A stretch of DNA of 64,000 bases from Anthoceros angustus (Eukaryota; Plantae; Anthocerotophyta), in the NCBI GenBank assembly GCA_010909165.1, contig MU008169.1, forward strand, positions 1,178,001 to 1,242,000, given 5' to 3'. The notes beneath the pieces were generated by a model that worked only from the letters and a program-made list of their open reading frames with translations, searched no databases and was not told the DNA's origin. A program made the position numbers and the translations under genes. How positions within the stretch are numbered: the first letter of the stretch is position 1; each line of letters starts with the position of its first letter. Below are positions 1 to 64,000 of the stretch, piece after piece.

Positions 1-930
1 GACCCGCGCCAATCCTTGGTTTCCTCCTCCTTTGTCGGCGATTGCTCTATCACCCCTCCTCCCCGGTTGCGGACAAGCTCGACCACCCCTAGGGCGTCTC
101 GCGCACACCACCTCTGTCAATCGGACGTCTCCAACCAGCCACAGCGGTGGGGATCTCAACCAGGAGTTATCGATGTGAGGCTGTGGCCCCTTTATACAAT
201 TCTTTGGGCGTCATAGCCACGGACTTTCCAGTCCTAAAAGCAATTTGAGAGCGAGCGCCCTACAATTTCTTAGGTCCGGATGGCATCCTATCAAAGTTCT
301 ATTCCTAGGATGCCACTACTCCCTGCCCATGTTATCTCACTCCCCTCCGATTTGGTCGCTTTGGCCCTTAGTCCTTCTTTGAATTTATGGGTCCTCCTTC
401 CTCGTTCTTTGATGCAGAAAATCCTCCCATAAACTCTCCTTTGTTTTCCATGATCCCAAGTCCCGGCTCCCTCACCAATCCTCCACCTCGGACCCTCAAT
501 GGTCCATATTTGGCCATTAGGCGGTCATTCAGCTGCAACCATGCTCTGCAAAACCCTCACGCCCACAGCGCCTCGGTGCTGATGCGTAACTCGGAATCTC
601 CCAAGGTCCCCGGGGTTTCTTCCTTCCGGAATCGCGAGCTCCGCCGCCACGGGCACGCCCTTCTGACCTCGTGCAGCTCGTGCCACCGGGGGAGTGCAGA
701 GCTACCCAGCCGGCGCCGTGCCTTTCAGTTCCCTTAGGGTTATATTTCCCGAAATCTCTCCGGCTTCCGCTACCACTTCTTCTTCATGTGCTCCTTCCTT
801 CGACCGCCCGTCAGTTCGCCCGTCTTGAAACATAGTCCCACTTTTGATCGACCACACAGTTCAACTACCGCCCGATTGGTTCGACCTCTAGCCTACGGAC
901 CTCTGCCAAATATGGGGACCCCCTCCCCCC
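1..930 (-). pseudogene. Unknown intronless gene, type alpha (3' end runs off the window)
   Basis: Near-identical to 7598-8550. Frameshifted minus-strand coding fragments lie downstream of a TATATA box at ~931-938. Confidence 0.45.
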
Positions 931-1160
931 ATATATAGACTTTCTATTAGATATTCCGAGACCAAAGGCCAAGGAATATCGAGTTCATAGTCTAAGGACC
1001 GATTATTATTCAACCCAGGAAACAACCCAAAAACTCATAGGTCAAGGACACTTTCTAGTATAAATATCCCTTCCTACTCACAACCTAGCTCGTTTTGACA
1101 CCAAACTTAGCAGAAAAAAAACAAAAAATCACTCAAAGACACAATCCAATAGGGAGTTTC
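925..1160 (-). promoter_or_regulatory. Conserved intergenic terminator/promoter spacer, copy 1
   Basis: T-rich tract after the upstream ORF, CCTTGGCC/CCTTGACC motifs and a TATATA box. The same module occurs at 2500-2730 and 8545-8775 and in diverged form at 9895-10125. Confidence 0.6.
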
Positions 1161-2510
1161 GAAATCCAGATCGTTTACAACCCTACAGGTGTGTAGTAAA
1201 CTATGGGATGTTGTAAAATACCATTGGCATGTTGTAAAAGAACCCGTTGTAATGGAGAAAGTCATATAGTAAATTGATGGCCCGTAGTAAACAAACATGC
1301 CATCGATGCATCCATAGCTCATTGTTTCAAGTGCCAAGTAGTATCCATTTTGTTTTGCCACGTCATTCTTTTGGCAAAACAAGCCACAGTAAAGTTGGAA
1401 TGAGGTTTAGTAAATTGAGGCTATACTTGAAAATAATACATGGACTTGGCTTGGTGCCTTCAATTGGCGTAGTAAAATGGGCGTGTGGTAAAATGCACCC
1501 CTTTGTGGCGCAATTAGTAAAGTATACTTTTCCTAGTAGTGGCGGGGGATGAAACATGGTGCTCTTGCATGGGAGAGTACTTGCAGTCTTCTGGTTCGCA
1601 TCCTTCACCGCCCTGGCAGGTTGATGATGACCATATGATAGAGTCTCGTGGGATCGTCACGCATGATGTATCCACCACGGTATAAAAAGGTCCCATCCGC
1701 CATTCGCAATGTATATAGAGCCCTCATGCGGAAAAATCCGCTCTCATAGTTATCGAAAACATAGCATTAAGCGGCGTCATGCGTATGTCGTTTTGGGACA
1801 AGCATATCTGGACTTAGTTTGATGGTAGCTCCATCCGGAAAGAGAAGAGGCCGGATGAGCCAGGCCAGGCGGACCCTCATTGCATCGAAAGGGCTAGTGC
1901 GATTGAGCGCAATGCAATGGGGCAAAATCCGGGGCTGCCTTCCCCAAAGCGGTGTAGGCGGGCGGCCGACGTGGGAATGGAGGAGTGCATGGAGGGCCCC
2001 TCTGTAAATGTACTTCTCTTGAGAGGCACAGGCCACATCCCTTCCCAGAGAGAGCAAAAGGACATGCTTCCCTAGCCTCTGAGAAAGGGGTCCATAGCCT
2101 CCTCAGAGATGCAGGAAAGGCCCTCCCTCAACACTCGAGGGAACTTCTAGAATGGGAGTTGCATTGAACCGAGAGGCCAAATTGGGGCGGAGGGCCCAAC
2201 CATGAAAGTAGATAGGCCTCCATGATTAAAAATGCCTCGGCTCGGCCATGATGCTGTTCCGCCAAGTGCGGTAGTTTGAAGGTGGGCCATGATGCCTTCC
2301 GAGTTCCTTAGGGTTATATTTCCCTCTCTACGCCGCCAACCGCTACCACTTCTTCTTCCGCGACCGCCTCCTTCCTTCCACGACCGCCCGCCCGTTCCGC
2401 CTTTCAAACATAGTCCCTGACACCCCCAACAACCACACACCAGCTCAACTACCGCGGTTGGTTCGACCTCTAGCCTGGACCTCGCCAAATATGGGGACCC
2501 TCCCATATAT
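1107..2510 (-). pseudogene. Unknown intronless gene, type beta body with an alpha-type 5' end
   Basis: 2305-2500 matches 731-925. The body is paralogous to 2740-3500 (ggaagggatgtgg motif, RILP, YV(F)DN, FT motifs). Confidence 0.45.
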
Positions 2511-2730
2511 ATAGACTTTCTATTAGATATTCCGAGACCAAAGGCCAAGGAGTATCGAGTTCATAGTCTAAGGACCGATTATTATTCAACCCGTGAAACA
2601 ACCCAAAAACTCATAGGTCCAAGGACACTTTCTAGTATAAATATCCCTTCCTACTCAAACCTAGCTTTTTGACACCAAACTTAGCAAAAAAACAAAAAAT
2701 CACTCAAAGACACAATCCAATGTGAGTTTC
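2500..2730 (-). promoter_or_regulatory. Conserved spacer, copy 2
   Basis: Near-identical to 925-1160. Confidence 0.6.
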
Positions 2731-2739
2731 AATCCGATT

Positions 2740-4650
2740 GCCATACCCTCACTTCCAACTCATGTTGTTATTGTTCGCCGCTGTAGCAGGTCATAGTAAT
2801 TTGAGTTCAGAGTAAAAACTACTTGAACGCTCCATAAGCTCTGCTGTAGTAACAAGTCCTGGTATAGTCCATTTGTGCCATCCCTATCCTTGGCCCTCGT
2901 ATTGGAATGAGGTAGGTAATGAGGCATACGTTCTCTTGAAAGGTCCTCGCTGTAAAATCAAATGTGGGTAAAATCCACCCTCTGTCGCGAGTCATCACTT
3001 CCACATTGACTGAGGGGATCTCGCCTTCATGGGAATACTCATTCCGTTCATCCTTCCGCCCCCTCCACCCTTCCATGAACTGTCCACAAAGTAGCCCCTT
3101 CATCCCCAACCACATCATGGAGTAAATTGCCCCCCCTCATAGGTCCCACGGGACAGCCTTCCCCAAATGTCGTAGCGCCCAGGATATCCGCCTCCTTAGT
3201 TATCGACATATTCCTCAGATAAACTTGTCCTCCTCCATACAACTCACGGGACTTGGGGTTTGAAGCTCCACTCCACTAAGAAAGACCATACTCCACGCCC
3301 TCACGGGTATCCATCGATGACCAATAGTCCAAGGCAGGTAAAATCCTACCCTTCCCCCACCTGTGGTCCCAAGACGTTTGAACATTGTTCTATCTCCACT
3401 CTCCGAGAGGCCTCCCAAGGCCACACATCCCTTCCGAAGAGCAGAGGCCTGTGCTCTAGTCTGAAAATGGACCTTCGCCTACCTCCGTTCCAACCCCCTC
3501 AGGTTTGCTTCGAAGGGGGTCTCTTGCCAGACCTTCATGCCCAACTTCCGAGAAGCTCCGCCTCGAGCCTCCATGGCCAATGTTTTCTGCTCCGTTGGCC
3601 CCGCCATGATCCCAACTCTTACCGCCCGTTCCGCCCGGGCTCCTTTGATGTCCCAAGCCAGATCTTTTACCTTCTGTCTCAGCTTTGGCCGATGGCGCTG
3701 CTGGATTCTCGGTGCCCTTGTGAAGACATCCGCCCCATCCCTTTCAGAAATCCCCACTGCCCGCCTTCTTCCCGCCACGTCCACTCCGATTTCTTCGCTT
3801 GCACCTGTGGATCGAGTCCCCGCCGGTTCTGTGGCTCCTATTCAAATAATGAGCTCCTTTGTTTGGATTAGTTTTCCCTATCTTCTTCTCTTTTCTTTTG
3901 GGCTTGCCCTTTCCCTCCTCCTCCCTCAAACCTCCCCGATTGTCGGGGTCTCCCCCTTCTTAGGACCCTCCCTCTCACGAACACGCCTCCCGCCGCCTTC
4001 AGGAGGCAGTACCACTTTCCCCGCTCCATGTCACCTTCCGCTCCGCCCATTCCCCTTTACCTTCCTCGCTCTCATACCCGGCGAGGGGCTCGAGGGTCGG
4101 GGTGGCCATCATGTTTGGATTCTCATTCGAGTGAACACTTCTCATCCCCCGGTTCAACGCCTCGTACGAGATAATGCGGACCGCTTGATCATTGATGCTA
4201 GCATCCCTCTCTCTATTAATCTCTGACTGGTTTCCCGAGCCTCATGTTGCACACGCCTGCCCTTCTTGGCCTAATGCTGAGAGTAGCAGATGGAGTTCCT
4301 TTGCAATTCCATCTGTGTTTTGTCCGATTCCATTCTTCCTCTGTCCCTGCCGCCTTGAAGTGTTTTTGGTTTTTCACCTCTCCTTGGTGTTCGCCTCGCG
4401 CACCCTGTTTTGCACTTCCTCCTGCCCTAAAGAGTGTCGCCCCAGTCCTCATCACCTCTCCTTCTCCTCTTCTTATTGAGGTCCTTCTCAGATCTTCCTT
4501 GGACTCTTGACGCTCTTGTTCACCATTCTTCTTTCTTCACCTTCTTCTCCTCCGCCCTATTCCCCCTCGCCTGGAATCCGAGACCCTGCAGTCGGGCGCA
4601 TTCGAAGGTGCTCGGGCCTATGATGTCCCCAAGCGCTTGCATAACTTACC
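2740..4650 (-). pseudogene. Unknown gene, type beta, with charged N-terminus and possible degenerate CCHC knuckles
   Basis: Paralogous to 1160-2100. E/K/R-rich frames at 3750-4560. ICYS..GQEG..C-like remnant near 4250-4292. Confidence 0.35.
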
Positions 4651-4829
4651 TATCAAAATGTCTCAAGCTTAATAAAAAGGCCTAGGATGGAGCAACCGTC
4701 ATGATAAGATAAGCTGGTCGACACGCAAAGCAGGAAGACAAAATACCAAACGCAACCTAAGGGTCCCCAATTTGTGAAAGGTCCCCAATGTGAGCCACGT
4801 CTTCTTCCAGAGCCACGTCCACTAATCTG

Positions 4830-5070
4830 ATTTACGGTTGCAATTGATGCATGTGGATCGAAGAGCGGTCACAGCGCAAGAGCGGAGAGGCGATCACACG
4901 CGATGAGCAAAAACGGTTATATTCAAATAATAAGAAGAACAGTCTTATAGTATAATGAAAAAGGTAGTTAGGGTTTATAACCCTTGTATCTTCTAGCGAC
5001 TCTTAATCAAAATATAAGTTAGGGTTACGGTTTGATAAAACACTTATCCAATACCCTCCCTGAAACCTAA
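4830..5070 (-). mobile_element. Possible polypurine tract plus short LTR remnant
   Basis: Minus strand agggagggta-ttggata followed by an AT-rich TATA/polyA-like tract. A copia RNaseH-tail-like VNTKENATILTKGLP lies upstream at ~5640-5685. Confidence 0.3.
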
Positions 5071-7039
5071 CCACCGTAAATTGATCACTGGTCAGGTAAA
5101 CCAAAAAACACATGTCTGAGGTGAGGAGCGTCGATTCAACAGCCGGATATCGATCTGGCCGTGCGCCGAGCGTGCATGGCATTGGCTAACGCTCTCGCTC
5201 TCTTGTTAGAGATCACGTTGCCGTTACGCGCGCCTGATACTCATCGCCACACGATCTGCGTCACACAAAGGTACAGCGAGAAAAACAACAAAGAAAGATC
5301 TTTTGTGGAAAAGTGGCGCGGTGCGGGGTTGGATTGCGAATCGGCAGGCGGTGGAACGCCGAGATCCGCTGCGGCCTTGCCCGGCGGTGATGATGAAGGT
5401 AAGTCGAGCGACTCTGCCTTGATTGTATCATGCTTTGAGCTTCATCCCGGGCTAACTACTATTAATTCCGGTGATGCTCTCGGCTGCCTGTGTAGAACCA
5501 CGGTATTCGAGGTTGGCCTAATGCAGCGGAGTAGCAGATTGGGAGTTCCCTTTTGCTGGAATTCCACTTTGCAAGCTTGAAAGGTCCGATCTAAGATTGA
5601 TTCCCAAGGATTGTCAGTGCTGCTCATGTGAAGATGTGGGGAGCCCCTTAGTTAATATCGTAGCGTTCTCCTTGGTGTTCACGTGCCAACCGAGATAAGT
5701 CCGCAGACGCCACTTTTCATGTTTCGCGGGTCTGAAGGCGCGTAAGCCTGGCATGCCCGATATGTGCCTGCTCAGAAACATGAACCTCGCGGGCATTGGA
5801 GAAAAGTCAGCGGGGTCGACCGAGGCCCTTGAGGCGTTAAACTAAACTTGGGCGGCGGAGGCTTGCCATTCATGGTGATTCACCATTCTTCTAGCGCCTG
5901 CTTGGCAATATTCAGCTCATTTCGCGAGAATCTTGGGAGGATGTGCGATTCAGTGAAGCGGTGGTGACGAGGAATTTGAGACTCCTAGCTCAACACGTGA
6001 AATAAGCGGATACAATGGATGACAATGATGGGCGTGAACCTTGCGAAGACCAGCGTATCACCCCAAAACCCTTTCCAGGAACAATGCGTTTGCCCTACGG
6101 TAGCATTATGTTACCGGTGAGGTGGTGTTGAAGAAGAGTGAAAGTATGTACATCTTTGGAAGACTCATCTTTCATGTTTGCCTCCTATCTTGCTAAAAGC
6201 GTTTCAAGAAAAGTCTGCGATTCTTGGATGCAGGAAAGGAGAATAGGAGGTACTTGGGCACTTGTTGACCGCTAGAAGGTGGTTGTCAATGGGGTTTTCG
6301 TCTAAAAGGCGCAAAAGGCCACATTACCCTCTGTCGTTATAGTCCTAGGTTTGATCCCAAGGAATGGTTTTGTCAAGATGTTCTAAAACTATGCGGTCTA
6401 GCTCTACACAACCTTGATCCTCCTACGGAGACGCTACCATACTTGAACCCTGCCGTGGAAGGCTGACCATCGCGGTGAGGGGGTTCGTACCGTAGTGGGC
6501 GGTTCAACGGCGTGGTGGGCCCCACCACGGCCGCGTGTGCGCGGTTTATGCGATGGTCGCGGTCCTCTGGCGTGGTCTCGGGGTTTATGATTTCGCGCTT
6601 TTACACCCTGGGTCACACTACTCTAATTCACTCCTGGAGACCGGCAGCTCCGAGCGTTCAGGATTAGTGCACCATGACCTGACACCACGGGCCTCACTCG
6701 GGTCGACCCTTGATCTCATCGCTCACTTCTCCCCTACAACATTCCCGTTTCCTCAAAACATACCACTACTCTCTGACGGCACACTTCTCTCCTTTCACTT
6801 TTTTTCCAAGACCTCCCCTCATTCACGCAGATACTTGTGGGTGTGAATTTGTGTCTAGGGACATGAGTGAGGTCCCATTCACCCTCAATGTATGTTGTAG
6901 GCTTAGGATTCGCTCCCAAGGAATGGTTTGTGCCAAGGCGCTAACTTCTAATCGACCTTCACCTAAGTCGGGACTTACACTATTACTCCTCTTACCTATC
7001 TACTCAACTACTACTACCTCCCGACTTGTCTAACCCACG

Positions 7040-7092
7040 GATCTTATTCCACAACCACGAATCTTATTCCACGACCGCAAATCTTATTCCAC
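7040..7092. repeat. Three tandem ~20-bp units with core atcttattccac
   Basis: Core repeated at 7041, 7060 and 7081. Confidence 0.8.
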
Positions 7093-7542
7093 GGCGCGGT
7101 GGCTCTCACCACCCTGGGTAGTTGCTTGACTCGAGGTGGGTCCCACGCCAAACCCTAGCGACTTATTTCCGGCGCCGCGCCGCGGATCCGCCGCGTCCAC
7201 CACGTGCAGATCGGACTTTATTCACTCCACACTTCATGCACACACACCATTCCTAGGGACCAAAGTTCCACAAATCCCTCACCGCTTCACACACACACAA
7301 AGGCGCCACACTCACACAATTTTACAAGGGAATTGTTTTCCTCTTGTGCACTTCCACCTTGACATGGATTCTTTTGGATCACACAAATCTCCAGTCTCTC
7401 AATTAGTTCCCTTCTCAACTCCTCTTACACCTCGCATCTCGGTGTTCGATCACTCCTTCACCCAATCTTCTCTCTCTCTCTCTCCCTCAATTCGCGGGCT
7501 TCCAACCATCCACTCAACACTTCTCTCTCAATTTGAACACAA

Positions 7543-8550
7543 CTAGAACAAGGGTGAAGGAAAGAAGAACCCCAGGCGTCGCGGGAGCAAGCTCCGGACC
7601 CGCGCCAATCCCTTGGTTTCCTCCTCCTTTGTCGGCCAAGATTGCTCTATCACCCTCCTCCCCGTTGCAGCAAGCTCTCGACCACCCCTAGGGCGTCTGC
7701 GCACACCACCTCTGTCATCGGACGTCTCCAACCAGCCACAGGCGTGGGGATCTCAACCGGGAGTTATCGATGTGAGGGGCACAACCAAGCCCCTTTATAC
7801 AATTCTTTGGGCGTCATAGCCACCGGACTTTCAGTCCTAAAAGCAATTTGAGCAGCGCCCCTACAATTTCGGACGGACCTTAGGTCCAAGATGGCATCCT
7901 ATCCAAAGTTCTATTCCTAGGATGCCACTACTCCCTGTTATCTCACTCCCCTCCGATTTGGTCGCTTTGGCCCTTCGTCCTTTCTTGCTGAATTTATGGG
8001 TCCTCCTTCCTCGTTCGATCTGGAAAATCCTCCCATAAACTCTCCTTTGTTTTCCATGATCCCAAGTCCCGGCTCCCTCACCAATCCTCCACCTCGGACC
8101 CTCAATGGTCCATATTTGGCCATTAGGCGTCAAATTCTGCTGCAACCTTGGCGCCATGCTCTGCAAAACCCTCACGCCCACAGTTCGATAACTCGCCTCG
8201 GAATCTCCAACTTGGTCAATCCCCGGGGTTTCTTCCTTCCAGAATCGCGAGCTCCGCCGCCACGGGGCACCCTTCTGACCTCGTGCAGCTCGTGCCTGTC
8301 GAGATCGTCTGGAGCTACCCATTGCCGCGCCTCGTGCCTTTCAGGTTCCCTTAGGGTTATATTTCCCGGAAACTCTCGGCCGGCTTCGCTACCACTTCTT
8401 CTTCGCATGACCGCTCCTTCCTTCCACGACCGCCCGAGTTCGCCCCGTCTTGAAACATAGTCCCGCACCCGGTCGACCACACACCGTTCAACTACTGCCG
8501 GTTGGTTCGACCTCTAGCCTACGGACCTCGCCAAATATGGGGACCCCCTC
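7543..8550 (-). pseudogene. Unknown gene, type alpha
   Basis: Overlapping frameshifted ORFs 8172-8480, 7938-8123 and 7543-7731 below a TATATA box at ~8552. Confidence 0.45.
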
Positions 8551-8775
8551 ATATATAGGCCTTTTTATTAAATATTCCAAGACCAAAGGCCAAGGAGTAT
8601 CGAGTTCATAGTCAAGGACCGATTATTATTTAACCACAAAACAACCCCAAAACTCATAGGCCAAGGACACTTTCTACTATAAATATCCCTTCCTACTCAT
8701 AACCTAGCTCTTCTTGACACCAAACTTAACAAAAAACAAAAATCACTCAAAGACACAATCCAACGGGAGTTTCCA
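8545..8775 (-). promoter_or_regulatory. Conserved spacer, copy 3
   Basis: Matches 925-1160. GGCCAAGG at 8588 and 8660. Confidence 0.6.
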
Positions 8776-8779
8776 ATAC

Positions 8780-9885
8780 CCGGATCAATACTCCTCTCGC
8801 TCCTTTCTCGAGGCCACAGATTCCCCCCCCTTATAGGGAATTGAACACGTTTTGATGAGCAGCGGTTTAGGGAAGGAGGGAGGAAAAAGCAGTCGATGCC
8901 AGGCGATTCGCTCGTGGCGGTCTCACCCAACCTCCGCGAATTCACTGCCCCTTCCACACGCCTTGCCGTCCTTCACCGTTCACTGCCCCAGACGTGGAGC
9001 TTTGCCACTCCGCTCTCGACCAGCCAGGATCTTCCGGTCTTCTTGTCGAGAAGACAGTGCATCACGCACCGATTGATCATGATCGACGTCTCCAATCAAC
9101 CTCAGCTGGCGGCTCCAGGCAACCGGAAGTTCACACCTGAAATTGTTTGTTAAGAGAGACACACAAAGGGTCTCTTATACATCTAGCAGTTCGGCCATTC
9201 CTCCCTCAGGTGTCCAAAATTGTAGCCCTCTACAGGCCTCCTACCAATCCGAACAGCTCTGACTGATCTCAAACATCCTATCCCTAACTTAGAAAAACCC
9301 GGACCTATGATGTCGCTCCCTTAAAATCGTGCGCCTCATGATTCTTTGCCTAGCCTGGCCCATGGATTATTCCCTCGCTCTCCTACCACGCCTCGATCCG
9401 AAGATTCTCCCTTAATACCTCCGTACTTACGCTGTCAGAGTCCTCTCACTCCCAAGGAGGTGCCTTTGTCATCGCCTCCGCGCCGCGTTGCCTCGCCCTT
9501 CGTCACTGGACAGCCAAACAGTGCGTTCCTCCATCCACGCTCTAGCATCATCTCTCTTCCGCTTATACCTCTCGCTAGCTTCTTGAACTTCTCGGTGCCG
9601 AGCGTCTCCACTTGTTCTGGGCTTGTGAAATTTCATTGGAGCTCCTCGTTTTGTCGCATGCGCCTCCTTCATAACTTCAACAGTCACTTGGGCTTGAACA
9701 TTTCCTTGAAATCTCATGAGTCAAGTACCAAGGTCGGTCTTCTTCTAATTGCGCTCCAACTGCACTGGTGCTCAGCTCACTTTATCGACCCCGGTTCCGA
9801 ACTAGGGTTGTTATCTCCCCCACGATGCTCATGCGTTCCATATTCGTGTTGTAGGAACTAGCCACCTCCCACTTCCCTCAGCCAT
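8780..9885 (-). pseudogene. Diverged paralogue of the type alpha gene
   Basis: LRLIGDVD versus LWLVGDVR. Shared DNA blocks gacgtctccaa and catcctatcc. ATG at 9885, just downstream of TATATA at ~9910. Confidence 0.45.
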
Positions 9886-11128
9886 TCTTGAAAGAAGGAT
9901 CCCCTACCTTATATAGACAATTTTTATTCCTAAAAATCCCAAGGTCCAGGGACCTTCTAGCACAGCTTGACATTCACAGTTCGAGGTCAAGGACTAAAAA
10001 GTAATATTGTCATGGGCCAAGGACCACTTTTACTATAAAAGGCCTTGCTTCGGACATTTCCTAAGCACTCCATCACACAAAACATAAGAAAAACAAAAAA
10101 GAACATTCAAACCAACAGTCCAGGGGAGGGTTAGTGTACATGTGGTCTTCCATAGTAGTGCAAAGGGGAAGGTGCTATAAACTATCAAAGGATAGTCATC
10201 TATCGTAGATAGGCAAGAGAGCTAGGAGGCTCGAGACACTTGTATACAAAACTTGTAATTAAAAAGTGATAATCAAAATGTCATGTATTCTCTCCCTCTT
10301 AAGCTACATAAGGTTAATGCCAGATAACCTAGCTTAGATCCTGGCTAAGCTAAAACCTTTCTATACCACAAAGTCACGCGAGGCGGACACTGTGGGTGGC
10401 AGCATCACTCTCAACTTCATATGCTTGAGGCGTGGCAGAGTGCAACCTGTGTTACTATCATCATGTCCTCCTCAGCTTCATGGCGTGCACCCGGTATTTG
10501 TCATAGTGCTTCCATTAGCTACACATTCCCTTTCATGCCGCCCCTTTCTCTCTACGATGAGGACCAGAAGTGGATCCTCTTACGACTCAAATTCAGCACC
10601 AAATGAGAGGAAGAAGAGAGGCGGCTGCAGGGAATTTTGCAAGTGGGCCTTGGCTCACGCTAGAGCAAGCGGAGGTGAGCGAGTGGGGAGGTGCAGCTAT
10701 GTATGGGGACTACGTGCAGAGGCTGGTGGCTCTGATTAGCCTTCACGGAGATCGGTTTGGAGGAAGGGACCCGGACTTTATCACTTTGGGAAAAACAATG
10801 CCAACATACAGGATAGCACAACCCAGGTTCAGCACTGCTCCAAGCCCTCAGAGAAACAATTGAGCTATTGGATAGCCTCAAGGGAGTGGAGAAGAAGAAG
10901 AAGGTGAAGGAAGAGGGTGGCAATGACGATTAGGTACTCGGGGATGCTTCATCAGGACTGTGCCTTTCCTTCTACCCACCATTGAACCGCAGGATGTACA
11001 CCTCTGTATGTGGCAGATAAAACAGAGTGTCTGGCTGCAGAGGAGGAGTAACATCAACAATACAACAAATTTGGATATCGTATCCAAAGCCCCCGCCCCC
11101 CTCCTCCCCCCCCAGATAAGTCCTGCCA

Positions 11129-11908
11129 TCACTTCTGTTGATATGCTGAACAGTCCACTAACCCGAGGCCCTCCATGTGCTCGTAGTGTCTATGGTTGGG
11201 GAGGCCATTTGTTAGGATATCAGCAGTGTTCAGATCTGTTGCCACATAGCTCACTTTTACAATCTCACGCTCCACAATATCTCTAATATAATGGTGTTGG
11301 ATTTCTATGTGTTTTGTCCTTGCATGAAATTTGGGGTTCACTACGAGTTCTATTGCTGACATGTTGTCACACAATATGGTTGGTTGACAGTACTGGAAAA
11401 CGGCTCCCACTCAGCCTCCTTCGAGGCCTCTATAAGGCTCTTGTACTCGGCTTCTGTTGACGATAGGGCAACTGAAGTTTGTTTCTTGCAACTCCAGTTG
11501 ATTGCCGTAGATGAAAGGAGGAAGCAGTATGTAGACAGGCTTCGACGTGATTCAGTATCCGATGCCCAATTTGTGTTAGTGAAACCTCTCAAGATAAGTT
11601 TCCGCTCCCCACTACTTCTGTAAGCAAGTCCATAGGATTGAGTTCCCTTTAGGTAACGGAAAACCCAGCAGTTCTTGTCGATGCGATTGGGTTCTCCAAG
11701 AGCTGACGGAGTGCTAACCGCAGTCGAATGTCGGTGATTCCAGCTTAGCAATAAATATGAGGCTTCCTATGGCATGCCTGTAGGGTACTTGAGCCATTTC
11801 CCTTATCTCTTCTGCACCTTGGGGACACAGTAAGCTGGTCAATTTTGTCCCTAGTGCATATGGAGTGGTAGAGGGCCTAGCTTGCTCAAGCTTGAACCTC
11901 CTAAGCTC
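11129..11908 (-). pseudogene. Ty1/copia RT C-terminus and RNase H
   Basis: VPYRHAIGSL, FRYLKGT, WSCKKQTSVALSSTEAEY, CDNMSAI..NPKFHARTKHIEI, ADILTNGL. Confidence 0.95.
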
Positions 11909-13559
11909 TGTTAGAAAGGGGTTCTCCACGAAACCCCTTTTTACACCTGGACGGGACCCCTTTTGCACTTGAAAAATCCGCACTATAATCGGGCTTTTGA
12001 TATTTCTCTATGTTACCCGCCTTTTGAATAATTGTTTTGATACGTTATTTGAGATTGTAGATTGCAAGTACGTGGCAAAACCTAAAGTCCCATTCTCGTT
12101 GCTTTTTTTCACAAAATTCGGCAGACTTATGCGCGCGCCCCTATCTCCAACATCCGCAATCATTGCGGTGTTGGGATACAAACATTTAGAGTTTTAGGGC
12201 TTGCTTGTAGTGCGCAAACTTGTTTGCGCTACCTTTCATTCATACTAGTCAATCCTATGACTATACTCTCGCTCAGAATTTTAGGACTTTGTTCCTTAGA
12301 CATTGGGACAATAATATCTTCTTTGGCCTGATGCTCTTGATCCACGTCTAGTGCGAGAATGAGAGTGGCATGGTGCACTTAGAGTCGGGCCCACGCGTCT
12401 CGATTCAAAAGATGCAAAGGTTCTCACTACTAGTTCAAAGTTTTAACTACTAGAAAAAGATGAGGTTAAGTAAAGATAAGAACATATCCACACTAGGGTG
12501 CTGCACAAAAAGGTTGAAAGCGTCGAAGGAACCCTTTAAAACAACAAAAATATCAAAAAAATACAAAAAAATGCAAAAATTTGTCAAAATTTTAGAGCAA
12601 GTCGCCTTGTCCTGGACTTTTGTAATTTTTAAGGGGTTTTAGGTTTTAAGACTTTTGCTCTTTTTTCTTTGGATGAACCGTCTGAATGCACTAGGAGGCA
12701 TGAACCATTTGGGTTCATCATGCCTTCTTGACCTTGGTGCGTGCACTTGTGTGCACACTTGCGCCTCCTTGCCCGGGTGCGGCGCACAAGTGCGCGCACT
12801 CGGGCATCCTGCCCCGGCGGCGCCAGGCGCGCGCACCCCTGCAGTGCGGCGCACGCGCACCTGCTCACAGTGCGCGCACAAGTGCGCGCGCCTCCTTGCC
12901 GGTGTGCACACCGGGCCCCTTGCCGTGGTGCGCACTTGTGCGCACCGCCTCTGGTGCATGCACTTGTTCACCGGTGGGCCCCCGCATGTTTGATGATAAC
13001 CCGGTACTAGGTCACGCGAGAAAGAGGCGGAAACCGTAAAGAATAAAAGGGATAGGGTGTTCTTCGTCGCATTAGGGCATAGGATAGGTATATAAGAGTG
13101 GTCTAGGTGAACCTCGCGATGTCGCTACTTGTTATTTTGTCGGGAGTTCGGCATCCTCGACCGCCAAAGGACATGCTTCCCATTAGAAGATCATTTTGCG
13201 TTCTTTTTGCAGTGCATGCACAAGTTTGCACATAAGCGTTGTTTAGAACTTATGCGCCTAGGCCCTCTGGTATACAAAAACATACAAAACCACACAAAAT
13301 CACGAAACTACGGACATGGCGAAATTATGGAACAATGAGGTCAACGCCCTTCATCACCAACTAAATCGCCATGAACGAGTATAAGGCGCGTAGCAGTGTA
13401 AATGACTCGACGAAGTGGTGCGAGAATGCGAAACCGATGGATGAACACCTACAAAACCAACAAAATCAAACCAACCGGTTCCGTGAAATAGGGTTGGGAT
13501 TTTTCCAAAACCCTTTTGACAGGAGAAACCCTTTCTAAGCAGAATATTTGTTCTCTGCA
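11909..13559. mobile_element. 1.65-kb insert, probable solo LTR, inside the copia pol
   Basis: TG..CA ends with gctc duplicated on both sides. Removing it rejoins QYRQE-LRRFKL. It has a ~20-bp near-terminal inverted repeat (tgttagaaagggg../..ccctttctaagca) and no coding capacity. Confidence 0.75.
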
Positions 13560-14345
13560 GCTCTTGACGATACTGAGTGTCGATGATAAGTTTCTCTGCC
13601 CTAATTCTTAGCAATTGTATACCTAAGCAGAATTTTAGTTCACCAATATCCTTCATCTCAAACTTGCTACTTAACATTTCCTTGACTTCTTCTAATAGCG
13701 GCTAGCTATTTGTGGCAAGTATTGCATCGTCGACGTACAAAGCTAGGACGACATAATCAGCTCCCTTGGTCAGCTTGTAAACATTGGTGTCGGCAACACT
13801 CTGGACAAAAGAACTGCTCAAAAGGTACTCGTGAATGGTTAGATACCAAACTCGACCACTCTGTTTCAGACCATAAATGGTCTTAAGCAGTTTCAGAACC
13901 TTCTTGGGGTGCTTAGGGTCTTCGTATCCTTCAAGCTGTACCATATATAGGTCTTCATCCAGTGCTCCATACAAGAAAGCTGTACAGACATCCATCTGCT
14001 GTAGGTTTAAGTCGAACTCAGCTGCAAGGGCTAATATCATTCGAATGGACTGTGATTTAACAACAAGGGAAAAAGTTTCCTGGTAATCTAGTCCTTCGAC
14101 TTGAGTAAATCCTCTTGCAACCAATCTTGCCTTATATCTAGCTATCTCCCCTTTGGCATTCAGCTTCAACTTAAACACCCACTTACAGGAGATAGGTTTT
14201 CTGCTAGGTGGGAGGTCTACCAGTTTCCATGTTTTATTTTTAACAAGGGAGTTGTACTCATCGTCAACTGCAAATTTCCATTTGTCCCGTTCAGGTCCTG
14301 AGTATGCTTCTGTAAGGGACTTGGGTTCCAGATGTATTGTACTTG
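13560..14345 (-). pseudogene. Ty1/copia reverse transcriptase (RVT_2)
   Basis: RYKARLVARGFTQVEGLDYQETFS, QMDVCTAFLYG, IYGLKQSGRVW, LYVDD, FEMKDIGELKFCLGI. Confidence 0.96.
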
Positions 14346-14469
14346 ATGCAGAATAGCAAATGTCTGCATATGATGTCCTAAAGTCGATTGACTCATATCT
14401 TGGGTCTTTCCATTGTTCAGGTGGAGGGCGATTTTTGGTTGACCGTCGTAGAGGAGGGTCAAGCTCACC

Positions 14470-16778
14470 ATCTGAGAGGGGGTCCGTTCCAGGCGTATGG
14501 AGTCCGGAATTCCTCGATCCTTGTCCACACGATACGCTGCGGACTTAGGCGGGTAACCTCGTTCGATTCTCTTCCTCACTCGCCACACAGGTCGCCCGGC
14601 CCCCTTCCGAAGCGCTCGCTCCTCTTCTCCTTCCTTCAGGAGATTGAGGTGACCCCACACATGGACGATGAGCGGGGACAACGCTGATGGGGTGGCCTCT
14701 CGTTCCTCAACTTCCTTGATTCCTGAGCAACACGGGCGAAGATGATCCGCCCCCAACCCGCTCTCTTTTCCTCTCTGGAGGGTGTGAAGGAAAACAAGCA
14801 GATTGTCACCAAGGTGGTCCACCTTGATGAGCATGTTCCAGTGGACGATAATCTTCGCCACTGCCCTCGCTCGTCGGTCCAGTAGGTCCGACATGAGCCA
14901 CCCATTAGAGGACCTCTGCGTCCCCGGCCTCATGAGGGCCACCTTCACAGCCTCCACCTTCCCTTTCACCTTTAGGGGTGTGGACCGTAGGCTCTCCCCC
15001 GTAGAAAGGTAATGGGCTAGTTTTTTTGTTTTTTGGGTGTGGAGTGAGAAATAAGACAGGGAATAAGACCAGGATGGGTAATAAGTTGGCTCCGGACCTC
15101 ACTCCGGAGTAGACAGATGGCTCCGAACCTCACTTCAAAGTAAACAGATGACTCCGGACCTCACTCGGGGTAAGAGACTTGAACCGCACTCGGCGTCTGG
15201 ACCGCTCTCGGAGTAGATCAGAGTCGGGCTGCACTCGAGTAAGTCGCGATAAATGCGCCCGAGTAACTGGAGGCGTATTTTGGGAAGAGGACCACGTGGA
15301 TGGTGCTTTGAGAGGTGGAGCATGCAGCGGACCCGGGGCCGTGGGTTGCGATGGGCCGGGTTATAGCGGTATTCAAGCTCACGGGTACGCTCGCGGTAAG
15401 GCTGGAAATGCGTGGGCCACGGCGGTGGCGTAAGACTGACTAGTAAGCCATGCGGCCTCACAGGATTCTACAGGCGTGAAGGCGGCGTTACTCGGCGGGC
15501 CCGAGCAGAGGTCATTCTTGAAACCCATTACGTCTTTCAGACACGCTCTCTTATGTCTTTTAGCGTCCGGCGCGCCAGCGCTCACCTTCGCGAGCAGAAG
15601 CGTTCGGCGCGAAGGAGGAAGGAGAATTCTTGAGCCTCAAGCTAACGGCACACGAAGAGGATACAATGGGGCCCAAGGTGGCGGAGGTTTGGGAACCAGG
15701 CGCTTGGTGGAACGGAACATTGTGACCAAGCACTACCCGGATTTCGGACCTTGGCTGGTGGAGGCGGAGGAGCTGGTGGAGGCGCTTTGGATATCTTCAG
15801 TGCGGACTTTCGGCAGGCGTCACTTCCGGCGGCTCTGCTCCTCGGCTTCACAGCCTCTGGTTGATCCTGGCGAAGATGATTCTTCCCCAATCGACCCTTT
15901 TTCCTCTCTGTAGGGCGTGGAGGAATACCAGCAAGTTGTCACCAGGTGGTCCACCTTGGTGAGCATATTCGATGGGCGATGATTTTCGCGCACGCGCCGC
16001 TTTGTCGGCGGGTCAGGCATTAGCCATCCGTTGGAAACGGTGCGTCCCGGCCTCAAAGCTTGCTGCCGCTTCCTCCCCTTCACCTTAAGGGCTGCAGGAC
16101 TATACCTCCTACTTCCCTCCGGCGGGCGGTTGTCGCCGCCGGTTCTGATCCACCTCACAGGGTCCTCCCTCGGATTCTTGGGCGGACCTCCATGTGTACC
16201 CGCCAACATCTTAGGGCGTGTTTCCGAACTAGGTCCTCGGCGTTACTATGGTCGCGTCGGTGGATCATGGAATCCAGGACGTGTGGAGAGAAGGCCGGGG
16301 TGATCGGTCAGTGTACACAATGGATGCCATTGAGATCATGATACTCGGCATGGGATAGAATAGATGGGGTTGGCAAGCGCGGTGGCGGGCAAGGTGCAAC
16401 AAAGGACGGTGAATCGGAACTTGGAGGCGTAACGGATGGGCTTGGGAGCAGCTCGAGGTGGGAAGGGCGGTCCAAGCGCATCAAGGGGTGAGCTGGCATG
16501 GTATCTGTCCGCACCACAAACCGCGCATAAAAATCGAGCGAGGCAAGAGGACCCTCGGTGCAGTGAGTGTTGATGAGGGCTTCCACCCCTTGGCCTCTTG
16601 GCACTAGCTCTTCTCCGCCCGCCTTCTCTTGGGGCTCGGAGATGGTGAGAGTCTGGGCGCTCTCTTGCCTCTCCTAGTTGGGGGATGCAGGCCGGGGTGG
16701 GGTTGGTGCAGTGTCCTCCGTCCCACAGGCGCATCACCCCTCCTGCCTCCCTTCAGCCTTCGCGCCCCGTCGGCAAGG
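14470..16778. mobile_element. Rearranged mosaic of ORF-X-family retroelement fragments, with ~15010-15810 inverted
   Basis: KVDHLGDN on the minus strand at ~14800 and ~15940. VERNIVTKHYPDFGP on the plus strand at ~15705. Homologous to 41850-43200. Confidence 0.65.
15088..15245. repeat. Degenerate ~30-bp tandem repeats (ctccggacctcact)
   Basis: 3-5 units visible. Confidence 0.6.
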
Positions 16779-17849
16779 TGTGGTGGGAGGTTCCGGGACC
16801 CGGAACCCTACTCATACTTATCCAGCTTGTCGGTTAAAGTAGGTTTCGTTCCCGAAGAGTGGGGGCCCTTTCCCGCTCGAATGTGCGCCTCACTGGCCCA
16901 GCCTCTCGACTCTCTTTGACCTCCGTCAGGTGACTGCCCCTCCTACACAGGTGACCCACCCTCGATAAGTCACACTACCCTCGCGATGACTCGTCGGGCG
17001 GACCTACGTCGCGAGCACCGCCAATGTCTGCCAGCGACCTTGGGACCCCAAATCACCGTCTGATGGGCAATCCTCCCACCCCGGTTCCTACACTCCCTAA
17101 GACCCTTCTCATGACAAATTTGGGGCCGCCCCTCAAGCTCTTATCCTGACCCTTGAAATTCCACCTTCCCTCTCTTTTCTAGGTTTCTTCCTCCTCTCTT
17201 CTCTTTTTGTCTTTTCTCTTTTCTCTCTTGCTCCTTCCTTCTCCTCTCTTGCTCCCTATCCTCTCTAGCTCCTCTCTCGTCCTCTCTCTCACTCTCTCGC
17301 TCTCTCTTTTCTTTCTCTTTTCTCTCTTTTCTCTCTCTTCTCTCTCTCTTCTCCTCTCTTCTCTAATCTACCTCTTCCACTCTTCCTAGCTAACTATTCA
17401 GGCGCCCCTCCAGCCTCCCGGCAAGCCTCGGATCATAGGGCATTGCCCTCACGGACCTAGGCGGACATTTGGGCAAGTGGCGTCCGCGTCTTTGGATTTT
17501 GCTAGGGGTCTTCCCTTTACCGATGCATCGTTGCAACCACAATGCCGCTCCTCACGCTCGAGCTACCCATGCTACCTCCGAGAAAGAAAGGTTTGGGCCG
17601 CCCTCACCACAGTCACCGCACCTCAAGACCCTACCGGACACCATGCACCCTCACACGGTCGGCCGCTTGCGCTTGTGTAGCAAGACAAGCACACAGTCGG
17701 AGAGCAAGGCATGACATTTTATTATGGGAGCTCCTCCCCTCTTATAGGAGCTCCCCAAACCCTAGCATTAATTAAGTCGGTGGGGTAGGTGGGGTTGCTT
17801 ACGGTTTTAAGTAGGTGGCCTCTTAAAGGTTCTTAACCTACCTCTAACA
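16779..17849 (-). mobile_element. 3' LTR of an Athila-like Ty3 element
   Basis: TG..CA, 1071 bp, matches 26853-27948. Preceded on the minus strand by the purine tract aggggttagtggga. Internal CT microsatellite. Confidence 0.85.
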
Positions 17850-17905
17850 ATCCCACTAACCCCTAGGGGTCTTAATGACCCATTCACTCCCCTACCAACT
17901 ATCGC

Positions 17906-20290
17906 CTACTTCTTCTTGGGTGTTGGCCCAACCACCATCTTCCTCCTCTTGGCTTGGGGTCCCGTCAGGATCTCTTCACTCGTCGTCGCGGCAGGAACCT
18001 CCACACCTGTCTCGGCGATCTTGGGTGATGGGCATCCACCCCTCTTGCAGGCGCTCTTGTAGAGGCAGCCTCTAGCCATCATCTGCCGCCAGCAATTACC
18101 TCCAGGCGGTTGGGTGTTGGTGCAACTCTCTGCCTGCCGCCAGACACCCCCACCAACTCTACCGGCCTGCTGGAAATCTCTTCCTCTTCCATTGGCTCCT
18201 CCCACATTGAGCCTTACGCATCCATTTCACTCTCCAAGTCCGAATCTCAGGCGGGGAATTCTTCAAAATCTCCCTGTCGTCATCGTGGGGACCCAACAAC
18301 TTCCTTGTCAACAAGGGCATCTCCTTAGCAAACTTGTTGACCCTAGCATGTAAGTGGACTGCATCTCACGGCCCTTCAAACAAATCTCATCAAATTCCTC
18401 GAGGCCACTCTCCACGAGGCTATCTTACCATAGCATCCCTCTCAAGCGTCACCTCACTCAAGCAGGCTGTAGTGACATTCTCGTGCATCTCTCTTCCATG
18501 CCTCCGATCCCTTCGCCATGCATAGTCAACTGGGCGTTGCTTCTGACGACGACCATCATGCATCATTTTCCTCCGGTGGGCTACCTCTTCCTTCCACGTT
18601 GGTGACCTCCGTTGCTTGCTTTGAGCTCCTCACGCTCCTTGCTCCATGTGGCTGTCCTCCTCCGGCTCCTTGAGCTTGGCCTCCGATTCTTCATTCTTGG
18701 CTTGGCCTCGGCCTCCCGGGGCAGTCTTGATGTCCCTATTCTCTTTCTTCTCGGCTGAAGAGAGCTTCTTGCGCTCCTTCCACATCGGCAGTCTCCTCAA
18801 TCTTACGATTGAGGTAGCCACTTCCTTCATTCGCTCCCTACTTTCTTGTCTCGGCCTTTGTTCTTCAATCTTGAGCCCCAACCTCTCTCCAGGTCAACTA
18901 GGTTTGCCTCGCCATCTCCTTGATAGCCTTGCTATCCTTCTCCCCACCGTAGGGCAATCGCTTGGTACATCCTGACGGCTCTCACCTCAACTCCTCTACT
19001 TCCTGTAAGGCTTGCTTCACTAATGGAGTGTCAATTAGGCGGCGGATGGTCGATCCTTCAAAGCCTTTGTCTTCTCATTCCCCTCACAGACTCGGCGCCT
19101 TTCTCTTGGTGACGGTCTCTCCACTCCCTCGATGTTGGGTGGAACTCACCGTGACTCATCATCTCACAGGGTGGGTTACATCCACCACCACCTCCATGGG
19201 GTTGCCTCCTGCACATGGTGGCACCGCCACCTCTTCCTCTTGTGCCTTGTCTCCCCAGACGTGAGGCACTTCTTCTTCCTTGGCGTCGGGGCCAGGGGTG
19301 GTCTCATCATCCGAATCACCACTGCTCCTTGCTCCACCTTGGGTTCCTCCTCCCCTTCTTCACCTTCTTAGGAGAGGGACCCTGTCGTCCCTCGGAGGGA
19401 CCACTTCAAATGGTAAGACTCCTCCAGCTCTTCTTAGTCGATGCCCCCACTGCACAAGGTAAGTACTCAAATGGCGTGCCTCGCCCCTCATTATCCACAA
19501 TGTTTGGCCTCGGACTTGTCTCGGTGATGCTCATAGGCCGACATGGTTGTCCCCAGTCGGTGAGCTCCTTGACTTCCACATGAAATGAAAGAATGCCTTG
19601 AAGTAGGTGGTTGTTGACAGTCGACCAAAACTATCCTTGTAAAAGCTTCCACTTCTGATCTTATACGTCCTCCGGCCATTCGCGTCTTGGCGTCTATCCC
19701 TCCGATGAGCATCTTTGAGAGCTTCCTCGGGAAGGTCGACCCGCTCTCTTTCCATCTTCATTCCTCTCGTGGGAGCCACCCCATCACTCTCGGTTTCGGC
19801 CTCCCATACACCTTTCGAATGTCTTTGGGCGGTCCATCCCTTGGATCATCCGCGTTCCTCCGTCGAGTCCTCTGTTTCTCCTCCGTCGATTCAAGCAAGA
19901 CTCAACCAATTCCACATTAGAATAGGCCCAATGCCTATCGTAAACCCTGGGCTGCACATTTTGTGACCTTTGTCGAAAATCCCATAAGTCTCGGAGAGAC
20001 TTGCATGGCTACAAAAATCCGGCCCCTCCTTCTCGGCGGATCCTTCTCGGCTTCTCCTTGCTTTTCTTCTTCTTCTCCTTGTGCGCTCCTCCTTCTTCTG
20101 GGCGCCTTGCGCACTCCTCCGGGGCATTGCGCGTCTTCATCTCCACGCCTTACGGGCGGTCGATCTTCTCCAAAAATCCTTCTGCCTGATCGGTTTCTCC
20201 TCGAAATTCTTCTAAGTGTTCTGTCATCCTCCAAGCCGCCTCCGTCGCTCCGTCCTTGATCCTCGACCAACTCAAATGAGCTAAACACTC
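17906..20290 (-). pseudogene. ORF-X: accessory 3' ORF of the Athila-like element, with coiled-coil C-terminus ending PTPKKK
   Basis: Frameshifted ORF chain between its own TATA (~20300) and the PPT/LTR. Duplicate at 28005-30590. Confidence 0.65.
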
Positions 20291-20294
20291 CCCT

Positions 20295-20580
20295 CTACAT
20301 ATATAGGGTGAGGAGGATTTTCCACACCCAAAGGCCAAGGACGAAAATTTCCCTGTCCAAAGGCCAAGGACCTTTCCCTTCAAGACGTTAGAAATTCCTC
20401 AACCACGAAGGCCAAGGAAGAAATTTTCCATTGTTAATTGCAAAGACCAAGGAAGAAAAATCGAGACATGCAAAATTGACCCGCCGCGTCCCTGACCCCC
20501 CGCGTCGTCTTCCTGTCAGAAACCCTCAGAAGGCCAAGGCGCTGATTTCCTCCTCCGGCGGGATGATTTCTCTATATATG
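20295..20580 (-). promoter_or_regulatory. ORF-X promoter with GGCCAAGG cluster
   Basis: TATATA at ~20300. GGCCAAGG at 20333, 20362, 20410 and 20533. Copy at 30605-30900. Confidence 0.55.
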
Positions 20581-21409
20581 CTTGCATCGCTCCTCCTTAG
20601 TCTTGTTGCGCCTCTTCTTCCTCTCGCGCGCGTCACGTCATCGCACCCTCCAAGCCTTTATGCGGAATTTTGCTGACCACAACCATGAGCCTCTCGCTCC
20701 CGTCTTCGGAGTAAGAACCTTACTGCATGTCGGGTATGCGGGCGGGAGTGACTGGCGCCGCCTCCACTAGGCCGGCACCAACCCTCCTTCTTGCGAGTTC
20801 GGCCTTGCGAAACCTCCCTCACAGCGTAAACTTTCCGGACCTCCCAGGACCTCAATCCTTTCCGGCCGTTGGACCCATTTTGAATCCGTTTTCCTCCTTT
20901 CGTCCATCGATTCGGGGGCGCAAATCTGTCCGCCGCTTCTCAACTCACAACTTCTTCTTTGTCTTCCGTCGATTGTCTGTTGGTGAAAAAGAAAAAGAAA
21001 AATAAAACCTAACTAATATGAACAAAACTAAGAGGTATATGCCCCTCTTCTAGCAAGTGGACCAAAATTTGGCGTTCCACCACGAAGGGCAAAGGGCCGT
21101 AGCGGTCTGGCTGCGTTAGTGAGGCTCCTCCTCTTTGCCTCCCTAGTCCGGCGGGGTTGGTTGTGGGCTCTTGGCTCGTTGGCGTCGCGACCTAACTCCC
21201 CTCCCTATGGTCCTCCCGTGAGTGCTCGGGAGGACTAAAGGCAGAATTTCTTCCCACACTTCCCGGGTGGCGGGGGTCGTTCAGGGCGTATGGAGTCGAG
21301 AATCCTCTCAATCTTCCTCCTCCCGGACTCGCTTGGCCTTGGAAGGGCGGCCTTCTGCCTCCTGCGCTCTCCCCTCGTGCTCTGCCTCGGGCGAGCCTTT
21401 GTCCGCTAC

Positions 21410-23020
21410 GGATCCTAGGTATCTCTCCACGGTACATCCACAGCGTGTTATCCACCCCGTATTATGAGGTGGGTTGAGATATCAAAGAACTTTGGAGGGA
21501 ATTGCTTTTCCAAAGAGCACATCACCATGACCTCTTCTCACATGGCAATTTCATGGCCCGGTATTGTCCGTGGCAAATGCATCTGTCTGACCCAGCTTCA
21601 CAACCGCCTTGTACACGGCTCTATGCACCCCGAAGGGCGATGGGAAGATGATTTCCGGCATGATGTGCAGGTCATGGCACCAAGCTTCAACTTTGCCCCA
21701 TCTAATTTTGGCTCCTATGTTAGACCCATAGCACGTGGGCAACTGTACCTTCAATTCCTCTATGACCCGGCAGGTCGTCTTTGACAAAATGTATGGCCTC
21801 GGGGCATTGGCGATCCTCTCCCCGGCGGAACCACCTTTTCCTCCATTGGATTCCATGTCCATCCTTGATGCAGGACATCTCGCTCTCCGTCAAAGTAGGC
21901 CATATGGCCTACTGCATTGTTCTTTTCACGTGCATGACATCCTTTGGCGCCCTGGCAAGCGGTGGCGCTAATATGGTAGCACCCCGATACGAGGGGCGAC
22001 ATCCGCCGGGTTCCAAAATTTCCTATGGATCTCGGTGTCGCACCTTCTTTGCGTGCCATCGGTCCACATCGAAGCGTTGGTGGCTTGGGTGGGGTCGGAG
22101 TTCGACGCATCGTATCGATCCGTATCTTGCGTCACTATCGTCTATTCCGTAACCACCTCTCCGGTTCCAACATAAATCCTTTTTAACTCCGGAGAATCAG
22201 GAATCGAGTCGATATCACACACGCACGGGTCCCTTTCACTTGCAATCGATCGGTGCCCAAGCCTTGGTAATTAAGCGGTACCAAAACCGCTGCTTGCAAC
22301 TTGAAATACCTCCTAGGATCGTTCGCTATTGAAAAGTCTTCTATGTCCACCTCTCCACGACTCTTCCGGTTCTTCTACCGGTGTTCCATATAAACATCAA
22401 AATTTTTACCATGCGGTGGTGGTATAATCAATAACATGATGACATGGGCGTCCTTTGTGCTAGCCAGGGAGGCATGTTGTGAACAAACACGAACTAGCCA
22501 TATGGACGTGTTTACAAACATGTGGCCAAATGGGTTGAAGCCATACATGGATAATGCCAACCTCAAGTTAGGCTCATCCCGAACCCTCCAAGCGCATCAA
22601 GTGCTCTCAAGCGGGGTGTCGCCATCATGGACATGTCCTCATTCTCACTTTTGCCTCCCGACATACCAAGTTATCATTTTGCTATTTACGGCATTGGAAC
22701 ATGTGTTCAATCGGCGTCTTTGGGGAAAATGCTAGAGGACCTTGCGTGGAGCGTCTCGGTCATCAAACCCTTCCTTGTCTGCGGCATGCCACCTGTGAGC
22801 AATGGACACGATCCGGCGTACTAGCCACTGAACAAACACAATCTCTCACAAGCATGGATTTTCATGTATCTTGGCCCAAACATGTGCAACATTGACTTTG
22901 CCTCGTACATGTCCTTAGGCAGCTTGTTTGGAAGTGGCAGAATATCCACACTTAAGAGCTTTAAAAGTGCTGTTACAGCGATGTCACTAATGTCATACAT
23001 GGTTTGCCACGACTGCCATG
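21410..23020 (-). pseudogene. CACTA/En-Spm Tnp2 (TnpD-like) transposase fragment
   Basis: KIHACER, RLALS..GFNPFG, CHDLHIM, FPPKFFDISTHL, WMY.VERYLG. Confidence 0.9.
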
Positions 23021-26000
23021 GTTGTCCGAATGGAAGCTTGGCGTAGGCAAATGTCCCCCAATCCGTGGTGAAAGTGGTCTTGTCTTGATCCTCCTTGCGT
23101 AGCGTGATTTGATTGTAACCAGAATAGCCATCTAGGAAAATGTACATCATGACCCGCCACCGTGTCCAAAACGCTATCCATGAAGGGTAGTGGATGGTGG
23201 TCCTTCTTAATCCGTTGAGCCTCACGAAATCTTGACAAACCACGAACCTTGCCTTGTTGCTTCTTGGGAACCACCACGATGGGCGCCACCCATTCGCTGG
23301 TGAGCGGATAAATCACCCGCCTCTAAGTCTTGGTCCAATTGGTCCTTCACAACCATGGAGTACTTGGGATTGAGGCAGTCTTGCTTCCTAGCGGCGTGCT
23401 TCCCTCCTTGAGGTCAATGCGATGGATTCCTAGCTCTTGAGGAATCCAGTCATATCGGTGACCTTAAAGGCAAATACATCTATGTACTTCCTTAGTAAGG
23501 CCTTCAACTCCTCTTGCTCCCGTCGGTGAGATACTTGGAAACTTTCACACTTTTGCGGCTTCAACTCCATGTCCTCCCTTTGCGTCGGGGTCTACATAAA
23601 CTCCTTCAGGCTCACTTGCCTCGTGCTGATCCTTCCTCGGAAAGTCGTGATCGTGGCGTGACCCTTCAAAAGGCGGCACCCTCTCGGTGCTCCTCATCCT
23701 CCTGCAAATCTTCTTCCTCCGATGCGTCGTGAAAACATGGGATCCCATCCCCATACACCATATCATTGCTTTGGCTGGTCCTTGGTAAAAATTACTCGGA
23801 CGAACTCTGCCGTGCTCACTGAAGTGTATCCATCGTGGAGACTCGGTCTCCCCTTCGTAAGTGATCGCTCCCACGATCTGTCTTTGCGGGACTGTCTGCT
23901 CGACACAAGTAACTCCACGCCTCCCAAAATCAAAGATGCAAGTGTCCCCATACTGACCACGGCCTCCCAAGAAGTACCTTGTAAGTCCGTGGCGGTCTCA
24001 TCACAATGTAGGTCGGATTGAAGGTAATACCTCCAATCACCGTGGGGATGTTCTGGCACCCCAAAGGCTTTCTCTTGATGCAGTCCGCCATTCGTGAAGA
24101 CACGAATGGGGAATTGTAAACCCAAGTCGATGTCTTGTCTCTTGGTCATCAAATTCACTCCGGATCCGTGTCCAAAGGGACATCGGCACTAAACACCACT
24201 GCTATCTCAATCTCAATCTCGGGGCTCCACAATCAACTCCACCGTTAACTTCCACTTGCATGCTCCTTACCTCTAGTGGCTCTGGTATCCCCGTATCGCC
24301 TCCTTCACGATCTTCCTCGATCTTGGACTCACCACAGAGGCTCTCAAGCTCACTACAAACTCTTGATCAAGTAGCGCATCGGCAAAGCTAGAAATCTTTG
24401 ATGCTAGAACCCCTCTTGCGGTCTCGGTACTAGCGAGGCGCAACAACGCCCTCTCTTGGTTGTTCCTCACTTGGCGCCTCTCCTTGCGCCTGCTTCTTGC
24501 CCTCACGGGTCACTCACCAGATTCAGCAAAAGACCCTTTTTGATCATTGAGTCGGCCTCCTCGATTCATCTTCCAACATCACAGCAACTTCCTTGCGATG
24601 TATGCGAGTGAAGCGTGGTCTCCACCTCCCTCATGAGTGGTTGTCTCCTCTCGCCTCGTAACCTCCGTTGGACTCTCCTTCGTCCGTCCTCTCCAACACC
24701 GGATCGGTGTCCTTTGTCGCATCTCAGGTGGCCAAGGTGAATCCTCGCGCACCTTCCTCTTCTTCTTGTCGTCTTCTCCTTTCGTCGGTCTACCCTTCGT
24801 TCCTTCTCTCGTCCTTCGGATCGTGTGGTGACCTTAGCCACCAAGGGATCTTCTCCATCACTTACTTCTCCTGCATATCCCTCCTCCACAATCCACAGTA
24901 GACACTGCAAAGCCTCTTGTGGTTCTTCTTCTTCTTAGCCTCCACCGTCAACACCGTGTTAGCTACGCGATGGCCGTCTCGTGTTGATGGGGATTGTCTC
25001 CGTTCTTTGGTTCGGTGATTCGACTCCACGGCCGTATAGGCACGCGTAACACTCCACAGGCACCTTGGATCTCCCACTTTGTGCCCCAATTCTTTGCATA
25101 CAGCGAAGGGCACATAGCCTACTGCCGTCGAGGTTCGGGCGATGCATCGCATAGTGACTGGCATTCCACGAGTTAAAACAACATCACGAGCAGACATTGG
25201 GCGTTGTGAAGGATCCGGCCTCCACGGTCTGGTGGCGGTCGTGAACTATAGCGCATCCACAGGCGCCGGTTGGTAAGTTGGCCTCATTGCTGCGGTGGTC
25301 GTCCTCCTGTCACCGCTTGTACCAGAAGCTTCATCAACATACGGTAGTCACACGGTGTGTAGGCTTCTACAGTTGTTGCATGTCTTGGCGCTTTGACACA
25401 CTCTCGATTCGTATGGCACGATTGGTGACGGATCGAACAATACACTAGCATGCGCGGTGAAGGAGATCTCCTAGGCGCTGGTTGCGACTGACCTCCAATT
25501 GATCAATCTCCTTGTCAAAGCCTCAATTTGGTTGTTTAGACCTCCACCACACGTGGCGTTGCTCCTCTCCATTCGGTCGCTCCTTTACCCTTCTTGTCTT
25601 TCTCCGGCGCTCGGCCTCTTCTTGTCTTCCACAGAATCTTCTCCAAATCCTTCTTCATTCTCCTTTGTAGGCTCACGTCCTCATCCGTGGGTGACTCTGA
25701 TGCACTTCCTTGTTCCGGTTCCGTGTGAAAGAATGAGAGGCGAGGCGGAGGATCTGCCTCCCTTATGCTTCCCATGCTCCCTCACTTCTTCCTTCGACGA
25801 CCAAGCTCATGCCTCGTAATCTTCAGCCAACTTCAATGCTCCTTGCGTAGTCGTTCCTCTCCGACGTAAACATCCATCTTAGTGGGCAACCCACTTACAA
25901 ACCAATCTAACGCGCTCATCGAATAGCCTGTGGTAGGACCTCCTGGAACAAGCTGGTCTACACCTTGGGCGATCCAAGTAGGTAGAACCTCTCCACGTAA

Positions 26001-26800
26001 TCATCTGCGTTTCCTTCTTTCTCTGCGGAGAGTCCTCAATCTCGCCAATGTATGATGTCCGTGACTCAACCCTCTAAACCTTGTTAGGAACTCGATTTGA
26101 AGTCTTCCCAATCGTGGTGCGGTCCCATCGTCCCTCTTGTACCCTATGTCCTCTTAACAAACCGGAAAAATTAAGCGGTCCGCTGAATCCTCTAAATTAG
26201 CATGAGAGACATGCTCAAGCGTGCGAATAAAAGCCTGCATCGTCTCCCTTCTTCTTGTCTCCAAACTTCACATCTGCATCGACTATGTGGCGCAATGAGC
26301 CACCTCCTCCTACCGTGGTGCCTCACGCCGACTCCACTCATGTTGGGCCTGTTGTTGTCTGTTGCACCCCTTGCCTCCCAACATTGGACACCGGACACCA
26401 CCCACAGGTGTCATCTCTTGGCGAGCAATTGGCGCACGACCTTCCGTTGGTACACCTACGTGTATGCGCCTCCACGGAGTCTGATTGCTGTCTTCAGGAC
26501 TTCCGTAGAACTGTCCTCTCCAATGTGTCGCACTCCGTACTTCCTGGATCACTGTTTCGTCCCTTCTTGGTTCTTCCAACTCTTCACCTTCACTGTGAAG
26601 TGCAAAATCTTCTTCTTCAAGTGCGTCGAGTGAAGGCACAAAATCCTCTTCCTCCCCTCGAGCGCGTCGTTCTCTCAGACTTCTTTCTCGCAGTTGATTC
26701 CTCCGTGTCGCTCGCAACTCTCTTGGTGAAATATATGGAGATGACCTTCCTCCGGATGCTCTTCGTTCACCACGTCCTCCGGTCATCGGTACATCTTCAC
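23021..26800 (-). pseudogene. Athila-like Ty3/gypsy gag-protease-RT (RT truncated)
   Basis: Zinc knuckle ..CKELGH (~25090), protease VPLDT(G)SGVNLM (~24160), RT SEWVAPIVVVPKK, FLDGYSGYNQI, DQDKTTFTTDWGTFAY..LPFG. Confidence 0.92.
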
Positions 26801-26831
26801 ACTCTCCATTCGAACAAAGAAAAACACACAC

Positions 26832-26848
26832 TCCCGACAGCGGCGCCA
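26832..26848 (-). promoter_or_regulatory. Primer binding site, Athila/tRNA-Asp type
   Basis: TGGCGCCGCTGTCGGGA, 4 nt after the LTR-terminal CA. Confidence 0.85.
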
Positions 26849-26852
26849 AAAA

Positions 26853-27948
26853 TGTGGTGGGAGGTTCCGGGACCCCGGAACCCTCAGCCACAGCGGCCAC
26901 ACTTATCCCCCTTGTCGGTTCGTATAGTGGTTTCGTTCCACGAAGGAGTGGGGAGCCCTTCCCGCCGGATGGAGGTCGCCCTCACGGCCCGACCTCTCGA
27001 CTCTCGGCTCCGTCAGGCGCCCGTGACTAAGCGCCCCTCCTACCCCCTCCGGGACCCACCCTCGGTAAGTCACACTACCCTCGCGCGATGACTCGTCGGC
27101 GCGGACCTCGTCGCGAGGCCGCAATCTGCTGGCGACCTTGGGACCCCAAATCACCGTCTGATGGGCAATCCTCCCACCGGGTTCCTACACTCCCTAAGAC
27201 CCTTCTCGTGACAAATTTGGGGCCGCCCCCTCAAGCTCTTGTCACAGCCCTTGAAATTTCACCTTCCCCTCTCTTTTCTAGGTTTCTTCCTCCTCTCTTC
27301 TCTTTTTGTCTTTTTCTCTTTTCTCTCTTGCTCCTTCCTTCTCCTCTCTTGCTCCCTATCCTCTCTAGCTCCTCTCTCGTCCTCTCTCGCTCTCACTCTC
27401 TCGCTCTCTCTCTCTTTCTCTTTCTCTTTTCTCTCTCTTCTCCTCTCTTCTCCTCTCTTCTCTAATCTACCTCTTCCACTCTTCCTAGCTAACTATCTCA
27501 GGCGCCCCTCCCAGCCTCCCGGCAGCGCCTCGGATCATAGGGCATTGCCCTCACGGACCTAGGCAGACATTTGGCTGCAAGTGGCGTCCGCGTCTTTGGA
27601 TTTTGCTAGGGGTCTTCCCTTACCGATGCGCCGTTCGCAACCACAATGCCGCTCCCTCACGCTCGACGCTACCCATGCTACCTCCGGAAAGAAAGGTTTG
27701 GGCCGCCCCTCACCACAGTCACGCACCTCAAGACCCTACGGACACCATGCACCCTCACACGGTGACGCGCTTGTGTAGCAAGACAAGCACACACGGTCGG
27801 GAGCAAGGCATGACATTTTATTATGGGAGCTCCTCCCCTCTTATAGGAGCTCCCCAAACCCTAGCATTAATTAAGTGCTGGGGTAGGTGGGGTTGCTTAC
27901 GGTTTTAAGTAGGTGGCCTCTTAAAGGTTCTTAACCTACCTCCTAACA
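26853..27948 (-). mobile_element. LTR flanked by both a PPT and a PBS (shared middle LTR)
   Basis: TG..CA, 1096 bp, matches 16779-17849. Confidence 0.85.
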
Positions 27949-28004
27949 ATCCCACTAACCCCTAGGGGTCTTAATGACCCATTCACTCCCCTACCAACTA
28001 TCGC

Positions 28005-30590
28005 CTACTTCTTCTTGGGTGTTGGCCCCACCATCTTCCTCCTCTTGGCTTGGGGTGTCCCCCGGATCTCTTCACTCGTCGTCACGGGAACCTCCACACT
28101 GTCTCGGCGATCGGCTGTTGGTGGCGCCACCCCTCTTGCAGGCGCTCTTGTAGAGCCGGCCTCTCTATAGCCATCATCTGCCGCGCAATTACCTCCAGGC
28201 GGTTGGGTGTTGGTGCAACTCACACTCACCCCAACCCACCAACTCTACGGCTGCTGGAAATCTCTTCCTCTTCCATTGGCTCCTCCCACATTGAGCCTTA
28301 CGCATCCATTTCACTCTCCAAGTCCCGAATCTCCGAGTTGAGGGTGCAATTCTTCCAAAATCTCCCCACTGTCATCGTGGGGACCCAACAACTTCCTTGT
28401 CAACAAGGCGCATCTCCTTAGCAAACTTGTTGACCCTAGCATGTAAGTGGACTGCATCTCCACCTTCAAACAAATCTCATCAAATTCCTCGGGCCACTCT
28501 CACGAGGCTATCTTACCATAGCGCATCCCTCTCAAGCGTCACCTCACTCAAGCAGGCAGAGTGACATTCTCGGCATCTCTCTTCCATGCCTCCGGTATCC
28601 CTTGGCCATGCATAGTCGGCTGGGCGTTGCTTCACGGCGACCAACATGCGATGCATCATTTTCCTCCGGTGGGCTACCTCTTCCTTCCACCGTTGGTCGA
28701 CCTCCGTTGCTTGCTTTAAGCTCCTCACGCTCCTTGCTCCATGTGGCTTCCTCCAGCTCCTTGAGCTTGGCCTCGATTCATTCTTGGCTTGGCGGCCTCG
28801 GCCTCCCGGGCAGTCTTGGCGTCCCTATTCTCTTTCTTCTCGGCTGAAGAGGCGTTGCCGCTCCTTCCCACATCGGGGTCTCCTCAATCTTTTCGATTGA
28901 GGTAGCCACTTCCTTCATTCTTGGCTTGGGCGCCTCGGCCTCCCGGGGGTCTTGAGTCGTCCCATTCTCTTTCTTCTCGGCTGAAGGAGTCTTCTTACCG
29001 CTCCTTCCCACATCGGACAGTCTCCTCAATTTTCTGATTGAGGGTAGCCACTTCCTTCATTCGCTCCCTACTTTCTTGTCTCAGCCTCTGTTCTTCAATC
29101 TTGCTGAGCCCCAACCTTCTCTCCAGGTCAACTAGGCGCCCTTTGCCAACGCCATCTCCTTGATAGCCTTGCTATCCTTCTCCCCACCTGACTGTAGGGC
29201 AATCGCTTCGGCTGTCCTGACGACAGCTCTCACCTCCAACTCCTCTACTTCCTGTAAGGCCTGCTTCACTAATGGAGTGTCAATTAGGTGGATGGTGCAT
29301 CCTTCAAAGCCTTTGTCTTCTCATTCCCCTCCAGGGGTCGACTCGCCTTTCTCTTGGTGGCGGTCTCTCCTCTCCCATCGATGTTGGGTGGAACTCCGTG
29401 ACTCGGTCATCTCACAGGGTGGGGTTACATCCACCACCACACTCCATGGGGTTGCCTCACAGTACACATGGTGGCACGCCACCTCTTCCTCTTGTGCCTT
29501 GTCCCCACAGACGGGCACTTCTCTTCCTTGGCGTCGGGGCCAGGGGTGGTCTCATCATCCAAGATCACCACACGGTGAAGCACTCCTTGCTCCACCTTGG
29601 GTTCCTCCTCTGCCTTCTTCACCTTCTTAGGAGAGGGACCCCTCTGCATCCCTCGGAGGGACCACTTCAAATGGTGGTAAGACTCCTCCGGCTCTTCTTA
29701 TCGATAACCCATGTGCCCCCACAAGGCACAAGGTAAGTACTCAAATGGGTGCCTCGCCCCTCATTATCCACAATGTTTGGCCTCGTGACTTGTCTCGGTG
29801 ATGCTCATAGGCCGCGACATGGTTGTCCCCAGTCGGTGAGCTCCTTGCTTGACTTCCACATGAAATGAAGAATGCCTTTGAAGTAGGTGGTTGACAGTCA
29901 AAACTATCCTTGTAAAAGCTTCCACTTGAGGTCGGCAATCTTATCATCCTCCGCCATTCGCGTCTTCGCGTCTATCCCTCCGATGAGCATGCTGAGAGCT
30001 TCCTCAGGAAGGTCAGCCACCACTGCTCTTTTTCCATCTTCATTCCTCTCGTGGGAGCCACACCATCACTCTCGCTTTCTGGCCTCCCATACACCTTACG
30101 AATGTGCTGGACAGTCCATCCCTTCGGATCTGTCCGCACGTTCCTCTCCGTCAGGTCCTCTGTTTCTCCCTCCGTCAGTTCGAGCTGCCTGTAGCAAGAC
30201 TCAACCAATTCCACATTAGAATAGGCCCAATGCCTATCGTAAACCCACTGGAGCTGCACATTTTTTGTGCCCTCGAAAATCCCATAAGTCTCTGGAGGAG
30301 ACTTGCCTGGCTACAAAATCCGGCCCCTCCTTCTCGGCGGATCCTTCTCGGGCTTCTCCTTCACGCTTTTCTTTCTTCTTCTCCTTGGTGGCTCCCTCCT
30401 TCTTTGGCGCCTTGCGCACTCCTCCGGGATTGCGCGTCTTCATCTTCCATACGCCTTGGCGGTCGATCTTCTCCAAAATCCTTCCTCTGCGTCGATTTTC
30501 TCCTCAAAATTCTTCTAAGTGTTCTCAGTCGTCCTCCAAGCCCCTCCGTCGCTCAGTCCTTGATCCTCGACCAACTCAAATGAGCTAAAC
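28005..30590 (-). pseudogene. ORF-X, second copy
   Basis: Co-linear with 17906-20290. DPKGWTVQHIRKVYGRP. Short internal duplication ~28780-29060. Confidence 0.65.
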
Positions 30591-31709
30591 ACTCCCCTCT
30601 ACTTACATATATAGGGTGAGGAGGATTTTCCACACCCAAAGGCCAAGGACAAAATTTCCCACATCCAAGGCCAAGGACCTTTTCCCCTTGACAAGCGTTA
30701 GAATTCCTCAACCACGAAGGCCAAGGAAGAAATTTTCCAGCTGTTCAATTCCAAAGCCAAGGAAGAAAAATCAGAGACATGCAAAAGGTCGACCCGCATC
30801 ACCTAACCCACGGTCGTCTTCCTTTGTCAGAAACCCTCAGAAGGCCAAGGACGGCTGATTTCCTCCTCCGGCGCCAGGATGATTTCTCTATATATGCTTG
30901 CATCGCTCCCTCCTTAGTGTTTATTGCGCCTCTTCTTCCTCTCGCGCGTCGTGCTCGCATCCACCTCGCGCGTCACGGAATTTGCGCTGACCCTCGCGAG
31001 GCCTCCCTGTCGCGCGTCTTCCGGTGGGTAGAACCTTACTCTGCATGTCCGGGATGCGGGGAGTGACTGGCGCCTCACTAGGCCGGCACCAACCCTCCTT
31101 CTTGAGTTCGGTTTCGAACCTCCTCTCTGTAAACTTTCCGGACCTCCTGTGGGACCTCATCCTTCGGCCGTTGACCCATTTTGAATCCGTTTTCCTCCTT
31201 TACATTGTCCGATTCGGGGGCTGCCGCCATCGCCCGCCTCAACTCGCTTCAGTCTTCCGTCGATGTCTGTTGGTGAGAAAAAAAAGAAAAATAAAACCTA
31301 ACTAATATGAACAAAACTAGAAATTATGCCCCTCTTCTAACCGTGGACCCAAAATTTGGCGTTCCACACAAGGGCAAAGGGGCCAGCGGTCTGGTAGCTG
31401 CGTTGGTGGATCTTCCTCCTCTTGCCTCCCGCCTAGTCCGGCGGTTAGAGTTGCAGGGCGTTGTGAGCTGGCTCGTTGGCGTCGCGACCTAACTCCTCCC
31501 TATGGCAGCCTCCTCCCGTGTGAGGTGCTCGGGGAGGGACTAAGGAAGGCGGGAATTTCTTCCACACTTCCGGGGTGGCGGGGGTCCGTTCAGGGCGTAT
31601 GGAGTCGAATCCCTCTCAATCTTCCTCCTCCCGGACTCGCTTGGCCTTGGGCGGCTTACGCCTCTGCGCTCTCCCTCGTGCTGCCTCGGGCGAGCCTTTG
31701 TCACTTCTG

Positions 31710-33910
31710 GATCTAAGGCATGTCTCCAGGTACATCCACAGTGTGTATCCACCCGTATTATGAGGTGGGTTGAGATATCAAAGAACTTTGGAGGAATTGC
31801 TTTTCAAAGAGCACATCACCCATGACCTCTTCTCACGTGCTTGAATTTCATGGCCGGTATTGTCCATGGCAAATGCATCTGTCTGACCGGCTTCTAGCCT
31901 TGTACAGCTCTATGCACCCCCGAAGGACGATGGGGAAGATGATTTCCAGCATGATGTGCCTGTCATGGCACTTCAAGCTTCCAACTTTGCCCCCATCTAA
32001 TTTCGCTCCTATGTCAGACCCATAGCCTATGGGCCACTTTATGCCTTTAATTCCCTCTATGACCCAACGGAGGTCGTCTTTCGACAAAACGTAAGACGCC
32101 TCGGGGCATTGGCCGTCCTCTCCTACCGGCCACAACCACCTTTTCCCTCCATTGGTTTCCATGTCCATCCTTGATGCGGGACATCTCGCTCTCCGTCAAA
32201 GTGAGCCATATGGCCTCTGCATTGTTCTTTTCCACGTGCATGACATCCTTTGCGCCCACACAAGCGGTGGCGCTAATATGGTAGCACCCCGAGAGGCGAC
32301 ATCGCGAGTTCCAAAATTTCCTCGCTAACGGATCTCGGTGGTGTCGCACCTTCTTTGCGTGCCATATCGGTCCCCACATCGAAAGCGTTGGTGGCTTGGG
32401 TGGGGTCAGATTCGGCGTCCATCGTATCGATCCATGTCTTCCCGCGTCACTATCTCGCTATTAACCACCTCCGGTTCCAACATAAATCTGCTTTTAACTC
32501 GGAGAATCACAGGAATCCAGTCCGACCAACAATCCACACACGCAGGTCCCTTTCACTTGCAATCCGGTCAGTGCCCAAGCCTTGGTAATTAGCAATGGCA
32601 TTACCCATTGCACAACTTGAAATGCCTCCTAGGATCGTTCACCGCTATTGAAAAGTCTTCCATGTCCACCCCTCTCCACAGGTCTTCCAGTTCTTCTACC
32701 AGCGGTGCCATATAAACATCAAAATTTTTTACCATGCTAGGTCCTGGTACAATCAGAGGCATGATGACATGGGCGTCCTTTGTGCTAGCCCAGGGAGGCA
32801 TGTTATGAACGAATAGCAGAACTGGCCATATGGACGTGTTTACAGACCTGTGGCCAAATGGGTTCAAGCCGTCTGTGGATAATGCCAACCTCAAGTTGCG
32901 AGGTTCATCCCCGAACCCTCCAACTGCATCAAGTGCTCTCCAAACTGGGGTGTCCGCCATCATGGACATGTCCCCATTCTCGCTTTGCCTCCCGACATAC
33001 CAAGTCATCATTTGTGCTATTTTCGGCATTCGGAACATGTGTTTCAATCGGCGTCTTTAGAGGAAAATGCTAGAGGACCTTGCGTGGACAGTCTCGGTCA
33101 TCAAACCCTTCCTTGTCTGCATGACCTGCTGTGAGCAATGGACACGATCCAGCGTGCTAAGCCCACAACAAAACACAATCTCTCTCACAAGCATGGATTT
33201 TCACGTATCTTGGCCCAAACATGTGCAACACTGACTTTGCCTCGTACATGTCCTTAGGCAGCTTGTTTGGAAGTGGCAGAATATCCACACTTAAGAGCTT
33301 TAAAAGTGCTGTTACAACGATGTCACTAATGTCATACATGGTTTGCCACGACTGCAACAACAGTATGACGCTTAGCCTGCTTTCTTTCGATTGGACTTCC
33401 TCTTCAATGTGGTATAACGGCGTTTTGCCCGCAGCTCGACAAGCACTGGTCCTGGCCTCCATTCCTACCGCGCCCACTGCAACATCCATAGCTTCCAGCA
33501 ACTCGTCCACGGTGTGCATTTCAGGCATATCATCACCTCCCGGACCCTCGTCCATACTTTCGGTGTCGGAACTACTAAGCAGTGGTAAGATGGCCATGGT
33601 TCCCTGTCGAGACCAGAGCCGTATCCAATTCATCAGGGGTGGGAGGCGCTGCAAGTGCCGCCCTCATCTATGTCCGCTCGTGGCTCGCCGAACTGCAAAA
33701 AAAATACCATTAATGCTAAGATTGGAGTGCACTTGCTGTCCGTCATGCGATAGAACTCCACCGGTACGGGTGCACCGTGGCTTGTGTGAGCAGTGCACTC
33801 TTGAAATGTGTGCCAGAATACGAGCATGCGAGCTCTCCACACTGACGGCAGGGACAATACATGTACACCGCATCTGCATTTCGTGGCATCCTCCCCGGGG
33901 TTGTGATTTT
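31710..33910 (-). pseudogene. CACTA Tnp2 transposase, 5'-complete, truncated in the DUF4218 region
   Basis: N-terminal YCPCRQC, KIHACERDCVL, EPRNLRLALSTDGLNPFG..SIWPV..NMPPW..FDVYMAPLVEELEDLW, DVMHVEKN, LKCHDRH. Confidence 0.93.
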
Positions 33911-34527
33911 GTAGTCACGGCAAACTGCTGACTGGGAGGTACATCCGATTTGACATACCGTCCCCCCATGTATAGTGAATTCATCACCCATAAACCACGG
34001 ATCAAGCGTAGAAGAGAATTTGCTGCGAAACCATGGATGCAAGCACAAAGCGTGTCACACAGTTGGGTGTAAGCATGGTTTGGTGCCACATTTTGGGACC
34101 AAAGAGTCATGAACACTTGGTTACTATGATAGAGTAATAAAATGATCGATTGCTCAAGTTTTAAATATTATATTTTGTCCTATAATTTACCTGTGTATTT
34201 ATATTATTGTTTAACCTATGGAAGTTAAAAGGTAGTTTAAAAGAGTAAATATATCTATATTAGATTATGGTTGACTTCCCTACACCTGATTAATTCATCA
34301 TTTGGAGGGAAACGTGAATCTCCCTTTACTTTAGCGACGCCGTCTTTCCTCTCATTTACTTTCGCGATGCCGTCTTTCCTCTCATCTCTACGCTCAACCG
34401 TGCAGAGGCCATCTCCTTTGTTCCATTTATGCTCTCCTCTCCCTCTGTTTGCACCCACCATCTCCGCGCTGCCCCAAGCTTTCCTGTCGTAGGCTTGTCT
34501 CACGTCTTCCTATGGCAACCGCTTACA

Positions 34528-36018
34528 GTGTCGCCATCATGGACATGTCCTCATTCTCACTTTGCCTCCCGACATACCAAGTTATCATTTGTGCTATTTC
34601 GGCATTGAACATGTGTTTCAATCAGCGTCTTTAGAGGAAAATGCTAGAGGACCTTCGTGAACAGCGTCTCGGTCATCAAACCCTTCCTTGTGCAGCGGCT
34701 GCCACCAGCAATGGACACGATCCGGCGTACTCACCCTGAACAAAACACAATCTCTCTCACAAGCATGGATTTTCATGTATCTTGGCCCAAACATGTGCAA
34801 CATTGACTTTGCCTCGTACATGTCCTTGGCGGCTTGTTTGGGTGGCGAATATCCACACTTAAGAGCTTTAAAAGTCTTTCACGATGTCACTAATGTCATA
34901 CATGGTTTACCGCCGCAACAACGATGACGCTTTCTTTCGATTGGACTTCCTCTTCAATGTGGTATAGCGCGTTTTGCCCATGACTCGACAGCAGTCACGG
35001 CCTCCATTCCTACACGCGCCTTTGCAACATCCATAGCTTCCGACCTTTCGTCCACGGTGCATTTGGGCATATCATCACCTCCGGACCCTCGTCCATACCC
35101 GGTGTCGGAACTACTAGCTTGGTGATGGCCATATTTGGTTCCTGTCGGACCCAAGAGCCGTATCCGAATTCATCAGGGGTGGGAGGCGCACGCAAGCCGC
35201 CCTCATCTATGTCCATGTGGCTCGGAGCGCAAAAAATACCATTAATGCTAAGATTGGAGTGCACTTTGTCAGTCATCGATAGAACTCAGTGCCGCGTGCT
35301 TGTGGCGCGACGTGCACTCTTGAAATGTGCGAATCTGAGCATCGAGCTCTCCTGGCAGCGGGGACAATACATGTACACCGCATCTGCATTTCGTGGCATC
35401 CTCCCCGGGGTTGTGATTTTGTAGTCACGGCAAGCACAACACAGCCTGGGAGGTACATCCGATTTGCGAACGCCACCGTCCCCCCCATGTACTATCGTGA
35501 ATTCATCACCCATAAACACAGACCAAACGTAGAAGCTGGAATTTGCCTGCAGAAACCATGGATGCAAGCACAAACGTGTCACCTGGTTGGGTGTAAGCAT
35601 GGTTTGGTGCCACATTTTGGGACCAAAGAGTCATGAACACTTGGTTACTATGATAGAGTAATAAAATGATCAGTGCTCAAGTTTTAAATATTATATTTTG
35701 TCCTATAATTTACATGTATTTATATTATTGTTTAACCTATGGAAGTTAAAGGTAGTTTAAAAGGGTAAATATATCTATATTAGATTATGGTTGACTTCCC
35801 TACACATTAATTCATCATTTGGAAAGCGTGAATCTCCCTCTACTTTAGCGGCGTCTTTCCTCTCATCTACTTCCGACTGTCTTTCCTCATCTCTCGCTCA
35901 ACCGTGCGAGGCCATCTCCTTTGTTCCATTTATGCTCTCCTCTCCCTCTGTTTACCCACCATCTCGCTCAAGCTTTCACTCGTGCTTGTCTCACGTCTTC
36001 CTATGGCAACCGCTTACA
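34528..36018. repeat. Tandem duplicate of 32951-34527 (5' part of the CACTA element)
   Basis: Co-linear match, both ending cctatggcaaccgcttaca. Confidence 0.85.
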
Positions 36019-36420
36019 ATGTCATACGAAATTGACGTGCTAACCTCTCGGCAACCAAGAGATTCGGGTGTGGCAGCTTGGAAGAAGCTCCGGTGTTGGA
36101 TGGACCACAGAGGTGGCATGATGGTGATAATCATCTTGAAGGTTGGATTGAATGTTAGGGATGACAAGTTGGTCAAGGCCTAAAGGAGGCGCATTGGTGG
36201 GAAGGGCGTTGTGACAAATCACTTTGGCGTGCCTGCAACGCAGAGGCCTCTGACTTGAAGCCACCGACTTGGTGTCAAGGAGGATTGGCAAAGTTTGGGC
36301 GACCTTGTGTTTGCCGTATATGGGAAGCGTGCGGCCACGAACACGGGCCAAAAGATTCCCCGATGTATGGCTTTGGGTTTTCTTGTGGAAGATCACAGGA
36401 AGGGCAATTTGGAAGCCTAT

Positions 36421-38225
36421 AAGCGGTGGTTCTAGGAAGGAAGGCCAACAAGCAAGCAAGCAAGGAAGCAAAAGCTGGAAAGGTGGCACTTGTGGAAGAG
36501 AAGGTAGGGAAGAAGGGGAGAACAGGCAGCTAACCCGTGCAGCCACATGGTGGCTCCGAGCCCTGTGACTAGGTCACAAAGCCAGGAAGCGGCACCAAGC
36601 TGAGGTTGCTAGGGATGTTCGGGAGGCCGGGATGGGAGGCGGAGGTATAGTGATGCAGGTTGGATGATCTTTGAGGTGCCAGCGTGAGAAAGGTCATCAT
36701 CTTGTCCATGACGCCGAGCTTTAAGCCATGGTTAGGTTGCCATGTTTTCGGTCACGGAAGGTAGATGTGTCGTCTTGTTGTGGGTTTGATCTGAGCCAGT
36801 GGGGAAAGGTTGGGCATCTGCGTCACAGGTAGTTTGTTCATGCTTCCATCGGCTTGGTGTGACTTACTTGCTGATGTTTTGTTCTCCTGCTGATTTTAGA
36901 GTTCTCTGACTCGGGTTTTATTGGAATCCGGCGGGACCATGCTAATTTGGTGCGGTGGTTGTGAGTGTTGTGGGTTGTGGGTGATGCGGGCATTCGAGGC
37001 TTCCAATTCGACCCTTGGTACAAGCGAGATGAGTTTCATTTGTTTTTCCATCGGCGTGTCTTGCTTTACGTGGTGTGCACGAATGTTTGGATCCTCGTTA
37101 TAGGCCGTCAGACAAGGCTAAGCGTTGAGCTATTTGGTTGTATCCTGGGTTACATCCCATATGGGCGTGTGGTGGTGGTCTTGACACGACCCTGATTCAC
37201 ATGGTCACAATGTGGATTCATCAATGTGACCGTTTTACGATTTTGCTTGTGTGTGCTTGGGCATATATGGTCACTGACCATCATCTGTGAAGTCGGTGGT
37301 GAGGTGCCCTCCTTACACGATCCGGCATTAAAGCGGTGGTTCTAGGAAGGAAGGCCAACAAGCAAGCAAGCAAGGAAGCAAAAGCTCGGAAAGGTGGCAC
37401 TTGTGGAAGAGAAGGTAGGGAAGAGAGCAGGGGCAGCTAACCCCGTGCAGCCACATGGTGGCTCCTCTGTGTTAGGTCACAGCCGGGAAGCAGCACCAAG
37501 CTGAGGTTGCTAGGGATGTTCGAGGAGGGCGGATGGGAGGCGGAGGTATAGTGATGCCAGTGTGGATGATCTTTGAGGTGCCAAGCGTGGAGAAAGGTCA
37601 TCATCTTGTCCATGACGCGGGCTTTAAGCCATGGTTCGTTGCCATGTTTTCGGTCACGGAAGGTAGATGTGTCGTGTGTGGGTTTGATCGAGGTCGGGTG
37701 GGGAAAGGTTGGGCATCTTTGCGTCTGGTAGTTTGTTCATGCTTCCATCGGCTTGGTGTGACTTACTTGCGATGTTTTGTTCTCTGATTTTAGAGTTCTC
37801 TAGACTCGGGTTTTATTGGAATCAGCGGGACCATGCTAATTTAGTGCGGTGGTTGTGAGTGTTGTGGGTTGTGGGTGATGCGGGCACATTCGAGGCTTCG
37901 ACCCTTGGTGCAAGCGAGATGAGTTTCATTTGTTTTTCCATCGGCGTGTCTTGCTTTACGTGGTGTGCACGAATGTTTGGATCCACTGTTATAGGCCGTC
38001 ACGAGACAAGGCTAAGCGTTGAGCTTTGTTGTGTGGGTTACATCCCATATGGGCAGCGTGTGGTGGTGGTCTTGACACGACCGATTCACATGGTCACAAT
38101 GTGGATTCATCAATGCTTGACCGTTTTCGATTTTGCTTGTGTGTGCTTGGGCATATATGGTCACTGACCATCATCTGAAGTCGGTGAGGTGCCACTCATA
38201 CCCACGATCGCGGCATTAAAGCCGG
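36421..38225. repeat. Two tandem ~900-bp copies
   Basis: Units start aagcggtggttctaggaagg at 36421 and 37331. Microhomology aagc(c)ggtggt at 38219. Confidence 0.9.
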
Positions 38226-38934
38226 TGGTCGGTACTCATAACGTGACCGGTGGTGTTATCCGGGTGGTCACCTCCCATGAGTTCTTGGTCACGTGATCAC
38301 CCGATGTACATCTGGTTTTAATTTCCCTCCTTGCTTCCGGATGCATTGGATTTGCCAAATTGGGAGCGATGAGTGTGCGGAAGGTCAATCTCAAGCGATG
38401 TTAGAGCTTGCAAGGTTATCCGAGATGAAGAAGCCCGTTTCACGGCAAAGGCCTTTGGAGGAGCATTCCAAGTTGACTACGCGAAGCTTCTTTGTGGTGA
38501 GCTTATTGTGCTGGGCGGATGGCGACCAAGCAAAACGACAGGTTGCTCACCTCTTGACTTTCCATTTTCTGCCTTGTTGCCTTCTGCGAGTCTAACCTGG
38601 TAATTTGGTTCGCGAAGGCTGCATTGTGCCACGTTCGAGCCAGTGACATAGCGACCGGAAAGCTGCCCTCATAGCCAATAGGGAAAAAGCAGAAGCTTGA
38701 GCGGTGATCAATCGGCCAGGTGACGATGCTTTCAAGCGCATTGTGGCGACTTTCGGCAACCAGCCCAGGCGCACAATCCGTGTCGTTGTAGGAAGAGTCC
38801 GTTCCCAAGGGAATAGCGAGCTCCGTTTGCGGCGTTTGAGCGATTCTCGTCTTACTTTGCGTCGTTGATTCGCACACATTCATTTCACGTCTAACTACTA
38901 CAACGTTCACCGCGGCCGGTATGGCCAAGCGTTT

Positions 38935-41900
38935 GAGACCCGTTCGCGTCCGTTATCGTTCGTCCCTCACACCTCGTCCGTTCCTCTCCTCACACTACAC
39001 TTATCGGTCTTAGGAAGGCAGCGCGGGTTACAGTCCGGACCTCCTCGTTCTCCGGCCTCTCGTCCGGGCTCTGCCGCCCTCCGAGTCCCTCCGGCTCACC
39101 GTTCGGTCCGTTCGGCGGCGGGCGCGGCTGACGGGCAGGTCCCATCACCTCCCAGCACACACCACAACACGTTAGGTCGTCACGGGACCACAGTCAATCT
39201 CTCGGGTAGCCGTGCACCTTTCGGTGACTCGGGACTCACGTTAGCAAGAAGACACACAAGGTGCAGAGCGGCATCAACACCAAGAAGATGATTTATTGGG
39301 CAGACCCTCTTATACTACGCCCAAGTCGGCGTCTTTATTACACCTATTACGGTGATGGCCATTTCGGTATACCTAATCGACGCCTACCATCCTATTCCCT
39401 CCCCTATCTCCTTTCGGTGTGGGGTGGGAAGGTCCGGGTTCGCCTTGGGATTGGTGGTCCAATCTCCCGTCTGGCGATTCGGCGCGCAATCGGATGATCC
39501 GGTGAGGACCCCTCCTCTCTCTCCGGAATCACAGCGGGTTGGGCTCGGCGTGTCGGCGGCCGCCGTTACCACAACGTCATCCTCCAGCCTCCCATGGGTC
39601 CCCTCGGTGGGGCCACCTATCTGCTCCCCTAAGCGTAAGTCGAAGGGGCTCCTCCCTTCTTGCGGTCGGACCTCGAGGTCCGGTCTCGACTCCGGAGTCT
39701 GAACTCCAGTCGGCTTATTTCTGAGTCAGTCCTGGGTCGGCCTCGTCTCTGGGGTTCGGACCTCAGGGTCCGAACTTATTACCGGGGTCCGGTCCCCAAG
39801 CTCGGACCCCTTATCTGTGGACCTCGTCTTGCTGGGTCCTCATCCCTACCCAGACCCTTGTCTTGGGTCGGGTTGGCTCCTCATACGCCTTCGGTCACCT
39901 CCTTCTCCGGGCGGGTTGCGGTGAACTTACCACAGGGTCCGTTGCGTCGCTCCTCTTGAGGCTCTTCTCCCCGCTGTCGTCTCCAAGCAGGGGCCCTAGA
40001 GTCCCGTCTTGTCCCCATGCCCTTCTTCCCCTCAGGCCTTCCGGTCCGTCTATTCGTGTGAGAGGCCTCAGCCGGGGCTCGGCGTGGTAATAGGCAAAGT
40101 CCGAATCCACTTGTTGGATTGCCTCTTCCACGTGTGCCCGGAGCACCCGATACTCCCTTCGCCATAGGTGCTCGGCGTCTTTGCCGGCTTGTTGGACCAC
40201 CTCCCGCCGGGTTTGATATTGGGCGGGCTGCTTCACCTTGGCAGGCGCCTCGGTCACCTCCCGCAACCGTCGCTGTTGCTCCACCTGCTCCAACTCCTCG
40301 CTTCGCTCGGCTGCCGACTTGCCATAGCAGCGTTCCCCGCCTCAAGCTCAGACCCGGCTTCTTATGCGCTTCCGGTGCTCTCGCTCTCTGTCCATTCAGT
40401 AACTCCGCCATCTCCCTCTCCAGACGGTCGGGCAACCTGCGGTGCGGGCCCCGAGCCCTTCTCCATCTCGGCGTCACTGCTCCTGTTCCATCGCCTCTCA
40501 TACATGGAGCCGCTCTATTTCGTTCGCGTTCGCGATCCGTCTGAGACTACCATTCCTCTCAATGGTAGTTTGGGCTGGACTCAAGTCTCCTTGCGGTCTT
40601 CCATCTCCATTCTTGCTCCACCTCCGGGGCGAGTCAGGAGATCCTCCATCTCCTTGTCGAACTTCAGGCTGGGCTGGTGCGCTTGCTCCGCCGCCTCCTG
40701 CTCCATCTTGAGGGCGCTCTATCTCCGAAGTCTTGGATTCTCGTTGAGAACCCCTTGCTGCAGCGTCTTGGGTTGTAACTCCAAGGTGTCCTTCTTGTCC
40801 TCCGGCTCCTGCCGCCTCCCTTCTACCTCCTGCAGTGCGCCACAGGTCCGTTCCGGGTCTTGGCCTCCAGTGTTTCTGCGGCTCGTCCGTGCTCTCTTGC
40901 CGCTCGGCCTTGATTGGCGTGGCTCCGGCCGCCTCCCTCCACGGTTCGATCACGCGATAGTGATCGCGGTCGCCTTGGCTTCCGCCTCCTTGGCCACCTT
41001 CACAGGCTCTCGGCAGCTCTGGTCTGGTCGCCTCGCGGTCCGCGCTCGCTTGCGCCCGGGCCTCTTAGCCTCTGCTGCGCTACCCTCTCACTGCGAGGTC
41101 CTCGGCCAGCGCTTGGGCCTCCTTAGCACTTGGTGCTCCTCCGGTGAAGGAATTTAGTCGGTCCTTGCGGATGGACGGACTTCCCTCTCGGCCTCCGGCG
41201 TTTCCCTTCCTCAATCGGCCGAGGCTTGGCCTTCCTTCCTGCCTCCTGGGCCCCTCAGCTGCTCACGGAGGTACCATGCCTCGGGTGGCTTACCTCCACA
41301 GGTCTTCTCGGCCATCCGAGACCCCAAAGCATCCGTCCAGTGGCAGGACGCCGTGTTTCTTCCACGGCCGCGTGAGGCTCCCACAAAGTCGTAGTGGGGC
41401 GGCATTTGATCGCCGAGGACCTCCATACTGATCGGAGTAAGTCGGTGGGTTCTCGGACCTAATCGGGACCCTTAGGTCTGAGTCTTGCTCGGAGCTTCAC
41501 CCTCCTTGGCCCCGCCCAGCGCTCCTTCTCCCCTTTTTCTCCACAGGGCTCGGAGGAGGTGAGGGGTCAGGGAGCAAGCCCTTTTGCCCCTTCACAGCCG
41601 GCAGGGCCGGCTCAGTCTGCTGCCGGTGTCCTCCTGCTCCACAGGCGCGTCCTTTACGCCCTCCTTCCGCTTCCTCGCTTCTTGCCACTCAGGTAGGCGG
41701 GGTAAGTCTTGGCACCGTCGGTCGCGTTGTGGTTGTCTTGCGTCTCTTGGTTCCCTCACAGTCCCGGGCTCCTATGGTTGTGGTGGCTGGGCTATTGGGT
41801 CAGGGCCTCTTCTGCTTGGGCTCGGTTGGGGCACAGGAGGAGGCGGATTTCTTCCCATACTTCCACAGGTGGTGAGGGGTCCGTTCGGCGTATGGAGTCG

Positions 41901-43215
41901 AATTCCCTCGATCGTCCTCCTCCGGGTCCGTTTGGCCTTGGTCGGCCTCCCACCTCGGGCGCCCTTGCGCTCCACTTCGGCGGGGCCTCGGTCCTTTCGG
42001 GCGCTCAAGCTCTCCCTCCTTGAGGGGCTCATGTCCCCATACATGGATCGGTATGGGGCGGCCAGATGGCGAGGCTTCTCGCTGAGCTTGCGGGCCTCAG
42101 GCCGAAGATAATCCTTCCGGTCCGCCCTCTTCCCAGCATGGCGCATGCGAGAATACCAGCAGTTATCACCAAGGTGATCCACCTTGGTGGCGAGTTCAAT
42201 GGACAATGATCCCGCCCTTACTCGGGTGGTCGGATATCAACCACCGTTGGTGGTCTCTGCGTCGAGCCTCGGCATCTGTGCGGCCCTATCTTCCCCTTGC
42301 CTTGAGGGGCTCGGCACCACCCCTTCTTCCTCCTTTGGGCGGTTGTAGGCGCCCTCGGGACCTCAAGGTCCATGCCGCCGGGTCCTCCGGAGGTTCTTGG
42401 ACCGCACCTCCTTGTTGTGCCGCCACATCTTGGGCGAACTCCGGACGGTGTGTTGTCGAGCGTCCGGACCGTGGAACATCCGGTGCCACTCCTCACTAAT
42501 TCTCCGCTTCCTCGGCCGGGCCCAAAGTCCGGATAGCGCGGGTCACAATGTTGCGCTCCACGAGGTTCCATGGCTCCCAAACTTCCGAGCTTTTGGGTGC
42601 CATCGCCTCTCCCCTTGTCGGCTGGCTGGCGGAGTTCGGCGCACGTCGCCCTCCTCGCGCGTTCGCGCTCCAACCCGGCGGTGAACACGCTCGAAGGTGC
42701 TTGGCGCTCAAGAGATAGCGCGAGCGGGTTGCGGGCGCAAGGCTGAGGTGTCTCGGCTGCGCGAGACCTTCCCCTTGGCCGCCTTGGGGTAACGGCGGGG
42801 AAGGCGCCTCTTCCACTGTCGTAGCGCGAGTGCGCATGCCGACCTTACGCCTCCGCTTACTGCGGCCTTACGCGTACTCGGCCGCCGCCGCGATCGCGGG
42901 CGTGAATACTGCCTGCGGCCTGGCAGTCACGGTCTGGCGGTGCATGCCGACCTCCACTCGGGGCCGTCACGTGGCGCCGCCTGGTCGTCCTCACGGCTCA
43001 ACTTCTAAGTTACTTTCCTGGCGTACTTATCTTGGACTGGGTGGGTCGGACTTATCCGTTACCCAGCGTGGTCGGTGCACGCCATAGTAGGTCAGTCGTT
43101 GCACTCGGTCCGGAGTATACTCAGTCGTCCAGTGCTATCCATGCTTATTCCTCCCTTTTCCGCCTTATTTTATCCTCCACTAAAAACAAAACCCTACTGT
43201 TCTTAACCCCCAAGG
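38935..43215 (-). mobile_element. 3' half of a second retroelement family: ORF-X homologue (~42900-39880), PPT (~39395-39415) and LTR-like end
   Basis: EDPAAWTL..AYNRP, ATKVDHLGDN, coiled coil, purine run aaaggagataggggagggaa, then TATAAG and AATAAA. Confidence 0.55.
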
Positions 43216-43249
43216 AAGTCCAGTGTCCACACGCGCCCACATACGGGAA

Positions 43250-45193
43250 GATGGATGGCTCAATTCCGATGGATTCCGACCTAGCCACTCAAGTGCTGCC
43301 TTTACGGGTACGGTGTTGCGTTTGTACCGTGGTTCTCATGTAATGGCGGTCTTCTTGCCATGCGGGCATTGCTTCCATGATGCTTGTTTGTTCCAGCGTT
43401 CGGCCTCCGTGTCACGCCCTCCACGGGGGTGCAACCTTGATGTGCACCCAAGATGGATTAAATCAAGAGGGTGGCCTTTTATAAGTACCATGCCCAATGA
43501 CTCATGGCATATAGATGAAGAAGAGGACGGAGACGGAATACATTGAACTTCTCGATACGAAAGCATGGATGCACGTTTTGCGGAGGGTTGGGAAACACTC
43601 CATTGCCACGACAAAGTGAGAACACGTGAGCAGGAAGAACATGCTAGAGTCACCGGTCATTTCGCATTGAACCTTGGACCCTTTTTTTGTGTCTTTATCC
43701 TTCTCGAGTGTTGCTTGCCTTTTATTGTAGGCACATATAGCGAGCTTGCCCCATCTCCATTCTTGTTACACTTGAAGATACCCATGTCAACGCAATACCA
43801 CATGCTCCTACCTATTCCGATGGGCGAACACCACCGTCGCGGATGGAAATGCAAAATATGTTTTACACACACCTGACCTTGTCGTTCCAATGGGGAACAA
43901 TGCTGGTCCATTGGATGATGTCGAACTCTGCGTGCGATGTCACACAATTGTTGGCAAACCCTCACGGCGGTGACTATGTGGGAGCATCCGCCACCACCGA
44001 TGTTGAAGATGATGCACCTTATGTGGCAACATGTGTTGTGGCAGCCCCAACTCTAGGAGCAACAAGTGAGAACAACTTTGGTTGAAGAACTGCTCTTCCA
44101 CGAGGTTTGTGCGACGTGAGGTAGATCAACATGCGAGCCATTGCGGTGGTTAAAGCCTTTCACTCCAACGGAGGGTTTTGAAATCTTATTGATTGTCGGC
44201 AAGAGTGGAGCTTGAAGGGAAGCCCTACGGATGTGGAATTTGACACCCTCACGAAAGTGCGCATTGTGTAGTTGTGAAGGAGAAAAACACGAGGAAGTAC
44301 CCATGGCACTCTGCCATGAGATGGGAGTTATTCAAGCGGATGTTGCAGCCCCTAGGCCACATGTGGATGCACTGGATCTTGGCAAGTGCGCAGCCGAAGT
44401 GGACATGGGGATATGTGTGCCAGTGGACACTCGACAAGAAGTGGTCACTTCTCGTGCACTAATGGCACTTTGCCATGACCAGCATGCCACTGAGAACAAC
44501 GTGGTCAGTTCTCGTGCTCTGGTGGCACTTTGCCGTGACCAGGATGCCACTAAGATCGACGTGGTCACCCCTATGCTTCATGCCAAGGTCATTGAGAAGG
44601 AGAAGTTGGTGACAGGTGCACCAAGCTCGAGGGAGGGAGACCCAAAACTGGTTATGCCACAGTGTGGACCGACAAGGCATAATCCCATGGGTGTGTGCAG
44701 GAGGCGGCTGGACCATTGAACGGAAGCCACTCTCAAAGCACGCTAAGGGAGGCGTGGAAAAAGAAGGCGTGGCGGTGGAGGATTTGCAGTGCCCTCCGGT
44801 GTAGAACATGATGCAGCATCGCTGGATGTGGGGGATAACTTCATGGTTCTTGCACTTCCAAATAACAAGGAGAAAGTTTTGTTCTATGTTCTCAAGTGCG
44901 TGTCGACATGGGAGCCCTTGCAAGAGGACTACACCGATACTGTATGGGGTTCTGGACCGTGGGAAGCAGGAGAATCTGTTGCAAGGGCTTTATATTATGA
45001 GCAGGAACCAAAACGCCCTGGTCTATATCAACTGATGGATTCTGGGAAGCGTGGTGTGCCAACTCTGGTATCGCCTGACATGATAGTTGCCACCAAGTTC
45101 GAAATGGTGAAGGTGCAGAAAGACAAGCCAGATGATAAGAAAGAGAAGCAATTGTATTGGCTTGGTCCTACACACGATGGTTGGAGCATCTAA
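43250..45193 (+). pseudogene. RING-finger-like gene with a conserved C-terminal domain (VGDNF..FYVLKC..WG..YYEQ)
   Basis: CCVC...FLPCGHCFHDACL...C at 43312-43435, and ORF 44789-45193. Confidence 0.55.
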
Positions 45194-46749
45194 CGAAACA
45201 GGCAACATGAAGAGAAGCGGCAGGCAAATGTTTGATATATGCGTGCGAGTTTTGGAGGGCACAAGGCGTGTACATCGGTGTGTGTGGCTGCTCGATGTAG
45301 TTGAATACCGTTTTGGACAACGGCCGTTGAGAGCTCGTGCAGCTCAACACTCCCGCAGGGCTGGCGACAGCGATCCTTTCCAAACATTGAGCATGATTGA
45401 TTAATTAAGACTGAATAATTAAGCCTCCCGCATTGGTAAAGCTATCTTCATAAGTTCGATCCATCGTAGCCGCTTAGATTGATGTGACATGAAAGCTCAG
45501 GTTGATCTTGTTCAGGGCATTGCGTGGTACTACGAATATGTGCAATGCGTTGCATTATACGCAATGCTTTGAACCTGCACACAAGGGATGGAATCCAAAG
45601 AAGCTTCGGAATCTAAAGCAGACACCATTCCTAACCATCGATCGAAACATGAACTTCTAGATTTGGAGCACAAGATGTCCTATTCATTTACAATCGTGAA
45701 CTACTAGACCACGACAATGCCTAGCAAGACCCAAGCTTGTCCTGACCCTCACTGTGGATTGAGGATGGCAAGCAAATACACAAATGGCATTGGTCGTGCC
45801 TCTGCACCGAAGAGGATTGATGGCGTTGCACTTGGCCTTCCCTCAATCCACCACAGCGCCCATGTTTGCATCGCTGCACGAATCCACTACGGGAGGAGGT
45901 GGGAGGGAGACGCTCGTCTCCCTCCCACATACGGTAGAGGGCGGGGCAGCGACAGCTCCGCCCCTCCTCACATAGGGCGCTAGCAACAATTCCCTCTTGC
46001 GCATCCAGTAGTATCGGCGTGCTTTCGCCTGCTCGATGCGTTGCAAATAGTTCACCGCCACACTGTACAACTGGGAATGGGGAGCAAGTGCCTCGACCAC
46101 TGAGGCAGACGCGTATAGCGCAACCAAGTCGGTGGCGAGGCGGATGCCTAAGGCATCCACCATCCCTCCAGCCTCAACCACGGATGCCATGGCGCGGGAG
46201 AACCTGGAGCCACGCAAAGAACAAGAACAAGTTGGTGCACAATGCCCGCGTGGCTCAAGGGGAAGACAAGTCTGTCAGATTGAGTTCAAATGACATGATG
46301 CACACGAGTGTGCATCGAAAAGGTTGCCACATTGAAGACTTGCTTACTTACCATGCGTGGGTCCATGATTAATCACTACCCACATGTTGGGACATGGCCA
46401 TACGGTAGGTAGCTCATGGGGGCGGCGTGCAAGTATCGATGTATGGGTCACGGGATCACGGACATGCTGCCGTGTTTGGTCATGTTCCACATCACACTAG
46501 CCGCGGTTTCAAGCATATGCGGCGATATCAATCGAGACATAGGCGAGCGATTCGGAGACAGTGCACGACTCATGTGCTCCGGTGGATTTCAAGCGGTGGA
46601 TTTATCATATCATCCTTGGGTCTTTCGGTGACAAGTATGCAAGTGACATTCAAGGGCCCATGACGGAAGCATCTTGTACACTTTCTTGCACAACACCTTT
46701 CACTACCTTAAGGCCTCTTTTATGAGCACAAACAAAAGGTCATCACCAT

Positions 46750-48990
46750 CTGTCCATGCACCTCCATTTCAAACTTGCATGTCGAACAATATGAAATTTG
46801 GAGAATCACGGTCCTCCAACAATGTTCTGCGTGATTGGCTTCCTTGAGTTCTGTGAAGGACCAATGCTCGGCATGAGGTTTGATCCTCACAGCGTCCAAG
46901 GAGTGTGGGCATTTCACATCTTGAATGGTTGCTCAAGCGATCAACAAAAAGCATGCGAGCCGCATCAACAATGTTGGGTCGATCTCTGGGTAGAGGCATG
47001 CATTGTCTTGGAACCGGGGAATAGGATCACAACCATGCTTGGCCCTCCTGTTTACCTCATGTTTACCAATTAACCAAAACTTGTACCCCATGCTTGAGGC
47101 ATATGAACTTGCTGCCCGATATGGTTGCGGACAAGTACTCCACAACATCCGCGTGCATTCGCTGCATCGGAGATGACTCCGCTGCCGTGCGATCGCTTCA
47201 AGATCGCTTTTGCACCATCGTGCTCCCCTTCCCATGGCCACACCCAAAGTATGACCAGAGCATGTTACACCCATCTGTGAAGCTTGGGTAGCGAGCAATG
47301 AAATAGCTTGGGCGGCATGCCTTGAAGCGCTTGCGGTCCATCCGACCAACCAATGTTCCGGTGCAAAACCGCATCCCATCCATTGCCAGTGCTTGAGCAA
47401 GCAATGTTGCACAAACAGCGTGTCATGAACAAGATCATCATGATCACTAATGTAAAAATGGTAGTATTTCTCGATGGATGCGGCGGGATCATACATCCAC
47501 AGAGCTATTCCGTGGTAGAACACCAACACGAAGATTGATACGATCATTTTGCGATTACATAGGCGTATCTCATTCTGGACACCAAATGCATATTTGTGGG
47601 AGAAGTCCATGACAGAAACAACTACGTCTTGTGGAAACCATTCCAAGCACTGCCTGAACTCTATCCCTTGCCACCGTTGCACAAAATCATGCAGCACAAA
47701 CTCTTTGAGCTTTACCTTGAAGTGAAACACAAACTCTGAGGGGTGTGTTTCCATGAACACAAGCTTGATACGTTTCTTATCATTCCCATCCGCGTCTCGA
47801 CCAACCACCTGGTACTGGAAACAACATTTAGAACAGCTTGTGGTTGAATGTCTACGGAGGTCTCTGATGGACAGAACAAAAGCTTGGGAATCCCACATCT
47901 GTCACAAGCCCCCTGCAGGCATGCAAGGGCATGCCAGGCTTCATCTGGTCCCTTTGGACACAACAAACGCTCACATAGCTCCCTCGATTGCAGTGGAGGC
48001 AATTACATGGAAGGCTTGGTGTGGCTCAGATAGGGCACATACCATCACGAGGAACAAAGGCAATGGCCACGGGGTGAATCACAGGCCCGAACCACGCAGC
48101 CATTCAAAGCATCCTTTAAAATGCCATCTCGTGATATCTACAACAGAAAGATTACGTTCACCGCAAACTCTTCACGTAAAAACTTCAACTTCTCAAATGT
48201 CCTTTGCCCAACATGGACGTCGTGCTCGACAAAAGCGGAGATAGAACTGCATGCAAACACCACAACGACTTGTGTCGGGGCTTCAGTATCCGGCCGGTGG
48301 CGATGGGTCATAGGAAAGTGACTACCACGTATCCCAGGACATGACGACCCCAAGCCCACTCGGACAGAACGGGCTGGCCACCTACGTGCATGACCATCGG
48401 GACAAGTGCTCCTGTCAGAATATGCACAGTATCCGTGGCCATGTGATTACAACAAGACCATAGAGTCACATAAATTGCCAGGTAGTCACCATATTACATT
48501 TGAGGTGACCATGACACCATGCAGGACCAAGCAAGTGTCCACATGTAGTGGGCACCTGTCATTGCACATGTCCCTGTCATTACACCGTGACCACTGTGTC
48601 TTGGGAGGCTGGATGCCAAGAGGCCACAGAGTCGAGGGTGACCAAAGGTGCGACAAAAATCTTGAATGGCGGTGAAGCACGAGGCGAAGGAACCAAAACT
48701 TGAGATGCATTACGAAATCATGCCCAACATGCACCCCAAAATTGTGGAACAACATCTTTGAACATCGATTCGCACCTTAACACGGCCTTACAAGGGGAAA
48801 GTGATATCGGTGATAGCAAAATCGAGAATAGAATCGGACATATCACAGAGACAAACTGAGACATATCAAGGAAATGAGTGATATGTGTGATGAACGCCTT
48901 TGGAGCAGTTCTGAACCGCTTTGTGTCCTTGGTGTTCGATGATGGTTTGGAGGCGAGTTCCCAAAATTGAACAATTACGTCTTTCACGTA
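46750..48990 (-). pseudogene. Sola2-like DDD transposase, core and C-terminus
   Basis: Cys cluster (LCP..C..G.C..CG), DFSHKYAFGVQNEI, SD..HDTLFVQHC, WSDG..FK, WSYFGCGHGKG.HDG. Confidence 0.75.
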
Positions 48991-49117
48991 AAGTCGCGGC
49001 CTCGTCTGGGGCCTCGGCCGCGCCAGTAGTTTTCGGGGTAGTGCGGTAAATTTTTAGAGAGAAATTGACCTTTTGGTCATTATTTTACCCAGAGTAAAAT
49101 TCATTCTGATATAGTAG

Positions 49118-49188
49118 AAAATCATCTACCATCAAGGTACAAAAACAAGAACCATACAAGTGGGGTAAAATCATCTACCATCAAGGTA
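49118..49188. repeat. 22-bp subterminal direct repeat aaaatcatctaccatcaaggta, two copies
   Basis: Exact copies at 49118 and 49167. Confidence 0.85.
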
Positions 49189-49539
49189 GAAAATAGAGCA
49201 CTAGAGTAGAAAACATGACGACCAAGTGAATACCATGGGTCTAGAAGCTCATTCTAGAAATCCCACCAAAATCGCTAATCGACAAAAACATTTACATTAA
49301 ATAATATTCATGCGGATCCGGGATATACAAAAACCAACAAAGAAACCTTTTCTTTGCGAGTTTCTGTATATCCGAATGGCATGAAATACAAATTCAACTA
49401 ATGAAGAGTAAATACCGGCATAGATTGAACTGCTAGATTGAACTCTACTTCAACAACAATGGAACCTACAAACAAAACGAAAGACACAAACCGTGATTAG
49501 GTGATACTAGAAAACACTGAAATAATCATAGCAAATACT

Positions 49540-52500
49540 TAGGAAATGATACTCACCTTATTTAGGAAATTATGTACAATTACATTGAAAAGCGTAATTT
49601 TCACGACCACTTGGCTTGATTGGCGGTTATGCGGCATCATTCTTGGCAACCAATTGATGAAGCTGAGGACTTGGACGAAATTGTCCGGCTTCCTGCAAGG
49701 TGACAACCTAATAAAATACAACCATTGATTTTCAATGTACTGCTGATTAATAAAGAGCATAAGAAAACTTACCAATCCTGACGGATTTTCGCAGATAGCA
49801 GTGCAAATATCTCGAGACACATTCTTCTGCTCCTGTTCTCTTTTCCACTGCAGTCTTCGAACCTCTTGCTGCTCTATCTGCTGCTGCTTCAGTTTCTCTT
49901 GATGCTTAATGTGCTCTTGTCTCCTCTCCACATTTCTCCGCCTCTGGATCTCAAGGGCTTTCTCTCTTTGCTTAGAGACTCGTAATTCAAGCGCTTTCGC
50001 CTGTCTCTCTATAAGAGCCTCCAAATCCTTTTGCCTGAAACTCCAATTCTGTTTACATATCATACTCCAATTCCGTACTCGCGCAATCTCGAAGCCGCTC
50101 AAAGCCACTTCCATTTCCATTTGCGATCCAGCAATACAATATCGAGGTGCTACCACCACATTTACATCTGGTTAACCGGATGGTGATCACACTCACTATG
50201 CACAATGCCCTCCAACGGAGGGACCACGCATCCACTTCCCTCGGTATCAATGTTGAAATGAGGGGCGGTAAAACTTCCACTAGTCGCAGGATTCACAACC
50301 GCCAAGATAAACATAATCGAAACTCCAAAAGAAGTGAAAACAAACAAGCAGACAAAGAATCAACCTTGTCAACATATGGAATTTCACTAGAACACCCATT
50401 GTTGGTCTGTTATCCATCGAATGCCTTGGCCACGCTTCGGAGGTATGTTTGCAACCAAAACATACGATCTCCCACACCCATAACAACAGAGACCGATGAT
50501 TAAAACAGATCCAACATGGCGGCGCAACCAAGGAACGACAATACCAACTCGAACTTGAGACACGTGGACCAAATGGTGCGGAAAACTCGATTCGGTCTTG
50601 ACATTGTTCAAAGGTGCCTTTCATGATGAACAACAGGAGTTGCTACGAGACCTAACACACAAAAACAAGTCGACAGATTAGTCAAAACAAGTCCCTACAA
50701 ACTTGCAACAAATCTCAAACACTTACATTGTTAACTGTTGCACTCGCAAGTGCGATCTTGGTGACTAGAAAATACAATTTCGAGTCACATTGAGGGTTGG
50801 CGGAAGAACACCCTTAAATCATCCCGCATCCGATTCGTTCTTGGTTCAAAAGCTCGATAGGATCGCCGTTCACCGAACAAGGACTCTTCTGCGGTACTGT
50901 TTTGCTTGACGACGGTCATATCGCAAACCATATCGAACATCGAGGAAGGAACATACAAAGGACTCAAATGTCACAAGCTTTCAAAACATATTACCTTGAG
51001 AATCCGGCATCTTTTATGGCGTCACACTTCTCCCAAAGATCGAAGGCACCGAGCCATCGTCAAGCGTGTAATCATTGTTACACGGCTCTTATTGGTGTAA
51101 TAGCCAGGCGTTGCTTGACCATGGTCTTCATGAACCTTGACAACATTCCTTTTGAAACACGGAGTTTTGCATACCAAGCCTAGCCAAAAACAAGCTTAGT
51201 AAATACAAACCACAAAACTTAAGCCCAATAACAACAAACTTACATTTGATCTTGGGTTATCAATTGTTGAATTGAACAAAACCCCGAATTGATGATTTTG
51301 TCGTTTGCGAGACCACTTGGGAGAGTGTTCAATAATGACTCTAAAAGTTTCGATAACATCACCTCGTAAATCTTGACCTTTTTGACGGAAATGCTCACTC
51401 TGGTAATTCTTCATGTCCACTTTATAATTTTTGAAAGCCGTTCTTGATACGCAAATAAAAGCGAGCTAGACATCAAAACAACCAAAACATACGACGTCAA
51501 AGATACAATGAACAAAACAACCAAAACATCTTGAACAAAAGGTCCTTTTGAATCTGAGAACGAGAAGTCCACGATGAGCGGTTATGTAACTCTTCACCAC
51601 CTCGAACTCCAAACTGGTCATGCAAAAATATGCACACCGCAAACAATAGAGGCCTCCGTGTTTAAAACCATAAATGAACAATCAAAGTGCACCCCTAAAC
51701 CAACAATATTACCTTTTTGAGCCCCGCCCAAATGAGCATTGATGATCTCGTGTGAAAGAATCCGCTCATCATCAAAATCAACTTCACCTCTTTTCGACAT
51801 GACACAATTCCAGATCCTTGCGATTTTCATGGGCGCAACAACAGGACCCATGGAAAATTCCATGGAACATGTTGATCACCGGAACATCAGAACCAAGCCG
51901 GCTTTGGTTCAAGATGCACTTCCTTGTTAAAATTCGGTTAAAACCACGAAAGAAAGACATCAACCTGCACAAGAGAATCAGAAATCAGTCATGTGAATGA
52001 AAGTCAGAACTATCAAAATCAACAAGTCAAAAAACATCACTACTTACGTTTCTGGAGAAAATCTCCTGTTGTCCTTCAGATTCCGAACTTGATGGAAAAA
52101 GGGTATCAGAATAAGATTTAGATCCTTGTAAGGATATCCTCAACAGATCCCATCCCACCCCACTCACTTTCATAAAGGCCACGAGGCGACTTGACACGAT
52201 TATTACGCGTTTGGACCTATCCTCCCCACCACTCAACGCATCATTCACGCTCCCTCGGGACTATTGGGTCAAATCCACACTCTCGAAAATTGCTTCATCA
52301 TCAATTTCCTCCATACCCATGGCAAAGTCATCTTGGGATCATCACACTTTAGCCTCTCAAACATATCAAGCACTTCTTGATCGGGGATGACTCGGTCGGG
52401 AACCACAAGCATGGAAGCGCCCAGCAAAGCATTCATTCAGCACACAAATCTCTAGACTCAGGGCTTTGGCGGCACTCACAACCATGGGGATCGTCGTTAT

Positions 52501-52847
52501 CAAGAAATCATTCTCCCCACAACTGGACCCCTCTCTCGAGACCGGGACATAGTTAGTAATCTCGCAAGAGGACCTTCAACCAAAGCCACAGTCAGTGTCC
52601 ACCCTTCTCCTCTTCTCGAACAAACTCTGCCGTCGGCGTCCTTCTTGGATGAAGCGCCTTGGCGGTTTGGGCAAGTCTTTTGGGAACTAAGTAAGTTCCT
52701 TGTGCACCAAGACACCATCAACTTTACCATCATCCTGCAGCGGATGAGTTGCGATATCTAACCATGGTTGACCACACTGCAGTATAGCCATAACTTGACC
52801 AGGATCCTTGTTTTCTTCCGGCCAGTGGGTTTTCTTTTAGGAGCCAT
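49540..52847 (-). CDS. Intron-containing Crypton/DUF3504-like tyrosine recombinase (frameshifts present)
   Basis: Spliced reconstruction: MAPKRK..DLNLILIPFFHQVRNLKDNRRFSPET|LMSFFRGFNRIL..MKIAR..DERILSH..K|GL..FGVRGGEELHN..|YQERLSK/NYKVD..NPRSN|AWYAKLRVSKGMLSRFMKTM..YTNKS-RVTMITRL..VT(G)HK..FSR|YDR, then a coiled coil. Confidence 0.85.
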
Positions 52848-54681
52848 CTGCAAAGCGAGAGAATTAGAGTGGTCAAGGAACTTGACAACACAAACATCCG
52901 CAGAAGTTGACAAAAGACAAAATAAAAGCACTTACATGGTGTTGAACTTCCAGATAGGAACTGTCAAGGGTCTAACAATTGATTATAAAACAATCGACGA
53001 GGATAGGGATGGGGGATATGGCGACACATTCATTGAATATACACATTGTTAAATATTGAAATCCCTCCACTTTTGGTTAGTGAGAAGATAACTCCTTTCA
53101 AACAACACCCACATACTTCCGTAATAGAAGACTTTGTCGGCAAGTTAGATTTAAGAGGAAAAAACAAACAAAATAAGGTTATCCAGACACAAGCAGTATG
53201 CAGACAACATAACTCGAGATTCAATCATGACTTCAAATTCGAGCGAAATGGTTATCACGATTCACGCAGACCAATCGAATGTTGGCGGTCAACCCTTCAC
53301 ACGATGAACAATAAAGCCTACACACACAGGTAAAGAATTAGATTATTCACAGAGAACTCACAGCTACGTTAAAAGACAACGAGGTAATTATCAATGAGGA
53401 GAAATCATCAAGTTTAAAATCGTTCACATACCATATCGAGGTTACGAACAAAACGCCTTATCGTCAAAGGCGGTTATGCGCATCAAAGCAAGGACCTTAG
53501 AATAAGAATGAGGCACGTGACTGATGCGACAATATACAAAACACGAATTCAATAACTGGCGTTGTTGAATTACGTAACAAACAATAGATAGCATTTTTAA
53601 CGGAACATTCGTAAAGCAACAACAAAGGCGTTTCGACGTCAAACAAGGTCCCAAATGTGTCCGCCATACTCGTAAAACCTTTGGCATCAAAGCGGAGAGA
53701 GATCACACAAGCAACGACGCTCTCAGAAAGAGAGAAAAACAAGATTTTGCGATGACACAACAAACAACGATGGAACCATGACATGAGACAAATGTAAATC
53801 GCGACTAAAGCATTAACCAACCTTTCTTACGTCCAACAACCTCTTGCGTTTACTCCTGCGTTTCAAAAGGAATAGAAGACAATTAAGAACAAAATCGCTC
53901 AACATTATAAACAATGAAAGCTCAAGAGAAGATAGCATTCATTTTCCAACAGCAACATATGTAAACGCAGAGAAACCGATTGACACAAAAGACATTTGAT
54001 GACTTACCAAAGTGGTCCCGATCTATAACCGCCACTTCAACGAAAAGTTGATCGCATCAAAACACAACGGAGAGGGTTACAACACACGAGCAAAGCGAAA
54101 GTCGAACAAAGACTTGAAGCAGTTATGCGCTTTAACGACTGGGACCACGGCGACAACGGCGACAAATAAAGACACTTCCACCAAACAAACAATCAAGCAA
54201 TAAAGATTTTGCGAGAGAAAGAACACAAGCATCACATGCAGCATGAACAAAAGTAAGCCTAGCCAACCACAAAAGCTCAAAGCAGGCGAACACACGGCTG
54301 TCTTTGAGAAAGTAACACCATCGACACCAAAGACAAGCAAAGACCAGCGATGAACTACGACGAGAAATCAAATAGAACAACACTAGGGACATACAAATCG
54401 AGATAACATCTTAGCGGGTCTTTCCTAAGAAAGATAAACAATCAGCACAAGAACAACATAAACAACGACAAATACACAAAACATCCTCGATGTATATAGA
54501 AACTTGAATACACTACCACCATAGAGGTAGACAAAACACACAACGGCAATGAAGCAGACCAAAGCACGAAACTACTCCAGAAGCGGCACAAAACACAAAA
54601 GCAACGGGCCAAGCGGAAAAAAAAAACAACGTGAACGCAGATGGCCGACTTCAAATAGCGGCAAAAGGCCTTAAAGCGAAA

Positions 54682-55125
54682 CCTTGGCCTTGAAAAGAAC
54701 CTTGGCCTTGACTAAGCAAGCACATGGACCTTAGAGGCAAAGACACCTTGGCCTTCAACATGGGAACCCCTTGAAAAGAACCTTCAAAAGAGCAAGAACA
54801 CCTTGGCCTCAAACAACTTTACGACACCTTGGCCTTGAGCGAAGGCCTTAACATTGGAAAGGGCACGAAAAAGAAACCTTGGCCCCAAAACTTAACGACC
54901 TTCGCCTAGCAAACCTAGAACACCTTGGCCTTGAATGAGCTACAGCAGACCTTGGCCCGGAGCAACACACGTTGGCACAAACTAGAACTAGACCCTTCCC
55001 AAACAGAAGGAGGACCTTGGCCTAAACTAAACAGAGCAAAACACCTAAGCCTTGGCGCGGGAGACACCTCGGACTTGAAAAGACAGAATAAAAAGAACTC
55101 GCTATGAGGAAGCCATTTATATAGG
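54682..55125 (-). promoter_or_regulatory. Probable YR promoter: TATA (cctatataaat, ~55115-55125) and nine CCTTGGCC copies
   Basis: Exact motif at 54682, 54700, 54746, 54801, 54827, 54877, 54923, 54950 and 55015. Confidence 0.6.
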
Positions 55126-55559
55126 CCAGCAAACCCTAAATATTCCTCTGGCCTCTACTGGTGGTTTGAATTTACCGAACCTAACTTTCCGAGCCCAATT
55201 CCAAACCGTAGGTTGCCATTAGGCCGCCTCAACCAAACCTAGATTCATTTTCCAAACCTAGCCTAACGCCAAACCTAATCTCCGAACCCCGTCAGGCGTA
55301 ACACGAACCTCTGCGGCCAACCACCGCTCACGACCCCAGAACCCTAACTATGCCAGCACACCTAGGGTTGGTGTCCGCCAACACGCCGCCGCACTGCGGT
55401 CGGCGGTCCTCGATCCGCTCGCCCTGACCATTCGCTCACAATTTGGGAGTCCTCGGAGAAGGTCCGCAATCGGCTCTTCCTTTCATCTGTCGCCCTACAT
55501 GCGTCCACATCTTTGTTATCGGCTGTTCCCCATAGGTGGGTCGCTAATTGCACTCTCAA

Positions 55560-56220
55560 CGCTGAAACCGATCCGTCCAGCCCACACGGTCACTGCCATC
55601 GCCTCTCCACGCCAACCGCGACAGAAGTCTCATTGGCGTCCTCTGTCGGCGTCAAACACTTTCTTCTTTGTTTTCGTTGCAGACCAATTGCCACCCATCA
55701 CGCCATCTTCCGCTCTGGTAACATCGTCCTTTCGCCTTGCATGATTTAATTTCGAAGTCTCGAGACATAGACAAAACCTCGGGCGTCCTCCGTGGGTACG
55801 TTGTCAAGCACGCCGTCGTCTCTTCTCTTTGTTTTTTTTGCAGCCGATCGAGCAGCCGTCGCGAGCTTTCTTCGATCTTTCACAGGTTGTTCCATGAGTT
55901 GCTCCACCTCGCATGATTTAATTTGAAGTCTCGAGACATAGCCGCAGACCCTCGGCGCCTCCGTGGGTACGTTGTCAAGCATACTTACGTCATGTCTTTT
56001 CTTTTGTTTTTCGCAGCCCAATTCCAACGCGTCATCGCAGCTTTGCTTCGCCTCTGATATCTTATCGAGTGTGAGTTTGCGCCTTCAACGCCGCTTATCC
56101 GATTTGTGTTGTATATCGAGACATCGCACAAAACCGTCAGTCCGCATGACGTGCCAAGCGTAGTTGCCAACCTTACTTCCATTTGCTTGTTTTCTTTTCA
56201 AAGTCCACTCTGAGCATGTA
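55560..56220 (-). repeat. 3-4 degenerate ~170-bp tandem repeats, potentially coding (LDNVPTE..YVSRL)
   Basis: gcatgatttaattt..gaagtctcgagacatag..ctccgtgggtacgttgtcaagca at ~55739 and ~55911, with weaker units on each side. Confidence 0.7.
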
Positions 56221-56755
56221 AGCTTTGGTGTCGATATTTTTCGACGGCTTCGTTTGCGATCGCGATCTTTGCATGCTTTCCTAGATAGAAACCACTGGCC
56301 TTAGTGTGGTGTCCGCAGGGTCAACCATTCTCCGTAAGTCACCCTCCATCACGCATGCGTTAAAGAAGCATGCTTGTCAAATGTGTCGCATGGTAGTTCA
56401 CGCAGTTCAGGCATCGTAAGATGCGATTGCGTGCGTCGGTGAAACCACTGCATGTTGACGGTCAGCATGCGATGCATCAGCGCTGTAGATGCTGGCGACT
56501 CGCGCGCTCGTTTCACATGCGCGACCGCTTGTGGCGGCATGCAAACGCTAGGCGCCGTTTGCCGATCAACGGATTTGCCGCGCGGATGTTATGGACTTTG
56601 TAAACTCACGCCTCTCCTCTTTGATTGCGGAAGGTCACGCAAGAAGGCGCCACTCTAGTGTAAGTACGTCCTTCCAAATTCTCACTTTTCTTTTTCGATG
56701 GGATCCTTGTTCGATCGATTTGGCGGTATCTCTGATTGGTGGCTTTTTAATCGGG

Positions 56756-58453
56756 ATGGAATCGAGAACGGAAGCAATAACGATTTTCAAATCCAAGAAG
56801 GTACTTGATTATCGTTTCTTACTTTGCTTTTACTTTTACTTTTACTTTTACTAATATCTATTGTGTCAACCCCTGCAGAGAACTACATGACGCCACCCGT
56901 GAGCGCACTCGACAAATTACTTCCCACCCATGGGGATCCGAGGATATGCCTAACGAGTTTGAACCACCACTGGAGATAAGAAAGATCGTAGAAAAAGGTA
57001 TTCAGAAAAAATGATTGCTGGTATGTTTGTCCTGTATGTTCTTGTTGGTCAGAGTCTAACAAAACCCGTGGGTTGCAGTCCTCTGTGAGCACACAATGTT
57101 CTCTGTCATGGACAAACAAGACCTTAAGCATCTTTGTGAGATGCCTGCCCAGTTGAATAAGATAAAGAAGGTAAGCACTTTTCTTTAATTCGTAAACTTC
57201 AATCTTTTTATGCTCAAATCCAAAATCTTAACCTTAAATTTCTCTGCGGGATATCAAAAGAACCTTGAACAACTCAATTGAGCTGAAGCGTACACTTGTG
57301 GAAAGGTTTAATGGACACGATTTTCAATGCAAACAATGTTGGAGGGATATCAAAGTTCAATCCAGCATCGAGGTAATCAAATCCCTAATACATTCATACT
57401 TTCTTTGCTTCTTAACATTGACCTTATAACTTGGCATTACAGAATGCTGGAAAACAAGCTGTTGCCGCAAAAAACATAAAGGACAAAGTCGATAAGATTG
57501 ACAACAACATTGACAACGCAGCCATCTCCAATCAGGTATACAAAAAGTATTAGGTATATAATGTGCATTAATATGATTTGGTTTAAGAAATTAATGATTT
57601 TGGTTTTTGATCAGGCAAAAAAGAGAAAAATTGATGACTTCGAGGAGGATGGACCAACTTACGGGCCGTCACTTGAGTTCACCGAGTTTGGAAAGTGGAT
57701 GAGCAATTTTCAATATCCACCACTTTTTCAAGACTTTAAAGATAAGTATTCTGCACTTTGGGAGCATAGTCTAAAAGAGCAAGTACAGCCCATCTTGAAT
57801 GAAGATGGGTCCAACCCAACATTCGAGAGACAGACAAATCCAAGCAAGTAAGCGATAACTTCTCTTTTCTCTATTATTTTCATTACATATAATTCTATGT
57901 AATGTAATTATGCATTGAATGCGAGAGATAGGGGCAGCAATTGAAAATAAGGAGTTGAAAAAGCAGACTTGTTGTCTCTCATGGAAGAACCGAGACAACT
58001 AAAACATTCAAAAGGTACATCGTTTGAAAGGTAATATCCGCTTGCATTCCAAAAAATTCTAATGTTTATGTTTCTTGAACATACGATCACATTTCCGGTG
58101 TGGGGAATCTTCACAGACGTGTTTAACGCTTGTCGAAAAGGTATATGCAAAGAAAGATCTTCTCCGAATTGAAATGGAGGTAAATGACTAATTACTTTTA
58201 CTTTTTGTTTGTAGTTATCGGAGAATCAAAGCGAGTTGTTTTCACTCTTTGAGGTGAGTACTAAAGTTAAAAATAGATAAGTTTTATATATGAATTCGAC
58301 AATGGTTTAAATTGCGAAATATTCTCGCTTGGATGAAATATTGAAATGATAATACATTTATCTGGACCATACAATCAGCAGCTCAAAAGTACTATTCAAG
58401 AGACGGACGACGAACCATATTACACTCCATCTACTCCAATAGAATATGTGTGA
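56756..58453 (+). CDS. Multi-exon cargo gene of unknown function, with NLS-like KKRK
   Basis: ATG at 56756, about nine GT donors (e.g. 56801, 56998, 57170, 57373, 57536, 57847, 58015, 58141, 58254), exon AKKRKIDDFEEDGP..NPSK, stop after TPIEYV. Confidence 0.6.
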
Positions 58454-58767
58454 TTTAAAAATATTTTGATTAGAGCCTAATTACGGCGGTGATGATAATC
58501 CTTTTATTGTGTAAAAGGATTGAAAAAGCAATAATCTGATGAGTGAAGGGTAAATTCTTGTAAGAGAGAGAAATGACATATAAGCCGGGTGGTATAGGCA
58601 CCGGTCTACAAGTTCACGGACCTCGGCTCCGCAGTGCCGAAGTTAGGCGGCGTCGGCCCCAGACTCGGCTCCTTCGCTAGGGGCGGGCCGCGTCGGGCGC
58701 CGGCCTAGACGGTCTCGGCCTCACGGCCTCGGCCGTTCTCGGCCGTCGGCCTCGCCGTCCGTTCTAA

Positions 58768-59494
58768 TACATATCTACCTGTGTCACTCCGTGTCTTCCT
58801 ACCTGCACCACACCAGTGAGATATTTCACCATGCACATCTCCTTGCTGAGAACCCAAGGCTCGATACAGCTGCCTCCTACTGACTCCTATTCGGCGAGAC
58901 AACGAGGAAACAAGGTGGCTCCCTTTGATATCTTTAGACAGAATCATGTTGAAGAGCGTGTTCCGTGCCCGCAAATGGTCTCCAAATTGCACGTCCTTCA
59001 AACTTGAGCATGCAACCTTCAAGTTCTGCATGATCATTGCTGCCACCTCGCTATCCTTCGCAGTCTTTGCAGTCTCAACCCGATACTCTTTCAACAGTGG
59101 CAGCCGGCCAAAGAGCGCCAAGATGTCTTGTTTGCTCAGTGTATCTAGAAGTGAGATGCAAGAAATGTTGACCAATTTCCCGAGCCACCCTCATTTCACA
59201 TGTAAAGCATTCCACGCTCCTGTCGATTCGCTCAGGCCCGCCACTCTCCACTTCTTGACTCGTTGTGTTGAGGTCCGTGAGGCAACATCCCCAAGCCTTG
59301 CTTGATCCTCGCCTCCAACCGCATCCCCCTCCTCCCCCCCCCCACGCTTTCTTGAGATAGCCCCTTATCACACACACGCATCTGCCCTTCCGGACTTGCT
59401 CGCTCATACCGCGTGCACTGCCGACCTCGCGACGCTTGCTCTCGGCCATGCTCGCCTCGGCTTCAGTGAGCGTGCCATACCTCTTGAGGGCCAA
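58768..59494 (-). pseudogene. Sola2-like transposase N-terminus (HTH-like)
   Basis: LSRRIGVSRRQLYRAL..W...RKTRSDT continues into VKDVIVQFW at 48987. Confidence 0.7.
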
Positions 59495-59610
59495 AATGCG
59501 TGTGCCCGCTAGAGAGTCACCAAGCCCGATCTTGAGACCTTAAGCATCTTTGCGAGATGCTTGAGTGGCGGCATGCCGCGACACGCGTTGAGTGGCGGCA
59601 TGCCGCAACA

Positions 59611-62538
59611 CGCGGATGTTATGGACTTTGTAAACTCACGCCCCTCTCCTCTTTCGTGAATTCGAGCTGACCAAAGGTCACGCAAGAAGGCGCCACTCTA
59701 GTGTAATCGTCCTTCAATTCTCAACTTGTTTTCTTGGATCGTCTTGTTCATCGATTTGGCGGTATCTCATGATTGTCTTGATGGCTTTTGAATCGGGATG
59801 GAATCGAGAACGGAAGCAATAACGATTTTCAAATCCAAGAAGGTACTTGATTGTAATATTTATACGCTTTACTTTGCTTTTACTTTTACTAATATCTATT
59901 GTGTCAACCCGCAGACAAGAAATGCCACCCGTGAGCGCACTCGACAAATTACTTCCCACCCATGGGGATCCGAGGATATGGCTAACGAGTTTGAACCACC
60001 ACCGCTGGAGATAAGAAAGATAGTAGAAAAAGGTATTCGGAAAAATGATTGCGTTAGTCTGTATGTTCTCGTTGGTCGAGTCTAACAAAACCCGTGGGTG
60101 TCCTCTGCGAGCACACAATGTTCTCTGTCATGGACAAACAAGACCTTAAGCATCTTTGCGAGATGCACCTTGATTGAATAAGATAAAGAAGGTAAGCACT
60201 TTTCTTTAATTCATAAACTTGATCTAATTATGCTCAAATCCAAAATCTTAACCCTAAATTTATCTGCGGGATATCAAAAGAACCTTGAACAACTCAATTG
60301 GGTGAAGCGTACACTTGTGGAAAGGTTTAATGGACACGATTTTCAATGCAAACAATGTTGGAGGGATATCAAAGTTCAATCCAGCAAGATCGAGGTAATC
60401 TAATACATTCATACCTTCTTTGCTTCTTCACATTGACCTTCTTATAACTTGGCATTCTGAGAATCTTTGGAAAACAAGTGTCATAAAACATAAAGGACAA
60501 AGTCGATAAGATTGACAACAACATTGACAACGCAGCCATCTCCAATCGTATACAAAAGTATTAGGTATATAATGTGCATTAATATGATTTTGGTTTAAGA
60601 AAGTAATGATTTTGGTTTTGATCGGGCAAAAAGAGAAAAATTGATGACTTCGAGGAGGATGGACCAACTTACGGGCCGTCACTTGAGTTCACCGAGTTTG
60701 GAAAGTGGATGAGCAATTTTCAATATCCACCACTTTTCAAGACTTTAAAAATAAGTATTGCAATTTGGGAGCATAGTCTAAAAGAGCAAGTACATTTATC
60801 TTGAATGAAGATGGGTCCAACCCAACATTCGAGCAAGACAAATCCAAGCAAGTAAGCGATAACTTCTCTTTTCTCTATTATTTTCATTACATATAATTCT
60901 ATGTAATGTAATTATGCATTGAATGCGAGATAGGGGCAGCAATTGAAAATAAGGAGTTGAAAAGCAGACTTGTTGTCTCTCATGGAAGAACCGAGACAAC
61001 TAAAACATTCAAAAGGTACATCGTTTGAAAGGTAATATCGCTTGCATTCCAAAAAAATTCTAATGTTTATGTTTCTTGAACATACGATCACATTTCCGGT
61101 GTGGGGAATCTTCACAGACGTGTTTAACGCTTGTCGAAAAGGTATATGCAAAGAAAGATCTTCTCCGAATTGAAATGGAGGTAAATGACTAATTACTTTT
61201 ACTTTTTGTTTGTAGTTATCGGAGAATCAAAGCGAGTTGTTTTCACTCTTTGAGGTGAGTACTAAAGTTAAAAATAGATAAGTTTTATATATGAATTCGA
61301 CAATGGTTTAAATTGCGAAATATTCTCGCTTGGATGAAATATTGAAATGATAATACATTTATCTGGACCATACAATCAGCAGCTCAAAAGTACTATTCAA
61401 GAGACGGACGACGAACCATATTACACTCCATCTACTCCAATAGAATATGTGTGATTTAACCAAAAATATTTTGATTAGAGCCTAATTACGGCATGTGATG
61501 ATAATCCTTTTATTGTGTAAAAGGATTGAAAAGCAATGATACGATGGTGAAGGGTAAATTCTTGTAAGAGAGAAATGACATATAAGCCGGGTGGTATAGG
61601 CTACATTAGACTGCCCGCCTCGCCGCAGTTGAGTTACCCCGCCCGACTCGGCCGCTCCTTACGCTTAGGAACGGACGTGGCGCGCACGGCCTAGACGGTC
61701 TCGGCCTCACGGCCTCGACCGTTCTCCGTGACGCCCTCCTTCGCTCCCCGGTTCCTTCGCCTTTGTCACTCCGTGTCTTCCTACGCACCACACCGAGATA
61801 TTTCACCATGCACATCTCCTTCTTGAGAACCCAAGGCTCGATACAGCTGCCTCCTACCGACTCCTATTTGGCGAGACAACGAGGAAACAAGGTGGCTCCT
61901 TTGATATCTTTAGACAGAATCATGTTGAAGAGCGTGTTCCGTGCCCGCAAATGGTCTCCAAATTGCACGTCCTTCAAACTTGAGCATGCAACCTTCAAGT
62001 TCTGCATGATCATTGCTGCCACCTCGCTATCCTTCGCAGTCTTTGCAGTCTCAGCCCGATACTCTTTCAACAGTGGCAGCCGGCCAAAGAGCGCCAAGAT
62101 GTCTTGTTTGCTCGCAGAGGTGTATCTAGAAGTGAGATGCAAGAAATGTTGACCAATTTCCCGAGCCACCCTCTGTTTCACGCGAAGTGAGCATTCCACG
62201 CTCCCTGTCGATTCGCTCAAGGCCCGCTGCACTGCTCTCCACTTCTTGACTCGTTGTGTTGAGGTCCGTGAGGTGGTCAACATCCCCAAGCCTTGCTTGA
62301 TCCTCGCCTGCCTCCAACCGCATCCCCCTCGCTCCCGCCCCCACGCTTTCTTGAGATAGCCCACTTCTATCACACGCATCTGTCCTTCCAGACTTGCTCG
62401 CCTGCTCATGCATGCTGACCTCTGGCGGCGCTTGCTCTCGGCCCATGCTCGCCTCGGCTTCAGTGAACGTGCCATACCTCTTGAGGGCCAAAATGCGTGT
62501 CGCCGCTAGAGAGTCACCAAGCCCGATCTTGACGACCT
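59611..62538. repeat. Tandem ~2.95-kb duplicate of 56581-59538 (cargo gene, YR right end, transposase N-terminus)
   Basis: Co-linear and near-identical, both starting cgcggatgttatggac. Confidence 0.92.
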
Positions 62539-64000
62539 TTCACTGTGATGTCTTCACATGGCTGCAGCAACCATGCGCGCCCGTGTGAGACCAAACCCTA
62601 AACATCTAGCTTGGACCCAGTTCTACATGGTTCAGATTTCACCCACCCCAGCGCCTCTGAACAATCGCAACAAATGGCTGTTCCGCTGAGCCCGCGTGCA
62701 TCCATTGGCGGATTGTTGCGTGTAGATGCCTACCTCCACTGAGCCAACTTGTTTGTGGCTTCGAATGAAGCACCCACTGGGCGTCATCAGCATCACCTAC
62801 AGGCCATGCTCGCACACGGCTTCCCGCTGTGTTTGAAGTACTTGATGAAACCGAGATGCTTGATGTCAGCCCATAAAATTAACAAGTGCACTGGCGGTGC
62901 GTCCGTGGTGGGGCGCCAGTAAAGGTACGGACCATTTTCCCTCCTTCGCTCCCCCGGTTCCTTCGCTCCCCCGGTTCGTAAAAATAACATGGCACAATGG
63001 ACAAGTGTCGAGGACATTGCCCGTCTTAGCATCCCCGGACCAAGGCATTTTTTTTCAAGGTCTTTTTTTCCCTAATCTAATTTCATATTTTAACCTCAGA
63101 TACATACATAAGAATACTATCATCTATAAAAATACCAGACCGTTTGGAAACGAAATCAATTATATAAAATTATATTCAATATAAGAGGACAAAAGAAGGA
63201 TGTTTCAACCGTTACGCACCAAAGTGAGCACCAAACCATGCATCTGCCCGGTTATGGAGATCCCGTCCTCCGTGATGACACCAGCTTGAGGATGAGTCGT
63301 CGGTTAATCGGAACCAAAGCAGCTACGCCGAGACGATGCACGCATCAGACAACACCATCTGGGGCTGTTACAAGAACCTCGCGCATCGGGACATCACCAA
63401 CACAATTCGAGCGACCCAAAATCTACCACCGTCTTCCAATCCCAACTCATTGTGCGACACGGAGCGCGCTTGGTGGGTACGAGACTGGATGCACGCAACC
63501 AAAGAGTGTTGCAATTTTGAAGTGGTACATAAAGTGAAAGACCAAGCATTGTGTTAGGATGGTGGGAGAAGGTAGAGAAAAAATTGACCAACTGAACACC
63601 AAGCCATCAAAACGTATTGCAAGTTAGAAGTGTTACATAAAATTGCAACAACAACTGTAACAAGGGCAGGTGGCAAATTATTAACAATGCTTGTGAGAGA
63701 GGGGGTGTACCCATAAGGGTGAGGTGGGAAGAGAGAGTGGCAGGTTCGTGTTAAGATGGCTGCACCAAACGGGGTCAGAACTGACAAACTTAATACCAAG
63801 CCTCCAAAGCATGTTGCAATGTGGAAGTGTAACAAAAAATTGCAACATCGACTGTAACATAGGCTGGCTTTTCTAGTAGGGTGCAGAGGCTGTGGAGGAT
63901 AGCGCCTTGAAATGCACCATGGCGAATAGGGCGCCCCCCAATGGATCCCCTTGCCTTGTACCTGTCGCCGAGTGGAGAACCGAAACGCCTTTGGTAGCTG

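Follow-up and report, generated by a model that had tools for sequence, protein, structure and literature searches.

The 9,777 nt between positions 48991 and 58767 of the 64-kb stretch of DNA analyzed here (the window) interrupt a minus-strand transposase-like gene, and these 9.8 kb are a real, discrete insertion. We consider it probable, at roughly 65%, that they represent a single copy, old and dead, of a DNA transposon of roughly 10 kb working like a Crypton. Such an element would carry an intron-rich recombinase-like gene on the minus strand, a divergent second gene on the plus strand, an intergenic motif array, and ends rich in GC and CpG.

The limits of the insertion were revealed by the reading frame of the interrupted gene. 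TA dinucleotides, read directly from the bases, stand at 48989-48990 and 58768-58769, and the flanking ORFs of 141 and 90 codons fuse into a 231-codon ORF only upon exact excision of 48991-58767, an excision of 9,777 nt (3 × 3,259) that keeps both TAs. When one TA, or one TAA, was excised in addition, the frame was broken and stops appeared. Since the fusion is obtained only with both TAs retained, both belong to the host, and TA is not a target-site duplication. The reading frame thus showed that the element inserted with zero host bases duplicated or deleted, the target being the center of GTA/TAC (the slash marks the insertion point), a short palindrome inside coding sequence. The limits at 48991 and 58767 were placed with a precision of about 1 to 3 nt, and the inserted element is also delimited by a drop in GC content, the flanks being about 50% GC and the interior 33 to 46%. 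The chance of an in-frame join alone is 1 in 3. The frame test bore out a first-pass annotation of this DNA in proposing a discrete insertion that splits a transposase-like gene, and the TA coordinates and bases given there were as stated. The join across a single TA proposed in that annotation, reading D-M-Y-V-K-D, proved to be out of the frame of the upstream ORF, with stops arising once one TA is removed, and the view of TA as a direct repeat or shared crossover core failed, since the frame test assigns both TAs to the host.

On the minus strand, the upstream flank (58768..59190) remains open for 141 codons as far as the junction, ends in '...RKTRSDTGRYV', and contains an HTH-like segment with a weak HTH_8 match in Pfam (E 0.051); another copy of this ORF is found at about 61770-62170. 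The downstream flank (48721..48990, minus strand) opens with 'YVKDVIVQFWELASKPSSNTKD', has no stop in the 90 codons that follow the junction, and shares the frame of the upstream piece only when no host base is removed. We take these two ORFs to be adjoining portions of a single transposase-like gene. A 321-codon ORF (46936..47898, minus strand), taken as part of the same interrupted host gene, displays the DDE-like motifs 'VMDFSHKY' and 'ISDHDD' by eye; a Pfam search with this ORF gave no match, and the Atlas clusters closest to it consist of hypothetical proteins from eukaryotes, with DUF7869 present in some of them (score 0.93 to 0.94). The split gene had been called Sola2-like in the first-pass annotation, and the Sola2 group is characterized by a DDD transposase, terminal inverted repeats (TIRs), and a 4-bp target duplication.

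Self-BLAST and an inverted-repeat scan of the element revealed neither TIRs nor long terminal repeats (LTRs), the best inverted pair near the ends being a subterminal one of 23 nt with 78% complementarity. The two ends are distinctive in composition compared with the interior (43% GC, CpG 0.044 per nt). The left terminus (48991..49030, plus strand) is 72% GC with 0.15 CpG per nt and contains CGGCCTCG / GGCCTCGGCCG motifs, and the right terminus (58600..58767, plus strand) is 71% GC with a CpG value of 0.16, repeats these motifs with their orientation unchanged, and includes a 14-nt tandem at 58709-58753. The CGGCCTCG motifs common to both GC/CpG-rich ends hint at the pattern expected of a split attachment site.

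The window harbors many large tandem and segmental duplications, and of the element itself it contains one copy plus a partial tandem duplicate. The latter belongs to a 3-kb tandem duplication over the right junction, the first copy of which spans 56581-59541 and the second 59611..62539 (plus strand), with 89.9% identity over 3,034 columns. The second copy takes in a copy of the second gene and the right end together with 0.77 kb of the host flank, and the duplication occurred later than the insertion. Identity between the copies varies along their length, from 100% over 58085-58384 to only 54 to 62% over 58580-58778. At the junction of the second copy (about 61725-61765) the sequence has been rewritten: it differs over about 40 nt, and neither the final 27 nt of the element nor the initial 12 nt of the flank are reproduced in it; 27 of 28 positions agree between 61734-61760 and 62939-62966. 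The right end of the element therefore rests on a single junction. Thus, the initial claim that both ends can be resolved is only half borne out, the right end being qualified by the differing junction of the tandem copy.

A decayed, intron-split tyrosine-recombinase-like gene occupies 50788..52847 on the minus strand, with a putative start 'MAPKRKPTGRKK' at 52847 and a putative stop at 50788, and its homology to relatives extends from 51661 down to 51025. The gene possesses GT/AG introns, for example with a donor at 52047 and an acceptor at about 51967, and with a donor at about 51245 and an acceptor at about 51180. A tblastn search of the window with the related protein P0001 matched 51480-51253 (E 9e-11), and when the family HMM was run against 2,470 six-frame pieces, the best four were collinear over 51661-51025. 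The motifs follow in the order arginine box 'FGVRGG', lysine box 'FKNYKV', K/H-x-x-R box, and 'RRSYRAF', the last of which holds the candidate for the catalytic Tyr.

The piece with the first-arginine box (51500..51661, minus strand), 'FGVRGGEELHN', aligns with 'FNIRGGAELYG' in a second relative, L001, and 'AIRAGIELWN' in P0001, and is weak when taken alone (E 2 to 3). Best conserved is the lysine-box exon (51247..51465, minus strand), 'FKNYKVDM...EHFR...DVIETF...IDNP', which was detected by phmmer and by the family HMM: in the phmmer search against 1.84 billion representatives it gave a single match, P0001 (E 4.7e-4), and with the family HMM it scored an E value of 3e-11 within the window. 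An in-frame stop is present at 51466-51468, within the aligned region. The exon with the second catalytic box (51025..51195, minus strand; tblastn and family HMM) lies in two frames, 'WYAKLRVSKGMLSRFMKTM' (51081-51179) and then 'GYYTNKSRVTMITRL', separated by a frameshift, and its 'NKS-RV' is one codon short relative to 'NKSGR' in the relatives; its counterpart is 'GNKSGRASMVTRI' in P0001 and 'TNKSGPMTCVTRM' in a third relative, P0002. These relatives carry K in place of the box-II His of recombinases. The last exon (50788..50970, minus strand) holds 'GERRSYRAFEP', the candidate nucleophile region, ahead of the stop; this region was recognized by eye, with no statistical support, as the positional counterpart of 'VHKSKGLYM' in P0002. 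Because of the in-frame stop, the frameshifts, and the codon missing from the catalytic box, this copy of the element is dead.

To what family the gene might belong is indicated by its relatives. The sole Pfam match of P0001, P0002, and L001 is in each case DUF3504 (PF12012), at collinear profile positions and with E values of 0.096 to 0.11, below threshold: the scores of 13.0, 13.1, and 13.2 bits, respectively, miss the gathering cut-off of 29.7. The pieces of the window gave no match to PF12012. Support for a recombinase was obtained neither by hhalign against Cre nor by a PDB profile search, PHROGs, or NCBIfam, and with a pLDDT of 35 the AlphaFold model obtained for P0001 could not be used. 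Overall, with no significant recombinase match, the relatives point weakly to a DUF3504/CryptonA domain, and the P0001-type proteins, a rarely recorded family, may be distantly related to DUF3504/CryptonA.

On the plus strand, divergent from the recombinase-like gene, lies a second gene, also multi-exon, which extends from an ATG at 56591 to an approximate 3′ end at 58450 (56591..58450). Canonical GT/AG sites border its open pieces, which include small exons at 56591-56659, about 56879-56998, and about 57078-57170 and a 123-codon open piece at 57480-57848; it has no Pfam match, and its peptide 'TRERTRQITSHPWGSEDMPNEFEPP' is retained in the tandem copy. Between the divergent genes, nine exact same-strand ACCTTGGCC motifs are found at 54681..55022 (plus strand), irregularly spaced (18 to 65 nt) and in differing reading frames. 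This motif has 10 matches in the 64-kb window versus 0.83 expected, and 9 of the 10 fall in this array. A direct repeat pair, with units of roughly 110 nt that are 171 nt apart and 83% identical, is located at 55735..56018 (plus strand). Finally, a 210-codon open frame 3′ of the recombinase-like gene (49542..50171, minus strand), with a coiled-coil-like middle rich in Glu, Lys, and Gln, may represent either a third gene or a C-terminal extension; Pfam gave no match for it, and comparison with proteins of similar length yielded no relative. In about 50 interior stop-to-stop pieces (33 to 210 aa), Pfam detected no reverse transcriptase (RT), RNase H, methyltransferase, helicase, DDE, or other domain, and the interior contained no Rfam family and no tRNA. 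The spliced recombinase-like gene, the multi-exon gene on the opposite strand, and the repeat region that had been listed at the outset were all found, and the reported absence of TIRs, LTRs, RT, and helicase held up in self-BLAST, the inverted-repeat scan, and the Pfam search.

Several other explanations were weighed against this evidence. The 9.8 kb might be a patchwork of nested insertions or segmental duplications in an intron or a broken host transposon, with a recombinase pseudogene as one piece and a coincidental in-frame join. The richness of the window in large tandem and segmental duplications, one of them across the right junction, speaks for this, as does the 1-in-3 probability of the join; however, the flanks follow on from each other within a single ORF without any gap, and both ends are alike in their unusual GC/CpG-rich composition and motifs, and we regard a patchwork as unlikely. 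Mobilization of a non-autonomous or foreign element by a TA-duplicating DDE transposase, with the recombinase-like gene as a passenger, is suggested by the TA on each side and has a precedent of sorts in MarCry-1_FO, a Crypton-mariner fusion with TA duplications (PMC3212892). Yet loss of one TA breaks the host frame, and neither terminal inverted repeats nor an interior DDE domain (Pfam) was detected, which leaves this explanation very improbable.

An equally slight chance is given to the remnant of a DIRS/Ngaro-type tyrosine-recombinase retrotransposon that has lost its reverse transcriptase. Elements of this type encode tyrosine recombinases and are present in green algae and some plants, and the copy is heavily decayed, but RT, RNase H, and methyltransferase are absent from the about 50 pieces searched with Pfam, terminal repeats, whether split or inverted, are lacking, and the many spliceosomal introns are normally absent from retroelements. 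In addition, the sole Pfam lead, DUF3504, matches the recombinases of Cryptons and not those of DIRS/Ngaro elements (PMC3212892). A cargo-carrying, Starship-like recombinase element, which goes further than the original description of the insertion, receives hardly any credence from us: it accords with the presence of more than one gene and a size larger than most Cryptons, whereas no DUF3435 match and no recognizable cargo domain emerged from the interior pieces in Pfam, and the insertion, which has its own two or three genes, measures 9.8 kb versus tens to hundreds of kb for Starships.

Under the favored reading of a Crypton-like transposon, the element would have been excised as a circle, most likely with its two GC-rich ends joined as one attachment region, and would have integrated by recombinase-mediated strand exchange at the center of GTA/TAC in the transposase gene of another transposon. 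After insertion, the recombinase gene decayed through a stop codon, frameshifts, and codon loss, and the 3-kb segment across the right junction was duplicated in tandem. The wider proposal, which we hold to be evenly balanced, is that bryophyte-grade land plants harbor an undescribed Crypton-like lineage of about 10 kb, in which an intron-rich, DUF3504-distant recombinase bearing Lys for the box-II His is paired with a conserved second gene in divergent orientation, a GC-rich attachment region is split on integration, and insertion proceeds without target duplication, here at the center of a palindrome.

Cryptons have been characterized in fungi, stramenopiles, and animals. No description of Crypton-like elements in hornworts or liverworts was found in the literature consulted, in agreement with the initial remark that no described plant equivalent was known. 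If true, a plant Crypton lineage would mean that DNA transposition driven by recombinases extends further than is known at present. Moreover, when an element lacks terminal repeats there are few means of pinning down its ends; integration into a reading frame is one of them, and the copy at 48991-58767 provides it. The value of this copy is limited in that it is dead and its recombinase assignment relies on weak similarity.

Among known systems, bacterial elements of the Tn916/CTnDOT type offer a working analogy, as tyrosine-recombinase integration proceeds there without target duplication and non-identical crossover sequences are tolerated, although they are prokaryotic and conjugative, with no homology shown to the element studied here. 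Starships, with their fungal DUF3435 'captain', are likewise recombinase-mobilized DNA elements with more than one gene; our element differs in having neither DUF3435 nor cargo, in being ten to a hundred times smaller, and in its host kingdom. CryptonF and CryptonS elements of fungi, oomycetes, and diatoms share a proposed circle-mediated recombinase transposition, and some have a second gene (C48 peptidase), while no GCR1_C or peptidase domain was found in our element. They differ in having their own 4- to 6-bp terminal direct repeats, seen as recombination substrates, whereas the frame test excludes a shared TA/TAA core here. Likeness to the CryptonA/DUF3504 Cryptons includes a tyrosine-recombinase-like main gene with DUF3504 as the sole Pfam lead and the lack of RT, TIRs, and LTRs. 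Animal CryptonA/I elements also have neither terminal repeats nor target duplication (PMC3212892), as the frame test revealed for the element here, and the introns and decay are shared with the Glomhoppers of Glomeromycota, which comprise intron-containing copies and many decayed ones (PMC13465315). In contrast to CryptonA, the element resides in a land-plant-type genome, its DUF3504 match is far below threshold, its relatives have Lys and not the box-II His, and it spans about 10 kb that include another, divergently oriented multi-exon gene and a motif array between the two genes.

Both flanks of the element were read on the minus strand. The right one was open for 141 codons without a stop up to base 58768, its tail reading '...SRRIGVSRRQLYRA...GRKTRSDTGRYV', and the left flank was open for 90 codons from base 48990, reading 'YVKDVIVQFWELASKPSSNTKD...'. 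The right-flank ORF gave a weak helix-turn-helix match in Pfam, and a 321-codon ORF further downstream of the left flank displayed DDE-like motifs by eye, its closest Atlas clusters being eukaryotic hypothetical proteins, part of them DUF7869. Beyond the weak helix-turn-helix match, no Pfam family was recognized in the pieces of the interrupted host gene, and neither the homologous-protein search nor the metagenome scan with the right-flank helix-turn-helix piece returned a match. The two flanks look like a single transposase-like gene that has been cut in two, as the first-pass annotation, which labelled it 'Sola2-like', had proposed.

The TA dinucleotides that this annotation had placed at both boundaries were found there, at 48989-48990 (followed by aagtcgcgg) on the left and at 58768-58769 (preceded by ...ccgttctaa) on the right. 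Three removal models were compared by script, with the host flanks joined in silico for frame only. Excision of exactly 48991-58767 (9,777 nt, 3 × 3,259) gave '...RKTRSDTGRYVYVKDVIVQFWELASK...' with 90 stop-free codons after the junction, while excising one TA in addition, or handling TAA as a 3-nt repeat, brought stops into the host frame. The proposed D-M-Y-V-K-D join, in which one TA is shared, proved to be out of frame with the upstream ORF, and the frame test ruled out the TA both as a target-site duplication and as a shared crossover core. Only the exact removal keeps the frame open, and therefore the host gained or lost no base. Thus, 48991-58767 is a discrete and precisely bounded insertion, whose ends are fixed only if it arrived in a single event, since an in-frame join has a one-in-three chance by itself. 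The inferred target (48986-48995 joined to 58763-58773) reads cacgta/tacat, where the slash marks the insertion point, which would bisect the 6-bp palindrome GTATAC (GTA/TAC).

Both termini of the element are rich in GC (about 72%) and in CpG (0.15-0.16 per nt), versus 43% and 0.044 in the interior, and they have CGGCCTCG / GGCCTCGGCCG motifs in common in the same orientation. Upon circularization, the ends would come together as a single GC-rich stretch of some 200 nt, the appearance expected of a split attachment site. No TIR or LTR of the element was found, about 50 interior pieces searched against Pfam yielded no RT, RNase H, helicase, DDE or other family, and no Rfam family or tRNA was found inside it. 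These searches agree with the earlier statement that TIRs, LTRs, RT and helicase are lacking; they do not bear out the description of the element as cargo-carrying, as no interior piece matches any Pfam family and nothing qualifies as cargo. A 210-codon coiled-coil-like frame downstream of the recombinase-like gene (49542-50171) gave no match in the homologous-protein search.

The divergent multi-exon gene of the first-pass annotation (gene 2) could be followed on the plus strand from an ATG at 56591 through small exons with canonical splice sites, running away from the recombinase-like gene and including a 123-codon open piece at 57480-57848. The repeat region was also recovered between the two genes, where it consists of a ACCTTGGCC array and a pair of direct repeats of roughly 110 nt. 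Nine exact plus-strand copies of ACCTTGGCC occur at irregular spacing within 342 nt (54681-55022), against 0.83 expected in the whole 64-kb window, and they could possibly constitute a protein-binding array.

The recombinase-like gene begins, by reading, at 52847 on the minus strand ('MAPKRKPTGRKK') and is split by clear GT/AG introns; the motifs 'FGVRGGEELHN' (about 51600), 'FKNYKVDM' (about 51430), 'GYYTNKSRVTMITRL' (about 51090) and 'GERRSYRAF' (about 50870) follow one another in this order on the same strand. Its exons were searched individually. Single exons had no match in Pfam, an 85-aa piece was uninformative against Atlas, and exact look-ups of two window ORFs gave no match. Searched against 1.84 billion representatives, the best exon (51199-51465) recovered one match (E 4.7e-4), the 190-aa protein P0001 from a metagenome contig. 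With P0001 as the query, P0002 (137 aa, E 7e-18) was retrieved, which is present on four identical Logan contigs of about 1.1 kb, L001-L004 (runs SRR33208273, -76, -77 and -80). These contigs were read as an intronless, stop-interrupted pseudogene copy of the P0001/P0002 recombinase-like family, with the boxes 'FNIRGGAELYG', 'SKNYKV' and 'NKSGP'; for comparison only, L001 was read through with X at stops. When P0001 was searched back on the window, it matched 51480-51253 (E 9e-11), and with a two-sequence family HMM the top four of 2,470 six-frame pieces were collinear minus-strand pieces (51500-51661, 51199-51465, 51081-51179 and 51025-51195). A metagenome scan with the family alignment gave no match. 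The aligned region of the gene contains an in-frame stop, a frameshift separates 51081-51179 from 51025-51195, and one codon is absent where the relatives read 'NKSGR'. With its gene broken in these three ways, this copy of the element is dead.

DUF3504 (PF12012) is a CryptonA-derived domain. It was the only Pfam match for each of P0001, P0002 and the L001 reading, at collinear profile positions, with an E value of about 0.1 and 13 bits versus a cut-off of 29.7, that is, below the PF12012 threshold. A PDB profile search for recombinase relatives returned noise only, hhalign against Cre gave a probability of 0.2%, and no match to the family was found in PHROGs or NCBIfam. The AlphaFold model of P0001 came out at a pLDDT of 35, too low for use. 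Since the DUF3504 matches are weak, the other profile tests were negative, and the family has a Lys at the position of the recombinase box-II His, the decayed gene is only likely to encode a tyrosine recombinase. The spliced gene that had been described earlier as a tyrosine recombinase is present as an intron-split gene, and its recombinase identity is probable.

The insertion was followed by a tandem duplication over its right junction. The stretch 56581-59541 recurs at 59611-62539, the two aligning over 3,034 columns at 89.9% identity. Because the duplicated unit comprises 2.2 kb from the right side of the element together with 0.77 kb of host flank, the duplication is younger than the insertion. 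Identity between the copies reaches 100% across 58085-58384 versus 61086-61385 (300 nt), lies at 76-97% in adjoining stretches and falls to only 54-62% in the GC-rich terminal 190 nt, an unevenness that suggests a recent gene-conversion tract together with fast CpG decay. The second junction lacks the last 27 nt of the element and the first 12 nt of the flank, in whose place stands a patch (61734-61760) that matches 62939-62966 at 27/28 positions and looks like the outcome of templated repair or conversion. The sequence that this patch resembles (62939-62977), 1.2 kb rightward, is a 17-nt unit repeated twice. Both ends of the element had been considered resolvable; the right end is indeed seen at the first junction, but the second has been rewritten by the patch and therefore provides no confirmation. 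A candidate third right end at 62939-62985 had an alignment score no better than shuffles and was discarded, and no other end-like sequence was found in the 64-kb window.

The 69-nt spacer between the tandem copies has a 27-nt unit twice (59561-59614), which resembles the sequence immediately to the left of 56581 and places the duplication breakpoint within a short repeat. Elsewhere, the window is taken up mainly by large tandem or segmental duplications, 85-90% identical (16779-23016 / 26853-33355; 32950-36023; 36421-38229; 1-1172 / 7597-8786), and such duplication-swollen repeats seem typical of the Anthoceros angustus genome.

The decayed gene in the element belongs to a DUF3504-related family and is accompanied by a divergent partner gene; we regard the element as a dead copy belonging to a Crypton-like family. 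By analogy with known Cryptons, it would excise as a circle, and the recombinase would mediate integration, as in Goodwin's Crypton model (summarised in PMC3212892 and PMC13465315). Animal CryptonA/I elements are without terminal repeats (PMC3212892). In the literature searched, no paper named Crypton together with Anthoceros, and Crypton and Marchantia were co-named only in a red-alga genome paper. The element is not Starship-like, and the reading as a Starship-like cargo element was abandoned, no cargo being recognisable. Compared with CryptonA, it falls below the PF12012 threshold and differs in host, size, second gene and Lys box, but CryptonA is the closest group, and the element would work like a Crypton.
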